Positions 1-64,000 of a stretch of DNA of 64,000 bases are shown here, one piece after another. The position numbers were made by a program, and so were the translations under genes. The stretch comes from an uncultured Clostridia bacterium. GTDB lineage: Bacteria; Acidobacteriota; Blastocatellia; HR10. How positions within the stretch are numbered: position 1 is the stretch's first letter; each line of letters begins with the position of its first letter. The DNA is taken from contig CAZTMT010000001.1 in the NCBI GenBank assembly GCA_964615335.1, positions 642-64,641 on the forward strand, in the 5' to 3' direction. Below the pieces are notes generated by a model, which was not told the DNA's origin, searched no databases, and saw only the letters and a list, made by a program, of their open reading frames with translations.

Positions 1-711
1 GCCGCCGTTTCCGTTGCCCGTGGCGTGGGCCTCGATGAACTCCACCGACTGCACGAACATCCCCGCCGAGCCGCAGTAGGGGTCGTAGACCCGCTCGCGG
101 AACGGCTCCAGCATCTCGACGAGCAGGCGCACCACACACCGGGGCGTGTAGAACTCGCCGCCCTTCTTGCCCTCGGCACTGGCGAAATGCGCAAGGAAGT
201 ACTCGTAGACGCGGCCGAGGACGTCTTTGGCCCGGGCGTCGGCATCACCCACGCGGATATTGGTAATGAGGTCGATCAGCTGCCCGAAGCGCTGCTTGTC
301 CAGAGCCGGCCGGGCGTAGTCCTTGGGGAGGACGCCCTTTAGAGAGGGGTTGTCCCGCTCCACTGCCTCCATCGCCTCGTCCACGATCTGACCGATGGTG
401 GGCTGGCGGGCGTTCTGCCGGAGCCGCTCCCAGCGGGCTTCGGGCGGCACCCAGAAGACGTTCGCGGCCCGGTACTTGTCAGGGTCCTCCGGATCGGCGT
501 AGGGCTCCTGCTCCAGCCGCTTGCGGTGCTCCTCGAAGGCGTCGGAGATGTACTTCAGGAAGATGAGGCCCAGCACCACGTGCTTGTACTCCGCCGCGTC
601 CATCGAGCCGCGCAGGGCGTCCGCCATGCGCCCGAGCTCCGCTTCGTAGCCGATAGTCGCATCAGCTCTGTTCGCGGGTGGGCTGCTGTTCGGACTCTTG
701 TCTCTTGGCAT
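1..711 (-). CDS. hsdM: Type I restriction-modification DNA methyltransferase subunit HsdM (N6-adenine), 3' end cut by window edge
   Basis: Minus-strand translation reads [10 protein letters not shown]...[24 protein letters not shown]...[53 protein letters not shown], with the FYTP and DPxCGSxG AdoMet-MTase motifs typical of HsdM. ATG at 709-711 is preceded by GAGGT. It is absent from the ORF track because it runs off the window. Confidence 0.8.
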
Positions 712-882
712 GGTTGTCCTACCTCATGGCTCGCCTTCACGCCTCGCATATTATAATTCTAAGCCATTGTCGCGTGAAGGGGGGATGGACGATACCTCAC
801 GGGTATTTGACATGCGGTTCGCCCTTCTGATATGGTTAGGGCGCACTGTGGAGTTTGAGGTCGTGGGGAAGGAGAAGGCGAG

Positions 883-1995
883 GTGTCTCAGATTGTGGCC
901 TTCGTTCGATATCTGCGACATCTGCGTCGGGAGAAGAGCTTACATACGGTGATCCTCTTTGTCACTTCCCGATGTAATGCGAAGTGTCGGACGTGCTTTT
1001 ACTGGTCGGCCCTGAATCAGGAGGGGGATCTCACGTTCTCGGAGCTGGAGAAGCTCTCCCGCACGATGCCTCGCTTTCCAGAGCTCCTCATCAGCGGAGG
1101 AGAGCCGACGCTTCGGGAAGACCTGCCGGAGATCGTGCGGCTCTTTTACCGAAACAACGGAATTGAGAACATCAACCTTCCCACTAATGGATTGAAACCG
1201 GAGCGTCCCCGAGCTTTCGTCGAGCGCATGCTGGAGGAGAACGAGGGGCTCACCGTGTATTTGAATTTCTCCGTAGATGGATTGGCGGCGACGCACGATC
1301 GCATTCGAGCTGTTCCGGGGAATTTCGCGAAGGTCGAGGAAGCGATCGCGCGCATCCAGCCTTTGCGAGAGCGATTTCGACGACGGCTGTGGGTGGGCGT
1401 CGTCTCGGTCATCTGTCAGGAGAACTACGGGGAGTTGATCGCCCTGGCCGAGTACTTCCTCAAGCAGGGGGTTCTCGATGGCCATTACTTTCAAATCGTG
1501 CGCGGGGATCCTCTGGATCGGGAGCTTCTCGCTGTTCCCCCGGAGGAGTTACGGAAGCTCTATCGTGAGATCGCGCGCATTCAGCAGGAGTATGCGCGGC
1601 GCGCCTTCGATGATCCGGGGGCGATGGTCCGCTGGTTCAAGCAGATGATCTACGTGGGGACGTTCACTTTTCATCATCGGGTTCAGTTCGCCAATTATGC
1701 GCAGGGGAGAGCCTGGCCCATGCCGTGCACGGCCGGGGAGACGGCCGTAGTGATTGATTTCAATGGAGACGTGCGCGCCTGCGAGTTGCGCGCCCCGCTG
1801 GGGAATCTCCGCCGCTATGACATGGATTTTGCGGCCTTCTGGGATTCGGCGGCGCGGCGAGAAGAAGTCGCTGCGATCGCTCGCGATCGGTGTTTCTGCA
1901 CGCATGTCTGCTTTTTGCACGATAGTCTGCGCTTCTCGCTCACAGCTCAGCTTGTGGGAATTCCCGCGAGCTATTTCACGCGTCGCTTCTGGTGA
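883..1995 (+). CDS. Radical SAM protein with C-terminal Cys-rich SPASM/twitch-like domain
   Basis: N-terminal CNAKCRTC matches the CxxxCxxC 4Fe-4S/AdoMet motif. GGEPTL and NGL elements are present. The C-terminal third carries 7 Cys (PCTAG...RACE...RCFCTHVCF). It is divergent from hsdM. Confidence 0.75.
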   Translation: MSQIVAFVRYLRHLRREKSLHTVILFVTSRCNAKCRTCFYWSALNQEGDLTFSELEKLSRTMPRFPELLISGGEPTLREDLPEIVRLFYRNNGIENINLPTNGLKPERPRAFVERMLEENEGLTVYLNFSVDGLAATHDRIRAVPGNFAKVEEAIARIQPLRERFRRRLWVGVVSVICQENYGELIALAEYFLKQGVLDGHYFQIVRGDPLDRELLAVPPEELRKLYREIARIQQEYARRAFDDPGAMVRWFKQMIYVGTFTFHHRVQFANYAQGRAWPMPCTAGETAVVIDFNGDVRACELRAPLGNLRRYDMDFAAFWDSAARREEVAAIARDRCFCTHVCFLHDSLRFSLTAQLVGIPASYFTRRFW

Positions 1996-2013
1996 AGGGA
2001 AGCGCGCTTTCTC

Positions 2014-3036
2014 TCATCGGCTGAGGTGGCGCCGGCGTTCCACAGCTCGTTGTCGGATCACGTCTACCCAGACGGCGATGACGATGACCACGCCGATGAC
2101 GGTCGTCTGCCAGTAGGCGGAGACGTCCAGCAGATTCAGCCCATTGCGCAGCACGCCCATAAGGAGGGCGCCCACGAGCGTCCCCCAGACCGTGCCCACA
2201 CCTCCGAAGAAACTCGCACCTCCGATGATGACGGCGGCGATGGCATCCAGCTCCGCCCCCACGCCGGCCAGCGGGAATCCCGAGTTCATCCGTCCGGCCA
2301 GAATGATCGCACCCAAGGCTGCCAATCCTCCGCTTGTGGCATAGACCAGAATGAGGCGCCGATCCACAGGGATGCCCGAAAGGAGCGCCGCCTGTTGGTT
2401 CCCCCCGATGGCGTAAATATCGCGCCCTACAGTCGTCCGCGTGAGGAAGAGGTGAAAGAAGGCGTAGACGACCAGAACGACGATGACCGGCATGGGGACA
2501 CCTCCGATCTCTCCGGCTCCCCAGAAGCGGAAGTCCTCGGGGAGTTCGGATATGGGGAACCCCCCCGAGAGCACAAGCGCCAATCCGCGCGCGACGTTCA
2601 TCATTCCGAGCGTCGGGATGAAAGGATGCGGCAGGCGCAGCTTCGTCAGCAGAGCTCCATTGATCATCCCGAGCGCGGTTCCCAGCAGGAGCGTCATCCC
2701 GATGGCCGCCGGCGCGGAGATCCCGGCCTTCAACATCATGGCGACCAGCACGCAGCAGAGCCCCAGGATGGAACCCACCGAGAGATCAATCCCCGCCGTG
2801 ATGATGACCAGCAGTTGCCCCAGGGCCAGAAGCGCGTTGATGGCCGATTGCCGAAAGACATTCAGGGCGTTTTCGAGAGTGAGGAAGTGAGGAGACAGAA
2901 ACGCCAGCGCTCCGCTCATCAGCAGCAAGGCCAGAAGCGGGCCGAACCGTCGCAGAAGCGGCAGGACCCATTCCCCGCGGAACATTCGACCGGCCGCGAT
3001 CGTCAGGCGATCTTCCGAAGAGATCTCTCGGGTCAT
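2014..3036 (-). CDS. Sugar ABC transporter permease (CUT2 / ribose-xylose-inositol type)
   Basis: 340-aa polytopic membrane protein resembling the RbsC/XylH/IatP family. Its start codon overlaps the upstream ATPase stop (ATGA). Confidence 0.8.
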   Translation of the reverse strand: MTREISSEDRLTIAAGRMFRGEWVLPLLRRFGPLLALLLMSGALAFLSPHFLTLENALNVFRQSAINALLALGQLLVIITAGIDLSVGSILGLCCVLVAMMLKAGISAPAAIGMTLLLGTALGMINGALLTKLRLPHPFIPTLGMMNVARGLALVLSGGFPISELPEDFRFWGAGEIGGVPMPVIVVLVVYAFFHLFLTRTTVGRDIYAIGGNQQAALLSGIPVDRRLILVYATSGGLAALGAIILAGRMNSGFPLAGVGAELDAIAAVIIGGASFFGGVGTVWGTLVGALLMGVLRNGLNLLDVSAYWQTTVIGVVIVIAVWVDVIRQRAVERRRHLSR

Positions 3037-4544
3037 CTTCCCCCTCCGGTGGCGAGGTAGAGGATGCGCTCGTCGGTCGCCTCTTCACGTCGCAGTTCTC
3101 CGACGATTCTTCCTCGATGCATGACGAGGACACGATCGGCCAGGCGCCGGATCTCCTCCAGCTCCGAAGAGACCAGAAGAATGGCCGCTCCCTGCGCAGC
3201 CAGGCGCCGGATCAGCTCGTAAATCTCCATCTTCGATCCGACATCAATGCCGCGCGTGGGCTCATCCAGCAAGAAGACGCGCGGATTCAGAGAGAGCCAG
3301 CGGGCCAGGACGACCTTCTGCTGATTCCCTCCGCTCAGCAGTCCGACCGGATGATCGGGATGAGGCGTCTTCACGTGAAGTTCGCTGAGCAGGCGCCCGA
3401 TGATTTGCTCTTCCGCGCGCCGGTTCACCCACAGGCCTAGGCGCGCCCATCGCCTCTGAGCGGCGAGCACAATGTTCACGCGCACCGAGGCGTTGAGGAT
3501 GAGCCCCTTCGCTTTCCGATCCTCGGTCACCAGAGCCAGGCCGTGGCGCACAGCGTCTTCGGGCGTCCGAAGGACTACCGGGCGCCCATCGAGGAAGATC
3601 GTCCCCGACACGTTCTCGTGCGCGCCGAAGAGAGCCTCCAGCAGTTCCGTCCGTCCCGCTCCGACCACGCCCGCCAGGCCCACGATCTCCCCTCGATGCA
3701 GAGTGAAGGTGATGTCGTAGAACTTTCCGGGAACCGTCAGTCTTTCGACGCGGAGCACGGGCTCGCCCGTCGCCCCGGATGTGCGTTCGGGAAAATACTC
3801 CTTCAGCTCTCGGCCGACCATGGCGCGCACCAGTTCCTCGGGGCTGGTCTCGCCAATAGGTTTGGTCAGAATGCGCCGGCCATCGCGCAGGACGGTCACG
3901 CGATCGGCCACCTGATAGATCTCCTTCATCCGATGCGTGATGTAGACGATGCCTATGCCTCGCGCTTTCAATCGCGCGAGCGTCTGGAAGAGGCGTTCCG
4001 CTTCGCGTTCGGAGAGGGGGGATGTCGGCTCGTCCAAAATGAGAAGCTCGGCTTCGGCTGCCAGAGCCCGAGCGATCTCCACAAGCTGCTGCTCGGCTAC
4101 GCTCAACTCGCTCACCGGACGCTTCGGATCCACAGCGTGGCCAAGCTCCTCAAGCAACAAACGGGCGCGTTCGTATATTTCGCTCCAGTGCACCCAGGAG
4201 AGGAGCATGCGTCGACTCGGAAGGTGCCCGAGAAAGATGTTCTCCCCCACACTCAACGAGGGCACAAGCGTCAGCTCCTGATGCACCATACGAATGCCCA
4301 GGCGGTGCGCGTCGCGCGGACTGCGCAATCTCACCGGTCGCCCTTTCCAGAGGATGCGCCCGTGATCGGCCAAATGGACCCCTGTCGCGATTTTCATGAG
4401 CGTGGACTTCCCCGCGCCATTCTCCCCGATGAGCGCATGGACTTCGCCCGGCTGCACGTCGAAGTCCACGTCATCTAAGGCGACAATCCCCCCGAACGTT
4501 TTCCTCACACCTTCCAGGTGAAGCAGAGCCTGAGGGTGCGTCAT
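3033..4544 (-). CDS. Sugar ABC transporter ATP-binding protein with two fused ABC domains (RbsA/MglA/IatA-like)
   Basis: Two Walker A sites (GENGAGKST and a second P-loop region), LSGGQQQ signatures, duplicated ABC cassette. The track ORF starts further upstream; I place the start at the internal Met (MTHPQALLHLEGVRKTF). Confidence 0.8.
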   Translation of the reverse strand: MTHPQALLHLEGVRKTFGGIVALDDVDFDVQPGEVHALIGENGAGKSTLMKIATGVHLADHGRILWKGRPVRLRSPRDAHRLGIRMVHQELTLVPSLSVGENIFLGHLPSRRMLLSWVHWSEIYERARLLLEELGHAVDPKRPVSELSVAEQQLVEIARALAAEAELLILDEPTSPLSEREAERLFQTLARLKARGIGIVYITHRMKEIYQVADRVTVLRDGRRILTKPIGETSPEELVRAMVGRELKEYFPERTSGATGEPVLRVERLTVPGKFYDITFTLHRGEIVGLAGVVGAGRTELLEALFGAHENVSGTIFLDGRPVVLRTPEDAVRHGLALVTEDRKAKGLILNASVRVNIVLAAQRRWARLGLWVNRRAEEQIIGRLLSELHVKTPHPDHPVGLLSGGNQQKVVLARWLSLNPRVFLLDEPTRGIDVGSKMEIYELIRRLAAQGAAILLVSSELEEIRRLADRVLVMHRGRIVGELRREEATDERILYLATGGGR

Positions 4545-4605
4545 AGTGTTCTGAGATTTGATGCGACGGGCCTCCGGAAAGACAGCGGGTGGGCGCGGCA
4601 CAGGT

Positions 4606-5997
4606 TCACGGCGCGGGAGGGGGGGACTCCCCTTCCGCCTCGGGAGGAGGAGAGATCTCCGTCGGAGGAATCGCCCGCCCATCGAGCACCTGCCAGACGC
4701 TCAGGCGCTGGGCCAGGCGCAGAGCTTCATCCGTGATACTCTCGCCCGCGACGACGGGAACCGTCGAAAGGCCAAGTTGCGCGAGCAACAGCGCCCGTCG
4801 AGCCGCCCGTTCGACATCGGAGAGGCCGATCCCCCAGGAGACTTCGACGACCAAATAGAGCTCGCTTCCCGTCTCCAGATGGCGTCCCCGTATAACGAGA
4901 TCCGTCTGGATGATCTCATCGGCCTCCGAATCGCTCAATCGCCCTTCCTCCACAGCGCGATCCAACAGAGCATCCAGTTCTTCGCTCGAAAGGACATGGA
5001 TCCTTCGGGCGAGGCGGCGGAAGTAAGCCGGGGCGTGACGCTCATATTGATGCTGCAGGTGAAATCCTTTCAGGCGCCCGACATCCTGACTTATCGCATC
5101 TACTCGTTTCGTCAGCAGATCCACAGTCGAGGTGAGGACGGCAATCTGCTGCTCTGCTCGTTGCTGAGCATGGGCCAAAGCCGCAACTTCTTCGCTTAAA
5201 GTCGCCATGGCCTCTTCCAGCCGAGCGACGCGTTTTTCTACCTGGCGTTGAGCTTCGGCCAAAGCCGCGACGGTCTCTTCCAAGCGAGCCAGTCGCTCCT
5301 CGGCATGCCGTTGAGCTTCAATCAGGGCTGCGACGATCTCTTCCAGGCGAGCCAAACGCTCTTCGGCTCGGGCCAGGCGCTCCTGCATCTGGCGCTGGGA
5401 CTCAGCCAAAGCCGCGACAGCTTCTTCCAAGCGAGCCAGTCGCTCCTCGGCATGCCGTTGAGCTTCAATCAGGGCTGCGACGATCTCTTCCAGGCGAGCC
5501 AAACGCTCTTCGGCTCGGGCGACACGCTCCTCGGTTCGAAGCTGGGCTTCAGCCAAGGCAGTGACAGCTTCTTCCAGTCGTGAGATGCGTTCCTCCGTTC
5601 GCTGCTGGGCCTCGGCCAAAGCGGTGACGGCCTCTTCCAACCGGGTGACGCGCTCTTCTGTCCTCCGCTGGGCTTCGGCCAGAACTGTGACAGCCTCTTC
5701 GAGCCGGGCGACGCGCTCTTCCAATCGCGTGACGCGTTCTTCCGTCCGCCGTTGAGCCTCAGCCAAGACGGTCACACTCTCCTGCACCTGCTGTTGAACC
5801 CGGATCAAGGATTTGATCGCTTCGCTCAATTCCCGGACAAGGGGCGGCAGAGACAAAAGCTCCTCCGTCAGCAACAGCCGTCGCAGCTCTTCGCGCCACT
5901 CCGGATGTTGCTCCAGGAGTCGGACCAGGTCGCGAAACTCCGCATCCGTGAGCGCCATACCGCTTCCAATTATCGAAGCATCCCCCCTCTTCGTCAA
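4606..5997 (-). CDS. Coiled-coil repeat protein with C-terminal PD-(D/E)xK-like (DUF3782-like) domain
   Basis: Residues ~80-300 are tandem 22-aa ([LV]EEAV[TA]ALAEAQ[RQ]RTEER[VIL][TA]RL) and 49-aa coiled-coil repeats. The C-terminus (EADEIIQTDLVIRGR...ELYLVVEVSWGIGLSDVERAARRA) fits the D...(D/E)xK topology with Ser in place of Lys. It is embedded co-directionally in the catabolic operon. Confidence 0.7.
   Translation of the reverse strand: MTKRGDASIIGSGMALTDAEFRDLVRLLEQHPEWREELRRLLLTEELLSLPPLVRELSEAIKSLIRVQQQVQESVTVLAEAQRRTEERVTRLEERVARLEEAVTVLAEAQRRTEERVTRLEEAVTALAEAQQRTEERISRLEEAVTALAEAQLRTEERVARAEERLARLEEIVAALIEAQRHAEERLARLEEAVAALAESQRQMQERLARAEERLARLEEIVAALIEAQRHAEERLARLEETVAALAEAQRQVEKRVARLEEAMATLSEEVAALAHAQQRAEQQIAVLTSTVDLLTKRVDAISQDVGRLKGFHLQHQYERHAPAYFRRLARRIHVLSSEELDALLDRAVEEGRLSDSEADEIIQTDLVIRGRHLETGSELYLVVEVSWGIGLSDVERAARRALLLAQLGLSTVPVVAGESITDEALRLAQRLSVWQVLDGRAIPPTEISPPPEAEGESPPPAP
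5277..5520. repeat. Intragenic tandem duplication: two 100% identical 97-bp copies (5277-5373 and 5424-5520), 147-bp period, superimposed on a 66-bp coiled-coil periodicity
   Basis: Direct comparison of the sequence lines shows ttccaagcgagccagtcgctcctcggcatgccgttgagcttcaatcagggctgcgacgatctcttccaggcgagccaaacgctcttcggctcgggc twice. Confidence 0.9.
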
Positions 5998-6018
5998 GGG
6001 GGGGATTTCCGCGAGATC

Positions 6019-7041
6019 TCACGGGATGGCGACGACTTTGAGTGCTTCCCCCGCCCGCAGGGCATGAAAACCCTCTTCGATAGCTTCGAGCTTCAGCCGA
6101 TGCGTCACGAGCTTCTCCAGAGGGAGCGATCCGGATTCCAGCACGCGCACGACTTTGGGGAAGGCCGTGCGCTGAATATAGGAGCCGAGAATCGAGATCT
6201 CGTAGCGCGTGAGCCAGTATTGAGTGATCTCTCGCTCGGCGTGAAGGTTCATCCCGAAGAGGATGATGCGCCCGCCGCGCCGCACCACCTGCACGGCTTC
6301 CGGCAGCAGAGTCCCGACAGCTTCCACAACGATGTCGGCGCCCAGGCCCGTGAGCGCCTTGATCTCCTGGGCGATGTCATAAGCTCTCGGGTCCAGCGCG
6401 GCATCCGCGCCCAGGTGTTCGGCCATGCGGCGTCGGAACTCAACGGGTTCGATGACGCATACGGGATAGGCGCCGGCGGCCTTGTAGAGCATCAAGAACA
6501 TGAGTCCGATCGGTCCGCCCCCTAAGATGGCGACGCTCTCCCCAGGGATGAAAGCAGATTTCTCAAATGAGTGAAGCACGCAGGCGAAGGGTTCCGCCAG
6601 AGTCGCGCGATCCAAGGGAACCTGGGGGCTGATCTTATGAAGAGCCCGAGCCGGAGCGACGCTCCATTCCGCGAGACCTCCGTGGCGGAAAATGCCCAGC
6701 GTCGTCATATCCTCGCAGAGGTTCGAGAGGCCGCGCTGGCAATATGCGCACAGGCCGCAGGTGATATTGGGATCAACCACCACGCGATCTCCCGGACTCA
6801 GATGGCGCACACGAGGTCCGACTTCGACGACCGTCGCGACGTACTCGTGGCCGAGAATCGTCCCCGGAGTCGCCGGATGCCCCGGAGGAACGGCGAGGAT
6901 GTGAAGGTCCGTCCCACAGATGCTCGCGCGTTCCACTTTCAAAAGCACTTCGTCCTCGTTCTTCACAGACGGAATGGGGCGCGATTCGATTCCCCATCGC
7001 CCCTCTCCATGAAAGACAACAGCGCGCATGGTCTCACTCAT
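6019..7041 (-). CDS. Zn-dependent medium-chain alcohol/polyol dehydrogenase (sorbitol/threonine dehydrogenase-like)
   Basis: GroES-like N-terminus with CGTDLH and GHEYVATVVEVG, structural-Zn Cys cluster (CGLCAYCQRG), and a Rossmann GGGPIG motif. Confidence 0.8.
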   Translation of the reverse strand: MSETMRAVVFHGEGRWGIESRPIPSVKNEDEVLLKVERASICGTDLHILAVPPGHPATPGTILGHEYVATVVEVGPRVRHLSPGDRVVVDPNITCGLCAYCQRGLSNLCEDMTTLGIFRHGGLAEWSVAPARALHKISPQVPLDRATLAEPFACVLHSFEKSAFIPGESVAILGGGPIGLMFLMLYKAAGAYPVCVIEPVEFRRRMAEHLGADAALDPRAYDIAQEIKALTGLGADIVVEAVGTLLPEAVQVVRRGGRIILFGMNLHAEREITQYWLTRYEISILGSYIQRTAFPKVVRVLESGSLPLEKLVTHRLKLEAIEEGFHALRAGEALKVVAIP

Positions 7042-8399
7042 GGCCAGATCTCCCGCATCTCTCCGATTCGAAGGCGAACCGGTTCCGTTCGAACCGGAAG
7101 GGGGGGATTCGGACGAAACTCCGAATCCAGGAAGAAAACTTTCCGGACATCTCGAATCAGGCAGCCAGCGCGGGCGAGCGTCTCCTCAGCCGCTTCCGCG
7201 AGCGCATCGCATCGGACAAGAAGCCGTTCGATCTGCGACAGACTCGCGCCTTCGGGCAAGGGGATTGTCGTCCGCACATGTCCGTTCCGTTCCAGAGCGA
7301 AGGACGCAAGGCCCAGATTCGAGGTGTACCAGATGGGATTTCCCGCGAGTTTCACGGCGAAGCTCACGCGAGCGTCCCGCAGCTCCGTGGTCGCTTCGAT
7401 ATAGAGATAGCGGCGGGGATCAAGGATGCACTGACCGATGCGAAGAGCTTCGCAGAGCTTTCCCTCTCGCTTCAGCTCCTCGGCCATGAGGCGATAGGTC
7501 CAGGGATTCTGATCCATCGCCTCCTCTCGGGCGACAGCGCTCGCATCGAAGGGGATCGGGCGCAGGGCGAACCGCATCGGCGAGCGCCCTCGATCCGAGA
7601 AGTTGTTGTTATCGGTGAGGACCAGCAGAAGGGGATGATCTCCCTCGCGTCGTCCTCGGAAGCGACGCGTGCGATGGCGCGGGCCTTGATAGCGGGCCTC
7701 TCGCACGCGCCCTTCGGGCGTCAGGCTCACTTCGTATACCCACTCGATGTCGGTCGCTCGCCCCCATCGCGCCATGAGGGCGTTGGTCTCCGTCCCCCCA
7801 TCTTCGTTGCTGAAGACGACGCTATAGCGGATGGTGAGCGTCTTCTGCTCGCGCGCCATCTCGTACCACATGAGGAGAGGGATGTCCGTGAATCGCCCGA
7901 TGCTGTTGGGGCGCGCGTAGAGAATCGGCGCGTGAGCGAGCGGGAGGAATTCCGGATCCTCGCGCCGGACAAAGCGAAGCGCGAAGTCCTCGACATACAC
8001 CGAGGAGACACGCGGGGCCGATCGGGCGCGATCCCAGACGAGGCGGATCGTGTGGCTCCCCGGGCTCATCCTCCCCAGATGCAGGGAATAGCGGAACGAG
8101 ATGTCTCCGGCAAAGAGGATCACGTCCTGGTGATACCGCTCGTTGATGAACACCTGAAGCACGGCGGCTTCGCGCCCTTTCTCTCCCCAGTTCGCTCCCT
8201 CTGCTCTGGCCCGGAGATCCGCCGTGACCTCCGACTCGGCATCCACGCGAACGGAGCGCTCGAAGAGAACCTGCGTCGCGCGGGGAGGAGACGGCGCCTC
8301 TGAAATCCCCCGGATTGGGATTTCCGCCAGGATCATGCCCGCGAGCCCGATCATGAGCAGTGCGCTGGGTCGCCTCTTCCCTTGATGTCGGCGTCTCAT
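7038..8399 (-). CDS. Secreted hypothetical protein (signal peptide, no recognisable family)
   Basis: Hydrophobic N-terminal signal-like segment (ALLMIGLAGMILA). It is ATGA-coupled to the ADH gene and 7 nt from the GH38 stop. I recognise no motif. Confidence 0.55.
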   Translation of the reverse strand: MRRRHQGKRRPSALLMIGLAGMILAEIPIRGISEAPSPPRATQVLFERSVRVDAESEVTADLRARAEGANWGEKGREAAVLQVFINERYHQDVILFAGDISFRYSLHLGRMSPGSHTIRLVWDRARSAPRVSSVYVEDFALRFVRREDPEFLPLAHAPILYARPNSIGRFTDIPLLMWYEMAREQKTLTIRYSVVFSNEDGGTETNALMARWGRATDIEWVYEVSLTPEGRVREARYQGPRHRTRRFRGRREGDHPLLLVLTDNNNFSDRGRSPMRFALRPIPFDASAVAREEAMDQNPWTYRLMAEELKREGKLCEALRIGQCILDPRRYLYIEATTELRDARVSFAVKLAGNPIWYTSNLGLASFALERNGHVRTTIPLPEGASLSQIERLLVRCDALAEAAEETLARAGCLIRDVRKVFFLDSEFRPNPPLPVRTEPVRLRIGEMREIWP

Positions 8400-8405
8400 G
8401 CGCGC

Positions 8406-11400
8406 TCAGAACTCGATCTTCACCGTCTTGATCTCATAAGGACGCGTCGGAACGCTCACCGTGCGTCCGCGGATGGTCAGGGGAGCAATCTCCTTCTCCA
8501 TGAGAGTGACTTCCGTCGCCGCTCTCGGGGGCTTCGGCAGGGAGATGGTCACTTCTGCCGGCTTCCCGGCGAATTCGTAGAAGCGGAGGATCCACGCCTC
8601 GGAGTCCTCGGCTTTCTTCAACGCGGTGAGGATCACCGTGTCCGGGTCCACGCGGAGGAAGGAGTGGACGGGGGGAAGCGATCCGCTGTGCCCGAAGGTC
8701 GGATAGGGGATGAGCGGATAGTTCAGCTCGTATCCCCGGTGAACCGTTCCCGCCTGAATCCAATCGTCCGCGTGCGGATAGAGCGAGTATGTGAAGCGGT
8801 GAATGCCTTCATCGGCATGGGGATCCGGATAGGCCGGCGAGCGCAGAAGCGTCAGGCGCAGGACGTTGTCGCGCACGTCGTAGCCGTATTTGCTGTCGTT
8901 GAGGAGGCTGACCCCGTACGTTCCATCCGAGAGATCCGCCCAGAAGAGAGCGGGGACCTCGAATTTCGCCTGCTCTTCGGGCGTGCGTCGCGTCGTCGGA
9001 CGCTGAATCGAACCGAAGGGGATTTCGAAGGTCGCCTTCGGGCTCCGGACGGAGACGGGAAAGGCGACCTTGAGCAAGATGTGCTTCTCGCGCCAATCCA
9101 CCTCCATGCGACAATCTATGCGCGGGATCTTCGGATAGAGGGTGAGGTCCTGGATGACTGTCGAATTCTGAAACTTCTTCACCACGCGGATCACCGCGCG
9201 GGTGGGTCCCTTCTCCAGGACCCTCACCTCTTCCGCCTGACGCAGCTCCCATTTCTTCTCCTCGAAGTTCGCATCAATATTCCAGGCGTCGTAGACGGAG
9301 GGTTTGTCGTAGAACGTCTGCAGGAGATTGCCGCAGCGCGAGTCATCGAGGACTTCTCGGTGCTGGATCTTGTCGTACAGACTGGTGAGACATCCCGAAC
9401 GCGGGTCCACCGTGACGCGGAAGAATTCGTTCTCCATCGTCAGGCCGGAGACCACAAGCGACGAGCCCGCGGGAGACGGTCGGGCGGTGGGGATGACGCG
9501 AAAGACGACGTATCCCAAAGGAGGGACGTCCTCGGCGATGAAACGAATTCGCACGCGGTTCGTCTGCGGATCGCGCGCGATCACCTCGGAGATGAGACGT
9601 CGGCCTCGGGGATCGCGGACCTCGACGTTTGAGACCGGATCGGGAAATGTGAGCGTCGCCTCAACCAGATCCGTGCGCGCCCAGGAGAGCGGATTGAAGA
9701 CGATGAGCGGGAGGCCCGGCCCTTTCGTCTGAATCCGGTCGGCCAGTTCGCGCACGGCCCCCTCGAGGACCTCGCGACCGATGCGGCGAACCTCGGCGTA
9801 ATCGCGGGCGGCATCTTTGTACACGGCCGCGATGCTGCTGCCGGGAAGAATGTCGTGGAATTGATTGAAGAGCACTTTCTTCCACGCGACATCCAGCTCG
9901 CCGTGCGGATAGGGATGTCCGAACAGGTGCGCCAGTGACGAGAACTTCTCCGCATTGAGGAGAAGGATCTCGCTCTGGCGATTGTTCCGTTTCGTCTCGG
10001 CCTGGCTCGTGTACGTGCCCCGATGGGTCTCCAGATACAGCTCATCGCGCCACACCGGAGGGTTCAATTGCGAAAGTTGTGCGCTCGCGCGCTCGAAGAA
10101 CTCCTGCACCGTGCCGAAGAACAATCTCGGATACAGAGCCTGAGGCGCGCGCCATCGCGCGGCCGTCTCCAGCATGCTCCGCGTGGGTCCTCCTCCGTGA
10201 TCGCCCACGCCGTACAGGTGCATGTACTCGCGGTGGCCTGTCGCCGCCGCGTAGTCGGCCAGATCCGTGGCCATCGGGACGGGCTCGATGGGATTCCCGT
10301 AGTGGTTCGGGAAATAGGTGAGGACGCGACTCCCATCGGGAGCTTCCCACCAGAAGAGCCGATAGGGGAAGCGCGTGACTTCATTCCAGAAGATCTTCTG
10401 GGTGACGAAGAAATCCATCCCCGACTTCTTCAGGATTTGCGGCAGTTGCCAGTTGTAGCCGAACGCGTCCGGATTCCATCCGACGCGCACATCCACGCCG
10501 AATTTCTCCTTGAAATATCGCGTCCCGTGGAGGAATTGGCGAACGAGTGACTCCCCGTGCGGCAGATTCATATCCGATTCGACCCAGACGCCTCCGACGA
10601 TCTCCCATCGCCCCTGGCGGACGCGCTCCCGAATCCGCTCGAAGAGCTTGGGATATTTCTCCTCCATCCAGGCATAGGTTTGAGCCGCTCCGTGCGCGAA
10701 GGTGAACTCCGGGAACTCCTGCATTAACTGAAGGACGGTGGAGAAGGTGTCGCGCACGATCTCCACGGTCTCCGTCCAGGGCCAGAGCCAGGCCAGGTCA
10801 ATATGCGAGTTCCCGACGGCGCGGATGGAGAATTCCCGCAGAAGAGGCAGCAGAGGAGCCAGCGCCTCGCGCGCTTCGCGCAGGGAGCGATCGAAAGAGA
10901 TCTGGTCGCCTCGATCCAGGGCCTCTAGATCCAGCTTGGCCAGAGCCGCATCCAGATGACGTTCCCACTGAGCGCGATCCTCTTTTCGAGTCTTCAGGAG
11001 CTGTTCGATGACCTGGCACTCCTGCAGGAAGGTTCTCGGATCGGGGCGAGACGGAGGGGCTTCGACCTCGAGCTGTCCGGCGCGCACCCACGTGCGTCCG
11101 CCGGGCACATTCGCCCGCACGGCGATCACGAACTCATCGCCCGCCTGTGCGCTCTCGGTCAGGACGATGGGGTCCAGATCGTTCCCTTCGGCTTTCTTCT
11201 CTCCGTTGAAGAAGACGGTGAGATGAACCGGATTCTCCCCTACGATTCGGATGCGCAAGCGGAGCTTCGCTCCGCGAATGTCGTATCCGCCGATCGTCTG
11301 CGGGAGGATCACGCGATATCGGAACCAGGCCGGACCTGTGCTCCACTCTCCCCCGACGGGGAATGAGGCCCAGGTGGAATCATCCACGTTCACGGCCTCG

Positions 11401-11582
11401 CCCCGCAAGACATCCCCCTCTTTGAAGCGCCAGGGGGAAAGCGGGAGAACCGTTGCCGCTTCCAGCCTCCGAAAGATCGCGTTCCGATCCGGAGATCGGG
11501 CGAAAAGAGGGGGAAGCGCATTCGTGACCAGAGCGCTGAGAATGAGGCCTGCGAAGAAAACGCCAGGGCTTCTGCTGCTCAT
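8406..11582 (-). CDS. Family GH38 alpha-mannosidase (secreted)
   Basis: GNSHIDLAWLW, WNPDAFGY and HRGTYTSQ motifs are characteristic of GH38 class II alpha-mannosidases. A signal peptide begins at the internal Met (MSSRSPGVFFAGLILSALV). Its start overlaps the PHP gene stop (ATGA). Confidence 0.85.
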   Translation of the reverse strand: MSSRSPGVFFAGLILSALVTNALPPLFARSPDRNAIFRRLEAATVLPLSPWRFKEGDVLRGEAVNVDDSTWASFPVGGEWSTGPAWFRYRVILPQTIGGYDIRGAKLRLRIRIVGENPVHLTVFFNGEKKAEGNDLDPIVLTESAQAGDEFVIAVRANVPGGRTWVRAGQLEVEAPPSRPDPRTFLQECQVIEQLLKTRKEDRAQWERHLDAALAKLDLEALDRGDQISFDRSLREAREALAPLLPLLREFSIRAVGNSHIDLAWLWPWTETVEIVRDTFSTVLQLMQEFPEFTFAHGAAQTYAWMEEKYPKLFERIRERVRQGRWEIVGGVWVESDMNLPHGESLVRQFLHGTRYFKEKFGVDVRVGWNPDAFGYNWQLPQILKKSGMDFFVTQKIFWNEVTRFPYRLFWWEAPDGSRVLTYFPNHYGNPIEPVPMATDLADYAAATGHREYMHLYGVGDHGGGPTRSMLETAARWRAPQALYPRLFFGTVQEFFERASAQLSQLNPPVWRDELYLETHRGTYTSQAETKRNNRQSEILLLNAEKFSSLAHLFGHPYPHGELDVAWKKVLFNQFHDILPGSSIAAVYKDAARDYAEVRRIGREVLEGAVRELADRIQTKGPGLPLIVFNPLSWARTDLVEATLTFPDPVSNVEVRDPRGRRLISEVIARDPQTNRVRIRFIAEDVPPLGYVVFRVIPTARPSPAGSSLVVSGLTMENEFFRVTVDPRSGCLTSLYDKIQHREVLDDSRCGNLLQTFYDKPSVYDAWNIDANFEEKKWELRQAEEVRVLEKGPTRAVIRVVKKFQNSTVIQDLTLYPKIPRIDCRMEVDWREKHILLKVAFPVSVRSPKATFEIPFGSIQRPTTRRTPEEQAKFEVPALFWADLSDGTYGVSLLNDSKYGYDVRDNVLRLTLLRSPAYPDPHADEGIHRFTYSLYPHADDWIQAGTVHRGYELNYPLIPYPTFGHSGSLPPVHSFLRVDPDTVILTALKKAEDSEAWILRFYEFAGKPAEVTISLPKPPRAATEVTLMEKEIAPLTIRGRTVSVPTRPYEIKTVKIEF

Positions 11583-13108
11583 CTTCGTCCTCCCGGTGAA
11601 GAGGTCCTCCGCTCGCGCCTCTCCAAGGGCGCGAAATAGATGGGATTGGTGAGGGCGGTGATCCCTCTTTCGTCGCGCAGGTTGAGTCGGACCCATATGC
11701 CGGGTTCGGCGCTCCAGGGGAGGCGCTGCGAGAAATCCGGCGCGTCCACGCGAAGGCGAATCACCACGCGGCCGCCGGAGATGACCTCGACCATCTGCCC
11801 GGCTCCCCCCTTCACGTCAAGGTGAAGGGTGACGGGCTCGCCCGCGCGAGTGAGGGGGACCTCATCCCCCATCATGTAGCGACGGCCGCGCCCGTCCTCA
11901 GCGAAGAGGAAGAGATCGGGCCCTTCAGGCCCGCGCGTTTTGATGAAGACGCGGCCCGCTTTCAATCCTGCGAGAAGGGCGGGCTCGGAGAGTTCCGTGG
12001 CATAGACGACGGTCGTCGGGACGCCCATGACGTGATCCGGATGCTCGCCGCTGCCCGCGCGATGATCATCGCTGCCTCCGATGCCCGTGATCCGATAGCC
12101 TTCGTTGAGGCGCGCCTCCCAAAAGGGGATTCCGCTCAAAGGACCTTCGACGCGATTCCCGTTGATGATCTCGATCATATCCACCTTGCGGAAGTCGGTC
12201 GTCTCCGTCTCTTCCCATCCGCATCCCATGCATTGCTCGCCGGTCGGATGCGTCGGATGATTGATCGAGATCAGGCCCCCGGCGCGATGGACGTCATCCA
12301 AAATGTCGTTGATCGTTCGCCCCTGCCATCGCAGGCGAAAGTCAATGAAGGCGCTTGTGCCGTAGATGTTCGCGTGCCCCCGATAGGTCGTCAGCTCGCG
12401 CCCGGGCAGAAGCAGAAGCGCGGTGAAGTATTCCTGAAGGCGGCGCATTTCGGCGTGATGGCTCGTCGTGTTGTGATCAGTGAGAGCGAAGAAATCCAGG
12501 CCGCGAGCGGCAGCCGCCTGCACGACGCGAAAGACCGGACAGGGAACCAGCACTCCCTGCTCGTTGCGGCACCGTCCGTCGCTGTGCCCGCTGTGGGCAT
12601 GGAGATCGCCGCGGTACCATCCCGGACCCGCTTTCAGAACTCGAGGCGGACTCACGCCGGGCGTCGAGCACGCGCGCGATCGCGCCGGGACCCATCGGAT
12701 GCGGACCGTGTAGTGCGAGACCTGATCGGGGCGAATGTGCGGCACTCCGAGAAGAAGCCGCCACGTCCCGGCCGGCAGTTCTCCGGGCAGATAGGAAGGC
12801 GTAGCCTCCTCGCACGTCAGAAAGAAGCTCGTCCTCTCACTTCCACTCCAGCCGCGAAAGCGCACCGGATCGAACAGGCCGATATCCAGCGTCGTGCCCT
12901 CACCCCGGTGGGTATAGGTGTATTCGACCTCCAGGCGCTCCAGGGGCTCGGGGACGACGAATTCCCGCACGATATACGTCCCGTGATCGGCGCGCGTGAC
13001 CGTCCCGTGAAAGACGATCTCAGAAGGCTGGGGAGGAAATTGAGAAAAAGAGAGGGGAAAAACGAGGAGCCACCCGAAGGCGAGACACCCTCTCACCGTC
13101 CCAAGCAT
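11579..13108 (-). CDS. Secreted PHP-domain metal-dependent phosphoesterase (CehA/McbA family)
   Basis: WYRGDLHAHSGHSDG and ALTDHN His-rich PHP motifs, with an N-terminal signal peptide. Confidence 0.75.
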   Translation of the reverse strand: MLGTVRGCLAFGWLLVFPLSFSQFPPQPSEIVFHGTVTRADHGTYIVREFVVPEPLERLEVEYTYTHRGEGTTLDIGLFDPVRFRGWSGSERTSFFLTCEEATPSYLPGELPAGTWRLLLGVPHIRPDQVSHYTVRIRWVPARSRACSTPGVSPPRVLKAGPGWYRGDLHAHSGHSDGRCRNEQGVLVPCPVFRVVQAAAARGLDFFALTDHNTTSHHAEMRRLQEYFTALLLLPGRELTTYRGHANIYGTSAFIDFRLRWQGRTINDILDDVHRAGGLISINHPTHPTGEQCMGCGWEETETTDFRKVDMIEIINGNRVEGPLSGIPFWEARLNEGYRITGIGGSDDHRAGSGEHPDHVMGVPTTVVYATELSEPALLAGLKAGRVFIKTRGPEGPDLFLFAEDGRGRRYMMGDEVPLTRAGEPVTLHLDVKGGAGQMVEVISGGRVVIRLRVDAPDFSQRLPWSAEPGIWVRLNLRDERGITALTNPIYFAPLERRERRTSSPGGRR

Positions 13109-13168
13109 AGCTCTTCGCGAAGGCGCAGGGCGCCCGAAGACGCCCTGCGCCCTGTCACGCTTTCAGAT

Positions 13169-16100
13169 TCAGAAGTAGAACTTCAGCGCAAACTGCATGA
13201 CGCGCGGATCTCCGGCGAGGCTCCCGATGCGTCCGAAGGCGCCGCTGGAAGCGTTTCGCTCGGGAAGTCCGAACTGCGGGGTGTTGGTCATGTTGAACAT
13301 CTCCCAGCGGAACTCCAGGCGTCGGCCTTCGCCGAAGTACTCAAATGTGCGCGCGAGCGCGAAGTCGAAGTTCACCAGACCCGGCCCATAGACCGTGTTC
13401 CGTCCGCACGTTCCCAGTCGCGCCGGAGACGGCACGCGGAAGGCCGTCGTATCGAACCAGCGATCCACCGAGCGCTGGTCTTCGGGCAGGGTCGGATCGC
13501 GGAGGCAATCGGCGAGCGCGTTGACCATGCCTCCCCCGCGAGGTCCACCGATGGCCGTATCGTTCGCTCCCGCGCGGATCGTGAAGGGACGGCCCGTCCG
13601 CATCGTGGTGATGCCGCTGATCCGCCATCCTCCCAGAATATGCGCGAGGGCTCCCTCGTTCAAATAGGCGCGCCCGCGCCCGAAAGGCAGCTCGTAGTTG
13701 TAGGCGAGGACGAAGCGGTGGCGGTAATCGAAATCGCTCGGTCCGCGCCGCTCGCGGATGTTATGCGCGTTCTGAAGGAAGCTTCCCGAACCGCCGGTGA
13801 ACAGATGCTCCATGGCATAGTCAATGGACTTGGACCAGGTCCACGCGCCACGGAAGGCCAATCCGTGGCTGAAGCGCTTCTCCACCGTCACTTCCATCCC
13901 GTGGTAGCTCGAGTTCCCCATATTGTCCCGGTACTCGATCGGTCCCAGGTCCGGATAGGGGATGATCCCCGTGGGCGTCCCATCGGGATTGAAGAATTGC
14001 TGGTTGAGGTTGCGCAGGACGGAGAGATGCGTTCCTTTCGTCCCCACGTAATCAATCGTCGCGACGAGGTTGCCCGGCAGCAGCCGCTGGATGCCGAAGT
14101 TCCACTGATCCACCGTCGGAATCACCGCCTCGGGATTCACGGCGCGAAGTCGCACGTTGCGCGGATCCACGGCGCTCGGATCGAGCGAGAGATTGAAACC
14201 TGTGCGCAAGCGCATATTGTTGGCCGTCGTGTTGGGATTGGGAGCCGTCACCACGTTGTTGACGACCCAGGGGAGGTTGAGCCCGAGCTGATCCTCGCTT
14301 CCCGCGCGCTCAAAGAGCATGAAGAATCGGCCGTATCCGGTGCGCAGGACCGTATTCGGCGTCACGCGGTAGGCCAGCCCGATGCGCGGCGCGACATTGT
14401 TTTTGTCCGACTGCACGAGGCTCTTGCCCACCGGAGAAGAGTCGAATCCCGGGAAGGATCGGGCGGTGAACCGCCGTCCCGTCTTCGGATCCAGATTCGT
14501 CAGACGATCCCTCCCTTCGTAGGGCCATGTCGCGAAGTCGTATCGGAATCCGAGATTCATCGTGAGCTTCGGCGTGACCTTCCAATCGTCCTGCCAGAAG
14601 AAGGAGGCCATCCAGAGGCGCGCGTCCACGACATGCGGATTCGTCAGTTGAGCGGACGAGGGATAGCCGAGCAGGAAGTCCGCCATGCCGATGCCTGTGC
14701 GGTTCCCATCAAAGGTCCAGTCCCCGCGCAGCGCCGGCAGGTCCAGATAGATATTGCGCATGGGCAGACGCACATCCACGCCGAAGCGGAGTTGGTGCGG
14801 ACCGATCGTGAGGCTCATCATGTCCCACCACTGGAACTGGTTCGTGAATTGGAACTTGGGCAGGAAAACGGGCGAGCCCAGATGATCCAGCCCTCCCCCC
14901 TGACCGCCCGGAATCGTCTGCGTGCCCCCGCGCGCCTGAATGCGAATGGCCGGCAGGCCGCCACTGTAGAGCGGATCGTCCCGAACGCCCAGGATCCCGA
15001 ACTCGGCGAGCGTGTTCTTCCCAAACGGATCCTGCACCCCATTAGAGGCGTTGCGCCCCCATCCGAGCCGGAACTCATTGAGCGCCCGCGCTCCCAGCGT
15101 GCGATTCCATCCGATCACCGCCGCATGGCCTTTCATGAAGAGCCGACCGAAGGCCGATGTGGACGTCCCGTCAATGATCCCCCCGAACATTCCGGGAACG
15201 AAGCGGAACCGATCCGAGAAGGTGTAGCGCACAAAGAGGTTATTGTTCGCATCGACTTGCCAATCGCCGCGCACGGTGAACTTGTCCGTGTCGTCTATGA
15301 GCGTCGGCGTGCGCAGAAAATTGAAGACGTTTCCGAGAGGTCCCGAGCCGGGGAGATTGGGCAGAGGGACCATGTCGAGGATTCGCTTGGCAACCGGATC
15401 AATGCACTCGGGCGGGATCTTGTTGTCCTTGAAGGAGCCGTCGGGATTGAAGGCCGTGGGAACTTTCGCGCGACAGTCTCCCACGCGATCGAAGATCTTC
15501 GCATATCCGGGTGCGGAGAAGTCGCCGATGCGCTCGTTCGGCAACGGAACGTTCCCCAGGCGCGTCACGCCTCGCCGGATGCGCGTGCCTTCGTAGTCGA
15601 AGAAGAAGAAGGCGTGGTTCCGGACGATCGGCCCTCCCACATTGAAACCGAACTGATTCTGTCGGTTCTTCGCTTTCTTGGCTCCCGCGCGATTCAGGAA
15701 GAAGCTCGTCGCGTCGAAGATGTCGTTGCGCCCGAACCAGTAGGCCGTCCCGTGCAGTTCGTTCGTCCCGCTTTTGGTCGTCACACTGATGGCCGCGCCG
15801 GGACTGCGTCCGTACTCCGCCGAGTAGGGATTCGTGATGATCTTGAACTCCTGGATGGAATCCACCGACGGGCGCACGACCTGAGTGGTCAGCTCTTGCA
15901 CGTTCGTGGAGATGGAGTTGTTATCCACGCCGTCGAGGATGAAGTTGTTCTGCAGCGAGCGCACGCCGTGCACGTTGACTCCGCCTGTGCGTCCGGCGGC
16001 TGTCGCGCCCCCTTCCTCCGTGTAGCGATCCCCCTGAACGCCGGCGATCAGACCCATGAGATCATCCCAGTTGCGCATGCTGAGCGGCAGATCCGTCACC

Positions 16101-16528
16101 ATCCGGTTCTGCACGACAGCGCCGGGAGAGGCTTCTTGAGTCGCCAGCAGGGGGGTCTGAGCCTCGACGAGAACCGTCTCGGCGATCTCTCCGACTTCGA
16201 GCGTGAAATCCAAGCGCGCCCGCTGTCCCACCTCGAGGACGACGTTCTCGCGGACGAATTTCTTGAAGCCCTGGGCTTCTGCCGTGATCGTGTAGGTTCC
16301 AATGGGCAGACTCGCGAAGGTGTAATACCCCGCCTCGTTGGTGACCGCCGAATACTCGACGCCCGTCGCTTTATTCTTCGCCGTGATGGTCGCATTGGCG
16401 ATCACCGCACCGGTCGGGTCTGTGACCAGCCCCGTGAGACTGGCCGTGTGGATTTGCACCGCTCCGCACAGGATCCATCCCGCGCAGAGCATCCACAAAC
16501 AGGCGATCCCAAGCTGCTTGCGCCACAT
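13169..16528 (-). CDS. TonB-dependent outer-membrane receptor with N-terminal carboxypeptidase-regulatory-like domain
   Basis: Signal peptide, then LTGLVTDPTGAVIANATITAKNKATGVEYSAVTNEAGYYTFASLPIGTYTI (CarboxypepD_reg), a plug domain (VLVEAQTPLL...), a long beta-barrel, and a C-terminal ...FALKFYF aromatic terminus. Confidence 0.85.
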   Translation of the reverse strand: MWRKQLGIACLWMLCAGWILCGAVQIHTASLTGLVTDPTGAVIANATITAKNKATGVEYSAVTNEAGYYTFASLPIGTYTITAEAQGFKKFVRENVVLEVGQRARLDFTLEVGEIAETVLVEAQTPLLATQEASPGAVVQNRMVTDLPLSMRNWDDLMGLIAGVQGDRYTEEGGATAAGRTGGVNVHGVRSLQNNFILDGVDNNSISTNVQELTTQVVRPSVDSIQEFKIITNPYSAEYGRSPGAAISVTTKSGTNELHGTAYWFGRNDIFDATSFFLNRAGAKKAKNRQNQFGFNVGGPIVRNHAFFFFDYEGTRIRRGVTRLGNVPLPNERIGDFSAPGYAKIFDRVGDCRAKVPTAFNPDGSFKDNKIPPECIDPVAKRILDMVPLPNLPGSGPLGNVFNFLRTPTLIDDTDKFTVRGDWQVDANNNLFVRYTFSDRFRFVPGMFGGIIDGTSTSAFGRLFMKGHAAVIGWNRTLGARALNEFRLGWGRNASNGVQDPFGKNTLAEFGILGVRDDPLYSGGLPAIRIQARGGTQTIPGGQGGGLDHLGSPVFLPKFQFTNQFQWWDMMSLTIGPHQLRFGVDVRLPMRNIYLDLPALRGDWTFDGNRTGIGMADFLLGYPSSAQLTNPHVVDARLWMASFFWQDDWKVTPKLTMNLGFRYDFATWPYEGRDRLTNLDPKTGRRFTARSFPGFDSSPVGKSLVQSDKNNVAPRIGLAYRVTPNTVLRTGYGRFFMLFERAGSEDQLGLNLPWVVNNVVTAPNPNTTANNMRLRTGFNLSLDPSAVDPRNVRLRAVNPEAVIPTVDQWNFGIQRLLPGNLVATIDYVGTKGTHLSVLRNLNQQFFNPDGTPTGIIPYPDLGPIEYRDNMGNSSYHGMEVTVEKRFSHGLAFRGAWTWSKSIDYAMEHLFTGGSGSFLQNAHNIRERRGPSDFDYRHRFVLAYNYELPFGRGRAYLNEGALAHILGGWRISGITTMRTGRPFTIRAGANDTAIGGPRGGGMVNALADCLRDPTLPEDQRSVDRWFDTTAFRVPSPARLGTCGRNTVYGPGLVNFDFALARTFEYFGEGRRLEFRWEMFNMTNTPQFGLPERNASSGAFGRIGSLAGDPRVMQFALKFYF

Positions 16529-16700
16529 AGGCTTCCCTCCTCATCGAGAGTTGAGATCGAGAGTATATCCCCCCGGCGTAAAATCCGGGTGAAAAGAGAG
16601 AAAATTCTTCAGGAACTCCGAACGCAAGCCCCTGTTTGGTCCGGGACGACAAGAGATTCTCGCCTTCGATCATGACCCATCGTCTCTGAGCATCCTGTCG

Positions 16701-18164
16701 CTACAGGCGCGTCCATTCTTCGGGCCAGCGTTCGACGATGACTTTCTTCTCGGTGTAGAACTCGACGGCATCTCGACCCTGTCCGTGCGCGACGCCGAAG
16801 AAGCTCTCCTTCCATCCGCTGAAGGGGAAGAAGGCCATGGGCGCCGCGACGCCGACGTTGATGCCGATGTTGCCAGCGGGCACTTCGTATCGGAACTTGC
16901 GCGCGGCCGCGCCGTTGCGGGTGAAGATCGAAGCCATGTTGCCGTAGCTGTGGCGAGAGAGAATGGCGATGGCCTCATCCAGCGTCGCCGCGCGCATGAG
17001 GCTGAGAACGGGTCCGAAGATCTCCGTCTGCCAGACTTCGCTGCCCAGAGGGACGTCATCCAGAAGCGTCGGCTTGAGGAAGTTGCCGCGCTCGTAGTTG
17101 GGAATTCTCGCGTCGCGTCCATCCAGAAGCAGGGTTGCGCCTTCGCTCACCCCCCGAGCGATGAGGGCTTCGATCCGCGCCTTGCTCTCGCGCGTGATGA
17201 CCGGACCCATCTGGACGTCCTCCTCCAGCCCATAACCGACGCGAAGGGAGCGGGCGACCTCCGCGATGGCTTCGCGAAACGTCGCGTGCGCCTCTCCGAC
17301 AGTCACAGCGACCGAGACGGCCAGGCATCGCTGTCCGGCGCATCCGAACGCGCTCTCACTGATTACCCGCACGGCCATCTCCAGGTCCGCGTCCGGGAGA
17401 ACGACCACGTGATTTTTCGCGCCGCCCTGGCACTGAACGCGCTTCCCCTGGGCTGCTGCGCGCGCGTAGATGTATCGGGCCACAGGTGTCGAGCCGACGA
17501 AGCTCACCGCGCGCACCTCGGGATGGTCCAGGAGGGCGTCCACCGCCGCCTTCGTCCCATGCACGAGATTCACCACGCCCGGCGGCAGTCCCGTCTGTTC
17601 CACCAGCTCCAGCGCGCGCATGATCGAGAGCGGGACCTTCTCCGAGGGCTTCAGGATGAACGTGTTCCCGCACGCGATCGCATACGGGAGAAACCAGAAC
17701 GGCACCATGACCGGAAAGTTGAACGGCGTGATGGCGGCCACAACCCCCAGGGGCTCACGGATCATGTGCTCGTCAATGCCGCGCGCGACGTCTTCGAGAT
17801 TATATCCCTGCATGAGCAGGGGGATGCCGCAGGCGACTTCGATATTCTCGATCGTGCGGCGCAGTTCGCCTCGCGATTCGGCGAGCGTCTTTCCGTTCTC
17901 CATCGTGATCAGGCGGGCCAGCTCGTCTCCGTGCGCTTCAAAGAGGCGCTTGAGGGCAAAGAGGTACTGGGTGCGCTCCTCCGCGGGGGTGCGCCGCCAC
18001 TGGGGAAAAGCTGCCGCCGCGGCTTCCACGGCCCGCGCGACGTCGGCCTCTCCCGAGAGAGGAACTTCGGCGAGCACTTCCCCGGTCGCCGGATTGATGA
18101 CCGGCAGGTATTCGCTCGCCGTCGAAGGAACCCATCGTCCGTTGATGTAGTTCGAGAGTCGCAT
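16701..18164 (-). CDS. iolA: Methylmalonate-semialdehyde dehydrogenase (CoA-acylating), IolA/MmsA
   Basis: ALDH superfamily with the catalytic Cys region (FGCAGQRC) and [16 protein letters not shown] typical of MMSDH. It sits in an iol context. Confidence 0.8.
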
Positions 18165-18182
18165 CTCCGTCTCCCTGGCTTC

Positions 18183-19628
18183 TCACATCTCGCGCCTCTT
18201 CTGCGCGAGAGATTCCACCGGCCCCGAGGGTGCCTTCTCCTCAGGGCCAGAAGTTATCAACTCCAGATCGGGATCCTGCTGCCGGAAGGCCTCGAAGATC
18301 CGACGGGCCACCTCCCACTGCCCGATCAAAGGATGCACCAGAAGCGCCAGTTGCGCGAGCGTCGCTGAACGTTCCACCGCTGCGCGAATCACGAGGCGTT
18401 CATAAGCTTTCACCGAGAGGACGAGGCCCCGCACGGTCTCCGGCAAGCGCCCGACCGCCAGCGGATGAACTCCCTGTGAGGAGATCAGGCAAGGGACTTC
18501 GACGACATCATCCGACTCCAGATCCGCGATCGCTCCGCGATTGAGTGTGTTCACGACAAGACGTCGCGGTTCCGATCCCCAGAGCGCCATGAGCACATCC
18601 CGCGCGACGCGATGATAGCCCGTCGCCGCTTCGAAGGGATCTTCTCCCTCGAAAACCTCACCGCGCACGGCCGAATGCGCGCTTCCCTCGAGCTGGAGAT
18701 ACGAGGCCGAGCGATGGCGAAGATAAGCGCGGTAGAGGGCGAGGGCCTCCTGCAGGCGACCGGCTGCGATCTCCCGCACAAGATCTCGAAAGAGCTTCTC
18801 GTTGAGCTGTTCCAGTTCTTCCCCTCGACTCGCCCCCACGCGCCGCTGGTTCTCCAGCGCGCGAGCATGAGCGTAGTAGAAGAAGACGTACTCGGTGGGG
18901 ATGAGTCCGAGCGCGCGCAGGAGATCGGGATCGAACAGATCGGCCGGATAGAGGCGCCGCAAAAGCTCTTCATCCTGCAACAGCCGCGCCGTCTCATCCC
19001 GACCGCGCACGAGGACGGTGCGCACCCATCCCAGGTGATTGAGTCCGAAGTACTCGCACGCGATGGCCTCGGGAGGCTCCCCGAGCGCTCGCGCGATGCG
19101 GTGGAAGAGTTCGCCCGGAGTGTCACAAATCCCCAGCACGCGCAACTGCGTGTGTGTTGTGAGAGCTTGGGCGATCACGCCGGCCGGATTGGTGAAGTTG
19201 ATGATCCACGCCTGAGGATTCACACGCTCGATCCGGCGCGCGTACTGGAGCACGACGGGAATCGTGCGCAGGGCCATCGCCCATCCGCCCACACCTGTGG
19301 TCTCCTGTCCGACGAGGCCGTGTGCGATGGCCGTTCGTTCGTCGCGAGCGCGCGCGCGAAGGCCTCCGACGCGAATGCTCAAGATGATCGCGTCAGCCCC
19401 GGTCACAGCTTCTTCCACATTCGTCGCCACCGTCACGGCGAAGTCCCCTTTCGCCTGTCGGATCGCTTCGCGCCCCAAGACGGCCATCAGCTCGGCGCGC
19501 TCTTGGTCCAGATCGTACAGGACGACCTCGCTTATGCCCAGCCGCGTCTGCTGCTCGGCGAGTCCATAGAGGAGCAGAGGGGTGCGTACCCCTCCTCCCC
19601 CGATGAGCGCGAGTTTTCGAGACGTCAT
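18183..19628 (-). CDS. Family GH4 NAD+/Mn2+-dependent glycoside hydrolase
   Basis: N-terminal LALIGGGGVRTP Rossmann fold and INFTNPAGVIAQAL...LGICDTP matching the GH4 ICDxP catalytic-Cys motif. Confidence 0.8.
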   Translation of the reverse strand: MTSRKLALIGGGGVRTPLLLYGLAEQQTRLGISEVVLYDLDQERAELMAVLGREAIRQAKGDFAVTVATNVEEAVTGADAIILSIRVGGLRARARDERTAIAHGLVGQETTGVGGWAMALRTIPVVLQYARRIERVNPQAWIINFTNPAGVIAQALTTHTQLRVLGICDTPGELFHRIARALGEPPEAIACEYFGLNHLGWVRTVLVRGRDETARLLQDEELLRRLYPADLFDPDLLRALGLIPTEYVFFYYAHARALENQRRVGASRGEELEQLNEKLFRDLVREIAAGRLQEALALYRAYLRHRSASYLQLEGSAHSAVRGEVFEGEDPFEAATGYHRVARDVLMALWGSEPRRLVVNTLNRGAIADLESDDVVEVPCLISSQGVHPLAVGRLPETVRGLVLSVKAYERLVIRAAVERSATLAQLALLVHPLIGQWEVARRIFEAFRQQDPDLELITSGPEEKAPSGPVESLAQKRREM

Positions 19629-20563
19629 CCGTTCTCGGAGACCTCCTCTCTCTCAGCGCTCTCGATCTCTTCGGGCGTCGGGAAAGCGGCCACTCCGCCC
19701 AGCGCGCGCGTGGAGAGCGCCCCGCAGAGATTGGCGATCTTCAGACATCGCTCCGGGGACTCTCCGTGTAACCACGCGTAGAGAAATCCCGCATTGAAAC
19801 AGTCGCCGGCGCCTGTCGTATCCACGGGGATCGTGCGATAGGGCTTTTCGGCGAACAGCTCACCATGGTGGAGCAGCATCGCTCCGGCTGCCCCGCGCTT
19901 GAGCGCGATGACCGGAACACCTGTTTCGGCGAGCGCGCGCAGAGCGGCTGTGGGGTCGTGCTCCCCCGTCATCTCCGCAGCCTCCTGCTCGTTCGGGAAA
20001 AAGAGATCGAGCGCGCTGAGGGCACGTCGGCTCTCCCGAGCCCGAAGCCACTCGGGATGCCACCCTACATCCAGGGAGAGACTGGTCCCGTGCTCGTGCA
20101 GGAAGCGCCCCAGGGCGATGAGCACGGCCGGATCCGGCGCGCACGCCAGATGCACGTGTCGAGCGGCTGTCAGCTTCTTCCATGTCTCCGGCTCGGCCAG
20201 CAGCGCCGCAAGCGCGCGATTTGCCCCCATGTAGGTGAAGAACGTTCGCTCCCCTTCGTGCGAGATACTCACGGTCACCGCCGTCGGCTCCTCTTCGTGC
20301 CAGATGAGCCAGTGCGTCCCGACACCCCGGCTCTCCAATTTCTGCTTCACCCACGCTCCATCTTCGCGCCCAACCGGAGCCAGTAGACCCACGCGCATCT
20401 TGAGTCGGGCAAGCCCACACGCCGTGATGGCGGCTCCCCCTCCGACATCGCGCGCGAAGCGCGTGGCGAAAGCTTCCTGGCCCGGCTGCGGCCACTCCGG
20501 AAAGCCGCCCAGGACCAGATCAATGAAGAGATCTCCGACAGCGATGACGTCCCAGCTCTTCAT
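19625..20563 (-). CDS. PfkB-family carbohydrate kinase (ribokinase/KDG-kinase-like)
   Basis: C-terminal DTTGAGDCFNAGFLYAW PfkB signature-2. It is ATGA-coupled to the GH4 gene. Confidence 0.8.
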   Translation of the reverse strand: MKSWDVIAVGDLFIDLVLGGFPEWPQPGQEAFATRFARDVGGGAAITACGLARLKMRVGLLAPVGREDGAWVKQKLESRGVGTHWLIWHEEEPTAVTVSISHEGERTFFTYMGANRALAALLAEPETWKKLTAARHVHLACAPDPAVLIALGRFLHEHGTSLSLDVGWHPEWLRARESRRALSALDLFFPNEQEAAEMTGEHDPTAALRALAETGVPVIALKRGAAGAMLLHHGELFAEKPYRTIPVDTTGAGDCFNAGFLYAWLHGESPERCLKIANLCGALSTRALGGVAAFPTPEEIESAEREEVSENG

Positions 20564-20567
20564 CTCC

Positions 20568-21953
20568 TCACCGAGGGAGCGAAACGTCCCCCACCGCCTC
20601 CGGCACGAAAGGCCATTCTCCTTTTCGATAGGCTCTCCAGAAATACGCTCCCATGCCCAGAAGAAGCAATCCGAGACCCGCCAGGACGAAGATCCAGCCG
20701 CTGGAGATGAGAATGTAGATCCATCCCAGCAGGGCGATCACTACGGGCACCGGATAAAGCCACATGCGAAAAGGTCGGGCGATGTCGGGTCGAAAACGCC
20801 GGATCATCACGACGGCCATGACCTGAGCCAAGTACTGGATGATGATCTGAATGACCAGGAGCGCTTTGATGATTTCATCCAAGGCGAACCAGCAAGCGAG
20901 GGCTGAGAGAAGGCCGATCGTCACCAGCGAGAAGGCAGGGAAGCGTTTGGTCGGATGAAGCCGGGCGAAGGGAGCGAAGAACCGTCCCTCGACAGCCGCG
21001 GCATAGGGGACGCGCGAATATCCGAGCAGGATTGCGAAGATCGAACCGAGCGAAGCCCACAGGATCAAAGCCGTGACCGCGTGTCCGGCCCAGGGGCCAT
21101 AAATCCGCTCCATGAAGTCGGAGACGATGGAACTGCTCTGCATGGCCTCGCGCCAGGGGATGACGCCCAGGATCGTGACACTCATGGTGATGTACAGGGC
21201 CGCGACAGCAAGGATCGCCAGGATGATCGAGCGAGGGATCGTCGAGCCCGGGTTCTTCACTTCGCCTCCGAAGAGGCAGACGTTGAAATATCCCCCATAG
21301 CTGTACATGGCGATGAGCGTCGCGGCGCCCAGACCCGTGATGAATTCCCCAGAGATGTGAAACGCTCCGGCCGGGACGTCTGCGACGCGCTCCCATTGGA
21401 AAGACCGGAGCCCGGAGAGCACAACCCATGCGACAGTCGCCATGACGACCGTCCAGAGGGCAACCGAGAGCTTCCCCACCGAGCGAATGTCGCGATAAAG
21501 AAGGGCCGTGACCAGAAGACACAGACCCGCAGCCAGCAGCTTCGTCTCCCAGGGCGTCATCGCCGGCCAGAAGTATTTCGTATAGAGCGCGAAGCCGACC
21601 GCTCCCGACGCGATCGAAAGCGGCGCGATGAAAATCGTCTGCCAGATGTAGAGGAAACTCATCAGCCGGCCCCATCTCTGCGGACCATACGCCTGCTGCA
21701 GATAGAGATACGGTCCTCCCGCTCCGGGCATGGCCGCTCCCAATTCCGCCCAGACCAGTCCATCGCAGAGCGAGATGAGTGCCCCCACGACCCATCCGAT
21801 CAGGGCTTGCGGTCCCCCCATGGCCGCGATCATGATCGGGATCGTGATGAAAGGCCCGATCCCGATCATGTTGAGCATATTGGTCGAGGTCGCCTGCAAC
21901 AGGCCAATCCCTCGGATGAGGCCGGGATGATCGTTGGTCTCTTCGTGTTTCAT
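20568..21953 (-). CDS. APC-superfamily permease (amino acid/polyamine/organocation transporter)
   Basis: 461 aa with ~12 predicted TM segments, resembling the amino-acid/ethanolamine permease family. Confidence 0.7.
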   Translation of the reverse strand: MKHEETNDHPGLIRGIGLLQATSTNMLNMIGIGPFITIPIMIAAMGGPQALIGWVVGALISLCDGLVWAELGAAMPGAGGPYLYLQQAYGPQRWGRLMSFLYIWQTIFIAPLSIASGAVGFALYTKYFWPAMTPWETKLLAAGLCLLVTALLYRDIRSVGKLSVALWTVVMATVAWVVLSGLRSFQWERVADVPAGAFHISGEFITGLGAATLIAMYSYGGYFNVCLFGGEVKNPGSTIPRSIILAILAVAALYITMSVTILGVIPWREAMQSSSIVSDFMERIYGPWAGHAVTALILWASLGSIFAILLGYSRVPYAAAVEGRFFAPFARLHPTKRFPAFSLVTIGLLSALACWFALDEIIKALLVIQIIIQYLAQVMAVVMIRRFRPDIARPFRMWLYPVPVVIALLGWIYILISSGWIFVLAGLGLLLLGMGAYFWRAYRKGEWPFVPEAVGDVSLPR

Positions 21954-21977
21954 GTCGGATGTCTTTCTGGTCGGCCT

Positions 21978-24668
21978 TCATCTTCGCGCGCGACGCAGGC
22001 TGATCATGTTGGCGAACAGCCGATAAGCTCCGGCCACGCCCGCCGGGAGTTGACGATAGAAGGCATAGGCCGTGTAGATGTAGATCCCGCGCCCGTATCG
22101 AGCCAGCAGCATCCCTCCGCGTTGCGGTTCCTGCCCGCGATCGTGCGACTCCAGCAGGGGGGTGTATCGCTCGTCCCACGTCGTCATGAATTTCGAACCG
22201 CGCTCTTCTACCCATCCCTCGAAGTCCGCCGGCGTGATCCGATTGGGCCAGGTGAAAGCGGGGTGCGTCGGAGCCAGGATCCTCACCGGAGCGTCCTCCT
22301 CGGAGACTTCTTCCGCGCGCGCCCCCAGAGTGTACGGATAGGGGCCAAAAGGCGCTTCGTCGAACTCCTGCGTTTGATACTGCACGATGAGAACTCCGCC
22401 GCGTTCGACATAGTCGAGCAAGCGGCGATTGTAGGCCTTCAGATCCTCCCTGACGGCATACGCGCGAATGCCGATCACAATGACATCGAACGCTTCGAGA
22501 TCGCCCGTGGCTAAATCCGATGGGCCGAGCAGTCGCACGGTGACGCCCAATTGCTCCAGGGCTTTGGGGACTTCGTCTCCAACCCCCATGACGTATCCGA
22601 CCCTCAGCCCCGGAGCTACGGTGACATCCACCCCTCGCAGCTCGATCTCCGCCGGGCGATAGAGATGTCGCGGCTCCAGCTCCCGGTAGGCGATCACCTG
22701 ATACCCTTCGGTGTATTCCTTCCCGTTGTATTGGGCGACAGCCTGCACGCGATAGACCTTGCCGGCCTCCACGCGCGACGGTCTGAGGGAGAAGGCGAAC
22801 GTCTGAATCTCTCCCTCGTGAGTGAAGCGAAACGTCACTTCCGGAGGAGAGACGCTCCATCCCTGAGGCGCGCGGAGCCGGACCGTCCCCTGCGCCGCGC
22901 CCTTCACGTTATTGCGCACGTCCACGCGCACGGGGTAGGGGAGTCGCGTCACCCCCAAGGGGATGATGCCCACCCGAGGAGAGACTGTCACACTGATGGG
23001 AGGAGCGACCATGAGGAGCCGACGCTGCTCTCCCCACGGACGATCCACCCACACCGTCTGCGCCGGTTGCGTCGCCGAGAGGGTGACCCCCTCAAGACGA
23101 TACGTGAAGACGCCCACGACCTCCGGCGGAGACCAGGGCAGGTTCGCATGCTCCGGCTTGTGGATCGTATAAACGGCATCGTGGTATTCCGAAGCCCGTG
23201 ACCAATAGGGGCGCGTGTATTCGGCATCTTCAGGGACGGTCACTTCGAAGCGAACGCGCGCTTGTTCGTTTCGTCCGAGGACGTTCAGTTCCTTGTGAAG
23301 CGCGCGCACGCGCCATCCCGCGGGAGTGCGCAAGGTGATCTCCACGGGTTCCAGACGGATGGGACTTCGGTTGGTCGCTGTCGCTGTGAGCGTGAAGCGC
23401 TGTCCCGGAATGGCGACCGAGAATGTCTCTCGAATTCGGAACCGCTGAGAATCCCCGGGAAGCCCCTCGCCCTCCGGACTCGGATCCACGAGAACGTCCA
23501 GAGCCAGGCCGAGGGCTTTATTCACGGCGTCCTCGAATTCTCGCTCCTTATTGCGGAGCAAAAAGAGAAGATGGTCCTTGGTTGCCTCATCCAGTGAGGC
23601 GCTCTGGACGCGCTCGATCAGAGAACGGGTCAGGCGCAGGCCCGCCGTGAGGTGCGGCGTGATGGTCCATGGATGCCGAGCGTCGAAAGCCGCGAGCGCT
23701 TCGTCCACAAGCCTCTGAATCTCGCTCACCTCCGCGCGGAGATCCAACCCTGGAGCAGCGAGTTTCGCCAGACCGAGCCAGCTCGGGTCGAGGCCCTCAA
23801 AGAGACTGGTCTCCTTTTCAACCTTCGGGAGCACTGTGTCCACGAGTCGGAGCGCGATGCGCGCCGAGCCGCGAGGAGCTCGCGCTTGGCCCGCTCCCTG
23901 CGAGCGCTGGCGGCTCAGGCCCTCGCGGCCGATCTCTCGATAGGAACGCCCGAGCAGAGGATCGTACGTTCCCGTTTCGATCTCCAGCGTGGGCGGTTCC
24001 GCGTCGCGATCGTTGAATCGGAAGGGAGCGACGTAGAGCTTCTTCGCCTGCCAGGGGCGTAATCCTTCGGCGAAATGCTCCGGGAAGCGACGGGGATCAG
24101 CGGCCGCCCGAAACGCTTCCCGCGTGAGGACGCCCGCAGCCTGATGGTTGCCATGCCCATCGCGAGGATCCCCCCGGAATCGCGCGATGATGATGTCAGG
24201 CCGATAGAGGCGAATGACGCGCACGACATCCCGCAAGGCCGTCTCATGTCCCCATTTCTGCAGCGTCTCATCGAGGCGCTTCGAAAATCCGAAGTCCACG
24301 ACGCGCGTGAAGAACTGATCCACGCCGTAGTACCGTCCGGCCGCCAGCAACTCCTCGGTGCGGAGAACACCGAGCGCATCGAAGAGCTCCGGCCCGATCA
24401 GATTCGCCCCTCCTTCGCCGCGCGTGAGCGTGAGCAGTCCCGTGCGGACTCCCTGCCCGCGGCTGAGCCAGGCCAAGAGCGCTTCGTTCTCATCATCCGG
24501 ATGGGCCGTCGTGTGCAGGACGGTGATCGTCGTGCGCAGTCGAAGAAGAGCCTGCCACACAGCGGCTGCATTCTGGTTCTCCACAATTTCCTGGACTTGA
24601 GGGCGGACGGATCCTCCGATCAGTCCGACAAAGAGACAGCTTATGAGTGCTCGCGAGATGTTCTTCAT
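21978..24668 (-). CDS. PIG-L/LmbE-family de-N-acetylase with ~600-aa C-terminal extension (secreted)
   Basis: Signal peptide, then VLHTTAHPDDENEALLAWL (AHPDDE zinc motif of PIG-L/MshB/BshB), followed by a long extra domain of unknown function. Confidence 0.75.
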   Translation of the reverse strand: MKNISRALISCLFVGLIGGSVRPQVQEIVENQNAAAVWQALLRLRTTITVLHTTAHPDDENEALLAWLSRGQGVRTGLLTLTRGEGGANLIGPELFDALGVLRTEELLAAGRYYGVDQFFTRVVDFGFSKRLDETLQKWGHETALRDVVRVIRLYRPDIIIARFRGDPRDGHGNHQAAGVLTREAFRAAADPRRFPEHFAEGLRPWQAKKLYVAPFRFNDRDAEPPTLEIETGTYDPLLGRSYREIGREGLSRQRSQGAGQARAPRGSARIALRLVDTVLPKVEKETSLFEGLDPSWLGLAKLAAPGLDLRAEVSEIQRLVDEALAAFDARHPWTITPHLTAGLRLTRSLIERVQSASLDEATKDHLLFLLRNKEREFEDAVNKALGLALDVLVDPSPEGEGLPGDSQRFRIRETFSVAIPGQRFTLTATATNRSPIRLEPVEITLRTPAGWRVRALHKELNVLGRNEQARVRFEVTVPEDAEYTRPYWSRASEYHDAVYTIHKPEHANLPWSPPEVVGVFTYRLEGVTLSATQPAQTVWVDRPWGEQRRLLMVAPPISVTVSPRVGIIPLGVTRLPYPVRVDVRNNVKGAAQGTVRLRAPQGWSVSPPEVTFRFTHEGEIQTFAFSLRPSRVEAGKVYRVQAVAQYNGKEYTEGYQVIAYRELEPRHLYRPAEIELRGVDVTVAPGLRVGYVMGVGDEVPKALEQLGVTVRLLGPSDLATGDLEAFDVIVIGIRAYAVREDLKAYNRRLLDYVERGGVLIVQYQTQEFDEAPFGPYPYTLGARAEEVSEEDAPVRILAPTHPAFTWPNRITPADFEGWVEERGSKFMTTWDERYTPLLESHDRGQEPQRGGMLLARYGRGIYIYTAYAFYRQLPAGVAGAYRLFANMISLRRARR

Positions 24669-24808
24669 ACCTGTTGGCTCCTTTCATCGCGTAAGGCGAG
24701 CTACCGCCCTTCCCTCCCGCGCGAGGGGAATGACGGCGGTCGTGAGGCCTCAAGGCGCGCCCCACGACCGCACCGGGAGACTCGGCTTTTCTCCGGTCCC
24801 AAGCCGTT

Positions 24809-27800
24809 TCAGAAGTAAAGCTTCAGCCCAAGCTGAATCTCACGAGCCGGACGCTCGGGATTCCGCAGACTCGTCGTGCGTCCGAACGTGCCGCTGGCCA
24901 CGTTCGAATCGGGCGCGGCGAACTGCGGCGTGTTCCACACGTTGAAGAACTCGACGCGGAACTCCAGATAGCGCTCCTCGGTGAAGCGAATCTTCTTGAA
25001 CAATGAGATGTCCCAGTTGTGGAATGCCCAGGAGCTGATCGTGTTCGGACCGCACGTGCCGAAGGTGAAAGGCGCCGGGATGCGGAACGCGTTCTTGTCA
25101 AAATACTGGGCGAGCGTGGGCTTGAAGCCCGCCGGGAAAGGATTCCCCACGCAATCTGCGCGCGAGGTGTGGCCCGGACCCGTATTGCTCCGATCCGGAG
25201 CGTAGATCGTGATGGGAACACCGCTTGTCGAGCTCACGATCCCATTGAGCTGCCAATCGCCCAGGATCTTCGCCCACGCGCCCTCGTTCAGGTAAGGCTG
25301 GCGCGGCCCGAAGGGCAGCTCCCACACCCAGTTGACAACGAGGCGATGACGTTGATCAAACGGCAAGCGCCCGTAATCGGCGCGCATGTCGTAGACGTTC
25401 TGCGGGAGGTTCTGAGGATTCACATTTCCGAACGTTGGGGAGAGATGTTCGCTCACGGTCCCGAGCGCCTTCCCCAATGTGTAGGCGACGTTGAAGGCCA
25501 GTCCGTGCGAGTAGCGCTTGTTCACCGTGATCTGTAACGAGTTATAGTTGGACGTCGCATCGGTGCCGAGCCACTGGATGTAGGCGCAGGAACCGGGGGC
25601 GAGGCAGAAGTCCGGATAGGGGAAGACGACGGGTCCGACGCCGGGCGTGACGATCCGTCCCTGATTGAGGTTGCGCAGCTTTCGGATCTTGCGGTTGTAG
25701 TTGCCGACAAACGAGACGTCCACCGAGAGGTCGTTCGTGATGAGGAACTGCGGCCCGAAGCTGACCTGCTGCGAGTACGGCGAACGCTCATGAAAACTGC
25801 GCGCGCGAATCTGGAGCCGTCGGACATCCACGGTCGCGGGCGCCGGCAGGAATCCATCGCGCAACAGAAGCAGTGGCGGGGCATTGCTCGGAACGCTCAG
25901 ACTCGCGTCAATGACCTGCGGGGGATTCAACTGGAGCATGCTCTCGCTCCCCATGCGATCCATCACCTGGTAGAAGATGCCCACTCCCCCTCTCCAGACG
26001 AGCCGCGACGTCGGAGCATACGCGAAGCCAAGCCGCGGGGCGAAGTTGTTGCGGTCCGGATGCACGAGCGTGCGCGAGAAAAGTCCCTGCCCCTTGGGAG
26101 CCGGTTGAATCGGCGGGAAGGGATTGGGCGCCGCCGTGATCAATCCTCCGCGCCCTCCGTTGGCCGCGGGATCGAAGTTCGTCGTCAGGTCGTTCCGCTC
26201 GATGAAGGGCGTGAAGTATTCGTACCGCACGCCGTAGGTGAGGGTGAGCTTGGGACTGACGCGCCAGCTATCCTGGACGTACCACATGAATCCATCAATG
26301 TAGTTGTGGACAACATGAGGCGTCGTCGTCTGCTGGAAGGAGGCCAAGCCCAGAAGCAGATTCGCGAATCCGTCTCCCGTCCAGAACGTGTTGAAAGCCA
26401 GCTCGCCATGGGGCGCGCGCACGTCCAGGAAGTTGTTCACAAGCCGCTTATACTCGAAGCCGAACTTGTAGGAGTGAGCCCCCCGAATGTAGGAGACGTT
26501 GTCCAGAACCTGATAGACCTGCGAGACCTGAAATTGCGGGCGCCAGCCGGAGGTTCCCAGGAAGCTGTACCCCGCGACGCGAATCCACGGCAGGCCGTAG
26601 ACGAATTCGTTGTTGGGAGCATTCTTCAAACCGAATTCGGCCGCCGCACTCCCTTTGGGCGCCAGCGGTCGGGACCAGCTCTTGATGCGGTTGAATCCGA
26701 AGCGCAGGTCGTTGAGCAGGTTCGGAGAGAACGTGTGATCCCATGTGAGGGCGAGGACCTGACCGCGGACCTCGCTGTTGGCGCTGAAGCCTCCGGTGGC
26801 CAGCGGATTCAGGAAGGGACCGCGCTCGATCATCGCTCGTTCGTCGAAGAAATCGTAGACGCCGAAGATGACGTCCTTCTCCCCGAGACGATGATCGAGG
26901 CGCACGTCGAAGGAATCGTTATCGCTGGGAATGTTGATCGAAGAGACGAACGTGAACGGAGAGATGCCCGGCGCATTGGGCAGCGGATAGAGCGATGCGA
27001 ACTTCACGCCGACGGGATCGGCGCAGGGACGCCCATCGGTGCGCATGGCGTTGAGGTTGAGGCGATTCGGAGGAGAGATGCAGGGAGCGATGACCGACAG
27101 GAAGTCCGGAGGCGCCGTCAGAACCGGACGCTCGCTGAAATCGCCCTGCCGCATCCGAGCCGTCGGGACTGTCCCCGTCAGCGTCGTCTCTCGGCGCGAG
27201 CGCAGCCCCTGGTAGTCGAAGAACCAGAAGGTTCGGTCTTTGAGGAGGGGACCACCGACGGCGAATCCCGCCTGATTGCGAAGGAATTCCCCTTTGGGGA
27301 TCACGCGGGAGCCATCGGGCCGACGCCCGGCCGCGTTGGCGAAGAAATCGGCGGCATCCAGATTATCGTTGCGATGGAACCACCAGGCCGTCCCATGCAG
27401 GTCGTTACTGCCGGAGCGAATCTCGGCATTGATCACAGCGCCCTGAAACCACCCGAACTCCGCATTGTAGGTGCGCGTCTGCACGCGAAATTCGCGCAGC
27501 GCATCCGGAGGCGGTTGCACCACCTGCGGGCTCCGCTCCTGCGCGTTGGTCGAGAACGAGTTGTTGTCCACGCCGTTCAGGGCGAAGTAGTTCTGAAGCG
27601 AGAAGTTCCCATTGACGTTGATCTTGGCCTCGCGCGGATTCCCTCCGCTGGGCGTCGGCAGAGCGCCTGGCGCCAGCAGGATCAAATCCGAATACCGTCG
27701 GCCATCCAGGGGGAGGTCCACGATCCGTCGCTGCTCGACAACGGCCCCCACGTCCGCACTCTGCGTCTGCAGGACGGGAACCGTCTCGGTGACGATCATC

Positions 27801-28179
27801 TCCTCGGTGATCGTTCCCGGTTGCAGAGTCACATCCACGCGCAGACGCTCCTGCACGTGCACGATGACGTTGCTCCGAACAGCCGTCTGAAATCCGGGAG
27901 CCGTCACCCGGACTTCATACGGGCCGGGACGAAGAGCGGGGGTGACGTAGGACCCCGTCGCATCGGTGGTGACCTTCACGCTCGTCCGAAGCTCCAGGTG
28001 CGTGATCGTCACCTCAGCGTTGGGGACCACAGCTCCGGTCGGATCGGTGACCGTTCCCACGATGACCCCCGTGTTGATCTGAGCGCGAAGCCCTGTGCCG
28101 CTGAGGAGAGTCAACAGGATCAGCCACACAGAGCCGGCGAAGATCAAGCGACCACGTGAGGCTCGAACTCTCTCGCACA
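24809..28179 (-). CDS. TonB-dependent outer-membrane receptor (paralog, CarboxypepD_reg N-domain)
   Basis: Same architecture as 13169-16528, ending ...LGLKLYF. I place the start at ATG 28177-28179, preceded by AGGAGG with 5-nt spacing; the track start is an upstream GTG. Confidence 0.85.
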
Positions 28180-28364
28180 TAGTCACCTCCTGTGAAGTGT
28201 TCGCGGGGCCTCACCAGCACCCCGGATGAGTGGGCCTTTTCAGCCATTGGTCAATAAGCGTCGCCAGCCGCTGGACGACAAGCTCCACGAGCCGCTCCCC
28301 CTTCTCCGGCAGAGCCATCAAGGACATCACCACGTCTCGTCTGGTGACGCTCATGACCCCCTCG

Positions 28365-37084: not shown

Positions 37085-37755
37085 CGCTCCGGCCATTCGC
37101 GATGCTTGATCACTTCGCCTCGGGCCATGTAGACGATCTGCTCGCAGATGTTGGTCACGTAGTCGGCGATCCGTTCCAGGTGCTTGATGATGAAGAGCAG
37201 CTCGGCTCCGCGCCGGACCGTCGAAGGATCCTCCATCATGAGTTGGATGAGTTCGTCGTAGAGGCGCTTGTAGAGAGCATCGGCCTGGTCATCGTGGCGG
37301 ATCGTCTCCAGAGCTTTTGTCGCGTCATGGCTTGTGAAGGCATCCAATCCGTCAAGCAGCATCTGCTGGACGATGCGGGCCATCTCGGGGATATCGAAGT
37401 AGATCTTGAGTTGCGGCTCCCGATTCAATCGGAGGACATGGCGCGCGATGTTCACCGCGTGATCGGCGATCCGTTCGATCGCGGGGGCCGTCTTGACGGC
37501 CGCGATCACGAAGCGCAGATCGGAAGCCGTCGGCTGGCGGAGCACGAGGATGTCAATGCACAGCTCATCGACTTCATTCTCCAACTGGTCAATCTTATCG
37601 TCCTCGCGGATGACGCGCTCGGCCAGTTCGGAATCTCGCTCGACCAGCGCGCGAATGGCCTGGGCGATGGCGGCCTCAGCCCTCCCTCCCAGAAGCAAGA
37701 GCTTATCGCGCAGCCGAACGAGATCATGATCAATGGGCCTCAAGTGATCGGCCAT
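37081..37755 (-). CDS. phoU: Phosphate signalling complex protein PhoU
   Basis: Duplicated PhoU helical repeats with E/DxxxD metal motifs (ERIADHAVNIA / ERIADYVTNI). Confidence 0.85.
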   Translation of the reverse strand: MADHLRPIDHDLVRLRDKLLLLGGRAEAAIAQAIRALVERDSELAERVIREDDKIDQLENEVDELCIDILVLRQPTASDLRFVIAAVKTAPAIERIADHAVNIARHVLRLNREPQLKIYFDIPEMARIVQQMLLDGLDAFTSHDATKALETIRHDDQADALYKRLYDELIQLMMEDPSTVRRGAELLFIIKHLERIADYVTNICEQIVYMARGEVIKHREWPER

Positions 37756-37776
37756 GTCTCTTTCCTCCCCTCGCCT

Positions 37777-38622
37777 TCATCCGAAGCGCCCCGTCAGATA
37801 ATCTTCGGTCAGCTTCTCGCGCGGCACCGTGAACAGCTTCTCCGTCTGGTTGAATTCTACAAGACGACCCATCCAAAGGAAAGCCGTGTAGTCGGAGACG
37901 CGCGCGGCCTGCTGCATGTTGTGCGTCACGATGATGATCGTGTAATGGCGCTTCAGCTCCGTGATCAACTCCTCGATCTTCTCCGTGGCGATGGGGTCCA
38001 GAGCCGATGCCGGTTCATCCAGAAGCAGGACTTCCGGACGCACGGCCAGAGCGCGAGCGATGCAGAGGCGCTGCTGCTGTCCGCCCGAGAGCGCGAGCGC
38101 CGATTCGTGCAACCGATCCTTCACCTCGTCCCAGAGGGCCGCCTGGCGCAAGCTCTCCTCGACGCGCTCCTCAAGCTCCTTCCGATGGCGCACGAGGCCA
38201 TTGACGCGCAGGCCATAAGCGACGTTCTCGAAGATCGTTTTCGGGAAGGGGTTCGAGCGCTGAAAGACCATGCCGACGCGCCGTCGGAGCTGGACGACAT
38301 CCACGCGGGGATCGTAGATGTTCTCTCCATCCAGGAGAATACGCCCCTCGGCGCGCGTGTCCGGGATGAGATCGTTCATGCGATTGATGGCGCGCAGCAG
38401 CGTCGTCTTGCCGCATCCTGACGGGCCGATCAAGGCCGTCACGCGATTCTGCGGGAAACTCAGCGTGATGTCCTGAAGCACCCGCACCTGCCCGTAGGAG
38501 AAGCTGAAGTTCTCGACCTGAACCTTCACCGGCAAGGGCGCCGCCTGAGGATCCAGAGCGTGTGGGTCTGCGGGCTGACGCTTTGCGATTCCTCCTTGGA
38601 TCATGTCGAGCTTGGGCTGCAC
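37777..38622 (-). CDS. pstB: Phosphate ABC transporter ATP-binding protein PstB
   Basis: GPSGCGKTT Walker [16 protein letters not shown] signature, and a PstB-specific C-terminus. Confidence 0.9.
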
Positions 38623-38647
38623 CGCTTTTCCTCCTCTGGACAGATCG

Positions 38648-39688
38648 TTACGGGCGCGCGCGGAGACGTCCTCGAACGCGCGCGCGGATGAGAACGCCCA
38701 GGAAGTTCAGGGCGAACGTGAGCCCGAGCAGAACGAGCACCGTGCCGTAGAGCAAGGGCTTGGTCTTCTCCACGTCCGGAGATTGTGTCGAGAGGATGAA
38801 GACGTGGTAGCCCAGCTCCATGAACTGATCGTTCAGGCGGGTCGGCAGATAGGGCAGGAAATAAGCGGCCCCGGTGAAGAGGACCGGGGCGACTTCTCCC
38901 GCTCCCCGGCTCACGGCCAGAATCGCTCCTGTGAGAATTCCCGGCAGCGCTTCGGGCAGCACGACGCGCCAGATCGTCTGCCAGCGCGTGGCGCCCAGCG
39001 CCAGGCTCACCTCGCGCATCTCGCGGGGCACGGCGCGCAGGGCCTCGTCGGTCGAGACGATCACCACCGGAAGCGTGAGCAGCGCCAGCGTCAGGGCCGC
39101 CCAGATCAGAGCCGGTTGTCCATAGGTCAACTGCCCTCCGTAAAACAGCCGATCGATCCCCCCTCCGACGAACTGCACGAAGAAGCCGAGCCCGAACAGG
39201 CCGAAGACGATCGAAGGGACGCCGGCCAAATTGTCCACCGCGGTCCGCGTCGCGCGCGCGAGCAGGATCTCCAGAACATGTCGCAATCCCACAAGACGCT
39301 CTCGCCACTGTCGAGCCTGTCGCACGCGCGCCCAGGCGTACGAGAGATTGGATCCCGGGACGAACTCGCGCAGGTAAATGGCGGTCGCCACTCCGATCGG
39401 GACAGCCGCCAGCGTCATGAGGATGACCAGGGCGACGGTCCCGAAGATCGCCGGGAAGATTCCTCCTTCGGTCATGCCGGCGCGCGGAGCCGTGGTCAGG
39501 AATTCGAGCGTGATGTACCCAGCTCCGTTCCAGATGATGTTCCCCAAGATGATGCCCAGCATTACCACAATCAGCAGGCTCGCCAGAGCGAGAAGGCCCA
39601 CGGGAACCTGCTCCCTCAAGCGTTCCCAAAAAAGCTTTGGCCGCGACGCGATGAGCGGAGTCCTCACGCGACTCTCCCAGCTCAGCAT
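38648..39688 (-). CDS. pstA: Phosphate ABC transporter permease PstA
   Basis: Polytopic permease with the EAA-like loop ([11 protein letters not shown]). Confidence 0.8.
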
Positions 39689-39692
39689 AGCC

Positions 39693-40667
39693 TCACATCC
39701 CTCCTCGCAGCCGGTGTTGTACGCGGTGGATGATATATACGCCCAGGGAGTTCACCACAAAGGTGACGACAAAAAGCAGGGCTCCGATGAAGAAGAGCAC
39801 GTGATAGTGAGGGCTTCCGAAGACGACCTCTCCGAGTTCGGCGGCGATCGTCGCCGCCAGAGTGCGCACCGAGTCCGTCAGGCGCAGCGAAGTGATCGCC
39901 GCGTTCCCCGAAGCCATCAGCACGATCATCGTCTCCCCCACGGCTCGGCCGAAACCCAGGACGAGACTGGCGAAGATGCCGGGCGAGGCCGCCGGCAAAA
40001 CGACATAGAGAGCCGTCTGCCAGCGCGTGGCGCCCAGGGCCAGGCTCGCCTCGCGCAAGCTCTGCGGGACAGCGTTCAGGGCGTCTTCGCTCACCGTGTA
40101 AATGATCGGAATCAGAGCCAGAGCCAGCGCCGTCCCCGCCGTGAGGGCGTTCAATCGCGTCTCGAATCCGAAAAGGCGTTGCATCCACGTCGCCAGCACG
40201 ATCAGAGCGAAGAACCCCAGAACGACCGAAGGGATACCGGCCAGAAGCTCAATGGCCGGTTTGATGAGTTCGCGCATCCGGGGCGGCGCAAATTCCGCTG
40301 TGTAGAGCGCCGCCGCAATGGCCAGCGGTGCCGCCAGCAACAGCGCGACCAGTGCTGTCTTGAGCGTTCCGAGGATGAGCGGAACCAGATTGTACTTGGG
40401 CACCAGAGCGACCGGCTGCCATACGTACCGGCTCATCACATTGGGCCCTTCGATCGGTCGAAAGAGGTGGCCCGGACTGGCCTCGCGCTGAATCGTCGGA
40501 TCGGTCAGAATCGGGAGCGCTTCTCGAAAGATGAAGATGAAGATGAGGACGATCGTCGCAATGGCTGTGAGCGAGAGAAGCAGGATCCCCCGACGAGCCC
40601 AGCGGTCGGCCCATCGGCGCCTTCTCTCGCTTCGAGCGATCGCGTCCTCGTGCCGGGCGCTTCTCAT
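39693..40667 (-). CDS. pstC: Phosphate ABC transporter permease PstC
   Basis: PstC-type permease. I place the start at the internal ATG that forms an ATGA overlap with the pstS stop. Confidence 0.8.
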   Translation of the reverse strand: MRSARHEDAIARSERRRRWADRWARRGILLLSLTAIATIVLIFIFIFREALPILTDPTIQREASPGHLFRPIEGPNVMSRYVWQPVALVPKYNLVPLILGTLKTALVALLLAAPLAIAAALYTAEFAPPRMRELIKPAIELLAGIPSVVLGFFALIVLATWMQRLFGFETRLNALTAGTALALALIPIIYTVSEDALNAVPQSLREASLALGATRWQTALYVVLPAASPGIFASLVLGFGRAVGETMIVLMASGNAAITSLRLTDSVRTLAATIAAELGEVVFGSPHYHVLFFIGALLFVVTFVVNSLGVYIIHRVQHRLRGGM

Positions 40668-41593
40668 GAATCCGTCTCCCACCGTCGCGCGACTTCGCGG
40701 CGCTGGGCTTCCGGCAGGGGATAATACCCCACGCCTTCGACGACGGCCTGTCCTTCGGACGAGAGCACCCAGCGGATGAAATCCCGCGCCACCGGATTGC
40801 TCGGCTTCCCGACAGTGTAGAAGTAGAGCGCGCGGCTGATCGGGTACCGACCGGAAGCGACATTCTCCATCGTCGGTTCGACCCCCGGCGAGGTGGCATC
40901 CTTTTTGATCCGAAGGACCTTGATCCCCGTCCCGTAAGCGATCCCGCCGTAGCCGATGGATTTCGGATCTTTCGCCACGGCATTAACGACGGCTGCCGTC
41001 CCCGGAAGCGTTTGCGTCCGTGGGGAGAAATCGGCGTTCTCCAGGACATGCTCCTTGAAGTAGACGTAGGTGCCCGAGTTGTTCTCGCGGCTATAGAGGA
41101 CGATGGGCTCATCGGGGCCCCCGACCTCCTTCCAGCGAGTGATCTGTCCCGTATAGATCGCTTTCAGTTGGGAGAGGGAAAGCTCGCTCACCGGGTTGGA
41201 CGGGTGAACATACACGGCCAGGCCATCCAGAGCGACCGGCGTCTCGATCACCTCCACGCCGAATCTCCTTCGGATCTGCTCAGCCTCTTCGGGTTTGATT
41301 GGGCGCGAGCTTTGCGCGATATCCGTCGTCCCGTTGATGAGCGCCGCAATTCCTGTCCCGGATCCCCCTCCGGTGACCTGAATCATTGTGCCCGGATGCT
41401 TCTGCATGTAGACCTCGGCGAATCGCTGGCCGAGGATCACCATCGTATCGGACCCCTTGACGGTGACGGCGCGCGCGCGCTCGGTCGGAGCGCGCGAAGA
41501 GCACGCGCTCACAAGAAGGGAGGCGCACAGGGTCAGGAAACAAACGATCCTCACACTCCCGGTAAGGCCTCGGTCTCGTCCGATTCTCAACAT
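40664..41593 (-). CDS. pstS: Phosphate-binding protein PstS
   Basis: Lipoprotein/signal N-terminus, then GSDTMVILGQ...TGGGSGTGIAAL...SRP..., the PstS/PBP superfamily phosphate-binding signature. Confidence 0.85.
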   Translation of the reverse strand: MLRIGRDRGLTGSVRIVCFLTLCASLLVSACSSRAPTERARAVTVKGSDTMVILGQRFAEVYMQKHPGTMIQVTGGGSGTGIAALINGTTDIAQSSRPIKPEEAEQIRRRFGVEVIETPVALDGLAVYVHPSNPVSELSLSQLKAIYTGQITRWKEVGGPDEPIVLYSRENNSGTYVYFKEHVLENADFSPRTQTLPGTAAVVNAVAKDPKSIGYGGIAYGTGIKVLRIKKDATSPGVEPTMENVASGRYPISRALYFYTVGKPSNPVARDFIRWVLSSEGQAVVEGVGYYPLPEAQRREVARRWETDS

Positions 41594-41606
41594 CTCTCCT
41601 CTCTCC

Positions 41607-43067
41607 TCAAAAGGCGAACTGAATGCGCATGAGCAGGGCCAGGGACAATCCGACGCGAGTCTGTGCCGATCTGGGGAAGTGTTCCACGGCGAGGTCGAGC
41701 ATATATTTGACGAAAGGGGAGAGGTACCAATTCGCTCCGCAGGTGATCGTCTCGGCCCGTGTTGTCTCCATGCCGTCTGAGAGCTGAAGGGTCGAATATC
41801 GTACTTTGACTTCCCACGCGCCCCATCCCCGCTCTCCTTGTCCCAGGGTCAGGAAGGGGCGATGAGGGATCACCGGTCCATTCTCGTTCTTCTTCTCTCC
41901 CGTGAGCAGATACGTCGCCTGCGCCGCGTATCCTTTGGCGATGACAGCCGGAAGCGTCGTCTTTCCCGGACCCAATTGGTACCGATCCTGAGCCATCTGG
42001 TTGTATTCGGCGCGGAAGGCGAACGGCCCGATCAAGTACATCACCTCTCCATTGGCGCGCAGGATCTGTCCGTTCACCGGACGCGCGGGGAAGAACGTCG
42101 TGCTCTGACTCTCGGTTTGTCCCGCCAGGCTCATCCCCGCGCGCTGTCGTCCCAGGGCGATGGCTCCGCCGAAGCTCAGGCCCTCTCCCCACGGATTTTT
42201 CTCTCCCCGCCAGGGCGAGAACCGCACTCTCACAACTCCTTCGGGCGTGCGCGTCGTATTGGGCGCCAAAGTCCCCTTCCCATTGAACGCTCCGATGTGA
42301 TAGATGAATTTCCCCGCGGCGATCTCTCCAGTCACCTGTATGCCGGGGCTTCGGCTCGGGGCGATTCGGGTCGCCATGGCTCGCTCCACGAAGTCTATGT
42401 GCATGGAGCTACGCAGTTCTTCTTGCGAGAACGGCTCTTTGAAATGGCCCAGTTGCACGTAGATTCCGGGGCGCAGATGCAGGCGAAGCCACCCCTCGCG
42501 AAGGAGTCCCGTTCCTCGCTCCGCGAAATCCGCCTGGATCTTGTACTCTGAGCGCGGCGAAAGCCTTCCGGATACGGCCAGGCGGAAGCGCCGAATGAGG
42601 AACGTATTGGGAGGAGCGGAGGCCTGCTCCCCATAGGCTCGAAAATCGAGCTGCCCCTCTCCGGAGAGGGCCATTTCGAAATTCCCGTCAGTGCTGCGGA
42701 AGGTCGGACGCCCCTGCGACCAGAAAAATGTAGCGGTCGCTGAGGAAGCCCGAGTCGGCTGGGGCGTCGCTCCTTCGGAGGCCGATCGTTCGGAATGCCC
42801 GGCGGGCGTCTCCGCCGCCGCATTGACCCGTCGCAAGAGGGCTCGCACCTGCTGCTCAAGCTCCTGCACGAGTCGGCTCTGTTCGGCTAACTGCTGCGTG
42901 AGAGATTCGATCTGCGCCTGCTGCTGTTCCAGCCGCTTCTGCAGCGCGATCCATTCCGCCCAATCCACGCGAGGTCCCGCCGAGGGAGCCTTCTCTTGCT
43001 GAGCCCAGGACCGGGACGCCGAAGACTCATGAAGTGAAGGGAGAAGGAGCAAAAGCAGAAAAGTCAT
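41607..43067 (-). CDS. Phosphate-selective porin O/P (OprO/OprP-like) with N-terminal coiled-coil
   Basis: Signal peptide MTFLLLLLLPSL, a Q/L-rich coiled coil (LQKRLEQQQAQIESLTQQLAEQSRLVQELEQQV), a beta-barrel body, and a C-terminal aromatic ...RIQFAF. It heads the pst operon. Confidence 0.7.
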   Translation of the reverse strand: MTFLLLLLLPSLHESSASRSWAQQEKAPSAGPRVDWAEWIALQKRLEQQQAQIESLTQQLAEQSRLVQELEQQVRALLRRVNAAAETPAGHSERSASEGATPQPTRASSATATFFWSQGRPTFRSTDGNFEMALSGEGQLDFRAYGEQASAPPNTFLIRRFRLAVSGRLSPRSEYKIQADFAERGTGLLREGWLRLHLRPGIYVQLGHFKEPFSQEELRSSMHIDFVERAMATRIAPSRSPGIQVTGEIAAGKFIYHIGAFNGKGTLAPNTTRTPEGVVRVRFSPWRGEKNPWGEGLSFGGAIALGRQRAGMSLAGQTESQSTTFFPARPVNGQILRANGEVMYLIGPFAFRAEYNQMAQDRYQLGPGKTTLPAVIAKGYAAQATYLLTGEKKNENGPVIPHRPFLTLGQGERGWGAWEVKVRYSTLQLSDGMETTRAETITCGANWYLSPFVKYMLDLAVEHFPRSAQTRVGLSLALLMRIQFAF

Positions 43068-43201
43068 CGCAACCCCTCTGCACAACGCGCACCCATTCTC
43101 CGGCATATTGTGCTCCTTGGCACGTGTTCGCTTAGCTATGGACTTTACTCGATTCAGCTCCCTTTGTCCACGGTGCTCCAACAGGCAGGGAATCTTACGC
43201 G

Positions 43202-43245
43202 GGACATGTAAGGGCTCTGTAAGCCGGAGGTTAAATGTGTGTAAA
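43202..43245 (-). promoter_or_regulatory. Pho-box-like array: four 7-bp direct repeats at 11-bp periodicity upstream of the porin-pst-phoU-phoBR operon
   Basis: Minus-strand sequence TTTACAC acat TTAACCT ccgg CTTACAG agcc CTTACAT, ~135 bp upstream of the porin start. Confidence 0.5.
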
Positions 43246-43248
43246 ATC

Positions 43249-44301
43249 TCACCCCGACCCGCTCAGTCGAACGACCAAACGGGTGAATGTCTCAGGCGCG
43301 AGAGCGACCTCCGAGAAAATGCCCTGCAGCTCATCGGCCGTCATCTTCTCGAAGTGCTCCCGGATGGGGACGACGACGATTCCGGCCAGATCCAGGGCAG
43401 CAGGGCTGACGAGTCGGCGCGCAGGCTCCTCGGCGAAGAAACAGGAGGGACGATGCCGAGAGCGCGGAAAGAGAAGAAGAGTCCACGCCGGGCGTCGCGC
43501 GTGGGAATCGAGGTCGTGTTCGTCCTCGGCGAAGACGAGGAGGTTGAGCATGGGTTCGTCGTCCGTCCGTGTCAGTTCCTTGAGGATCAAAAGGGTCTCA
43601 GAAAACCACCGGATCAGAAGTTCGCGCTCCGTCGCCCGGTAGAGCAGGGTCGGAACCGGATGAGCGAGCGTGCGAAAGATCGCGATCCCGGATTCGCGCC
43701 GAAGGAGTTGCCGGCGAGCGAAATTCGTCTGAAGCGGAAGGCGCGCGCGTTCGGCGGCCTGAAAGTGCAGATGATCCGGGGCCGAAGCGCCGCATCGCGG
43801 ACCGTTGTAGAGGAGAAAGAACTCCGGGGCCAGATCCCTCGCCAGATCCAGGAGGATCTCCACCTGCCCCTCCAGAGCCTGGGCCCGATGCTCCCGATGG
43901 ACGATCGTCACATGCCGTTCGAGGATCGGATAGGGATTGCACAGGATGACGTACTGTCTGTAGGCGAGCCCTTTCTGCTCAGGGGGAAGCGCCTCCGGAC
44001 AGAGGAAACACGGACGCTGCCGGAGGGCTTCGGGCTCGACGGCGGCGCTTGTGCTCGCCAGACGCAGCGGATTGTGCTGCAAAAGGAAAAGGCTGGACCC
44101 AAGACGTACTTCTCGTGTGCGCACATGCCGGAGCGCCTGCAGGCCGTGCGCCAGGGCAGGCCACTCATGTCGCTGCCGGTGAAAGAGCGCATCCAGACGG
44201 GTCTTCCAGGCGAGAGCGTCACTGGAGGGATTCACGCCCAGCGCTTCATCGCTGAGCAGGCGCTCATCCCACGTTCCCGCTATATGCCTCGGGCTTGACA
44301 T
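43249..44301 (-). CDS. HIT-superfamily GalT-branch-like protein (HxHxQ motif; GDP-hexose/Ap4A phosphorylase-like, DUF4922-like)
   Basis: CFLCP...NPYP...HVTIV...NGPRCGASAPDHLHFQA: the HLHFQ motif is the HxHxQ variant of the HIT nucleotide-binding motif. Confidence 0.5.
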   Translation of the reverse strand: MSSPRHIAGTWDERLLSDEALGVNPSSDALAWKTRLDALFHRQRHEWPALAHGLQALRHVRTREVRLGSSLFLLQHNPLRLASTSAAVEPEALRQRPCFLCPEALPPEQKGLAYRQYVILCNPYPILERHVTIVHREHRAQALEGQVEILLDLARDLAPEFFLLYNGPRCGASAPDHLHFQAAERARLPLQTNFARRQLLRRESGIAIFRTLAHPVPTLLYRATERELLIRWFSETLLILKELTRTDDEPMLNLLVFAEDEHDLDSHARRPAWTLLLFPRSRHRPSCFFAEEPARRLVSPAALDLAGIVVVPIREHFEKMTADELQGIFSEVALAPETFTRLVVRLSGSG

Positions 44302-44331
44302 CAGTAGGAGGGCTATTATACATCACCGAGC

Positions 44332-45309
44332 ATGCCGGTTCTGAGCCTAGCTTCGCCGGATGAGGTGCGCGCGATCCTCTCGGAGACGCATGAGATCTGG
44401 TCCGAGGGGATGACTCTTGAGGACTACATCGCTTTCGTGTTCGCACAGATGGGGAGCCCATGGGGTCGGGAGAATTTTCAGTATCTTGTGTGGAAGGAGG
44501 GAGCGGTCATCCTGAGCAGTCTGAAGCTCTACCGACTGCAGGCGCAGTGCGGTTCTCGCATGGTGAGTCTGGGGGGGATCGGAGCGGTGTACACTCCTCG
44601 CGCCCAGCGAGGGCGAGGCCATGCCCGCGCGATGCTCGCGGCTGTGCTGGAGCGTCTGCGCGCGGAAGCCGTGGAAGGGGCGCTTTTGTTCTCGGATATC
44701 GGGCAAGAGTATTATCGGCAGCTCGGGTTCCATCCCCTCCCCTCTCATGAGTTCTCTCTGAAGCTGGCCGAGCTGCCGGAGCGCGAGAGTCCAGGGCTTC
44801 AGGTGGAACAGGCCCAAGAGAGCGAGTGGTCCGATATCGAGCGCCTTTACGAAGAGGCGATAGCATCGGCTCCGTTCGCTCTGCGCCGACCTTCGAGCTA
44901 TTGGGATCACCTGAGGCTCAAGGAGCGCGAGCGCGCGCGGCGCCTTCCCGGTCGTTCGAAAGCGTTTCGCTCCTGGATCGTTCGGCGAGAAGGGAAAAGC
45001 GTCGGATATGCGCTCGTTCTCCTGGATTCTCCGAAGGTCATCCTCCTGGAATGGATCTTGGGCGATCGGTCTGCGGAGACGGCGCGGACTCTGCTGGCCG
45101 CGATCCGACGCGAGGGAGAGGTGCTCGGGGGGGAGTCTCTTGTGGGGTGGTGGCCTCCACATCCCTGGTCGGAATTTCTCCCAAACTCGTGTCATCCTCC
45201 GCGTCCTCGGACGCAGGAGGTGGCGATGCTCGCACCGCTCTCCCCTGGGCTTGATCCTCGGGCTCTGGCCGCCTGGGGGGATCTCTTCTGGAAGACGGAT
45301 CACTTTTGA
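44332..45309 (+). CDS. GNAT-family N-acetyltransferase with C-terminal extension
   Basis: Acetyl-CoA motif-A-like GIGAVYTPRAQRGRGHARAML. It is divergent from the HIT-like gene. Confidence 0.65.
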   Translation: MPVLSLASPDEVRAILSETHEIWSEGMTLEDYIAFVFAQMGSPWGRENFQYLVWKEGAVILSSLKLYRLQAQCGSRMVSLGGIGAVYTPRAQRGRGHARAMLAAVLERLRAEAVEGALLFSDIGQEYYRQLGFHPLPSHEFSLKLAELPERESPGLQVEQAQESEWSDIERLYEEAIASAPFALRRPSSYWDHLRLKERERARRLPGRSKAFRSWIVRREGKSVGYALVLLDSPKVILLEWILGDRSAETARTLLAAIRREGEVLGGESLVGWWPPHPWSEFLPNSCHPPRPRTQEVAMLAPLSPGLDPRALAAWGDLFWKTDHF

Positions 45310-45322
45310 GCGCGCGGCCGAC

Positions 45323-46084
45323 TCAGCGCACCTTCTCCGAGTTGGGGGGCTTCTCGAAGAGCTTCGGATCAATGGAGACGTTCACGTGCACTTCCTCGAA
45401 ACTGACGCGCGAGACCTGAACGTCGCCTCTGTACCGATCAATGCGCAAAGGGATCTTGATCCCGTCGAAATCCTGGTAGAGATAGAATCTCTCCTCTTCG
45501 TCCCCGTAGGCGAGTTTCACGGGGAGATAGGTCTGGGGATCGAGGTAGAGCTGGAGGCGATCGGTCTCCCCGTCCGAAAGAGGAACGAGCAGTTCAATGC
45601 CCACGCCCCGCTGGCGGAACCACAGCTCGCGTTCGCCGAGATACCGGAGAGTGACATCCGGTCGTCGTCGCAACTCGCGCAGGATCGTCTCGACGCTGCG
45701 CCGTCGGGCGGCCAGGGAGCGAGAGATCTCTTCCTCCTTTTGCTCTCGAAGAGTGCGGGCGGGACCATCGTAGATCCATCCTCGATCTCCCACGGTGACC
45801 TGGATGAAGCGATCCTTGCCGCGCCCGAATTCGACGCGCTCCCGATCAGGATAAACGATGTAGAGAGTGAAAGGAAGAAGAGCCTGCAACTGCTCGCGCT
45901 CGTTGAATTGAGAATAAAGCCCGCGGCCCGTGAGGGACTTCAAGGTGAGATACTTCTCCCCCCCGAGCGCGCGCGTGGCCGCTTCCAGGAGCGCGCGCGC
46001 CCGATCCTCCTGGGAGGGAGCAGAGGGGAAGAAGATCAGCGAGAGGACGAGAAGGATTTTGGTTCCGAAGCTCTCGCCCGACAT
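45323..46084 (-). CDS. Exported hypothetical protein (possibly LolA-like fold)
   Basis: Signal peptide at the internal Met (MSGESFGTKILLVLSLIFFPSA). No catalytic motifs. It is downstream of clpA. Confidence 0.5.
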   Translation of the reverse strand: MSGESFGTKILLVLSLIFFPSAPSQEDRARALLEAATRALGGEKYLTLKSLTGRGLYSQFNEREQLQALLPFTLYIVYPDRERVEFGRGKDRFIQVTVGDRGWIYDGPARTLREQKEEEISRSLAARRRSVETILRELRRRPDVTLRYLGERELWFRQRGVGIELLVPLSDGETDRLQLYLDPQTYLPVKLAYGDEEERFYLYQDFDGIKIPLRIDRYRGDVQVSRVSFEEVHVNVSIDPKLFEKPPNSEKVR

Positions 46085-46101
46085 GGACTCACGCGAAGGG
46101 A

Positions 46102-48378
<2,277 letters not shown>

Positions 48379-48396
48379 AGCCGTCGCGAATGCAGA

Positions 48397-49134
48397 TTAT
48401 ACATGGTCTTTTGTCGAGGGCTCAAGGGAAGGTTCTGGACCCTCGGAAGGCTTCGCCGATTCAGAAGCGGCACTCCCCAGGGCCCGTCCGACGCGCACGC
48501 GCGCCGGGCGAATGAGCGTCTTCTCTCCCAGCCGATAGCCCGGCTCCAAAACGTCCAGCACGAGACCATCCCGCTCGGGTTCCACCTCCCGGACCTCGAC
48601 GGCTTCATGCTGCTCTGGATCGAACGGCTGATGCAATGGGTTGAGGATCGTGATTCCACAGGCCTGCAGGCGGCGCTCGAAGAGCGCGAGAATGGCTCGG
48701 ATCCCCTCCCGAAGGGCCTGCGCGTTCTCGGTCTGTTCGGCAGCGCGCAGAGCGCGTTTCAGCTCATCGAAGACGTCGAGCACAGGGCCCAGAATCTGGG
48801 CCAGGCGGTGCTCCACGCGCTCTTCCAGAAGTCGCATTTGTCGCTGACGGAAGGACTCGATCTCCTCGCGCATGTGATCGCGCGCCTGCTGGAAGGCGCG
48901 TTCGAGCGCCTGCAGGCGTTCCTCGCTGATCCGGAGCCGAGACTGCAGCTCCTCGACATAGGTGGGATATCGAGGCCTCTCCTCCACGGGCGCCTCGACG
49001 GAGGACTCTTCGTCCAGGAGTCGGACGAAGCGCCGCCGATCCACAACGCGCGGGTGCGTGTCATCGGATTCCGGCTCCGGAGCCGTCGTCTCCTGAGGAG
49101 GCTTCATCTCCTTGACTTCGTCCGATCGCATCAT
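48397..49134 (-). CDS. grpE: Nucleotide exchange factor GrpE
   Basis: Coiled-coil N-terminus and C-terminal ...GEKTLIRPARVRV beta-domain; PFDPEQHEAV is typical of GrpE. Confidence 0.8.
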   Translation of the reverse strand: MMRSDEVKEMKPPQETTAPEPESDDTHPRVVDRRRFVRLLDEESSVEAPVEERPRYPTYVEELQSRLRISEERLQALERAFQQARDHMREEIESFRQRQMRLLEERVEHRLAQILGPVLDVFDELKRALRAAEQTENAQALREGIRAILALFERRLQACGITILNPLHQPFDPEQHEAVEVREVEPERDGLVLDVLEPGYRLGEKTLIRPARVRVGRALGSAASESAKPSEGPEPSLEPSTKDHV

Positions 49135-49173
49135 GGCTGCTTTCCCCCCTATCGGAGTGCGCGTCTTCAGGCC

Positions 49174-50025
49174 TTATGCGCGCGGAGCCAGCTCGAGCAA
49201 GCGCCGGATGCGCTCGCGAATCGGCGGATGCGTGCTGAAGAGGCTGAAGATCGCTTCGCCGCTCAGCGGGTTGAGGATCATCATATGCGCCGTGGCCGGA
49301 TTGGCTTCGAGCATGGGGATGCGCGCAACACCGCGTTCGAGCTTCTCCAGGGCTCGGGCCAGTCCGTAGGGATTTCCGGCGATCTCAGCCCCTGTGGCAT
49401 CGGCCTGAAACTCGCGCGCGCGAGAGAGAGCCATCTGGATGAGAAGAGCGGCCAGCGGAGCCAGAAGGAAGAAGAGCAGAGCCGCGATACCCCGCAGGGG
49501 ATTCTCGCGTTCATCGCGCCCTGCGCCTCCCAAGAACAGGCCCAGCCGCGCCAGCAGCATGATCGCTCCCGCAATGGTCGCGGCGACTGACTGGATGAGA
49601 ATATCGCGGTTCTTCACATGGGCCAGCTCATGGGCGAGCACGCCCTCCAGCTCCTCCCGGTTCAGCATCTGCAGCAGCCCCTCTGTGACGGCCACCGCCG
49701 CATGATCCGGATCGCGCCCCGTCGCAAAGGCGTTCGGCGAGAGGCTGGGGATGAGATAGAGCCGGGGCATCGGCAACTGCGCCCGCGCCGCGAGCCGGCG
49801 GACGATCTCATAAAGCTCCGGCGCCTCGGCCTCGCTCACCGGACGCGCTCCGTAACTGGCCAGCGCGATCTTGTCCGAGAAGTAATAGGCGCCGAAGTTC
49901 ATGAGAGCGGCGAAGAAGAAGGCCGCGATCAGCCCGCTCCGTCCGCCGATCAACTCGCCGGCCAGAAGAAAGAAGATCGTGAGCACCGTCAGAAGCAAGA
50001 CCGTGCGCACCGTGTTTCCTCTCAT
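49174..50025 (-). CDS. htpX: Zinc metalloprotease HtpX (M48 family)
   Basis: Two N-terminal TM segments and the HELAHV zinc motif. Confidence 0.85.
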
Positions 50026-50168
50026 CGCCTCACCTCCGCATCGAACGTTCCATTACATAAGTATGGCCTCGGGGAGACGAAAATTCAACTCTCCCGCTTG
50101 ACGAGGATCGGACTCCCAAGCAAAATCACACTGAACCGACGCGGGACCCAAGAAAGCGCGGTGCGACA

Positions 50169-50519
50169 ATGACAATGCAGGACGGCGGAACGATGAGGAG
50201 AAGGCGAACACCGCTTGTGGAGGCGATCGTCGGGCTCCCGTTCTACACGCCCGAAGAGTTCCGAAAGCAGTTGCAGTATGCTGATGACGATCTCGGTTAC
50301 GAGAGCTATGACCAGTGGGCTCGGGCGCACGCGCAGTTGAAGCAAAGGCTGCAAGAGTTGGGGATCACGGTGATCGAAGTCCCCGTCAATGTGGCCGAGA
50401 TGCAGCAGTATTTTCTCGAGCATGGGCTCAGAAACGACGCTGCGAACCGAAGCCAATATGTCGCTCGGAAACTCTTCGAGCAGCGGGAGGCCGCGCCGCT
50501 TCACGAAAAACTCGCCTGA
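50169..50519 (+). CDS. Small hypothetical protein (116 aa)
   Basis: Non-repetitive ORF with a charged, helical-looking composition (…EEFRKQLQYADDDLGYESYDQWARAHAQLKQRLQELGITVIEV…), directly upstream of the PurM-like gene. Confidence 0.4.
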   Translation: MTMQDGGTMRRRRTPLVEAIVGLPFYTPEEFRKQLQYADDDLGYESYDQWARAHAQLKQRLQELGITVIEVPVNVAEMQQYFLEHGLRNDAANRSQYVARKLFEQREAAPLHEKLA

Positions 50520-50580
50520 GAGCCAGCGATCCGAGGAGGTCTCCTTTTCGGGAGCGGCCGCGCCGCGGCGCGTCTTCCCC

Positions 50581-51579
50581 GTGGGAAAGCTTCCCCCGGA
50601 CGTCCTCGAGCGCGCGCTCTCGAAAATATCGAGCGAGGACGATCGGGTGTGCATCGGGCCGCGGCTGGGCGAGGACGCCGCAGTCATCGCCTTCGGGGAG
50701 ACCTATCTCATCGCCAAGACCGACCCCATCACATTCGCTACCGAACGCATCGGCTGGTACGCCGTCCATATCAATGCCAACGATGTGGCCGTCATGGGGG
50801 CGCGTCCCCGCTGGTTCCTCGCTACACTGCTTCTGCCCGAAGGCCGGACGGATCACGAGCTGGTGGATCAGATCTTCGATGACCTGGTGAGCGCATGTCA
50901 CGAACTGGGGATCACGCTCTGCGGCGGACATACGGAGATCACGTCGGGATTGGATCGTCCGGTAGTCGTCGGACATATGCTCGGCGAGGTATCCCCAGAT
51001 CGGCTCGTTGAGAAGAAGATGGAGCCGGGGGATCAGATCCTGTTGACCAAAGGAGTGGCCATCGAGGGGACGGCCATCCTGGCGCGGGAGAAGGCCTCGG
51101 AGCTAGCCTCCGGCTGCGCGGCGCATCTTCTGGAGCGCGCCCAGCGCCTTCTGTTCGATCCGGGCATCAGCGTCGTGCGCGAGGCGCTCCGAGCCGCCGA
51201 GGTCGCCCGCGTCCACGCCATGCATGATCCCACTGAAGGAGGATTGATCGGTGGCCTCTGCGAGTTAGCCGCAGTGGGTCAGGTCGGCCTGCACATTTGG
51301 AAGGAGCGCATTCGCATTTTGCCGGAGACCGAAGCCATCTGCGGGGCTCTTGGACTCGATCCGCTCCGGCTCATCGCCTCGGGAGCGCTTTTGATCGTCG
51401 CGCCTCCTGAAGAATGCTCGAAGATCGTCCAGGCCCTTCAGGAGCAAGGGACCGAAGTCGCCTTGATCGGAGAGGTGCGCCCGAAGACCTATGGCCTCAA
51501 GCTGGAAGCCGAAGGGCGTCTCCTCGATCTGCAGTTTCCCGAGCGAGACGAGATCGCGCGCGTTTTCGAAGGCGCCTGA
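50581..51579 (+). CDS. AIR-synthase-related (PurM-like) protein, HypE/ThiL/SelD superfamily
   Basis: DAAVIAF...AKTDPITF...HINANDVAVMGARP...LCGGHTEITSGLDRP matches the PurM-like N- and C-domains. The start is uncertain; I propose GTG 50581, since the track's upstream Met region is low-complexity overlap. Confidence 0.6.
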   Translation: MGKLPPDVLERALSKISSEDDRVCIGPRLGEDAAVIAFGETYLIAKTDPITFATERIGWYAVHINANDVAVMGARPRWFLATLLLPEGRTDHELVDQIFDDLVSACHELGITLCGGHTEITSGLDRPVVVGHMLGEVSPDRLVEKKMEPGDQILLTKGVAIEGTAILAREKASELASGCAAHLLERAQRLLFDPGISVVREALRAAEVARVHAMHDPTEGGLIGGLCELAAVGQVGLHIWKERIRILPETEAICGALGLDPLRLIASGALLIVAPPEECSKIVQALQEQGTEVALIGEVRPKTYGLKLEAEGRLLDLQFPERDEIARVFEGA

Positions 51580-51621
51580 GAGGAAACGCGACGCGCGATC
51601 CTGATCATGAGGGAGTTTGTG

Positions 51622-52500
51622 ATGCGTCGTCGGTATCAACTCCGCCTGCGCGAGCGCACTCTGGAGCTGGGTTCGCGCACGCTGATCATGGGGGTTCTCA
51701 ACGTGACGCCCGATTCCTTCTCCGACGGGGGAGAATTCTTCTCCCTGGAGCGCGCTCGGGAGCGCGCTCTGGAGATCGAGGCCGAGGGAGCCGATATTCT
51801 GGACATCGGAGGAGAATCCACGCGCCCGGGGGCTCAGCCCGTCCCCCTGGAGGAGGAACGGCGCCGGGTGCTTCCGGTGATCGAGCACCTTCAGGGTCGC
51901 CTGCGGATCCCGATCTCTGTGGATACGACAAAATACGACGTCGCGCGCGCAGCGCTTGAAGCCGGAGCCGCTATGATCAACGACGTCAGCGGACTCCGTC
52001 GCGATGCCCGTCTGGCCGATCTGGCGGCCGAGTTCGGCGCTGCTCTGGTCATCATGCACTCGCGCGGGACGCCCGACATCATGCAGCAGCTTCCGCCCAG
52101 CCCCGATATCCTGCGGGAGATTCGGGACCATTTCGCCTGGGCTCTGAATCTGGCCCACGCACGCGGGGTGGCTCTGGAGCAGATTGTGCTGGATCCCGGA
52201 CTGGGCTTCGGCAAGACGTTCGAAGATAACCTCCTCATTTTGAACCGACTCGACAGCTTCGCCCCGTTCGGATGCCCTCTTCTCGTTGGCCCCTCGCGCA
52301 AGTCCTTCATCGGTCACATCACCGGCAAGCCGCCGCGCGAGCGGGTTTTCGGCACAGCCGCTGCCGTCGTCGCGGCGATCTTTCGAGGAGCCCATATCAT
52401 TCGGGTCCACGACGTGGGCCCCATGCGCGATGTTATCCGCGTCGCCGACACCATCCTGCAGCAGAACGAGTCAGAGATCACACATGGGCCGAGCCCATGA
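51622..52500 (+). CDS. folP: Dihydropteroate synthase FolP
   Basis: IMGVLNVTPDSFSDGG, DIGGESTRPG, DTTKYDVARAALEAGAAMINDVSG and GPSRKSF pterin-binding motifs. Confidence 0.85.
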   Translation: MRRRYQLRLRERTLELGSRTLIMGVLNVTPDSFSDGGEFFSLERARERALEIEAEGADILDIGGESTRPGAQPVPLEEERRRVLPVIEHLQGRLRIPISVDTTKYDVARAALEAGAAMINDVSGLRRDARLADLAAEFGAALVIMHSRGTPDIMQQLPPSPDILREIRDHFAWALNLAHARGVALEQIVLDPGLGFGKTFEDNLLILNRLDSFAPFGCPLLVGPSRKSFIGHITGKPPRERVFGTAAAVVAAIFRGAHIIRVHDVGPMRDVIRVADTILQQNESEITHGPSP

Positions 52501-52632
52501 GGCCGTGATCCAGCGATGAGGGCGGAAGGCGTCGTGGCTGTAGCGGGATAGGAGCCGCTTTCTGCTCACTTCCTCCTGGGTAGGATCTTCGCGCGCTATG
52601 TCCCAGTATGACCAGTTACAAAGAGAGCATTA

Positions 52633-52715
52633 GTACGGGCGGGTGCGTTTGGACGCCCGGTGGGTGGATTGGAGGTAAAGGAGGATGGGGCATGTTAGGA
52701 GGTACCCGCCCGTAC
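52633..52715. other. Structured element: perfect 11-bp inverted repeat (GTACGGGCGGG / CCCGCCCGTAC) enclosing a 61-nt G-rich loop with multiple GGAGG/GGG runs and an inner GCGT-TTGG-ACGC hairpin
   Basis: Read directly from 52631-52720. It lies in a lower-GC, poorly coding ~1.4-kb stretch after folP. Confidence 0.5.
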
Positions 52716-53989
52716 GATTCGCAGTCAGGGTGGAGCTCAGGATAAGGGGCTGAGATATAAGGCCAAAGTGAGACGCCTGCTCGTCACGAGGCTCCTCACA
52801 GAGTCGCGCGCACCTGTCGTCCCTTCGGGAAGGTGCGAAGAAAAATGGCCCTGCCATCGGCTGCCCCATGAGCCCGTGCGTGCCGCTTGCCAGAGAATAT
52901 CGCACCGCTGCTTCTGCCTGTGCTCCCAGTACGATCACTCGCTCCCGCTTCGGCCCCTTCACTCCATCGCCTTCGCCCACAAGGTGAGCCGCACCGTCAA
53001 CAAGAGAGCGAACTCTCGCAGGAGCTTCTGCTTGGACGTGAACGATAGCAGGGCCAATCTTGGTGGAGAAAGGATGCCGCAGCTCGGCCCGCCTTCGGTC
53101 CGCTTCTGCTGCCACGGGAATGCGCGCCTGAGCCCTGTGGTCCAGACGAACACGGAGATCCGATGTAACTCCTGCATGATCAGTCGCTTCCGCTTGATCA
53201 CCTGTGAGAGCAAAACGGACGTGTCGCCAGCGCTCGAACTCCCACCTGATCCCGTGCGCACGCATGAGCTTCTGATGAGCTTTCTCACGCTCTGGAACCG
53301 GCGCAGGATCTGTCGAATCGGACAAAGCTGCGGCAATCTTGCTCGGCTCTTCCAGAGGCGGCCATGGGGAGCCTCTCCAAAACCCGGATTCCCGGCCCAA
53401 AGCCCATGTCCTGCGTCTGTGCTCGATCTGCCTCATTCTGCGCCTCCGGACAAGCCGCCCGACGATCTCTCTCGCCAGCTCGCCGCCTCAAAGAGCACCT
53501 CGCTGACGGTCGCGCATGTTATACCATGAGTCCCGTGAAAAGTCAAGGAAAAAGTTCAAGTAATTTCTCAACCGATCTGGACTAAGACTTAGCGAATTAA
53601 AGACTAAAAAGTGGGGGCCATACGGGCGAGCGGCTAACTCGTCACGGCTCTATGTCTTAACGAGCCTCGCAGTCCATTTTAAGTGACCCGGACAAGGGGC
53701 CTCGGCAAGGTTTTTCTCCGTAATCTGGCGTGCCCAGAGGCCGGACTATGGGATTAGTTGGGCGTCCGCCCTGGGGGACTCCATAGAGACCCTCGGAAGA
53801 GAGCGACAGAAAATAGCCTAGGGTGGAGCGAAGCGGAACCCCAGGAAACGGGGTCCCCAATTATCCTCGAGCCCGCGCCAGCGGGCGGCACATCGGGTCA
53901 GGAGCCTGACGAATTGAAGGAGGCCATTCGTGTATCCCCCGATGTCGTAACCTGGCGTTCATGAACCAGACCCGCTGGGTGGCCGTCCG

Positions 53990-54330
53990 ATGTGTCGCCC
54001 CCTTCGGGGGCTCGTGGAGAAATTTTGGGGCCTCACGTTTCCTTACGCCCTAGGCTATTCTCTGTCGCCCACTTCGTGGGCTCTATGCGGAATGCCTCGT
54101 TCTCCAAATGGGCTCGCGCCCCAGGCTATTTTCTGTCGCCCCCTTCGGGGGCTTTTTGTGGAAAATGTGTCGTTCCGCAAATTGGGCTCGCGCCCCGGGC
54201 TATTCTCTGTCGCCAGCTCGCGCGAGCTCTGTGCGGAAATGTATCGTTCTCCCGATGGAGCTCGCGCCCCGGGCTCCTGCCGCCGCAGGTGTAGGCTTTT
54301 TGTGGAACGCTGTCGGTCCCGATCTTCTCG
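53990..54330. repeat. Tandem array of about five ~73-bp structured repeats (UUCG-tetraloop hairpins, GGGC-TCGC-GCCC hairpin); not CRISPR
   Basis: Units end ...GGGCTCGCGCCCC(A/G)GGCTATTCTCTGTCGCC, then a variable hairpin (CCCTTCGGGGGC, CACTTCGTGGGC, or AGCTCGCGCGAGCT), then TGYGGAA(A)TG..TCGTTCYSC.. . The stem changes are compensatory. The array lies just 3' of the FG-GAP gene. Confidence 0.7.
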
Positions 54331-54463
54331 GCGCACGCTCATGGAGACTGCCTTCTGTCCGATAAGGAACGGTCTCTATCAAGTCCCAGGAGGTCCTGTG
54401 AGGGGGCCTTGTCTTTTGGCCTATTTGCTCGGCTTCACACAGACGACCGATCTCGAGCAGCTC

Positions 54464-55792
54464 TCAACCCCCGATTCCTCCAAGATAAAGAAGCACGCGA
54501 CCGGCCCTTCGCGCGAGGCCCGGAGCCCCCACGGCGAGATCGGGTTTTCCATCCCTGTTGAAATCTCCGATGGCCAGAGCTGTCCCGAACTCTCCGCCTG
54601 TCTCAGGAGTCGGGGGATCAAGAGTCGCAGTGGGAGTGGGCCCGATAGTGTCGCCTCCAGAGTAGATGTACACTCGTCCGGCCCGTGACCGGCCTCCGAC
54701 AGAAGCTCCGATGGCTCCTATAGCGAGGTCGTTTTTGCCATCTCCGTTGAGGTCTCCTGTGGCCAGGGCATATCCGAATGCGGAACCCGCCTGAGGCGCG
54801 GGCTCTTCGAGTGTGAGATCGGGGGTATCCCTTAAAGTCGGTCCGCCAAAGAAGATGTAGACTCGGCCTGTCCGGGACGCTTCCGACGTGTTGGGTGACC
54901 CTACGATGAGATCCGCATATCCGTCGCCGTTGAGATCGGCTACGGCTAAGGAAGAAGCGAATGCCGGATTCTCCGGATCCGTTGAACCAACCGCAGGATG
55001 AGGGTTTTGCAAGACGAAATCGGGACGGCTGCTGAGCTGTTTTCTCCCCAGGAACACGTACACCGCTCCCGCTCCGGTTGATCCTCCAAATGGAGCGCCA
55101 ATCGCGATATCGGCCAGTCCGTCTTTGTTCAAATCGCCTGCTGCGACGGCAAAGCCATAGTACTCTTCGTCGATATTCCCTCTGAGGGTCGTTCGTCGGG
55201 CTCCGATCGTATTTCCTCCGTACAGGATGACGACGGCATCTAAGAACCAGGCTCCGACGATCAGGTCGCTCCTTCCATCCCCATCGACATCCCCGTTGGC
55301 GAGAGCACCCCCAAAATAACCTCCCACGAACTCCTCTGGAGGAAGCGGGCTTCGGATGGTCACTGAGCTCCTCCCGAAGTTCTGGGCACCCAGATAGATG
55401 ATGACCTGTCCATCGAAGGAGGAGTCTTCGCTATTGCTCGCCCCTGGGGCTCCGATAGCCAGGTCGGTGCGACCATCCCGGTTCCAGTCTCCGGAAGCGA
55501 GCGCGATCCCGAAGTCGATCCCCGTCTCGCGCGTGGAGAGAGTGACGTTGGGCGTCGGCTGAAGTGTCGTGCGCCCGTAGAAGATGAAGACTCGTTCGTT
55601 GGTATTGGAAACGGCCAGGTCCATGCCCCCATCATTGTTGAAGTCCCCAGCAGCCATGGCCGAGCCAAAAGCTGCATCAGCCTGCGGGCGCGATTCGGTC
55701 AAAATCAGAGGTGACGGTTGAGGAGACTGAGGGAAGGCGAGGCCTCCGATCAGAAGAAGTCCTGCGACGTAGGAGAGAGCCGCTCTTCTCAT
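54464..55792 (-). CDS. Secreted FG-GAP / integrin-alpha beta-propeller repeat protein
   Basis: Signal peptide MRRAALSYVAGLLLIGGLAFP, then 7 or more repeats of the FG..A.GD.N.DG..DL..GAP type (FGSAMAAGDFNNDGGMDLAV, FGIALASGDWNRDGRTDLAIGAP ...). The 5' ~285 codons of the track ORF are an antisense read-through of aspA and are rejected. Confidence 0.7.
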   Translation of the reverse strand: MRRAALSYVAGLLLIGGLAFPQSPQPSPLILTESRPQADAAFGSAMAAGDFNNDGGMDLAVSNTNERVFIFYGRTTLQPTPNVTLSTRETGIDFGIALASGDWNRDGRTDLAIGAPGASNSEDSSFDGQVIIYLGAQNFGRSSVTIRSPLPPEEFVGGYFGGALANGDVDGDGRSDLIVGAWFLDAVVILYGGNTIGARRTTLRGNIDEEYYGFAVAAGDLNKDGLADIAIGAPFGGSTGAGAVYVFLGRKQLSSRPDFVLQNPHPAVGSTDPENPAFASSLAVADLNGDGYADLIVGSPNTSEASRTGRVYIFFGGPTLRDTPDLTLEEPAPQAGSAFGYALATGDLNGDGKNDLAIGAIGASVGGRSRAGRVYIYSGGDTIGPTPTATLDPPTPETGGEFGTALAIGDFNRDGKPDLAVGAPGLARRAGRVLLYLGGIGG

Positions 55793-56026
55793 GCTACTCC
55801 TCCGGCAGCGGAGTTTTCGTGTAGCCTGAGGGCCTTCGGGTGGAGAGGGGGAGCTGCCCTGTGCGCTCCCGATTCTTGCGATCTTCTGGAATGCTGGAAC
55901 ACGGTTCCTTTTTACCCCATCTTCCGAGCCATGGCAAGGGAAATCTTGTAAGGGCGCTCTCGCTTCTGAAGGAGCTGGCTTTTTTCCCCAAGATGTGCTG
56001 CAGTAATGGAGAGGGATGGGAGCACT

Positions 56027-57418
56027 ATGAGGATCGAGAGAGACAGCTTGGGTGAGAAGGCTGTTCCCGATGAGGCGTATTACGGGATTCAGACGGTGCG
56101 CGCTGTGGAGAACTATCCGATCAGCGGCTGGCGTCCCTTTCCCGAGCTTGTGCGCGCGATCGTGCGCGTCAAAAAGTGCGCGGCGCGCGTCAATGCGGAG
56201 CTGGGGCTTCTGGAGGAAAATCTGGCGCGCGCGATCATCGCCGCGGCCGATGAGGTGCTCTCGGGTCGGCTTCTGGATCAGTTCGTTGTGGACGTCTTCC
56301 ATTCGGGAGCGGGCGTTTCTTTCCACATGAACGTGAACGAGGTGTTGGCGAATCGCGCCAATGAGATCCTCGGGGGGCAGCGCGGGGTGTACTCTCCGGT
56401 GCATCCGAACGATCATGTGAATCGGGGGCAATCCACCAATGACGTCATCCCGACGGCGATGCGCCTGGCCATGCTGGAGGCGGCGCGGCCCTTGCGAGAG
56501 AGTCTGGAAGGCCTTGTGCGCGCGTGGCGTCAGAAGGGCCAGGAGTTCGATGATGTTCTCAAGTGCGGGCGCACGCATCTTCAGGATGCTGTTCCCGTCC
56601 GCCTGGGACAAGAATTTCAGGCCTACGCGCAGATCATCGAGGAACACAGACGACGCCTGGAGCAGGGGCTCGCGGAATTACGCGTGCTCGGTATCGGCGG
56701 GACAGCCGTCGGAACGGGATTGAATGCGCATCCGGCCTTTCGGTTTCGCGTCGTCGAGGAGCTCAGGCAGGAGACGGGGGAAGATCTCGTGCCGGCCCGG
56801 GATCTGATGGCCGCCATGCAGAGCATGGCTCCTTTTGTCGCCGTCTCCGGAGCGATGAAGAACCTCGCGCTGGATCTCATCAAGATCTGCGATGATCTGC
56901 GCTTGATGAGTTCGGGTCCGCTCACGGGCTTAGGCGAGATCGAGCTGCCGGCTCTTCAGCCAGGATCTTCGATCATGCCGGGTAAGGTCAATCCCGTCAT
57001 GCCGGAGATGCTCACGATGGTTTGCTTTCAGGTCATCGGCAACGACATGACGATCTCTCTGGCGGCGGCTCACGGGGAATTGGAGCTGAACGTCATGATG
57101 CCTGTGATCGCTTTCGATCTCCTCCTGTCGGCGAGAATCCTCGCCAACGCCCTGCGCGTCTTCACCGAGCGCGCCGTCGTGGGGATCCGGGCTCAGGTCG
57201 CGCGGTGTCGCGGCTATGCCGAGAGCAGTCCCGCTCTGGTCACGGCGCTCACGCCTTATATCGGATATGCGCGCGCGGCCGAAGTGGTGCGCGAAGCTCT
57301 CGCCACGCGACGGACCATTCGGGAGATCGTCCGGGAGAAAGGCTGGATGAGCGAAGCCGAGCTGGAGCGCGCGCTGGACATCGAGGCGATGACTCGGGGA
57401 GGACTTCTCATCGGCTGA
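56027..57418 (+). CDS. aspA: Aspartate ammonia-lyase (class II fumarase/aspartase family)
   Basis: GSSIMPGKVNP signature, NDHVNRGQSTNDVIPTA, and an N-terminus ...SLGEKAVPDEAYYGIQTVRAVENY that aligns to AspA. Confidence 0.8.
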   Translation: MRIERDSLGEKAVPDEAYYGIQTVRAVENYPISGWRPFPELVRAIVRVKKCAARVNAELGLLEENLARAIIAAADEVLSGRLLDQFVVDVFHSGAGVSFHMNVNEVLANRANEILGGQRGVYSPVHPNDHVNRGQSTNDVIPTAMRLAMLEAARPLRESLEGLVRAWRQKGQEFDDVLKCGRTHLQDAVPVRLGQEFQAYAQIIEEHRRRLEQGLAELRVLGIGGTAVGTGLNAHPAFRFRVVEELRQETGEDLVPARDLMAAMQSMAPFVAVSGAMKNLALDLIKICDDLRLMSSGPLTGLGEIELPALQPGSSIMPGKVNPVMPEMLTMVCFQVIGNDMTISLAAAHGELELNVMMPVIAFDLLLSARILANALRVFTERAVVGIRAQVARCRGYAESSPALVTALTPYIGYARAAEVVREALATRRTIREIVREKGWMSEAELERALDIEAMTRGGLLIG

Positions 57419-57434
57419 GCGCGGCCTCGACGAG

Positions 57435-58973
57435 TCAGCGTTCCGGCCGCATGTGGGGGAAGAGGATGACGTCGCGGATCGAGCGCTGATCGGTCAGAAG
57501 CATCACGAGCCGATCAATGCCGATCCCTTCGCCGGCTGTGGGGGGCATCCCGTGGCCGAGCGCGCGAATGTAATCCTCGTCCATGACCATTGCCTCTTCG
57601 TCGCCTCGCTCGCGCAGGCGCATCTGCTGCTCGAATCGGCGATATTGTTCGGCGGGATCGTTCAGCTCGCAGAAGGCGTTGGCGATCTCCAAGCCGCCGA
57701 TGTACAGCTCGAAGCGATGGACGATCGTCGGGTCCTCCTCGCTCTGCTTGGCCAGAGGGCTCAGCTCGGTGGGGTATCCGAGGATGAACGTCGGCTGGAT
57801 GAGCTTCTCCTCGGCCACCTGTTCGAAGAGCTTCCCGAGCGCTTGTGCCGGAGTCCAGTGCGGATCGCTTCGTCCGCCGAGGGCTTCCAGGAGAGCGTGC
57901 ACTTTCTCAGGGGCATCCAGATCTTCCCGCGTCGGTCGCGAGGCCGCGTCGGGCCAATAAAGGAGGATCGCCTCTTTGAGCGTCAGGCGCCGCCACGGAC
58001 GCGTGAGATCAATCCGGTGCCCGGCGTATTCGATGACGAGCGATCCGCAGACCGTGCGCGCCAGATGGGTGATCAACTCCTCGGTCAGCTCCATGAGGTC
58101 GTGGTAATCGCTATAGGCTTCGTAGAATTCGAGCATGGTGAATTCGGGATTGTGCTTGGTGGAGAGCCCTTCGTTCCGGAAGTTCCGATTCAGCTCGTAG
58201 ACCTTCTCGAACCCTCCGACGACGAGCCGCTTCAGATACAGCTCGGGTGCGATGCGCGCGTAGAGGTCCATATCGAGGGCGTTGTGGTGGGTGACGAAGG
58301 GGCGCGCGGCCGCTCCGGTCGCCAGGGGGGTCAGCATCGGCGTCTCCACCTCGATGTATCCGCGTTCGTCGAAGAAGCGTCGGATCTCGCGAATGATCTG
58401 GGCGCGTCGGACGAAGACCTCGCGCGTCTTGCGATTCGCCATGAGATCGAGATAGCGTTGCCGATAGCGCGTCTCGATGTCCTGCAGGCCGTGCCACTTC
58501 TCCGGAGGGGGCAGCAGCGCCTTGGCCAGGAAAAAGAGGTTCTGGACGTGGACGCTCAGCTCCCCCGTGCGCGTCACGAAAAGATACCCCTGGACGCCGA
58601 TGAAGTCGCCCAGATCCAGATGCTGAAAGAGCTGCCACTCCCGCGGGCTCACCTCGTTGCTCCGAATGTAAATCTGGAGCCGTTCGGCTCCGTCCGAGAG
58701 GTGCGCGAAGGCCGCTCGTCCCATCACGCGCATCGTCCAGATGCGTCCAGCGGTGCGCACGGCCACGCGCCGGAGTTCCTCGTTTATGCGCTCCAGCTCC
58801 TCGGGCGGTCGTGCGCCCGCGCGCGCGCCATAGGTGCACACGATCTCGGTGATCGTATGCGTGCGCTCGAATTTATGGGGGTACAGATCGAATCCCAGCT
58901 CGCGGATCGCTTCGAGATTCTTCCGCCGCTGGATGATCAGCTCGTTCTCTTCGCCGAAGATCCCCCTTTTCAT
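57435..58973 (-). CDS. lysS: Lysine--tRNA ligase (class II)
   Basis: OB-fold N-domain plus class II motifs ([21 protein letters not shown]). Confidence 0.9.
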
Positions 58974-59045
58974 CCAATCTGTGCCTCCCCTTTGCGCGAA
59001 CTTCGATGGTGATGGGATGATGCTACTTGGGGAGAGAGGGCCGGG

Positions 59046-59321
59046 TCAAGCGGGAGGACCGGACTCCTCTTCGATCCACATCCGGAGCGGGAGCGAGAGG
59101 AGCCCATATTTTTCCCGCAGTCGCCGCACGCGATCCGCATACTCGTGCTTGGGGAACTCGCCGGCCCGCCTCTGATCGCGCAAGCGTCGCAGCTCGTAGC
59201 AGTAGAGATCGTTGAGGTGCTCTCGGACCAGCTCCGGAGGCGTCCGAGGCGTCGGAAGCAGTCCGAATTTTTTCAGCTCCTCTTGCACATGGGCTCGATA
59301 GCGAACCATCTCATCTTCCAC
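59046..59321 (-). CDS. Small hypothetical protein (91 aa)
   Basis: Charged helical ORF divergent from ftsY. No recognised domain. Confidence 0.35.
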   Translation of the reverse strand: MEDEMVRYRAHVQEELKKFGLLPTPRTPPELVREHLNDLYCYELRRLRDQRRAGEFPKHEYADRVRRLREKYGLLSLPLRMWIEEESGPPA

Positions 59322-59384
59322 TATAGCATGGCCCGGAGGTCCGGTGCACGCCTTCTTTGCGATGATCGTCTCACTCCGATCGCG

Positions 59385-59413
59385 TTGACCCTCTGTGGGC
59401 GCGATGCTATTTT
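59385..59413 (+). promoter_or_regulatory. Putative sigma70 promoter for ftsY (TTGACC-17 bp-TATTTT)
   Basis: TTGACC at 59385-59390 and TATTTT at 59408-59413, ~35 nt upstream of the ftsY ATG with a GGGGAGAG RBS. Confidence 0.35.
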
Positions 59414-59446
59414 AGCCCTTTTGGAGAACGTCACGGGGAGAGACCT

Positions 59447-64000: not shown

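What the first reader, a model, noticed from the sequence alone, without database searches (positions are those of the whole stretch)
4606..5997. Coiled-coil repeat / PD-(D/E)xK-like protein with perfect 97-bp intragenic duplication inserted in the transporter operon
The protein has ~10 copies of a 22-aa heptad-like repeat, including two 100% identical 97-bp DNA segments (147-bp period), so the gene is prone to slippage or recombination (copy-number variation). The C-terminal domain matches the nuclease-like D...E-V-(K->S) topology. It sits between the ADH and the ABC ATPase with 21- and 61-bp gaps, displacing the expected position of a substrate-binding protein. Similar coiled-coil plus DUF3782-like proteins occur as multi-copy families in thermophilic bacteria; their function is unknown.
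Basis: partly seen in the sequence, partly recalled or inferred. Interest (0 to 1): 0.5.

Follow-up and report, generated by a model that had tools for sequence, protein, structure and literature searches.

The report
Nuclease on a length-variable coiled-coil stalk
This gene encodes an uncharacterised protein with a small helical cap, a very long coiled-coil rod and a nuclease-fold head, and the rod differs in length between related bacteria only in whole seven-residue steps; it has its own promoter and is not part of the neighbouring sugar transporter.

Summary
The gene is most likely 4606..5958 (-), 450 aa. The TTG at 5997 is the -35 box of a conserved promoter, not a start codon. The exact duplicate is 98 bp (5276-5373 = 5423-5520), period 147 bp.

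The canonical Asp and Glu are 98-99% conserved. The canonical Lys is a 99%-conserved Ser, and Arg residues on the next helix are 98-100% conserved.

The family has about 3,000 clusters at 50% identity and matches no Pfam, NCBIfam, PADLOC or PHROG model. Cap-to-head distance runs from 36 to 267 aa and is 1 mod 7 in 164 of 195 members.

Eleven syntenic orthologues with both ends assembled carry the gene between ADH and the ABC ATPase. Ten are intact, with ten different stalk lengths that all differ by multiples of 7 aa. One is a decayed pseudogene.

The gene does not displace the substrate-binding protein. No partner gene recurs, and the function is untested. The likeliest reading is a coiled-coil-dimerised accessory DNA nuclease.

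The parts
5969..5997 (-). Sigma-70-type promoter-like site: -35 TTGACG (5997-5992), 17-nt spacer, -10 GATAAT (5974-5969). The ATG follows 10 nt after the -10, so the mRNA would be leaderless or nearly so.
   Evidence: Consensus scan scored 10 of 12. CTTGAC and ATAATTG are invariant in 8 orthologous loci while the spacer and flanks vary. Sequence checked.
4606..5958 (-). Most likely CDS, 450 aa plus stop: cap, coiled-coil stalk, PD-(D/E)xK head and Pro/Glu-rich tail.
   Evidence: ORF. Start inferred from homologue N-termini and the promoter. dN/dS against the HR10 orthologue is 0.11 for the C-terminal part and 0.25 for the N-terminal part.
5842..5958 (-). N-terminal cap, residues 1-39 (MALTDAEFRDLVRLLEQHPEWREELRRLLLTEELLSLPP). 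In a modelled homologue this region forms three short helices.
   Evidence: Family alignments A4 and A6 have P19 and W21 invariant and E20, R22, L25, R26, R27 and P38 at 90% or more. In the AF2 model of homologue P0106 the helices are 5-17, 19-29 and 32-35. No Pfam, NCBIfam, PADLOC or PHROG match.
5080..5841 (-). Coiled-coil stalk, residues 40-293: 254 aa, 36 heptads without a register break. Position a is V/I/L (Q in the AQRRTEE-type heptads, roughly every third or fourth), d is L (T or A in those heptads), e is mostly E, f is E, g is R or A.
   Evidence: Heptad tabulation. TRF periods of 21, 63 and 147 bp. Repeat families. In the model of short homologue P0106 a single helix (37-104) ends one residue before the first helix of the nuclease domain.
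5212..5505 (-). Two tandem 147-bp (49-aa, 7-heptad) super-units, 5212-5358 and 5359-5505, 86% identical overall.
   Evidence: the repeat finder family D2. TRF period 147, score 517. Translations.
5276..5373 (.). First copy of the 98-bp exact duplicate.
   Evidence: Longest exact direct repeat in the gene. Identity re-checked.
5423..5520 (.). Second copy of the 98-bp exact duplicate, offset 147 bp.
4657..5079 (-). C-terminal PD-(D/E)xK (restriction-endonuclease-like) domain, residues 294-434. Conserved positions: D353 (4900-4902), E372 (4843-4845), S374 (4837-4839), D381, R384 and R388.
4609..4656 (-). Pro/Glu-rich C-terminal tail (ISPPPEAEGESPPPAP). A similar tail is seen in the syntenic orthologue clade.
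   Evidence: Translations. It lies outside the family profile.

Best explanation
The gene encodes a long-stalked member of a large, unannotated bacterial protein family. Each member has a roughly 39-aa three-helix N-terminal cap and a continuous heptad coiled coil. The coil leads, one residue after it ends, into the first helix of a C-terminal NucS-like PD-(D/E)xK domain.

Proposed mechanism (inferred, not shown):
- The stalk forms a parallel, in-register homodimer. The evidence is the residue pattern: a = V/I/L, d = L, g = R, e = E.
- This places two nuclease heads side by side at one end and the two caps at the other. At about 1.5 A per residue the rod would be about 38 nm here, against about 10 nm for the median family member.
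- The heads bind DNA and probably cleave it with a divalent metal held by D353 and E372.
- The missing Lys may be replaced by the near-invariant S374 and by R384 or R388 on the second core helix. A basic residue moved to that helix has a precedent in Pa4535 (PMC3424549).

Transcription and role:
- The gene is transcribed from its own conserved promoter as a near-leaderless mRNA.
- It has no functional link to the flanking ADH and ABC transporter genes.
- It behaves as a dispensable accessory gene. It is under purifying selection where intact and has decayed in one relative.

Stalk length changes quickly by slipped-strand mispairing or unequal recombination between the 63-, 84- and 147-bp repeats. 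Only changes of whole heptads (21 bp) survive, because anything else breaks the coiled coil.
For: Shown:
- Fold.
- Near-invariant D, E-x-S, D, R and R across 324 members.
- Architecture of a full-length homologue, model pLDDT 90.2.
- 36 unbroken heptads and their a/d/e/g composition.
- Family size: 3,067 representatives at E<=1e-3 and 1,750 at E<=1e-10. The domain lies at or near the C-terminus in nearly all of the 150 listed.
- Cap-to-head distance of 36-267 aa, equal to 1 mod 7 in 164 of 195 members. Binomial P is 2e-105 ignoring relatedness.
- Exact intragenic repeats up to 288 bp, with periods mostly multiples of 21 bp, across the family.
- Ten intact syntenic orthologues with ten stalk lengths, all differing by multiples of 7 aa.
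- dN/dS of 0.11 for the head and 0.25 for the cap against HR10.
- Conserved -35 and -10 hexamers in 8 loci.
- No recurrent neighbour among 101 flanking ORFs. The flanking genes of three further loci were also unrelated to one another.
- A frameshifted, repeat-deleted copy in one lineage.

Established knowledge: the canonical Asp lies at the N-terminus of core strand 2 and Glu-x-Lys on strand 3, and Lys can migrate to the second core helix (PMC3424549).
Against: - The catalytic Lys is absent throughout the family.
- In this orthologue clade the 95%-conserved Glu of the first core helix is Gln. A Glu sits one turn later at E306, but whether it compensates is untested.
- No activity, substrate or oligomeric state has been measured.
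- A trimer or an antiparallel dimer is not excluded. Related crenarchaeal stalk constructs crystallised as trimers (PMC4786415).
- No multimer model could be run.
- The biological role has no direct evidence.
- Part of the within-species length variation could be in-phase collapse of tandem repeats by short-read assemblers. L006 breaks and L007 is gapped inside the array, and L074 is garbled there.
Confidence: 0.5

Rival explanations
1. The nuclease fold is catalytically dead. The protein would be a structural DNA-binding or tethering rod, or a scaffold, in which the head only binds DNA or another ligand and the stalk acts as a spacer.
For: The Lys of (D/E)xK is Ser in 99% of members. This clade has also lost the first-helix Glu, which is Q302. 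Extreme tolerance of stalk length fits a spacer or tether. Non-catalytic PD-(D/E)xK folds are known (my knowledge: ERCC1, EME1).
Against: The two canonical acidic residues and three more charged residues (D381, R384, R388) are 98-100% conserved. That is more than a binding-only surface usually needs. Precedents exist for Lys replacement or migration in active enzymes (PMC3424549).
Confidence: 0.25
2. It is a selfish or defence-type stand-alone nuclease gene, either a free-standing homing-like endonuclease or a single-gene anti-phage effector. It would spread horizontally into intergenic sites, and stalk variation would be driven by conflict.
For: Patchy distribution over many phyla and several copies in some MAGs. 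Unrelated neighbours and short intergenic gaps. Its own promoter. Decay to a pseudogene in one lineage. Many fragmented copies in databases.
Against: No PADLOC or PHROG match and no close viral structural relatives. The 101 neighbours show no enrichment of defence or mobile-element genes. In the window's clade the gene keeps one position across relatives whose synonymous sites are near saturation (dS 1.58 against HR10) and has host-like GC. No empty site was found.
Confidence: 0.15
3. It is a functional component of the flanking sugar-uptake and catabolism cluster, for example a stand-in for the substrate-binding protein.
For: It lies on the same strand as, and close to, the ADH and ABC ATPase genes in every orthologous locus. 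An ABC transporter is also nearby in L070/L072.
Against: It has no signal peptide, transmembrane segment or SBP fold. The head is a nuclease fold. It has its own promoter. Relatives keep a normal Peripla_BP SBP beyond the radical-SAM gene. Family neighbours are otherwise unrelated, with ABC_tran in only 2 of 101 flanking ORFs. The cluster is intact in the lineage where the gene has decayed.
Confidence: 0.03
4. The exact 98-bp duplicate and the long stalk are assembly artefacts, meaning a mis-assembled tandem array.
For: Related assemblies break or are gapped inside this array (L006, L007; L074). Collapse or expansion by an assembler would also stay in phase with the period.
Against: The 98-bp exact run is shorter than common read lengths. 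The two 147-bp units differ at 14% of positions, which anchors them. The ORF is intact and in register. Independent assemblies give long arrays too, 527 aa on a 1.25-Mb contig and 429-435 aa elsewhere. Divergent family members have arrays with non-identical repeats.
Confidence: 0.07

Closest known systems
NucS / EndoMS (archaeal and actinobacterial mismatch and branched-DNA endonuclease), C-terminal RecB-like domain
   Different: There is no sequence-level relationship (no Pfam hit even at E<=10; no PDB sequence hit). The NucS N-terminal DNA-binding and dimerisation domain is replaced by a helical cap and a coiled coil. Lys is replaced by Ser.
DUF1626 (PF07788, COG5493) PD-(D/E)xK proteins with DUF3782 coiled-coil stalks (Hartmann et al. 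2016, PMC4786415; Steczkiewicz et al. 2012, PMC3424549)
   Same: The overall plan is the same: an N-terminal coiled-coil stalk plus a C-terminal PD-(D/E)xK domain. Distribution is patchy and includes thermophiles, and function is unknown. Linking DUF1626 to the family Hartmann et al. describe is my inference. The bacterial stalks described by Hartmann et al. also lack nonads, as here.
   Different: Neither PF07788 nor DUF3782 models match this protein. The crenarchaeal stalks contain nonad beta-layers, whereas this one is pure heptads. Whether the two families are remote homologues was not testable here.
RmuC (bacterial DNA recombination protein)
   Same: Coiled-coil region followed by a C-terminal restriction-endonuclease-like domain, encoded by a stand-alone gene (my knowledge).
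   Different: No RmuC Pfam or NCBIfam match. RmuC has an N-terminal membrane anchor and a canonical motif (my knowledge). Heptad-quantised length polymorphism is not known for it.
Pa4535 (PDB 1y0k) type active-site variant, PD-EXX-K
   Same: It is a precedent for the basic residue leaving strand 3 and sitting on the second core helix (PMC3424549). Here R384 and R388 lie on that helix and are 98-100% conserved.
   Different: Here the candidate is Arg rather than Lys, and a conserved Ser occupies the old Lys position.
Length-variable repeat stalks of surface proteins (streptococcal M proteins, trimeric autotransporter adhesin stalks)
   Same: Intragenic tandem repeats in coiled-coil register give strain-to-strain length variation (my knowledge).
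   Different: Those are secreted surface fibres under immune or host selection. This protein has no signal peptide or transmembrane segment in its sequence and carries a nuclease fold.

Membership tests
PD-(D/E)xK (restriction-endonuclease-like) superfamily | alpha-beta-beta-beta-alpha-beta core fold | tested here: met
PD-(D/E)xK (restriction-endonuclease-like) superfamily | Asp at the start of core strand 2 and Asp or Glu on core strand 3 | tested here: met
   D353 precedes the model strand at 73-78 and E372 lies in the strand at 85-96. They are 99% and 98% conserved in 324 members.
PD-(D/E)xK (restriction-endonuclease-like) superfamily | Lys two residues after the strand-3 acid, (D/E)xK | tested here: not met
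   The position is Ser in 322 of 324 members. Possible substitutes R384 and R388 lie on the second core helix. Their geometry was not checked.
PD-(D/E)xK (restriction-endonuclease-like) superfamily | Metal-dependent phosphodiesterase activity | not testable with these tools
   Needs biochemistry.
NucS / EndoMS | Sequence match to the family (Pfam NucS model, or PDB sequences 2vld and 5gkj) | tested here: not met
   The C-terminal domain gave 0 Pfam families at E<=10. phmmer and hmmsearch against PDB sequences found no nuclease.
NucS / EndoMS | N-terminal DNA-binding and dimerisation domain | tested here: not met
   The N-terminal part is three short helices plus one long helix.
DUF3782 (Pfam coiled-coil entry) | Match to the Pfam HMM | tested here: not met
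   It is absent from the complete hit lists for the 49-aa unit and for the cap plus first repeats (9 families each). It is also absent from the top 25 for the whole protein and two other pieces. In the longer lists the hits below rank 25 were not shown.
DUF1626 / PF07788 (COG5493) | Match to the Pfam HMM | tested here: not met
   No Pfam family matched the C-terminal domain or any of 35 family members apart from coiled-coil noise.
Vac_Fusion (PF02346), XhlA (PF10779), DUF1664 (PF07889) | Score above the Pfam gathering cut-off | tested here: inconclusive
   Scores are 38.9 against a cut-off of 24, 39.4 against 34.7, and 37.2 against 34.6. The matches are 33-72-residue stretches inside the repeats, alongside dozens of other coiled-coil families. 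I read them as compositional matches, not homology.
Canonical heptad coiled coil | Unbroken 7-residue periodicity with hydrophobic a and d positions | tested here: met
   36 heptads. LIVMF occupies 73% of position a and 75% of position d, and 11% or less of the other five positions. Family-wide, stalk length is 1 mod 7 in 84% of members.
Known anti-phage defence proteins (PADLOC) and phage protein families (PHROGs) | HMM match | tested here: not met
   The head and a short homologue gave 0 PADLOC families. Only weak coiled-coil LmuB noise appeared for a full-length homologue. No PHROG reached E below 0.1.

The most novel reading that the evidence does not exclude
Stalk length may be an adaptive, fast-evolving molecular ruler. 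Under this reading, heptad-quantised length polymorphism, seen even between near-identical strains, tunes the distance between an N-terminal anchoring or sensing cap and a pair of non-canonical (E-x-S) nuclease heads. That would define a new kind of single-protein DNA-processing or conflict system found mainly in thermophile and other uncultured lineages.
Probability: 0.12. Interest if true: 0.7.

Novelty: new variant of a known kind. Interest (0 to 1): 0.42.

Why it matters
A family of about 3,000 clusters at 50% identity has no model in Pfam, NCBIfam, PADLOC or PHROGs. Its coiled coil even collects spurious above-threshold Pfam hits such as Vac_Fusion and XhlA. This work gives it an architecture, a fold and a candidate active site.

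Three features make it a clean natural system for studying how coiled-coil length evolves and what it does for an enzyme:
- The stalk runs from about 5 to 38 heptads.
- Its length changes only in whole heptads.
- It differs between contigs of what look like the same species.

The work also corrects the annotation in three ways: the start codon, the existence of a separate promoter, and the lack of any link to the transporter.

If the nuclease is active with Ser and Arg in place of Lys, that adds an active-site variant to the PD-(D/E)xK superfamily.

Tried and rejected
- Whole-protein Pfam and NCBIfam scans returned only coiled-coil noise such as SMC, Rad50, Vac_Fusion and XhlA. I rejected these as homology.
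- Sequence searches of the head and of family profiles against PDB found only coiled coils and one chance hit.
- PADLOC, PHROGs and NCBIfam scans of the separate domains found nothing.
- A search for a paralogue inside the 64-kb window found none.
- The afdb50 fold library was unavailable.
- BFVD gave only generic weak restriction-enzyme-fold hits.
- Exact look-up of the window protein in the public collection found it is not on record.
- A profile search with the 41-aa cap was meant to find other C-terminal partners. It returned only ORFs of 72 aa or less, which are split or truncated genes, so it says nothing about domain shuffling.
- I searched for a conserved partner gene by clustering ORFs within 4 kb of the 65 non-duplicate loci then fetched, and by a Pfam and PADLOC census of 101 flanking ORFs. 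No family recurred beyond 3 of 101. The ABC ATPase cluster (11 loci, 4 of them the syntenic group) looked like what one would expect by chance for so common a superfamily; this was not tested.
- Rfam found nothing in 4000-6600.
- The terminator scan found none.
- Literature searches found no description of this family beyond the general remarks in PMC4786415 and PMC3424549.
Full report
**1. What is in the sequence**

The minus strand carries an ORF at 4606..5997 (463 aa from a TTG). The opposite-strand ORFs over it (4558..5199, 5248..5583, 5561..5755, 5752..6525) are the usual high-GC shadows. All homology support is for the minus-strand frame.

Homologues begin 'M[AS]FT..DF.DL..LLEQHPEWR', which corresponds to the ATG at 5958.

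The TTG at 5997 is the first base of a promoter-like TTGACG-17 nt-GATAAT site. In an alignment of eight orthologous intergenic regions, CTTGAC and ATAATTG are invariant while the spacer and flanks vary. The ATG follows the -10 box by 10 nt.

The gene is therefore most likely 4606..5958, 450 aa. It would be transcribed from its own promoter as a leaderless or nearly leaderless mRNA. The promoter is inferred from conservation, not shown experimentally.

**2. The repeats**

- The longest exact direct repeat is 98 bp, 5276-5373 = 5423-5520, offset 147 bp.
- TRF and the repeat finder give periods of 21, 63 and 147 bp.
- At protein level the units are 21 aa (LAEAQRRTEERVTRLEEAVTA) or 28 aa. A 28 + 21 unit makes the 49-aa super-unit, which is duplicated at 5212-5358 and 5359-5505.
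- Residues 40-293 form 36 heptads with no register break.
- Position a is V/I/L, with Q in the AQRRTEE-type heptads that recur roughly every third or fourth heptad. Position d is L, with T or A in those heptads. Position e is mostly E, f is almost always E, and g is R or A.
- By standard coiled-coil rules this pattern favours a parallel, in-register dimer with g-e' salt bridges. This is inference. A trimer or an antiparallel arrangement is not excluded.

**3. The C-terminal domain**

No curated HMM library recognises it. Pfam gives nothing at E<=10. NCBIfam, PADLOC and PHROGs give nothing meaningful. PDB sequences give nothing.

An AlphaFold2 model built with 34 homologues has pLDDT 90.6.

- then SdaI, NgoMIV, BspD6I, AspBHI, Can2, NucC, Shedu, HamA, Hjc and others

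Conservation across 324 family members, with residue numbers in the 450-aa protein:

| Position | Conservation |
|---|---|
| Asp before core strand 2 (D353) | 99% |
| Glu on strand 3 (E372) | 98% |
| Ser at the canonical Lys position (S374) | 99% |
| D381 on the next helix | 98% |
| R384 on the next helix | 98% |
| R388 on the next helix | 100% |

Steczkiewicz et al. describe the canonical positions. They also describe a case, Pa4535, in which the Lys has moved to the second core helix (PMC3424549). That makes an active E-x-S...R site plausible but unproven.

One caveat applies to this clade. The Glu of the first core helix is 95% conserved in the family but is Gln here (Q302). A Glu lies one turn later at E306.

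**4. The family**

- A profile of the head alone finds 3,067 representatives of 50%-identity clusters at E<=1e-3, 1,750 at E<=1e-10 and 343 at E<=1e-30. In nearly all of the 150 listed the domain lies at or near the C-terminus.
- Among 269 fetched members the median length is 239 aa, the 95th percentile is 329 and the maximum is 415. The 450-aa window protein is extreme.
- A model of a 240-aa member (pLDDT 90.2) shows three short N-terminal helices and a single 68-residue helix. That helix ends one residue before the first helix of the nuclease domain.
- In species-representative genomes the family appears in MAGs of Thermoflexales, Thermomicrobia, Acetothermia, Latescibacterota, Binatia, Armatimonadota, Nitrospinota and others. 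It also appears in the isolate Thermalbibacter longus.
- There are up to three loci per MAG.

**5. Stalk length is quantised**

I measured the distance from the conserved Pro of the cap ('LP') to the conserved Gly at the entry of the head ('LKG') in 195 intact members. It ranges from 36 to 267 residues, with a median of 64. It equals 1 mod 7 in 164 members and 5 mod 7 in another 20. The binomial P against a uniform distribution is 2e-105, ignoring relatedness. The window value is 260, or 37 heptads, the second longest.

Across the family the coils contain long exact intragenic repeats, up to 288 bp. Their periods are mostly multiples of 21 bp: 21, 42, 63, 84, 105, 126, 147, 210 and 252.

The simplest reading has two parts:
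- Tandem duplication and deletion between repeats happens often.
- Only whole-heptad changes keep the coiled coil intact.

This does not by itself prove that the relative orientation of cap and head matters.

**6. Orthologues and strain variation**

The gene order is GH38 mannosidase, a 453-aa protein, ADH, this gene, ABC ATPase, then permease. It is shared at about 76% nucleotide identity with Bacterium HR10, Bacterium HR08, another MAG and several metagenome contigs.

A metagenome scan seeded with the ADH protein found ten more loci with ADH at 78-80% amino-acid identity. All ten carry the gene's N-terminal cap in the same place. Nine also contain the head and the ABC ATPase gene. L074 ends inside the repeats.

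Lengths of the ten intact orthologues:

| Locus | Length (aa) | Pro-to-Gly distance (aa) |
|---|---|---|
| L075 | 527 | 337 |
| window | 450 | 260 |
| L083 | 435 | 246 |
| L005 (HR10) | 429 | 239 |
| L077 | 385 | 204 |
| L076 | 380 | 190 |
| L078 | 365 | 176 |
| L081 | 343 | 162 |
| L080 | 322 | 141 |
| L079 | 295 | 106 |

All ten Pro-to-Gly distances differ from one another by multiples of 7.

- L075, L076 and HR10 have near-identical N- and C-terminal protein sequences, judged by eye from the printed translations, and differ by one to three 49-aa units.
- L078 and L079 have identical termini in those translations and differ by 70 aa.
- Exact repeat runs are specific to each lineage: 98 bp in the window, 146 bp in HR10, 266 bp in HR08 and 332 bp in L075. 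Synonymous divergence between the window and HR10 is near saturation (dS 1.58).
- The arrays are therefore being remodelled much faster than the species diverge.

Caveat: short-read assemblers can collapse tandem arrays in phase. Several contigs break or are gapped inside the array (L006, L007, L074). Part of the within-species variation needs confirmation with long reads.

**7. Selection and decay**

Between the window and HR10, dN/dS is 0.11 for the head and 0.25 for the cap, so the gene is functional in both.

In one related organism (L001-L004 and L082) several things have happened:
- The whole repeat region is deleted.
- The frame is shifted.
- Conserved residues are degraded, for example HPEWR to HLEWG and WQV to WGG.

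The flanking genes there are intact. The gene is therefore dispensable in that lineage.

Databases also hold many short N-terminal fragments and split genes. Some may be sequencing errors.

**8. Relation to the neighbours**

- ADH, the ABC ATPase, the BPD_transp_2 permease and the radical-SAM protein are confirmed by Pfam.
- In the relatives a Peripla_BP substrate-binding protein is encoded just beyond the divergent radical-SAM gene. It is 88-89% identical among them. The coiled-coil gene therefore does not occupy the SBP's place.
- In this window that position (1-714, minus strand) encodes the start of a type I restriction-modification methylase, HsdM_N plus N6_Mtase.
- No SBP orthologue lies within the 64 kb. 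There is only a 26%-identical paralogue at 32211-33029.
- Elsewhere the family's neighbours are unrelated housekeeping and metabolic genes.
- Among 101 flanking ORFs no Pfam family occurs more than three times. Defence or mobile-element hits are rare.
- GC content matches the neighbours at 0.62, with GC3 somewhat lower at 0.65 against 0.72-0.78.

**9. Most likely mechanism**

Shown: the three-part architecture, the nuclease fold, the conserved acidic and basic residues, the quantised and fast-changing stalk, independent promoter elements, purifying selection, and the lack of a partner gene.

Inferred:
- The stalk forms a parallel homodimeric rod, about 38 nm here.
- The rod pairs two heads for metal-dependent DNA binding and cleavage.
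- Ser and Arg replace the canonical Lys.
- The role is accessory, some form of genome maintenance or conflict.

I give this 0.5. The main rival is a catalytically dead DNA-binding or tethering rod (0.25). A selfish or defence nuclease is a more specific version of the role (0.15). A transporter function (0.03) and an assembly artefact (0.07) are unlikely.

**10. Comparison with what is known**

- The head works like NucS/EndoMS, but the protein is not a member. It has no sequence match, a different N-terminal part, and no Lys.
- The overall plan resembles the coiled-coil-stalked PD-(D/E)xK proteins noted by Hartmann et al. (DUF3782; PMC4786415). It also resembles the DUF1626/COG5493 entry of Steczkiewicz et al. 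(PMC3424549), and RmuC.
- None of those HMMs matches.
- I rate it a new variant of a known kind. It is a distinct, unmodelled family with an E-x-S active-site variant and heptad-quantised stalk hypervariability. The function is untested.

Noticed in passing
window 1-714 (-): This is the start of a type I restriction-modification methylase (HsdM_N plus N6_Mtase). It lies where four related genomes carry the transporter's Peripla_BP substrate-binding protein gene. No SBP orthologue occurs anywhere in the 64 kb, only a 26%-identical paralogue at 32211-33029. This suggests an R-M insertion or replacement next to the radical-SAM gene.
   Followed up: partly
window 7038-8399 (-): A 453-aa protein lies between the GH38 mannosidase and ADH. 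It overlaps the ADH start by 4 bp, has no Pfam match, and is conserved at 66-74% in the syntenic loci that contain it.
   Followed up: no
L001-L004 at about 7880-8612, and L082 at 5596-6325: The orthologue in one related organism is a pseudogene. The repeat array is deleted, the frame is shifted and conserved residues are degraded, while the flanking ADH and ABC genes are intact. The 203-aa remnant is identical across 13 contigs from different samples.
   Followed up: yes
window 5080-5841 (-): Pfam Vac_Fusion (38.9 bits against a cut-off of 24), XhlA (39.4 against 34.7) and DUF1664 (37.2 against 34.6) exceed their gathering thresholds on the coiled coil alone. Such hits could mislead automatic annotation of this family. 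JGI names for some members (EzrA, FtsB, TolA-binding protein, phasin) look like the same kind of coiled-coil-driven label.
   Followed up: partly
window 5080-5841 (-) and family-wide: The motif 'AEAQ(R/Q)RTE(E/Q)R' puts Gln at position a and Thr at position d, forming a polar core layer. It recurs every 21 or 28 residues here. It is also found at the cap-stalk junction in members from several other loci (visible). A conserved polar core layer could bind an ion or set register or oligomer state.
   Followed up: no
L033, L043, L045, L049, L055, L056, L067 (Thermoflexus and related MAGs): These paralogues, up to three per MAG, use a different stalk repeat of 32 aa (96 bp; 'AEAQRRHYEEFAAHRQEFLAYRAETDRRFAEL'). 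Exact runs reach 288 bp. The period is not a multiple of 7, so their coils may have a different periodicity.
   Followed up: no
window 5980-6006: An inverted repeat, ATCCCCCC ... GGGGGGAT with an 11-nt loop, spans the -35 hexamer of the gene's promoter just downstream of the ADH stop. The arm sequences are not conserved in the orthologous loci. It could be an ADH terminator remnant or a regulatory hairpin.
   Followed up: no
L072 726-1408; L073 3001-3738: Family genes here are split into two or three adjacent ORFs by frameshifts inside or near the stalk. The collection holds 136 short proteins of 72 aa or less that carry only the cap. Some sit on long contigs, so not all are contig-end truncations. 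Sequencing error and real decay cannot be told apart.
   Followed up: partly

Follow-up and report, generated by a model that had tools for sequence, protein, structure and literature searches.

An APC permease, a PfkB kinase and a GH4 glycosidase beside inositol genes: a distinct kinase-coupled GH4 subfamily with a possible role in the release of inositol from glycoconjugates

Inositol glycoconjugates are very abundant, and in GPI the bond between glucosamine and inositol is alpha. In operons of the frl/fra type, which serve the use of glycated amino acids, an APC or other permease for sugar conjugates of cationic or zwitterionic character is accompanied by a PfkB kinase that phosphorylates O6 of the intact conjugate, which is then cleaved; the cleaving enzyme is a SIS-domain deglycase. 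Within family GH4, 6-phospho substrates are mandatory for GlvA and BglT (PMC10628242), and ChbF cuts only de-N-acetylated GlcN6P-GlcNAc, the product of ChbG (PMC13197890). Every LmbE/PIG-L enzyme known to date works on a GlcNAc or N-acyl-GlcN core, for several of them a GlcNAc-inositol compound, and two members of the PIG-L family, MshB and Mca, yield GlcN-alpha-1-inositol through deacetylation or through amidase activity (PMC4101496). Full-text literature searches that paired GH4 with inositol, GlcN-Ins, GIPC, mycothiol, PfkB and mannosidase found no account of a system composed of an APC permease, a PfkB kinase and a GH4 enzyme, and in the full-text literature neither a bacterial enzyme that cuts the glucosamine-inositol bond nor a pathway from head group to inositol was found. 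Below, we describe such a triad in a 64-kb stretch of DNA (the window, by which we mean the whole stretch analysed and to which all coordinates refer), in the context of related loci from other genomes and metagenomes.

The open reading frame at 18183-19628 (minus strand; 481 aa, intact, with an ATG start) is, by family membership, a GH4 glycosidase with a predicted dependence on NAD+ and Mn2+. Both GH4 Pfam domains are matched far over the gathering cut-off and with full-length profile coverage (PF02056, 1.2e-40; PF11975, 3.1e-44), and the G166-I-C168-D169-T-P171 signature at 19116-19133 (minus strand), in which the metal-ligand cysteine is followed by aspartate, is found in 23 of 23 family members. 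The original prediction had recognized a GH4 enzyme here by its GICDTP motif, and domains, motif and fold all bear this out; the conserved cysteine of the motif we take, from the GlvA and BglT structures, to be the GH4 metal ligand rather than a 'catalytic Cys'. A glycine-rich NAD+-binding loop near the N-terminus (K5-LALIGGGGVRTP) aligns with IGGGSSYTP of ChbF, BglT and 1S6Y. The metal ligands C168 and H198 and the tyrosine base Y247 align with C172, H203 and Y258 of ChbF, and all three are invariant among the 23 family members. An AlphaFold2 model of the protein (pLDDT 90.8) gives a target-normalised TM score (TMt) of 0.90 to BglT and 1S6Y, and up to 0.92 among solved GH4 structures; the best 49 Foldseek matches to this model are all GH4. 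The best phmmer matches in the PDB are 6-phospho-beta-glucosidases (6e-64 to 1e-58), and 6-phospho-beta-glucosidase is also the name that the protein bears in source annotations. More than 7,000 proteins match the query at E <= 0.001, a set that may extend beyond its own subfamily.

The residues that form the -1 subsite of ChbF, which binds 6-phosphoglucose, were taken from the list in PMC13197890. By alignment, eight of the nine are kept (R93, E109, T110, N147, C168, H198, Y247 and R268), the sole change being N173 of ChbF to Asp169. Arg93 (19350-19352, minus strand) corresponds to R96 of ChbF and Arg268 (18825-18827, minus strand), invariant in the family, to R282, two residues of the -1 subsite for the 6-phospho-sugar. 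Every phospho-type GH4 whose alignment covers these regions has both arginines, and four non-phospho GH4s lack them. Because the ChbF -1 subsite is kept, including the two arginines that the non-phospho enzymes lack, we assign the enzyme to the 6-phospho-glycosidase branch of GH4.

Within that branch the enzyme is, as judged from sequence, a member of a previously undescribed CDTP-type clade that is distinct and kinase-coupled. In a neighbour-joining tree (404 columns, limited sampling) the bootstrap value of the clade is 100% without a Sinorhizobium meliloti homologue and 90% with it. Relative to a 6-phospho-alpha enzyme and MelA, the clade is sister to, not nested in, the 6-phospho-beta group in 68% of bootstraps, and the 6-phospho-alpha enzyme was grouped with the family in 0 of 200. 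Identity to the ChbF/BglT group is approximately 30-34%. As regards the phylogenetic placement that the original prediction had proposed as a check, the 6-phospho-beta-glucosidases are indeed the nearest characterised relatives, but the family stands apart from them as a sister clade with good support, and has CDTP in place of their CN[VI]P. The most distant relatives are the alpha-glucuronidase and galacturonidase GH4s of the TM0752/LplD type (E 1e-15 to 1e-20, TMt 0.72-0.76).

A rule for the residues that follow the metal-ligand cysteine (CN[VI]P, CDMP or CH) was derived anew from the sequences aligned in this analysis. The family has CDTP at this position, all five aligned 6-phospho-beta enzymes have CN[VI]P, the aligned 6-phospho-alpha GH4s have CD[MQ]P and the aligned non-phospho alpha GH4s have CH.V; the CH signature, seen in the four non-phospho GH4s aligned, is also that of the GH4 alpha-glucuronidases. 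The active site is a mosaic: it carries the CD.P.E and GLNHxGW motifs of 6-phospho-alpha-glucosidases together with the NFTNPAG of the beta type. Since ICD.P.E and GLNHxGW are common to 1U8X, 6WBT, 6VC6 and one PTS-linked 6-phospho-alpha enzyme and do not occur in the beta enzymes, the catalytic centre appears to be alpha-like; globally, the protein is closer to beta- than to alpha-specific phospho-glycosidases. Within the shared patterns Cys-Asp-x-Pro and GLNHxGW, the family has CDTP and GLNHLGW, and 1U8X, 6WBT, 6VC6 and a Cetobacterium enzyme have CDMP or CDQP and GLNH(F/Y)GW. The alignment also reveals a family-specific insertion of approximately 40 residues (about residues 285-337; 18618-18776, minus strand) that does not occur in ChbF, 1S6Y, BglT, the 6-phospho-alpha-glucosidase or MelA. 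Y299, Y302, R306, Y310, E314, P331, F332 and G337-Y-H-R340 are invariant in this region, which could form a new aglycone site and is a candidate for the +1 subsite.

Upstream of the GH4 gene lies a PfkB-family sugar kinase (19625-20563, minus strand; 312 aa; PF00294, 163.6 bits), and upstream of that an APC-superfamily permease (20568-21953, minus strand; 461 aa; PF13520/PF00324). The translational coupling to the kinase that had been claimed for the GH4 gene is present as a 4-nt ATGA overlap, in which the GH4 ATG occupies 19628-19626 and the kinase TGA 19627-19625. The closest PDB match of the kinase is ribokinase (3e-22), and its highest NCBIfam equivalog score is 131 bits against a cut-off of 330, with no equivalog reaching its cut-off. 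Assignment as a ribokinase or KDG kinase was rejected, as all equivalogs score far under their cut-offs (42-60 bits against 400-440 for the KDG-kinase models); that the kinase phosphorylates the released sugar or KDG, as suggested earlier, is improbable. We propose instead that it is a glycoside 6-kinase. The permease is of the amine/amino-acid class according to Pfam and NCBIfam, has an orthologue in Sphingomonas that is 52% identical, and is proposed to be the inner-membrane importer of a cationic glycoside.

This arrangement recurs in a set of 80 metagenomic loci, obtained by a metagenome scan with the family alignment (a single-protein scan of genome contigs gave three loci). A PfkB gene is directly upstream of GH4 in 60 of 65 metagenomic loci, the two frames overlap in 72 of 74 (a count that takes in the window and earlier loci), and an APC permease precedes the pair in 46 of 49. 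One locus (L010) has only the PfkB-GH4 pair, and a sister system in S. meliloti combines GH4 and PfkB with an ABC importer. There is no PTS gene in the annotated neighbourhoods of the family loci. A scan for promoters and terminators gave match counts within approximately one standard deviation of those in shuffled sequence; in the same scan, with counts near shuffle level, no terminator-like site was seen inside the block from the PIG-L gene to iolA.

The adjacency to iolA that had been reported for the GH4 gene is also real. A CoA-acylating (methyl)malonate-semialdehyde dehydrogenase with the function of IolA (16701-18164, minus strand; TIGR01722, 584.4 bits against a cut-off of 448.5) starts 18 nt downstream of the GH4 stop codon. 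Further upstream on the same strand are IolD (28365-30227; TIGR04377, 965.5 bits, cut-off 715), IolC, the 5-dehydro-2-deoxygluconokinase and second PfkB protein of the locus (30255-31268; TIGR04382, 398.7 bits, cut-off 300), IolB (31337-32182; TIGR04378, 344.9 bits, cut-off 205) and, at the head of the cluster, a LacI-family regulator (32187-33230; Pfam LacI and Peripla_BP). In many metagenomic loci an orthologue of this regulator (64-75% identity) is placed between GH4 and iolB or beside the APC gene. Neither IolG and IolE (Sphingomonas queries) nor MIOX gave a tblastn match anywhere in the 64-kb window, and no aldolase that could represent iolJ is among the annotated locus genes.

Of the 23 loci whose flanks extend to 12 kb or more, 14 contain inositol genes (iolB/C/D/E/G or MIOX), arranged in six or more gene orders, and nine have no inositol gene within 10 kb; the linkage count comes from metagenomic loci that are phylogenetically non-independent, and the background rate of iol genes with which it is compared is an estimate. 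In many loci GH4 is followed by LacI-iolB-iolE-iolG, and in some MIOX takes the place of iol. The triad adjoins inositol genes in two phyla, with iolBCD and iolA in the window and MIOX in other Acidobacteria; in Sphingomonas the order is GH4-PfkB-APC, MurR-TBDR-CehA-GH92, iolG-iolCDEB. A secreted PIG-L deacetylase is present in 16 of the 23 long loci, with none in the annotated Sphingomonas stretch of approximately 52 kb around GH4. Departures from the usual composition include a locus (L008) in which PfkB-GH4 occurs with a GT4 and a small BshB-like PIG-L protein, which suggests another GlcN-X compound, and two (L006 and L011) with amidase- or peptidase-type hydrolases inserted in the module. 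Clustering of flanking open reading frames gave no further high-frequency partner of unknown type save a TPR protein. A chitobiose or GlcNAc context was considered and rejected: E. coli NagA and NagB queries were unmatched in the 80 loci and the window, at thresholds that would miss distant non-orthologous deaminases, and neither chitinase nor GH20 was detected in the same set.

The remaining genes of the locus are all on the minus strand. The PIG-L/LmbE protein of the window (21978-24668; 896 aa; PF02585 and PF10633) is a deacetylase or amidase with an NPCBM-associated domain, an AHPDDE motif and a signal-like N-terminus; PDB matches to its PIG-L domain are weak (LnmX, 5e-10) and do not permit a substrate assignment. 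A TonB-dependent-receptor-like outer-membrane barrel (24809-28186; CarboxypepD_reg and OMP_b-brl_4) has counterparts in 15 of the 23 long loci, and a second such outer-membrane protein, identified by Pfam, lies at 13169-16528. Beyond it are a secreted metallohydrolase of the CehA/McbA (PHP-type) family (11579-13108; NF038032, 275 bits, cut-off 80; signal-like N-terminus), which may be a phosphoesterase that works on the head group, has no sequence relative in the PDB and has an orthologue (41%) that adjoins TBDR and GH92 in Sphingomonas, and a secreted GH38 alpha-mannosidase (8406-11582; Pfam N, middle and C domains). The likely start of the latter is an internal methionine, giving 1058 aa, the length called for the gene in L001, and a signal-like sequence follows that methionine. 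A conserved secreted or anchored protein of 453 aa (7038-8399) has no Pfam match and is syntenic in L003 and L012. A Zn-dependent alcohol dehydrogenase (6019-7041; ADH_N and ADH_zinc_N), for which the best NCBIfam match is the scyllo-inosose 3-dehydrogenase IolM (213 bits, under the cut-off of 450), is possibly an inositol or inosose dehydrogenase. The ATPase of a monosaccharide-type ABC transporter is at 3033-4682; in L012 the order is the same and is followed by permease and binding protein.

Taken together, we consider it about an even chance (approximately 0.5) that the GH4 protein is a kinase-dependent 6-phospho-glycosidase, the last enzyme of a cytoplasmic APC-PfkB-GH4 module that frees inositol from what is probably GlcN-alpha-inositol. 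A glycosyl-inositol glycoconjugate (mycothiol, GPI glycans and fungal or plant GIPC head groups are candidates) would enter through the TonB-dependent receptors and would be trimmed in the periplasm by enzymes of the locus, namely the PIG-L deacetylase/amidase and, in the genome of the window, also the GH38 alpha-mannosidase and the PHP-type metallohydrolase. The APC permease would take in the cationic core, most likely GlcN-alpha-myo-inositol, PfkB would phosphorylate O6 of the sugar, and GH4 would split the glycosidic bond by NAD+/Mn2+ redox-elimination to give GlcN-6-phosphate and free myo-inositol, the latter to be consumed by IolB, IolC, IolD and IolA of the surrounding iol genes. As the branch to which the GH4 belongs requires a 6-phospho-glycoside, the kinase is most likely to precede the glycosidase and to work on the intact glycoside. 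We infer from sequence and context that the sugar is glucosamine, the anomer alpha and the aglycone inositol, and likewise where the substrate would come from in nature. An amino sugar is favoured by the frequency of PIG-L genes in the long loci, by the GlcNAc/N-acyl-GlcN specificity of PIG-L enzymes, by the amine-class permease and by the precedent of ChbG and ChbF, and natural GlcN-inositol bonds are alpha (PMC4101496). Plant GIPCs have GlcA, not GlcN, on inositol (PMC11907402), which counts against a glucosamine-based model. The idea that the enzyme cleaves a sugar-inositol bond gains strong comparative support from the triad, which lies by inositol genes in six or more gene orders across two phyla, except for GlcA-inositol, which had been offered as one of its substrates and is unlikely: glucuronidase GH4s are the most distant relatives, both phospho-type arginines are kept, and GlcA has no O6 that could be phosphorylated.

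The nearest characterised enzymes suggest another, unlikely explanation, in which the protein is a 6-phospho-beta-glucosidase of the ChbF/BglT type acting on kinase-phosphorylated beta-disaccharides (GlcN6P-beta-1,4-GlcNAc formed once PIG-L has deacetylated chitobiose, along the lines of the Thermococcus Dac route and E. coli ChbG/ChbF, or cellobiose-6'-P), the inositol genes being regulatory or historical neighbours. The sequence (6e-64 to 1e-58) and fold (TMt 0.90) matches, the 68% of bootstraps, NFTNPAG, the pipeline naming and a deacetylase-GH4 pairing that mirrors ChbG/ChbF are all in keeping with it; against it are the invariant CDTP for CN[VI]P, the alpha-type GLNHxGW, the separate clade at 30-34% identity with its large insertion, the fact that chitinase, GH20, nagA and nagB were detected neither in the 80 loci nor in the window (nagA and nagB were not found anywhere in its 64 kb), and a linkage to iol or MIOX in many gene orders and two phyla that is unlikely to be due to chance. 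Somewhat more doubtful is a kinase-dependent 6-phospho-glycosidase with an aglycone other than inositol (such as GlcN-malate released in bacillithiol turnover, some glycosylated amino acid or a different GlcN-X solute), the inositol genes being present through the parent glycoconjugates or through regulon sharing. The nine long loci without inositol genes would fit, as would the GT4 and small BshB-like PIG-L of L008, the amidase/peptidase-type hydrolases of L006 and L011, and a permease related to amino-acid/amine carriers with weak similarity to FrlA. However, the triad is interleaved with iol genes (iolA 18 nt on; LacI-iolB-iolE-iolG in many loci), three inositol routes or arrangements recur, and the clusters show no recurring genes for malate- or amino-acid-specific catabolism.

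Two further schemes fare worse. That GH4 hydrolyses unphosphorylated GlcA- or GlcN-inositol and the kinase then acts on the freed sugar or KDG is improbable: this shares the inositol gene context of our preferred model, agrees with the GlcA-inositol cores of plant GIPCs (PMC11907402) and with the common use of monosaccharides by PfkB kinases, but leaves unexplained R93 and R268, found in the alignment only in phospho-specific GH4s and invariant in the family, the distance of the glucuronidase/galacturonidase GH4s, with their CH rather than CD, the low KDG-kinase scores, the missing 6-OH of GlcA and a locus in which genes of a uronate pathway were not seen. Very improbable is a GH4 scaffold that is not a glycosidase at all and carries out redox-elimination on a phosphorylated aminocyclitol or inosamine (rhizopine- or aminoglycoside-like), imported by the APC permease, with the product passing into the iol pathway. 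Oxidation at C3, deprotonation at C2 and elimination at C1 could in principle suit a carbocyclic ring, a cationic cyclitol would suit both the APC permease and the linkage to inositol genes, and the large insertion may make a pocket unlike those of known GH4s; yet eight of the nine ChbF residues for a 6-phospho-pyranose are kept, GlcNAc/N-acyl-GlcN cores are the only known substrates of PIG-L enzymes, glycans are indicated by the periplasmic alpha-mannosidases and the further glycosidases that the loci encode, and such a reaction is without precedent.

If the preferred model, cleavage of a 6-phosphorylated glucosaminyl-inositol, is true, it would add a new substrate class to GH4, show that non-PTS bacteria feed phospho-dependent GH4s by means of a dedicated, translationally coupled kinase, correct a widespread '6-phospho-beta-glucosidase' annotation, and offer a testable route by which the carbon of fungal, plant and actinobacterial membranes is turned over in soil; if it is wrong, a distinct kinase-coupled GH4 subfamily still stands. 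More tentatively, the locus of approximately 30 kb may be a PUL-like system for inositol-glycoconjugate head groups (mycothiol, GPI anchors, fungal/plant GIPCs, PIMs), with the triad as its universal core. The triad would then be a new cytoplasmic route by way of a 6-phospho intermediate, with a new GH4 specificity (6-phospho-alpha-D-glucosaminyl-myo-inositol hydrolase); it would be widespread in soil and hot-spring Acidobacteria and would occur in some Alphaproteobacteria, and the CehA/McbA protein and the 453-aa orphan would be new periplasmic head-group enzymes.

How far do the described systems resemble this one? With the frl/fra operons it would share the logic of import, phosphorylation of the intact conjugate at O6 and subsequent cleavage, but in sequence the likeness is weak (permease against FrlA 97 bits, cut-off 800; kinase against FrlD 60 bits, cut-off 247). 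As regards MshB and Mca, the PIG-L protein of the window has the AHPDDE motif, and Mca, BshB1 and MshB are its best, though weak, NCBIfam matches. The mycothiol enzymes are small proteins of the cytoplasm that serve biosynthesis or detoxification, with GlcN-inositol recycled and not cleaved, whereas the window protein is a secreted multidomain protein of 896 aa that scores 43 bits against an equivalog cut-off of 277. With the GlvA/AglB-type enzymes (1U8X, 6WBT, 6VC6, 6DUX) the GH4 shares Cys-Asp-x-Pro (with Glu two residues on in 6WBT and 6VC6), GLNHxGW and both -1-subsite arginines (one full-length 6-phospho-alpha sequence aligned), but the similarity is lower (E 2e-47 to 7e-44, 24-27% identity, TMt 0.80-0.86), NYSNPAA stands for NFTNPAG, and their partner is an alpha-glucoside PTS, not a kinase. 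BglT and the Geobacillus 6-phospho-beta-glucosidases (1UP6/1UP7, 1S6Y, 5C3M) are the best sequence and structure matches (TMt 0.90-0.92) and share the NAD+/metal site and the NFTNPAG and GQETxG motifs; they differ in having Asn rather than Asp after the cysteine, GLNH(M/L)(V/S)F rather than GLNHLGW, and GGGSSYTP rather than GGGGVRTP in the NAD loop. ChbF is only 28-30% identical, has CNIP rather than CDTP, is without the insertion of approximately 40 residues, and receives its substrate phosphorylated by a PTS, where here there are a PfkB kinase and an APC permease; its partner ChbG is a cytoplasmic, YdjC-type enzyme in a chitobiose context, whereas the deacetylase of the window is a secreted PIG-L protein in an inositol context. 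The likeness to ChbF and ChbG nevertheless extends over the fold and the -1 subsite (R96/R93, E112/E109, T113/T110, N150/N147, C172/C168, H203/H198, the Tyr base and R282/R268) and to the logic of the pathway, in which a deacetylase acts upstream so that the GH4 enzyme would meet a GlcN-6-P glycoside.

The GH4 gene (18183–19628, minus strand) encodes 481 residues from an ATG start. Its translation contains LGICDTPGE and matches both GH4 Pfam domains over their full length (PF02056, 1.2e-40; PF11975, 3.1e-44); it is a bona fide GH4 protein. The start codon shares bases, as ATGA, with the TGA that ends the PfkB ORF lying upstream (19625–20563, minus strand), and 18 nt past the stop of GH4 begins a 487-residue aldehyde dehydrogenase that scores 584 bits (cut-off 448.5) against TIGR01722, the model for CoA-acylating methylmalonate-semialdehyde dehydrogenase, which is the function of IolA. 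The original prediction of a GH4 enzyme with a GICDTP motif, coupled to a PfkB kinase and adjacent to iolA, is thus borne out. An AlphaFold2 model with 23 family sequences as input has a mean pLDDT of 90.8, and disorder is limited to the last ~20 residues (pLDDT below 50). The window protein has a C-terminal extension of about this length (residues 463–481; 18183–18240, minus strand) that is absent from homologues, which cover 94% of the query.

The gene sits inside a minus-strand run of ~30 kb that begins, in order of transcription, with a LacI regulator (32187–33230), followed by IolB (TIGR04378, 345 bits; cut-off 205), IolC (TIGR04382, 399 bits; cut-off 300), IolD (TIGR04377, 966 bits; cut-off 715), a TonB-dependent-receptor-like outer-membrane protein, an 896-residue PIG-L/LmbE protein (21978–24668), an APC-superfamily permease, the PfkB kinase, GH4 and IolA. 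After IolA come a second TonB-dependent-type receptor, a CehA/McbA-family PHP-type metallohydrolase (11579–13108; NF038032, 275 bits; cut-off 80), a GH38 α-mannosidase, a 453-residue protein matching nothing in Pfam or NCBIfam (7038–8399), a Zn-dependent dehydrogenase (6019–7041) and, listed last, the ATPase of a monosaccharide-type ABC transporter. The best NCBIfam match of the dehydrogenase (213 bits, below the 450 cut-off) is IolM, the scyllo-inosose 3-dehydrogenase of inositol catabolism as in Thermotoga. The gaps from PIG-L to IolA are 24, 4, −4 and 18 nt, and a consensus scan, itself weak evidence, found no terminator-like site on the coding strand inside this block. When the translations were read by eye, signal-peptide-like N-termini were seen on the PIG-L protein, the metallohydrolase, GH38 (from an internal Met) and the 453-residue protein, and none on GH4 or the kinase. 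Outside the catabolic run, the window consists of housekeeping genes. The 64 kb yielded no iolG, iolE, MIOX (myo-inositol oxygenase), nagA or nagB, and there is no iolJ among the annotated genes of the locus; with these canonical iol genes absent, the inositol pathway encoded here may be split or follow a non-canonical route.

The PIG-L protein comprises an AHPDDE-bearing PIG-L domain, an NPCBM-associated domain and a C-terminal region of ~200 residues without a domain match, and this large secreted multidomain architecture is repeated in about 30 related loci. The secreted metallohydrolase (also at 2160–3662 in the homologous locus L015) accompanies an α-mannosidase, GH38 in Acidobacteria and GH92 in Sphingomonas, together with a TonB-dependent receptor; it has no sequence relative in the PDB and could be a head-group phosphoesterase. 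The 453-residue protein, with its signal- or anchor-like N-terminus, is syntenic in two other loci (L003 and L012), lying between the α-mannosidase (or receptor) and the Zn-dependent dehydrogenase. A TPR-repeat protein (33382–34824, plus strand) adjoins the LacI regulator; TPR-repeat ORFs upstream of APC-PfkB-GH4 elsewhere (e.g. 413–1951 in L053) form one cluster across 15 related loci, which does not imply orthology to the window protein. Beyond the catabolic island are a PhoR/PnpS-like sensor histidine kinase (35247–36377, minus strand; 316 bits, cut-off 400) and a homologue of the phosphate-selective porin O/P (41607–43181, minus strand).

Among all PDB sequences, the top matches of the GH4 protein are 6-phospho-β-glucosidases (1S6Y, 6e-64; 5C3M, 1e-63; Thermotoga maritima BglT, 9e-59), followed by 6-phospho-α-glucosidases (6WBT, 6e-57; GlvA, 2e-47), with α-galacturonidase, α-glucosidase and α-glucuronidase entries reaching only 1e-20 to 2e-15. 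Fold comparison gives the same ranking, with TMt values of 0.90–0.92 to BglT, 1S6Y and Gan4C, 0.80–0.86 to the 6-phospho-α enzymes and 0.70–0.76 to LplD, AglA and TM0752. The −1 subsite for 6-phosphoglucose in the 6-phospho-β-glucosidase ChbF is formed by C172, N150, H203, Y258, T113, E112, R96, R282 and N173 (PMC13197890). In pairwise and multiple alignments, this subsite is kept in the window protein as C168, N147, H198, Y247, T110, E109, R93 and R268, the sole exception being N173, which is replaced by Asp169. Arginines equivalent to R93 and R268 occur in every phospho-type GH4 aligned over those regions, and both are missing from four non-phospho enzymes (E. coli MelA and the proteins from Rhizobium, Enterococcus and Haloarcula). 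Given the conservation of the subsite, including both arginines, the window enzyme very probably requires a 6-phosphorylated sugar and, judged by sequence, would act in the manner of the 6-phospho-glycosidases. Such a requirement argues against a glucuronide. GlcA-inositol, one of the two substrates originally proposed, is thus disfavoured, as it is by the glucuronidase and galacturonidase entries being the weakest PDB matches. The inositol of plant GIPCs, a class of inositol glycoconjugate, bears GlcA (PMC11907402), and acceptance of this type of substrate is unlikely.

More than 7000 relatives were matched in a database search at E ≤ 0.001, of which the top 120, at 55–78% identity, come from MAGs of Blastocatellia, other Acidobacteria and one candidate division WOR-3, and are called ‘6-phospho-β-glucosidase’ where they are named. 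The original prediction had set firm clustering with the 6-phospho-β-glucosidases, together with their activity alone, as the outcome that would count against it. In a neighbour-joining tree of 404 columns (references: ChbF, two further annotated β enzymes, partial 1S6Y and BglT, a PTS-linked 6-phospho-α-glucosidase and MelA), the acidobacterial and Sphingomonas sequences are indeed sister to the β group (68%), but as a separate clade (200/200 bootstraps; 90% once an S. meliloti homologue from pSymB, 38% identical, is added) with CDTP in place of CN[VI]P; they group with the α enzyme in 0% of bootstraps. Identity to characterized enzymes is 30–34% (β) and 26% (α).

The catalytic centre is a mosaic. 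GICDTP.E is invariant in the family. The corresponding motif is CN[VI]P in the β enzymes, CD[MQ]P in each of the four 6-phospho-α-glucosidases examined and CH.V in the non-phospho enzymes. Following the metal-ligand His, the family GLNHLGW resembles the α-type GLNH[FY]GW, the β enzymes having GLNH(M/L/F) and then VF, SF, VY or IF; NFTNPAG is of the β type, the α enzymes having NYSNPAA. In work on GlvA, the Asp after the metal-ligand Cys is reported as the proposed acid for an α-linked leaving group. An α-linked substrate is nevertheless to be weighed against the global proximity of the protein to β-specific relatives, and we regard the case for the α anomer as evenly balanced. An insertion of ~40 residues (~285–337), confined to the family among the groups compared, has invariant residues in its region (Y299, Y302, R306, Y310, E314, P331, F332 and G337-Y-H-R340) and may shape a new aglycone site. 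By signature and by clade, these proteins fall outside both the β (ChbF/BglT) and the α (GlvA) subfamilies. They are most sensibly classed as a third subfamily of phospho-specific GH4 proteins, defined by CDTP, GLNHLGW, the 285–337 insertion, an APC permease and a PfkB gene whose overlap with GH4 is obligatory.

Neighbourhoods were taken from exact-protein look-ups, three GTDB loci, one annotated plasmid record and 80 metagenomic loci obtained by a family-alignment search. Of the 65 metagenomic loci whose upstream sequence extends for 1 kb or more, 60 have PfkB immediately upstream of GH4 and in the same orientation; of the 49 with 2.5 kb or more, 46 encode an APC permease. When the window and the earlier loci are counted as well, the stop of PfkB and the predicted start of GH4 overlap in 72/74 cases, −4 being the most frequent class with heuristically assigned starts. 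No annotated GH4 neighbourhood contains a PTS component. GlvA and BglT both need 6-phospho substrates (PMC10628242), which characterized systems supply via the PTS; with no PTS and a coupled PfkB gene, the simplest reading is that the kinase would make the 6-phospho-glycoside for GH4. That the kinase acts first, and that GH4 needs the phosphate, we consider likely. It had been predicted instead to phosphorylate the released sugar or KDG, and this order now appears the less likely; KDG-kinase models score far below threshold. The kinase has no close characterized relative (best NCBIfam equivalog 131 bits, cut-off 330; best PDB match ribokinase, 3e-22).

There are variations on the arrangement. 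In a Blastocatellia locus (L006), a hydantoinase/carbamoylase-type amidase (TIGR01879, 406 bits) lies between PfkB and GH4, with a patatin-like lipase and MIOX a few kb downstream (8394–9695, 16900–17745); another locus (L010) has the PfkB-GH4 pair only. A Bryobacterales MAG (L008) has PfkB-GH4 (7030–8925, minus strand) transcribed away from genes for a GT4 glycosyltransferase and a small PIG-L that resembles BshB2 at a sub-cut-off 54 bits (region 9039–11365, plus strand), after which comes a shortened GH1-like ORF. This pairing gives the impression of a system that makes or turns over a GlcN-X compound, not of one that scavenges it, and suggests that related family members may handle other GlcN-X compounds.

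Twenty-three metagenomic loci have 12 kb or more of flank. In 14 of them IolB, IolC, IolD, IolE, IolG or MIOX lies within 10 kb of GH4 and in nine no inositol gene was seen there, while a large PIG-L is present in 16 and a TonB-dependent-type receptor in 15; these loci are not independent lineages and the fractions are not to be read as statistics. As our rough estimate of the background, a gene picked at random would have an iol neighbour at this distance in the order of 1% of cases. The order IolD-receptor-PIG-L-APC-PfkB-GH4-IolA is shared by the window and three other loci (L003, L007 and L021), and is reordered in L012. Elsewhere, APC-PfkB-GH4-LacI-IolB-IolE-IolG has PIG-L and the receptor on the opposite strand; IolG-IolE-IolD-IolB-LacI is divergent from APC-PfkB-GH4-receptor-GH92; APC-PfkB-GH4-receptor occurs with MIOX replacing the iol genes; and IolG-APC-PfkB-GH4-IolA is also found. 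The alphaproteobacterium Sphingomonas parapaucimobilis YK209 has orthologues of GH4 (WP_347091810, 50% identity), PfkB (WP_347091811, 41%), APC (52%) and the CehA/McbA hydrolase (41%), in the order GH4-PfkB-APC, MurR/RpiR-receptor-CehA/McbA-GH92, iolG and iolC-iolD-iolE-iolB. Differing gene orders, two inositol routes and two phyla together constitute strong evidence of a functional link between the module and inositol metabolism. The obvious link would be that the module releases inositol, and we lean towards inositol as the aglycone. Cleavage of a sugar–inositol bond by GH4, as first proposed, is supported by this recurring iol or MIOX context.

Four observations point to glucosamine as the sugar: the co-occurrence of PIG-L, the class of the permease, the ChbG/ChbF precedent and the regulators. 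Within the APC superfamily, the permease falls in the amino-acid/amine class, and proteobacterial versions of the module have MurR/RpiR or UTRA-GntR regulators, which commonly sense amino-sugar phosphates. All characterized members of the LmbE superfamily act on GlcNAc or N-acyl-GlcN cores, such as GlcNAc-PI, GlcNAc-inositol, GlcNAc-malate and mycothiol conjugates, and GlcN-α-inositol is the mycothiol core (PMC4101496). In the ChbG/ChbF case, the GH4 enzyme accepts only the de-N-acetylated GlcN6P-glycoside (PMC13197890). No PIG-L is present in the annotated ~52 kb around the Sphingomonas GH4. This would fit substrates whose GlcN is naturally free of acetyl groups, and it is also a gap in the argument; we would give glucosamine even odds. 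GlcN-α-inositol also forms the core of GPI anchors and of certain fungal GIPCs. Periplasmic enzymes (the α-mannosidases GH38 here and GH92 elsewhere, the PHP-type metallohydrolase, and GH2, GH29 and GH101-like proteins in other loci) would trim head groups before import of the core, and N-acyl decorations of the kind present in mycothiol would be fitting targets for the amidase- or peptidase-type enzymes inserted in L006 and L011.

We place the probability of the core proposal, a kinase-dependent phospho-glycosidase that would release inositol from a glycosyl-inositol, at about 0.5; that the complete GlcN6P-α-inositol model holds in every detail is more doubtful. Full-text literature searches found no published description of such a pathway. 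A sister system occurs in S. meliloti GR4, on the pSymB-type megaplasmid pRmeGR4d (350655–351959 region), where it has no annotation in the PLSDB table. There, a GntR(UTRA) regulator is divergent from GH4, PfkB and an ABC sugar importer, the GH4 protein having the signature CDGA and 38% identity, and this system would be a tractable model of the kinase-plus-GH4 logic.

Follow-up and report, generated by a model that had tools for sequence, protein, structure and literature searches.

In the 64-kb window, that is, the whole stretch of DNA analysed, an 896-aa ORF with an ATG start was found at 21978..24668 on the minus strand, whose product is described by the ORF listing and an AlphaFold model as a predicted exported multidomain LmbE/PIG-L (CE14-type) deacetylase/amidase. 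The first-pass annotation had reported a PIG-L ORF of this length with an AHPDDE motif, and both the exact ORF and the motif, at residues 55-60, agree with it. An identical protein (P0001) was found on a 551-kb NCBI contig. All features given below with window coordinates are likewise on the minus strand. Upstream of the deacetylase gene lies a TonB-dependent-type outer-membrane barrel (OMP1; 24809..28186) with CarboxypepD_reg and OMP_b-brl_4 domains in Pfam, and downstream follow an APC-superfamily permease (Pfam AA_permease_2; 20568..21953), a Pfam-assigned PfkB-family sugar kinase (19625..20563), a Pfam-assigned GH4 glycosidase (18183..19628) and a methylmalonate-semialdehyde dehydrogenase (iolA/mmsA; 16701..18164; TIGR01722, 584 bits against a cut-off of 448). 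The earlier placement between a TonB receptor and a permease/kinase/GH4 block is thus borne out. From the deacetylase to iolA, the genes are separated by a 24-bp gap, a 4-bp gap, a 4-bp overlap and an 18-bp gap.

Further upstream, a LacI-family regulator (Pfam), iolB, iolC and iolD occupy 28365..33230, with a promoter-like site before this block at 33311-33284. The three iol genes score above their NCBIfam cut-offs (TIGR04378, 345/205; TIGR04382, 399/300; TIGR04377, 965/715). The gene therefore does lie inside an iol cluster, as had been proposed, but the set is partial: no Gfo/Idh/MocA, AP_endonuc_2 or aldolase ORF that could represent iolG, iolE or iolJ was present among the scanned ORFs of the window. 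After iolA come a second outer-membrane protein (OMP2), a PHP-type CehA/McbA hydrolase and a GH38 alpha-mannosidase. OMP1 matched OMP_b-brl_4 with 783 bits and the TonB_dep_Rec barrel weakly, with no Plug match at E<=1e-3, and OMP2 gave a marginal Plug match (24.3 bits).

The best NCBIfam matches of the APC permease include the fructoselysine transporter FrlA, under the cut-off. The kinase, which is the second PfkB protein of the cluster and not iolC, has ribokinases as its closest PDB entries and reached no NCBIfam equivalog; any substrates proposed for this permease and this kinase are guesses. The GH4 enzyme is of the NAD+/Mn2+ type and belongs to the phospho-glycosidase clade, its closest PDB entries being 6-phospho-beta- and 6-phospho-alpha-glucosidases (E 1e-64 to 1e-44; nearest 1s6y and 1up6), compared with 1e-19 for the non-phospho enzyme AglA. 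In a motif alignment, the CDTP of its active-site motif GICDTP is nearer to the CDMP of 6wbt than to the CNVP of 6-phospho-beta-glucosidases, which we take to bear on the choice between an alpha- and a beta-reading.

The deacetylase begins with MKNISRALISCLFVGLIGGSVRP|QVQE, in which a charged n-region leads into a hydrophobic stretch, forming a signal-peptide-like segment from residue 1 to about residues 20-23 (24600..24668) with a hydrophobic helix at residues 2-15 in the model. The same layout was found in all 64 aligned homologues with a full N-terminus, usually ending in A-Q-V-Q-E (mostly AQ|VQE). The site in the target is atypical, either GGS|V or P|Q, its exact position being read from the sequence pattern. 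Export, and with it the signal peptide called earlier, is thus well supported by a conserved sequence pattern, and we infer a periplasmic location.

The catalytic alpha/beta domain (residues about 34-296; 23781..24569) has the Rossmann-like fold of solved LmbE members and matches Pfam PIG-L PF02585 over residues 53-185 (63.9 bits; gathering score 28.2). Enzymes of this superfamily carry a metal motif HXD1D2 + H with 97-148 residues between ligands 2 and 3 (PMC4101496). In the translation, aligned with MshB, the AHPDDE motif (24489..24506) provides the predicted metal ligands H56 and D59 and the general base D58, and the segment H172-G-N-H175 (24144..24155) provides the third ligand H175 and a substrate-binding His, H172; D59 and H175 are 116 positions apart, inside the range of the definition. 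A profile-to-MshB alignment paired H56, D58, D59, R103, H175, D125 and H172 with MshB H13, D15, D16, R68, H147, D95 and H144, in which R103, D125 and H172 correspond to the substrate-binding Arg68, Asp95 and His144. Among 91 family representatives (35-84% identity), H56, D58, D59 and R103 are conserved in 100%, H175 in 98%, D125 in 93% and H172 in 88%. The residues expected for catalysis and GlcNAc binding are therefore all present, in keeping with the PIG-L identity first assigned.

The specificity of MshB, by contrast, is not transferable as judged from these alignments, since MshB Tyr142 and Asp146 are replaced by D170 and N174 in the target (family consensus D and H). Membership in the characterized equivalogs was rejected as well, the NCBIfam scores being 31.4 against 224 for MshB, 43.2 against 277 for Mca and 36.7 against 182.5 for BshB1. 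At the level of the domain profile, MshB (E 1e-12) was matched better than the archaeal diacetylchitobiose deacetylase Dac (E 3.5e-6).

Because the PF02585 match is limited to residues 53-185, about 600 residues lie beyond the canonical LmbE domain. They comprise five extra domains: a helical-bundle linker (residues about 298-386; 23511..23777), three beta-sandwiches and a C-terminal GATase1-like domain of ThuA-like fold (residues about 689-896; 21981..22604). Beta-sandwich 1 (residues about 389-481; 23226..23504) is all-beta in the model and is a NEW3/NPCBM_assoc domain (PF10633, 40.9 bits when scanned alone). Beta-sandwich 2 (residues about 488-571; 22956..23207), with modelled strands at 517-569, has no Pfam match, and beta-sandwich 3 (residues about 578-681; 22626..22937) is a weak NEW3 domain (PF10633, 19.5 bits alone, under the cut-off) that shares an LRxPxGW motif with beta-sandwich 1. 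On the whole protein, PF10633 scored 55.5 bits against a gathering score of 24.4, across two stretches. The AlphaFold model (pLDDT 81.6) has a whole-protein pTM of 0.82, which suggests a compact assembly of the domains, as read from pTM, pLDDT and secondary structure. The extension, called uncharacterised at first, thus has the length claimed but consists mostly of recognizable folds, one of which, NEW3, Pfam already matches.

The C-terminal domain, which contains the segment WVEERGSK (22191..22214), has the flavodoxin-like fold of GATase1. No conserved Cys of a Cys-His-Glu triad occurs anywhere in residues 689-896, the central strand being followed by LIVQYQTQEF. A catalytic class I glutamine amidotransferase or glutaminase was accordingly rejected, as the nucleophile-elbow Cys is missing, and the second hydrolase suggested for the extension finds no counterpart in its helical bundle, three Ig-like beta-sandwiches (two of them NEW3) and Cys-less GATase1-like domain. 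The deacetylase gave no match to ThuA PF06283 at E<=5, no significant match to DUF4159 and only a sub-threshold match to Glyco_hydro_42M PF08532 (E 0.12; 12.3 bits; cut-off 25.8). NEW3 and GATase1-like folds are frequent accessory modules among carbohydrate-active enzymes. The outcome named in the first-pass annotation as a refutation, a common non-catalytic module, is thus reached in part. Unexpectedly, however, among the 91 representatives, the GATase1-like domain is the best-conserved part of the protein, above the catalytic domain, with Y764, E791, W819, R823 and D843 as near-invariant polar residues, which argues against a passive appendage.

The full architecture is not rare. It was found in at least 2480 clusters at 50% identity and at least 586 species genomes, from Acidobacteriota, Poribacteria and Verrucomicrobiia, and every such member is annotated solely as "PIG-L family deacetylase". 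Unstudied relatives of the target thus number in the thousands in soil Acidobacteria, within a family of thousands of proteins. We found no solved structure of any member, no publication on any member of this multidomain family, and no paper on GlcNAc-Ins or mycothiol catabolism.

To compare gene neighbourhoods, we took the 47 best-matching non-redundant genome loci that are flanked by 8 kb or more on each side. An adjacent TonB-type outer-membrane protein occurs in 17 of the 47, an APC permease in 18, a PfkB kinase in 15, a phospho-type GH4 in 16 and iolB/C/D in 10; in 11 of the 17 loci with the permease/kinase/GH4 module, iol genes are also present. The association spans the two deep branches of the family tree and five gene orders, and it extends to distant Acidobacteriota and to a single Verrucomicrobiia genome. 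Two of these are the type of the window and that of L056; L072 is arranged as OMP-PIGL-APC-PfkB-GH4-LacI-iolB-TAL-iolD-iolE-like and the Terriglobia as PfkB-GH4-iolE/G-like-iolB<-OMP | PIGL..APC, and in L088 the deacetylase gene follows a Gfo/Idh/MocA gene by 10 bp, just before iolA, within an iolB-iolC-iolD operon. IolE-like and IolG-like genes, with scores under the cut-offs, occur in related loci, and an M20/M28 peptidase lies within the module in L002. The module is missing from about half of the family loci, including all 15 fully flanked Poribacteria and many Blastocatellia. As judged from gene order, the link of the deacetylase to inositol catabolism and the permease/kinase/GH4 block is no local accident, and its recurrence in five gene orders makes periplasmic GlcNAc-inositol de-N-acetylation the leading hypothesis.

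We therefore propose, at a probability of about 50%, that the protein is an exported metal-dependent LmbE/PIG-L amidohydrolase performing the de-N-acylating step in the scavenging of an N-acetyl(acyl)-glucosaminyl glycoside, the aglycone most likely being myo-inositol. Candidate substrates would be GlcNAc-alpha-inositol, a mycothiol-type AcCys-GlcN-Ins or a GlcN(Ac)-inositol glycolipid head group. The conjugate would cross the outer membrane via the adjacent TonB-type barrel, and its 2-N-acyl amide would be hydrolysed at the H56/D59/H175 metal site with D58 as general base, leaving the free amine. The cationic GlcN-glycoside may then be taken up through the APC permease, phosphorylated by the PfkB kinase and cut by the phospho-type GH4, and the freed inositol would be broken down by the Iol enzymes. 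Deacetylation would be needed because such GH4 enzymes do not accept a glycone with a 2-acetamido group; E. coli offers a parallel in ChbG, which precedes ChbF. The helical bundle and the three Ig-like sandwiches may serve as a scaffold, and the GATase1-like domain may be integral to the working of the catalytic domain, as a lid, a surface that binds the aglycone or an interface for obligate oligomerisation.

An unlikely alternative to GlcNAc-inositol scavenging is a chitobiose or chito-oligosaccharide deacetylase like archaeal Dac or E. coli ChbG, in which the non-reducing GlcNAc would be deacetylated in the periplasm and GlcN-GlcNAc imported, phosphorylated and cut by GH4, the iol adjacency reflecting co-regulation or chance. 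Chance is no easy explanation for iol genes beside the deacetylase in five arrangements; moreover, the domain profile favours MshB over Dac, the GH4 motif is not the CNVP of 6-phospho-beta enzymes, and no GH18, GH20 or nag genes were found in the window or the annotated loci. Should the substrate prove to be ordinary chitobiose, the finding would amount to no more than a known step carried out by a multidomain variant. The genes right after iolA (OMP2, the CehA/McbA-type metallohydrolase and GH38) would fit the processing, together with the deacetylase, of a larger inositol glycolipid head group, such as those of plant or fungal glycosyl-inositol-phosphoceramides with GlcNAc/GlcN, GPI-type GlcN-inositol or relatives of phosphatidylinositol mannosides. 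TonB-type barrels usually import molecules above disaccharide size, and NEW3 and Ig-like modules are typical of glycan-acting enzymes. However, this reading presupposes that such glycolipids exist in abundance, OMP2, CehA and GH38 accompany the deacetylase only in its closest relatives (L005-L007) and are not found in distant loci that keep the module, and the family has no conserved association with a lipid- or phosphodiester-specific enzyme, so that we regard head-group processing as quite improbable.

A general amidase in the periplasm that acts on other N-acylated amines, such as N-acetylated aminocyclitols, inosamines or N-acetyl amino-sugar acids, with the amine itself as the nutrient, would be in line with the transport of amines and amino acids by APC permeases, the peptidase in L002 and the use by LmbE enzymes of N-acyl-GlcN conjugates and 2'-N-acetylparomamine (PMC4101496). 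Yet the constant presence of GH4 implies a glycosidic bond to cut, and the GlcNAc-binding R103, D125 and H172 are conserved, making such a role very improbable. The least probable of these explanations is a role in biofilm or envelope and not in catabolism, in which the enzyme would de-N-acetylate an extracytoplasmic polymer like the exopolysaccharide/cell-wall deacetylases Agd3 and PelA: the gene is tightly packed with those for the permease, the kinase, the phospho-glycosidase and the Iol enzymes, genes for glycosyltransferases or export are not found nearby, the module is conserved across classes, and the catalytic folds of Agd3 and PelA differ from LmbE.

The GlcNAc-inositol reading would set the protein apart from known systems. 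MshB and Mca of Actinobacteria (LmbE superfamily; CAZy CE14) are single-domain, cytosolic proteins of about 290 aa that are biosynthetic or detoxifying, whereas the target is predicted to be exported, has five extra domains in 896 aa, lies in a putative catabolic operon of hosts not known to make mycothiol, falls far under the equivalog cut-offs and lacks the Tyr142 of MshB. Dac (3we7, 3wl4, 8bgn), which is hexameric, is also cytosolic, with about 270 aa and 15-20% identity to the target, which has no chitin-pathway genes around it. ChbG is a YdjC-family enzyme that is cytoplasmic and acts after PTS uptake, while the target is LmbE-type and apparently exported; no PTS or YdjC genes were found near the deacetylase, where an APC permease and a PfkB kinase occur instead, and uptake by the TonB-type barrel and the APC permease, phosphorylation by the PfkB kinase and a GH4 with CDTP rather than CNVP would further distinguish the two systems. 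What they would share is the order of events in the chitobiose operon of E. coli/Salmonella, the glycone N-acetyl being removed before a phospho-type GH4 cuts, the GH4 here being a co-operonic enzyme encoded three genes downstream; ChbF, a GH4 enzyme, is inactive on GlcNAc6P-GlcNAc until the acetyl is removed by ChbG (PMC13197890). As in Bacteroidota SusC/D-type loci, a TonB-type barrel gene stands beside a predicted exported carbohydrate-active enzyme, an inner-membrane transporter, a cytoplasmic glycosidase and a LacI-type regulator, but there is no SusD, the barrel is of the acidobacterial CarboxypepD_reg/OMP_b-brl_4 type and the predicted substrate is a small conjugate, not a polysaccharide. 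Other GATase1-like accessory domains are known from ThuA-like proteins (1t0b, 3rht, 2gk3), the GH42 trimerisation domain, Agd3 and PelA; the target's copy has no significant match to PF06283, DUF4159 or PF08532 and departs from a typical accessory module in being better conserved than any other domain of its protein.

A more specific and more speculative proposal, which we put forward only tentatively, is an undescribed catabolic pathway by which Acidobacteriota and some Verrucomicrobiia harvest the glucosaminyl-inositol conjugates of other organisms, which may come from the mycothiol/GlcNAc-Ins of Actinobacteria or from GlcN-inositol lipid head groups. The deacetylase would be the entry enzyme and the GH4 a 6-phospho-alpha-glucosaminidase yielding GlcN-6-P and myo-inositol, and the Cys-less GATase1-like domain could supply aglycone (inositol) recognition in an active site shared by two domains, a new use of the fold.

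The characterized LmbE/PIG-L enzymes named in a 2014 review are biosynthetic, detoxifying or chitin-catabolic, with a single PIG-L domain (PMC4101496). Here, this chemistry is found in a predicted exported protein with a five-domain extension, whose family, very large and so far unstudied, belongs to some of the most abundant bacteria of soils and sponges. If GlcNAc-inositol scavenging is correct, the principle of ChbG and ChbF that GH4 needs a de-N-acetylated glycone would extend to a new system. Inositol-linked aminosugars rank among the major metabolites of Actinobacteria and also form part of eukaryotic membranes, and should the predicted substrate be right, a route for their recycling would be revealed, which would give a function to thousands of "PIG-L family deacetylase" genes and a role to the adjacent acidobacterial TonB-type barrel.

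The protein is encoded by a single ATG-start ORF of the minus strand (21978..24668), with the 896 residues first assigned to it and the AHPDDE motif read there, which lies at residues 55-60. Its N-terminus has a hydrophobic helix preceded by a basic n-region, a layout shared by 64/64 aligned homologues with a complete N-terminus, most often ending in A-Q-V-Q-E, and the signal peptide proposed in the first-pass annotation is thus borne out at the level of this pattern. The protein's own cleavage site is atypical. A lipobox-like L-I-S-C11, whose Cys recurs in homologues, was considered as the mark of a lipoprotein but is the less likely reading. Since a cysteine at about position 11 leaves the hydrophobic region too short, and since most homologues end in A-Q|VQE, we take the N-terminus to be a type I signal peptide.

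The Pfam PIG-L model recognized the deacetylase domain over residues 53-185, scoring 63.9 bits where 28.2 are required. A profile of the N-terminal domain matched MshB at an E value of 1e-12, aligning H56, D58, D59, R103, D125, H172 and H175 with MshB H13, D15, D16, R68, D95, H144 and H147, respectively. The LmbE superfamily has been defined by HXDD and a further His, a spacer of 97-148 residues between them, and conserved Arg, Asp and His residues (PMC4101496); here D59 and H175 lie 116 positions apart, and the Arg, Asp and His are in place. Among 91 representatives sharing 35-84% identity, H56, D58, D59 and R103 are invariant, and H175, D125 and H172 are conserved in 98%, 93% and 88%, respectively. 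As judged from these residues, the catalytic machinery is intact. MshB and Mca are among the closest characterized relatives by profile and fold, with LnmX, of unknown function, scoring slightly higher. The protein differs from MshB in that Tyr142 and Asp146 of the latter are replaced, and it is no orthologue of MshB, Mca or BshB1, its scores being far under the respective cut-offs.

A word-indexed search returned 7961 matches, the best 120 of which are all 841-940 aa long with 59-84% identity. Representatives at 50% identity numbered 7823 with a threshold of E<=1e-3, and 2480 when this was tightened to E<=1e-30. Among the best 150, the majority are 800-970 aa long, and the shorter entries look like fragments. 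The family occurs in at least 586 species genomes of Acidobacteriota (Blastocatellia, Terriglobia and Bryobacterales), Poribacteria and Verrucomicrobiia, and the closest relatives among the matches listed (82-84%) come from hot-spring and Blastocatellia MAGs. Database names of relatives are limited to "PIG-L family deacetylase", "LmbE family" or "NEW3 domain-containing", and literature searches on this architecture, on CE14 in Acidobacteria and on the catabolism of mycothiol or GlcN-Ins turned up no relevant paper. By these comparisons the protein belongs to a very large family whose members retain the full-length architecture; this architecture is common, not a one-off.

A confident AlphaFold2 model (pLDDT 81.6, pTM 0.82), for which 64 homologues were aligned, divides the protein into a signal peptide (residues 1 to ~23), an alpha/beta LmbE domain (34-296), a helical bundle (298-386), three beta-sandwiches (389-481, 488-571 and 578-681) and an alpha/beta C-terminal domain resembling GATase1 (689-896; window 21981-22604, minus strand). 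The alignment (A1) and the full-length model begin at K2, and the true residue numbers used throughout are the model numbers plus one. Pfam found two NEW3/NPCBM_assoc stretches, clear in sandwich 1 and weak in sandwich 3. The ~600 residues past the catalytic domain, described earlier as an uncharacterized extension, do hold real extra domains, but these belong to known fold classes found by model, Pfam and structure comparison.

The C-terminal fold was recognized solely through structure comparison: a profile search of the last 215 residues against the PDB gave only chance matches (E>=0.06), and the domain had no significant match in Pfam. Its own profile returned from the database only fragments of the same family, a result that says little on distant relatives. 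In the full-length model, low-confidence loops at about 765-850 hold the family-invariant motifs EEVSEE and WVEERGSK; the same loops reach high confidence in a model of the domain by itself. The nucleophile cysteine is absent from the GATase1-like domain. The extension, where a second hydrolase had been suggested, has no conserved Cys and a sole moderately conserved His (H802, 60%), and without a GATase triad it is no glutaminase; a second catalytic site of other chemistry is conceivable. Over the 91 representatives, the C-terminal domain has a mean identity of 0.55 to the protein and 44 columns conserved at >=90%, compared with 0.50 and 35 columns for the LmbE domain and with 0.21-0.31 and 0-2 columns each for the bundle and sandwiches. 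Such conservation, together with the near-invariant polar residues Y764, E791, W819, R823 and D843, suggests a constrained functional partner rather than a loose appendage.

The neighbours named in the first-pass annotation were confirmed: a CarboxypepD_reg/OMP_b-brl_4 TonB-type barrel (24809-28186) lies upstream, and genes for an APC permease, a PfkB kinase and a GH4 glycosidase follow downstream at distances of 24 and 4 bp and, for the last, with a 4-bp overlap, all on the strand of the deacetylase gene. The placing inside an iol cluster (16000-33600) holds in part: upstream iolB, iolC and iolD exceed their NCBIfam cut-offs, as does mmsA/iolA downstream, but iolG, iolE and iolJ were found nowhere among the ORFs scanned in the 64-kb window. 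Unlike the window, the related loci L072, L075 and L088 contain IolE-like, IolG-like or Cgl0159-type genes. In an identical public contig (L001), the gap that separates iolD from the barrel gene (window 28187-28364) is annotated with a 47-aa ORF (L001 6315-6458). Past the end of the barrel gene, in the 24669-24808 gap, a GC-rich hairpin with a T-run behind it (~24773-24800) may attenuate transcription into the deacetylase gene; in a scan, terminator-like sites were no more frequent than in shuffles. Divergent, near-consensus sigma-70-type promoters lie between the LacI and TPR genes (33231-33420), at 33311-33284 (minus strand, 11/12 matches) and 33326-33353 (plus strand, 12/12). A LacI-operator-like palindrome, CAAACGGTTTG, stands just upstream of the LacI start and recurs in none of the cluster's other intergenic regions; no palindrome common to the regions upstream of LacI, the barrel gene, the deacetylase gene and the second barrel gene was found.

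We screened 82 non-redundant genome loci of relatives by tblastn with the window's proteins. In the 47 loci with >=8 kb on both sides, an adjacent TonB-type barrel was present in 17, the APC permease in 18, the PfkB kinase in 15, GH4 in 16 and iolB/C/D in 10; iol genes occur in 11 of the 17 loci with the permease/kinase/GH4 module, which is found on both deep branches of the neighbour-joining tree. The window's order, LacI-iolB-iolC-iolD-OMP-PIGL-APC-PfkB-GH4-iolA, becomes iolBCD-PIGL-OMP-APC-PfkB in L056 and OMP-PIGL-APC-PfkB-GH4-LacI-iolB-transaldolase-iolD-iolE-like in L072 (Bryobacterales). In Terriglobia, PfkB-GH4-iolE-like-iolG-like-iolB(-iolD) and PIGL are divergent, and APC and LacI lie further out; in L088, PIGL follows a Gfo/Idh/MocA gene at 10 bp and directly precedes iolA, within an iolB-iolC-Cgl0159-iolD operon. 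An association kept through independent rearrangements argues for a functional link with inositol catabolism. The module is missing from all 15 fully flanked Poribacteria loci and from many Blastocatellia loci. In the Poribacteria locus L026 (5331-6809 and 9097-13812), xylose-isomerase-like TIM-barrel and Gfo/Idh/MocA genes flank the deacetylase gene; their similarity to IolE and IolG is weak and below cut-off. This synteny is kept across ~25 genomes, too closely related to give independent evidence. Also near the deacetylase in L026 is a DUF4159 protein, which we take to be another GATase1-like family.

The window's GH4 is nearest to 6-phospho-glucosidases (E 1e-64 to 1e-44), with the non-phospho enzyme AglA far off (1e-19). 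Its active-site motif is GICDTP, compared with CNVP in the 6-phospho-beta enzymes 1s6y and 1up6 and CDMP in 6wbt; we take CDMP to mark 6-phospho-alpha-glucosidases, and on that assumption an alpha-linked glucosaminide would fit. We propose that a conjugate would be imported by the TonB-type barrel, de-N-acylated in the periplasm by the exported protein, taken up as an amine-bearing glycoside via the APC permease, phosphorylated by the PfkB kinase and cleaved by GH4, and that the freed inositol would enter the Iol pathway. Deacetylation ahead of GH4 cleavage has a documented precedent in ChbG/ChbF, where ChbF (GH4) cleaves GlcNAc6P-GlcNAc only once the acetyl group has been taken off by ChbG (PMC13197890). 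As MshB and Mca act on the same substrate class, we infer that GlcNAc- or N-acyl-GlcN-inositol is the most economical prediction. In a Blastocatellia MAG (L002), an extra M20/M28 peptidase gene (18874-20175) lies between the kinase and GH4 genes; it would fit a substrate from which an N-acyl-amino-acid moiety, such as that of mycothiol, is removed.

The main alternative, deacetylation of chitobiose by a Dac- or ChbG-like activity, accounts for the GH4 link but leaves both the recurrent iol link and the CDTP motif unexplained. A route for glycolipid head groups is suggested by genes that follow on the minus strand, namely a second TonB-type barrel directly after iolA (13169-16528), a CehA/McbA-family PHP metallohydrolase (11579-13108; 275 bits against NF038032) and a GH38 alpha-mannosidase (8406-11696), although this set is confined to the closest relatives. 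With a 453-aa ORF (7038-8399, minus strand; no Pfam or NCBIfam match), these genes could form a second module for mannosyl-inositol conjugates (7038-16528). The catabolic operon around the gene makes a polymer-modifying role like that of Agd3 or PelA unlikely. Periplasmic de-N-acetylation of GlcNAc-inositol conjugates, guessed in the first-pass annotation, is the best-supported hypothesis.

A 50%-identical homologue of the 453-aa ORF adjoins GH4 in L053, and unannotated neighbours in L088 and L085 are unrelated to it. Further along the minus strand are a Zn-dependent dehydrogenase (6019-7041), whose best NCBIfam match, the scyllo-inosose 3-dehydrogenase model IolM, is below cut-off (213 against 450), an ORF with coiled-coil matches only that may be no real gene (4606-5997), and a sugar-type ABC ATPase and permease (2014-4682). 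An unrelated phosphate-uptake block (35247-43181, minus strand) encodes a PAS histidine kinase, a response regulator, PhoU, a PstB ATPase, two Pst permeases, a phosphate-binding protein and a phosphate-selective porin O/P.

Three things stand out as new: an exported multidomain variant of an LmbE enzyme; its Cys-less GATase1-like domain, whose strong conservation is unexplained; and, as a prediction, a previously undescribed route by which glucosaminyl-inositol conjugates would be scavenged.

What the first reader, a model, noticed from the sequence alone, without database searches (positions are those of the whole stretch)
53990..54330. Tandem array of ~73-bp repeats, each a set of UUCG-tetraloop hairpins with compensatory stem substitutions: candidate structured ncRNA / novel repeat family
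About five consecutive units share the GGGCTCGCGCCCC-GGCTATTCTCTGTCGCC backbone. The first hairpin differs between copies only by paired changes (CCC..GGG, CAC..GTG, AGCTCGC..GCGAGCT) around a TTCG loop, which conserves structure and not sequence. The second hairpin (GYGGAA...TTCCGC/TTCTCC) and third (GGGC-TCGC-GCCC) behave likewise. It is not a CRISPR: there are no unique spacers and the variable parts are homologous to each other. It lies in a convergent gap just 3' of the FG-GAP gene. It could be a multi-hairpin sRNA, a protein-binding RNA scaffold, or a REP/BIME-like element.
Basis: seen in the sequence. Interest (0 to 1): 0.6.

Follow-up and report, generated by a model that had tools for sequence, protein, structure and literature searches.

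The report
Decayed REP-like transposase-site repeat cluster
The ~73-bp tandem repeats are real, but they are worn copies of the known "Acido-Lenti-1" motif, forming one arm of a symmetric hairpin element that in related bacteria surrounds a small single-strand-DNA transposase gene, so it is probably a relic of mobile DNA, not a new RNA gene.

Summary
The tandem array exists: TRF gives period 74 and 3.2 copies at 54046-54275, and there are 3 good and 2-3 degenerate units. It is only the right arm of a ~640-bp dyad-symmetric element (53760-54400). The left arm carries an inverted unit at 53784-53847.

Each unit is hairpin 1, the linker CTATTYTCTGTC, then hairpin 2. This is a degenerate copy of Rfam RF01687 (Acido-Lenti-1, function unknown). 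Window copies score 19-23 bits against a gathering threshold of 37. They score 28-40 bits with my own model, which was built from relatives that pass the Rfam threshold.

Ninety loci from Acidobacteriota and Planctomycetota genomes and from metagenomes show the same layout. I counted 44 divergent pairs 77-135 nt apart, and same-strand copies 68-78 nt apart. Both stems covary strongly.

In relatives, a 150-aa HUH/Y1 transposase gene (IS200-like, Quentin subclass 1.2) sits at the dyad centre or directly beside it. This held for 5 of 5 distinct homologues, plus a Bacteroidota plasmid. Two other RAYT clades showed no association (0 of 7 loci).

The array is therefore best read as a gene-less, REP/BIME-like derivative whose hairpins are single-strand-DNA sites for that enzyme. 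The 73-nt units probably arose by slippage between direct hairpin-2 copies. No tnpA lies in the window. An sRNA reading is not supported.

The parts
53760..53777 (-). Remnant of hairpin 1 (GGGC-GTCC-GCCC plus TGGGGG) from a further, truncated outer unit of the left arm.
   Evidence: Read from the sequence. In motif orientation it reads CCCCCAGGGCGGACGCCC, matching the family's HP1 consensus CCCAGGGC-NNNN-GCCC.
53784..53847 (-). Full left-arm unit in inverted orientation: HP2b' 53790-53803, linker' CGACAGAAAATAG 53804-53816, HP1' 53817-53845.
   Evidence: R1 hit of 31.2 bits, E 1.5e-5. Rfam RF01687 hit of 22.0 bits, below threshold. Inverted repeats I1-I3.
53870..53896 (-). Inner left hairpin 2 (HP2a': GCCCGC-GCCA-GCGGGC) followed by GGCACATCGG, the counterpart of the family's GACAGA.
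   Evidence: Inverted repeat I5, 53880-53896 with 53987-54003. Same position as HP2a' in about 20 related dyads.
53897..53986 (.). Dyad centre (90 nt). In autonomous relatives the 453-nt tnpA ORF sits here; in this window it is gene-less.
   Evidence: Layouts of L098, L101, L102 and L107. tblastn with 120 TnpA homologues finds nothing at E<=0.01 anywhere in the window.
53987..54012 (+).
   Evidence: Sequence; the repeat finder family D1 and inverted repeat I5.
54022..54085 (+). Unit U1: HP1 with an enlarged 15-nt loop and three G.U pairs (54024-54054), linker CTATTCTCTGTC (54055-54066), HP2 GCCCAC-TTC-GTGGGC (54067-54081).
   Evidence: R1 hit of 37.7 bits, E 4.9e-7. Rfam hit of 19.0 bits.
54108..54156 (+). 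Unit U2: HP1 reduced to GGGC-TCGC-GCCC (54110-54121), linker 54126-54137, HP2 54138-54152 followed by TTTTT (terminator-like).
   Evidence: R1 hit of 40.5 bits, E 1.1e-7, with the outer 4 bp of HP1 unpaired. Rfam hit of 22.8 bits. Terminator-like site at 54138-54152.
54182..54228 (+). Unit U3: HP1 54184-54195, linker 54200-54211, HP2 replaced by the palindrome AGCTC-GCGC-GAGCT (54215-54228).
   Evidence: R1 hit of 28.1 bits, E 7.7e-5; sequence.
54256..54297 (+). Unit U4, degenerate: GAGC-TCGC-GCCC, a shortened linker CTCCTGCC, and a weak HP2 GCC...GGC.
   Evidence: the repeat finder families D1 and D2; sequence. Not detected by R1.
54330..54400 (+). Unit U5, strongly degenerate. It contains ...CCTTCTGTC, CCG-ATAAGGAA-CGG and the tail TCTCTATCAAGTCCCAGGAGG, which mirrors the left-arm tail.
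   Evidence: Inverted repeat I4, 53775-53791 with 54371-54387, 17 nt at 88%. Manual alignment to U2 from the sequence.
52768..53529 (+). Left flanking gene, a 253-aa hypothetical protein with no Pfam hit, reading towards the element.
   Evidence: GC3 is 0.72 against 0.60 for the overlapping minus-strand ORF. No Pfam family found.
54464..55990 (-). Right flanking gene, an FG-GAP repeat protein, reading towards the element. The 5' limit is approximate because the long ORF overlaps the fumarase-type lyase gene that starts at 56006.
   Evidence: Pfam FG-GAP E 2.8e-66; Lyase_1 for 56006-57418.

Best explanation
The ~73-bp array is the expanded right arm of a ~640-bp, dyad-symmetric, gene-less DNA element (53760-54400). 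The element is built from degenerate copies of the Acido-Lenti-1 module: hairpin 1, linker CTATTYTCTGTC, hairpin 2.

In related genomes the same dyad has this layout: [HP2b'-linker'-HP1'], spacer, [HP2a'], centre, [HP2a], spacer, [HP1-linker-HP2b]. A 150-aa HUH/Y1 'IS200-like' transposase gene (Quentin subclass 1.2: DHVH, WQ, Y-x3-Q-x2-HH) lies at that centre or directly next to the dyad.

Inferred mechanism:
- The hairpins are recognition sites read on single-stranded DNA by that enzyme, as REPs are for RAYT and subterminal hairpins are for IS200/IS605 TnpA.
- The conserved nTAG lying 5' of hairpin 1 on the strand opposite the Rfam strand would play the role of the REP 'GTAG' guide.
- Gene-less dyads like this one are non-autonomous derivatives, REPIN/BIME-like, propagated in trans.
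- The 68-78-nt tandem units arise by slippage, unequal exchange or TnpA strand transfer between the two direct HP2 copies in each arm.

The window copy is decayed: HP1 outer stems are lost, units U4 and U5 are eroded, and no tnpA lies within 64 kb. It is most likely a relic. Any present role, such as hairpins ending or protecting the 3' ends of the two convergent genes, would be secondary.

Shown: the repeat anatomy, family membership of the relatives, covariation, the dyad layout and the transposase association. Inferred: ssDNA recognition, mobilisation in trans and the origin of the tandem units.
For: 1. Family link.
- Sub-threshold RF01687 hits at three window units.
- The exact 21-mer CCCYRGGCTATTYTCTGTCGC was found in 39 genome loci and 51 metagenome loci, against about 2 expected by my own calculation.
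- 34 copies in 18 of those loci pass Rfam's gathering score.
- Model R1, built from such copies, scores the window units at 28-40 bits and finds nothing else convincing in 64 kb.

2. Dyad layout.
- 44 divergent (- then +) pairs have gaps mostly of 77-135 nt, against only 3 convergent pairs.
- Same-strand neighbours lie 68-78 nt apart.
- Weinberg's own seed coordinates show 69-74-nt tandem spacing and dyads with ~93-nt gaps in Lentisphaera.

3. Hairpins are real.
- 96.6-97.8% of cells are paired, and 11-12 of 13 pairs show changes on both sides.
- 0 of 500 shuffles reach the observed values in either of two independent alignments.

4. Transposase association.
- In L049 a Y1_Tnp gene (Pfam E 2e-23; NCBIfam IS200/IS605) is flanked by motif copies.
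- Four further homologues were chosen without knowledge of their flanks: P0242, P0261, P0322 and P0268, 58-65% identical. All are flanked, with tnpA at the dyad centre in L098-100, L101 and L102-105.
- In L106 seven tandem units at a ~72-nt period lie next to tnpA.
- A 41%-identical homologue on a Persicobacter plasmid sits in the same two-hairpin dyad.
- Controls: 0 of 7 loci of two other RAYT clades carry the motif.

5. Protein class.
- All seven TnpA sequences keep D-H-x-H, WQ and Y-x3-Q-x2-HH. This matches subclass 1.2 of PMC6006769.
- The nearest solved structures are the ISDra2 and IS608 TnpA proteins.

6. Strand signal.
- On the Rfam strand, A.C-type mismatches total 66 against 29 G.U-type.
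- The complementary strand, which carries nTAG 5' of HP1, therefore tolerates the variation better.

7. REP-like context.
- Elements are intergenic: 13 lie between convergent genes, 11 between tandem genes and 5 between divergent genes.
- This matches the REP behaviour described in PMC3733652.
Against: - No tnpA and no second element lie in the 64-kb window, so neither a cognate enzyme nor dispersal is shown for this genome.
- The associated TnpA is not a canonical RAYT (Y-x3-NP). Its subclass was reported as lacking REPs.
- No binding or cleavage data exist for it.
- In two loci (L049, L106) tnpA lies beside the dyad, not inside it.
- In one Blastocatellales MAG the dyad rides inside a ~330-bp MITE with its own TIR and 7-bp target duplications. 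That implies a DDE transposase moved it there.
- The five TnpA loci are relatives of one protein that was itself found through the motif, so how far the association extends across subclass 1.2 is unknown.
- The G.U versus A.C counts include related copies and are not independent events.
- Transcription was not tested. Covariation alone cannot separate RNA hairpins from ssDNA hairpins.
Confidence: 0.7

Rival explanations
1. The array is a gene for a structured non-coding RNA. This could be tandem multi-hairpin sRNA units or a protein-sponging scaffold transcribed from the + strand, in line with Rfam's typing of Acido-Lenti-1 as 'Gene; sRNA'.
For: - Both stems covary strongly.
- The array folds better than shuffles as RNA, with z of -3.6.
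- Unit U2 ends in a terminator-like hairpin followed by T5.
- The location is intergenic.
- Spacers contain GGA-type words (GYGGAA; sequence).
Against: - Units occur in mirror-image pairs, so both strands carry the motif.
- The minus strand folds equally well as single-stranded DNA: z of -3.6 against -4.1 for the + strand.
- No sigma-70-like promoter was found in 53400-54700.
- A.C mismatches outnumber G.U wobbles on the Rfam strand, 66 to 29.
- Window copies are decayed and fall below Rfam's threshold.
- Copy number per arm varies from 1 to 7 between loci.
- The dyad surrounds a transposase gene in relatives and is cargo of a MITE in another genome.
- The GGA-containing spacer differs in sequence between related loci.
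Confidence: 0.1
2. The primary function is at the level of the flanking mRNAs. The element would be a bidirectional stack of GC-rich hairpins between two convergent genes that terminates transcription or blocks 3' exonucleases. The repeat family would spread because it is useful, not because an enzyme moves it.
For: - It lies between convergent genes.
- Across loci, convergent and tandem contexts are enriched: 13 and 11 against 5 divergent.
- The dyad reads alike from both sides.
- There is one terminator-like site, against 1.2 expected for the whole region.
- REPs are proposed to function this way (PMC3733652).
Against: - It does not explain the conserved single-stranded linker and the nTAG tag.
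- It does not explain the exact placement of tnpA in the dyad.
- Most HP2 hairpins lack a T-run.
- Five elements lie between divergent genes.
- This reading is compatible with the best explanation as a secondary, exapted role.
Confidence: 0.12
3. It is an ordinary MITE moved by a DDE transposase. The hairpins would be internal cargo and the true ends would be short terminal inverted repeats with target-site duplications.
For: - Six copies in a Blastocatellales MAG have a 13-bp TIR (GATGTTACGCA..) and 7-bp AT-rich direct duplications around the dyad.
- The window has an outer 17-nt inverted repeat, 53775-53791 with 54371-54387.
Against: - In the other multi-copy sets (Sulfomarinibacteraceae MAGs and others) homology stops right after HP2b, with no shared TIR or duplication.
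- The window's outer inverted repeat is simply the tail of the repeated unit on both arms (sequence).
- No DDE transposase was seen next to any dyad, although this was not searched systematically.
- The Y1 gene association is specific.
Confidence: 0.05
4. It is a degenerate CRISPR-like array. The GTCGC-stem-loop segment resembles type I-C repeats.
For: The spacing is regular at ~73 nt. From memory only, GTCGCCCCCTTCGGGGGC...GTGGAA resembles I-C repeats.
Against: - The 'spacers' are homologous to each other and contain the conserved HP1 and linker.
- Units occur in mirror pairs.
- No CRISPR family was reported by Rfam in the window.
- I did not search the window for cas genes.
Confidence: 0.01

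Closest known systems
Acido-Lenti-1 RNA motif (Rfam RF01687; Weinberg et al. 2010, PMC2864571)
   Same: - Same two-hairpin module with the GGCUA...CG linker.
- Relatives sharing the window's exact 21-nt core pass Rfam's gathering score.
- Same phyla.
- The seed coordinates already show 69-74-nt tandem spacing and dyads with ~93-nt gaps.
   Different: - Window copies score only 19-23 bits against a threshold of 37, because the outer HP1 stem is lost or its loop is enlarged.
- Rfam types the family as an sRNA of unknown function.
- My evidence points instead to a DNA-level, REP-like element tied to a Y1 transposase. I found no paper in the searched library that says so.
REP / BIME / REPIN elements with their RAYT (TnpA_REP) in a REPtron (E. 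coli, Pseudomonas; PMC3479197, PMC3733652, PMC6006769)
   Same: - GC-rich hairpin with an adjacent conserved tag ending in AG (nTAG compared with GTAG).
- Intergenic location, mostly downstream of genes.
- Head-to-head inverted dimers 20-100+ nt apart, and clusters reiterated in tandem with flanking DNA.
- A low-copy HUH/Y1 gene flanked by inverted copies.
- One TnpA protein was found at the same cysS-ispF locus in the four places read, from different samples.
   Different: - The unit is a two-hairpin module with a 12-nt linker, not a single REP.
- The tag is ATAG, GTAG, TTAG or CAG, not a strict GT[AG]G.
- The enzyme is subclass 1.2 (Y-x3-Q-x2-HH, 150 aa), not a class-2 RAYT (Y-x3-NP).
- Two bona fide RAYT clades tested here do not carry the motif.
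IS200/IS605 insertion sequences (IS608, ISDra2)
   Same: - The associated protein is closest in sequence to these TnpA proteins.
- The ends carry subterminal hairpins.
- No target duplication is seen at most dyads.
   Different: - The ends here are mirror images (inverted repeats), whereas IS200/IS605 ends are asymmetric with both hairpins on one strand.
- tnpA appears to be low-copy and syntenic, not multi-copy.
- No tnpB is called next to tnpA in the gene tables of the tnpA loci.
- The gene-less derivatives far outnumber the gene-bearing ones.
TnpA_Y1 class 3 REPtron-like elements of Planctomycetes and Acidobacteria (Quentin et al. 2018, PMC6006769)
   Same: Same phyla. [quoted passage not shown]
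   Different: Class 3 proteins are ~178 aa with NHVH, W[TA] and YV..EQ motifs, and a CnGA foot. Here the protein has DHVH, WQ and YI.NQ..HH, and the foot is nTAG.

Membership tests
Rfam RF01687 Acido-Lenti-1 | Covariance-model score at or above the curated gathering score (37 bits). | tested here: not met
   Window units score 22.8, 22.0 and 19.0 bits, and none is reported at the gathering threshold. Relatives sharing the same 21-nt core score 37.5-63.4 bits.
Rfam RF01687 Acido-Lenti-1 | Homology to bona fide members: two hairpins joined by a GGCUA...C linker of 12 nt. | tested here: met
   Model R1, built from 16 relatives (11 of them confirmed above Rfam's gathering score), gives 40.5, 37.7, 31.2 and 28.1 bits with E from 1e-7 to 8e-5. 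The linker is identical to that of the relatives. The window units are therefore decayed members.
REP / BIME / REPIN | Short GC-rich imperfect palindrome with a conserved unpaired GT[AG]G-type tag at its foot. | tested here: inconclusive
   HP1 is an 8-bp GC-rich stem with a 4-nt loop. On the strand opposite the Rfam strand it is preceded by ATAG (window and pattern-selected loci) or GTAG (many Sulfomarinibacteraceae and Anatilimnocola copies). In the Weinberg seeds the tag is TTAG or CAG. Only the AG is near-invariant.
REP / BIME / REPIN | Arrangement as inverted dimers and tandemly reiterated clusters in intergenic DNA. | tested here: met
   44 divergent pairs and same-strand spacing of 68-78 nt. 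The window has 1 left and 5-6 right units. Contexts are mostly convergent or tandem.
REP / BIME / REPIN | Many dispersed copies in the same genome. | not testable with these tools
   Only 64 kb of the source genome is available and it holds one cluster. Related MAGs and samples show 4-7 separate loci each with the exact 21-mer alone.
REPtron (REP plus cognate Y1 gene) | A low-copy HUH/Y1 transposase-like gene flanked by inverted copies of the repeat. | tested here: met
   This is met in relatives: L049, L098-100, L101, L102-105, L106 and L107. It is not met in the window itself, which has no tnpA.
REPtron (REP plus cognate Y1 gene) | The enzyme is a class-2 RAYT (Y-x3-NP motif). | tested here: not met
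   The associated proteins carry Y-x3-Q-x2-HH, DHVH and WQ, which is subclass 1.2. RAYT clades like aba1552 and rba11751 lack the motif in 7 loci.
IS200/IS605 | Y1 TnpA with asymmetric left and right ends, multi-copy near-identical elements, often with tnpB. | tested here: not met
   The TnpA matches NCBIfam IS200/IS605 (59.9 bits against a cut-off of 55). However, the ends are mirror images, the same protein recurs at one syntenic site, and no tnpB is called beside tnpA in those loci.
DDE-type MITE | Short terminal inverted repeats plus target-site duplication at the element borders. | tested here: inconclusive
   Present around the dyad in six Blastocatellales copies (TIR GATGTTACGCA, 7-bp TSD). 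Absent at the borders of the other dyads I examined by eye. The window borders are too eroded to judge.
CRISPR array | Identical repeats separated by unique spacers, usually near cas genes. | tested here: not met
   The inter-repeat segments are homologous to each other and contain the conserved HP1 and linker. No CRISPR family was hit in Rfam. I did not search for cas genes.

The most novel reading that the evidence does not exclude
Acido-Lenti-1 is not an sRNA. It would be the repeat partner of subclass-1.2 HUH/Y1 'IS200-like' proteins, a subclass previously reported to have no REPs. Together they would form a distinct REPtron-type system present in Planctomycetota, Acidobacteriota, Lentisphaerota and Bacteroidota. 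In this system the recognised unit is a two-hairpin module, the gene sits at the centre of a dyad, and gene-less dyads multiply and grow by ~72-nt unit duplication. The window would hold a decayed example.
Probability: 0.6. Interest if true: 0.6.

Novelty: new variant of a known kind. Interest (0 to 1): 0.45.

Why it matters
The window feature itself is an eroded relic with little consequence for its host.

The family-level result matters more:
- It gives a concrete, testable identity to an Rfam motif that has had no function since 2010.
- It suggests RF01687 is mistyped as an sRNA.
- It assigns a candidate DNA substrate to subclass-1.2 Y1 proteins, whose role is unknown.
- It extends REP/REPtron-like biology beyond Proteobacteria, to phyla where such systems are poorly described.
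- It offers a simple source (direct HP2 repeats) for the ~73-nt minisatellite-like expansions seen in several phyla.

It is also a caution that covariation in GC-rich palindromes does not by itself indicate an RNA.

Tried and rejected
- Rfam at gathering threshold on the whole window found nothing. Only the E-value mode revealed RF01687.
- I looked up the window's fumarase-type protein to find the source contig; it is not on record. The source organism is therefore only inferred as Acidobacteriota-like, from its CarboxypepD_reg/OMP_b-brl_4 receptors.
- A regex for HUH...Y motifs over the first 39 loci and the window found no Y1 gene.
- I tested Koribacter-type RAYT (aba1552; sequence taken from the supplement of PMC3733652). 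Three loci have no R1 hit near the gene. They have their own unrelated double-hairpin TIR.
- I tested Rhodopirellula-type RAYT (rba11751). Four loci show no motif.
- The P0001 look-up failed.
- tblastn of 120 TnpA homologues against the dyad centre, looking for a tnpA remnant, gave only chance-level matches with E of 0.008-0.09 in an 800-nt database.
- The attC/integron idea (prompted by the group II intron note in Weinberg 2010) was dropped. There is no R''/R' GTTRRRY symmetry and the 73-nt period leaves no room for cassettes. This rests on reasoning from the sequence only.
- The CsrA-sponge idea (GGA in the spacers) was dropped because the spacers differ in sequence between related loci.
- My GC3-based gene caller missed the FG-GAP gene, whose GC3 is 0.62. 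The context counts are therefore approximate.
Full report
**1. What is in the window**

The stretch 53990-54330 does contain head-to-tail repeats. TRF reports 54046-54275 with period 74, 3.2 copies and 79% matches. The repeat finder gives 3-4-copy families spaced 70-74 nt over 53992-54307. The core 17-mer occurs 5 times in 64 kb against 0.22 expected, and 0 of 100 shuffles reach that count.

Reading the sequence, each unit consists of:
- a spacer of about 25 nt;
- hairpin 1 (HP1), here mostly reduced to GGGC-TCGC-GCCC;
- a linker, CTATTYTCTGTC;
- hairpin 2 (HP2), such as GCCCCC-TTC-GGGGGC, followed by CT.

Only three units are complete: 54022-54085, 54108-54156 and 54182-54228. The 'first unit' is just an HP2 stub (53987-54012). 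Two further units (~54256-54297 and ~54330-54400) are eroded.

The whole of 53760-54400 is one dyad-symmetric element with one unit on the left arm and five or six on the right.

It lies between convergent genes: a 253-aa ORF at 52768-53529 (+) and an FG-GAP gene ending at 54464 (-). Both strands of the array fold better than shuffles, and about equally well: DNA z of -4.05 and -3.56, RNA z of -3.59. No sigma-70-like promoter is found. One unit has a terminator-like HP2 followed by T5.

**2. It is a known motif in decayed form**

Rfam at gathering threshold finds nothing. In E-value mode three units hit RF01687, Acido-Lenti-1, at 22.8, 22.0 and 19.0 bits against a gathering score of 37. That motif was described by Weinberg et al. 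2010 with no function beyond 'sometimes near group II introns' (PMC2864571). Its seed coordinates already show tandem spacings of 69-74 nt and inverted pairs about 93 nt apart in Lentisphaera araneosa.

The exact 21-mer CCCYRGGCTATTYTCTGTCGC was found in 39 loci of GTDB genomes. These are from Acidobacteriota, Planctomycetota and one MAG labelled Deltaproteobacteria. It was also found in 51 metagenome loci. By my own calculation about 2 matches were expected by chance in the genome collection.

Thirty-four copies in 18 of the genome loci pass Rfam's threshold, at 37.5-63.4 bits. A model built from 16 such relatives (R1) scores the window units at 40.5, 37.7, 31.2 and 28.1 bits and finds nothing else convincing in 64 kb. 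The alignments show why Rfam misses the window copies. U2 and U3 have lost the outer 4 bp of HP1, and U1 and the left unit have enlarged HP1 loops.

**3. Family anatomy**

Across 99 sources, divergent (- then +) pairs dominate. There are 44, with gaps mostly of 77-135 nt, against 3 convergent pairs. Same-strand neighbours lie 68-78 nt apart.

Reading the pairs gives a constant plan:

[HP2b'-linker'-HP1'] - ~22 nt - [HP2a'-GACAG] - centre (0-90 nt) - [CTGTC-HP2a] - ~25 nt - [HP1-linker-HP2b]

The two arms are not complementary in their stems or spacers. It is therefore the local hairpins, not a long cruciform, that are conserved.

Both stems covary strongly in two independent alignments. In these, 97.8% and 96.6% of cells are paired, and 12 and 11 of 13 pairs show changes on both sides. 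No shuffle out of 500 reaches the observed values, and the slid-partner controls collapse.

On the Rfam strand, A.C-type mismatches outnumber G.U-type. The counts are 13 against 6, 15 against 15, and 38 against 8 in Weinberg's distinct seeds, for a total of 66 against 29. So the complementary strand tolerates the variation better. These copies are related to each other, so this is only a hint.

On that complementary strand HP1 is preceded by ATAG or GTAG (TTAG or CAG in the Lentisphaera seeds). This resembles the GTAG guide of REPs, whose A and G specify cleavage by RAYT (PMC3479197; REP families and head-to-head dimers in PMC3733652).

With a rough GC3-based gene caller, 13 elements lie between convergent genes, 11 between tandem genes and 5 between divergent genes.

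**4. The associated gene**

Two bona fide RAYT clades were tested first. The Koribacter aba1552 type was checked at 3 loci and the Rhodopirellula rba11751 type at 4 loci. Neither carries the motif.

Among the metagenome loci, L049 holds a 150-aa Y1_Tnp gene (Pfam E 2e-23; NCBIfam IS200/IS605, 59.9 bits) flanked by three motif copies. All are flanked by R1-positive copies, most of which also pass the Rfam threshold.

- In L098-100, L101 and L102-105 the 453-nt ORF sits at the dyad centre. In L098 it starts 15 nt after HP2a'-GACAGA and is followed 12 nt after its stop codon by CTGTC-HP2a.
- In L106 seven tandem units at a ~72-nt period, plus two or three opposite units, lie just upstream of the gene.
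- A 41%-identical homologue on a Persicobacter (Bacteroidota) plasmid sits in the same two-hairpin dyad in an AT-rich version. A Bernardetia homologue is preceded by alternating hairpin repeats.

All seven proteins keep D-H-x-H, WQ and Y-x3-Q-x2-HH. That is the signature of TnpA_Y1 subclass 1.2 of Quentin et al. 2018. Those authors describe the subclass as low-copy, about 148 aa, mostly found in Cyanobacteria and Bacteroidetes, and without REPs (PMC6006769). The nearest solved structures are ISDra2 and IS608 TnpA. One such protein recurs at the same cysS-ispF site in the four places read, from different samples, which is how a domesticated gene behaves, not an IS.

**5. Interpretation**

The window's array is best explained as a gene-less, REP/BIME-like (REPIN-like) derivative of this dyad. 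Its hairpins are most likely single-strand-DNA sites for the subclass-1.2 enzyme.

The ~73-nt units equal the distance between the two direct HP2 copies of an arm (70, 71 and 74-77 nt in the window). Slippage, unequal exchange or TnpA strand transfer between them is therefore the simplest origin of the tandem expansion. The same period appears in L009, L106 and Lentisphaera.

Mobilisation in trans, ssDNA recognition and the guide role of nTAG are inferences from IS200/IS605 and RAYT biochemistry. They were not shown here. The window has no tnpA and its units are eroded, so it is probably a relic. A secondary role as hairpins that end or protect the two convergent mRNAs is possible but untested.

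Some evidence complicates the picture:
- In a Blastocatellales MAG the dyad is cargo of a ~330-bp MITE with its own TIR and 7-bp target duplications.
- tnpA lies beside the dyad, not inside it, in L049 and L106.
- The five TnpA loci are relatives of one protein that was itself found through the motif.

**6. Comparison and novelty**

The element fails Rfam's curated threshold for RF01687 but is demonstrably a decayed member. It works like a REP/BIME with a REPtron. It is not a canonical one, because the unit has two hairpins and the enzyme is not a class-2 RAYT. It is not an IS200/IS605 in the strict sense, because the ends are mirror images and the gene is low-copy. It is not a CRISPR array.

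In the library searched, I found no paper that links Acido-Lenti-1 to a transposase or gives subclass 1.2 a repeat partner.

I rate the finding a new variant of a known kind. The window feature is of modest interest. The family-level link is the more useful result.

Noticed in passing
window 5198-5743: There are 63-nt and 147-nt tandem repeats, up to 90% matching, inside a long ORF (4606-5997, minus strand) that gives only weak coiled-coil-type Pfam hits. Which strand carries the real gene is unclear.
   Followed up: no
window 8406-28186: This looks like a glycan-use locus: a GH38 alpha-mannosidase, two ~1100-aa paralogues with CarboxypepD_reg plus OMP_b-brl_4 (TonB-receptor-like), and a PIG-L deacetylase. 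The receptor type suggests an Acidobacteriota source.
   Followed up: partly
window 54464-55990 (-): The FG-GAP gene next to the element has a GC3 of about 0.62, against 0.72-0.82 in neighbouring genes. It may have been acquired horizontally. My GC3-based gene caller missed it for this reason.
   Followed up: no
L002, L005, L037, L024, L026, L029 (Blastocatellales MAG JBFWQI01): The Acido-Lenti-1 dyad is embedded in a ~330-bp MITE with the terminal inverted repeat GATGTTACGCA and 7-bp AT-rich target duplications (TTAATAA, TTACTAA, TAAATTA, CTACTTA). There are two subfamilies that share the arms but differ in the inner region.
   Followed up: partly
L049 140-960: The (+) motif copy plus about 60 nt of its flank (the 3' end of a neighbouring gene) is duplicated on both sides of the tnpA gene. 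This suggests a rearrangement or duplication linked to the element.
   Followed up: no
L106 791-1453: Seven tandem minus-strand units at a ~72-nt period and two or three plus-strand units lie directly upstream of a subclass-1.2 tnpA. This is the largest array seen.
   Followed up: partly
L041 2930-3000 and 3440-3525: The Koribacter-type RAYT gene has its own double-hairpin terminal inverted repeat (GGCACGGC-TTCA-GCCGTGCC ... GGGC-TTT-AGCCC). The design is similar to Acido-Lenti-1 but the sequence is unrelated.
   Followed up: partly
L108 1293-1469 (Bernardetia plasmid NZ_CP147018.1): Four alternating copies of a GTTGCAGAGCAAC hairpin with a GTAATAT tail lie just upstream of a 35%-identical subclass-1.2 tnpA. 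This may be another repeat partner of the subclass.
   Followed up: no
window 54040-54093 and 54210-54248: Translated repeat units weakly resemble TnpA segments: LRPRLFSVAHF against residues 26-41, and DTFPHRARASW against residues 84-96. The E-values are 0.008-0.05 in an 800-nt database with 120 queries, which is chance level.
   Followed up: partly
window 16929-16970 (-) and 55412-55454 (+): These are very weak R1 matches (9-10 bits, E about 1), the first also being a 3-mismatch match to the 17-mer. They are probably chance.
   Followed up: no
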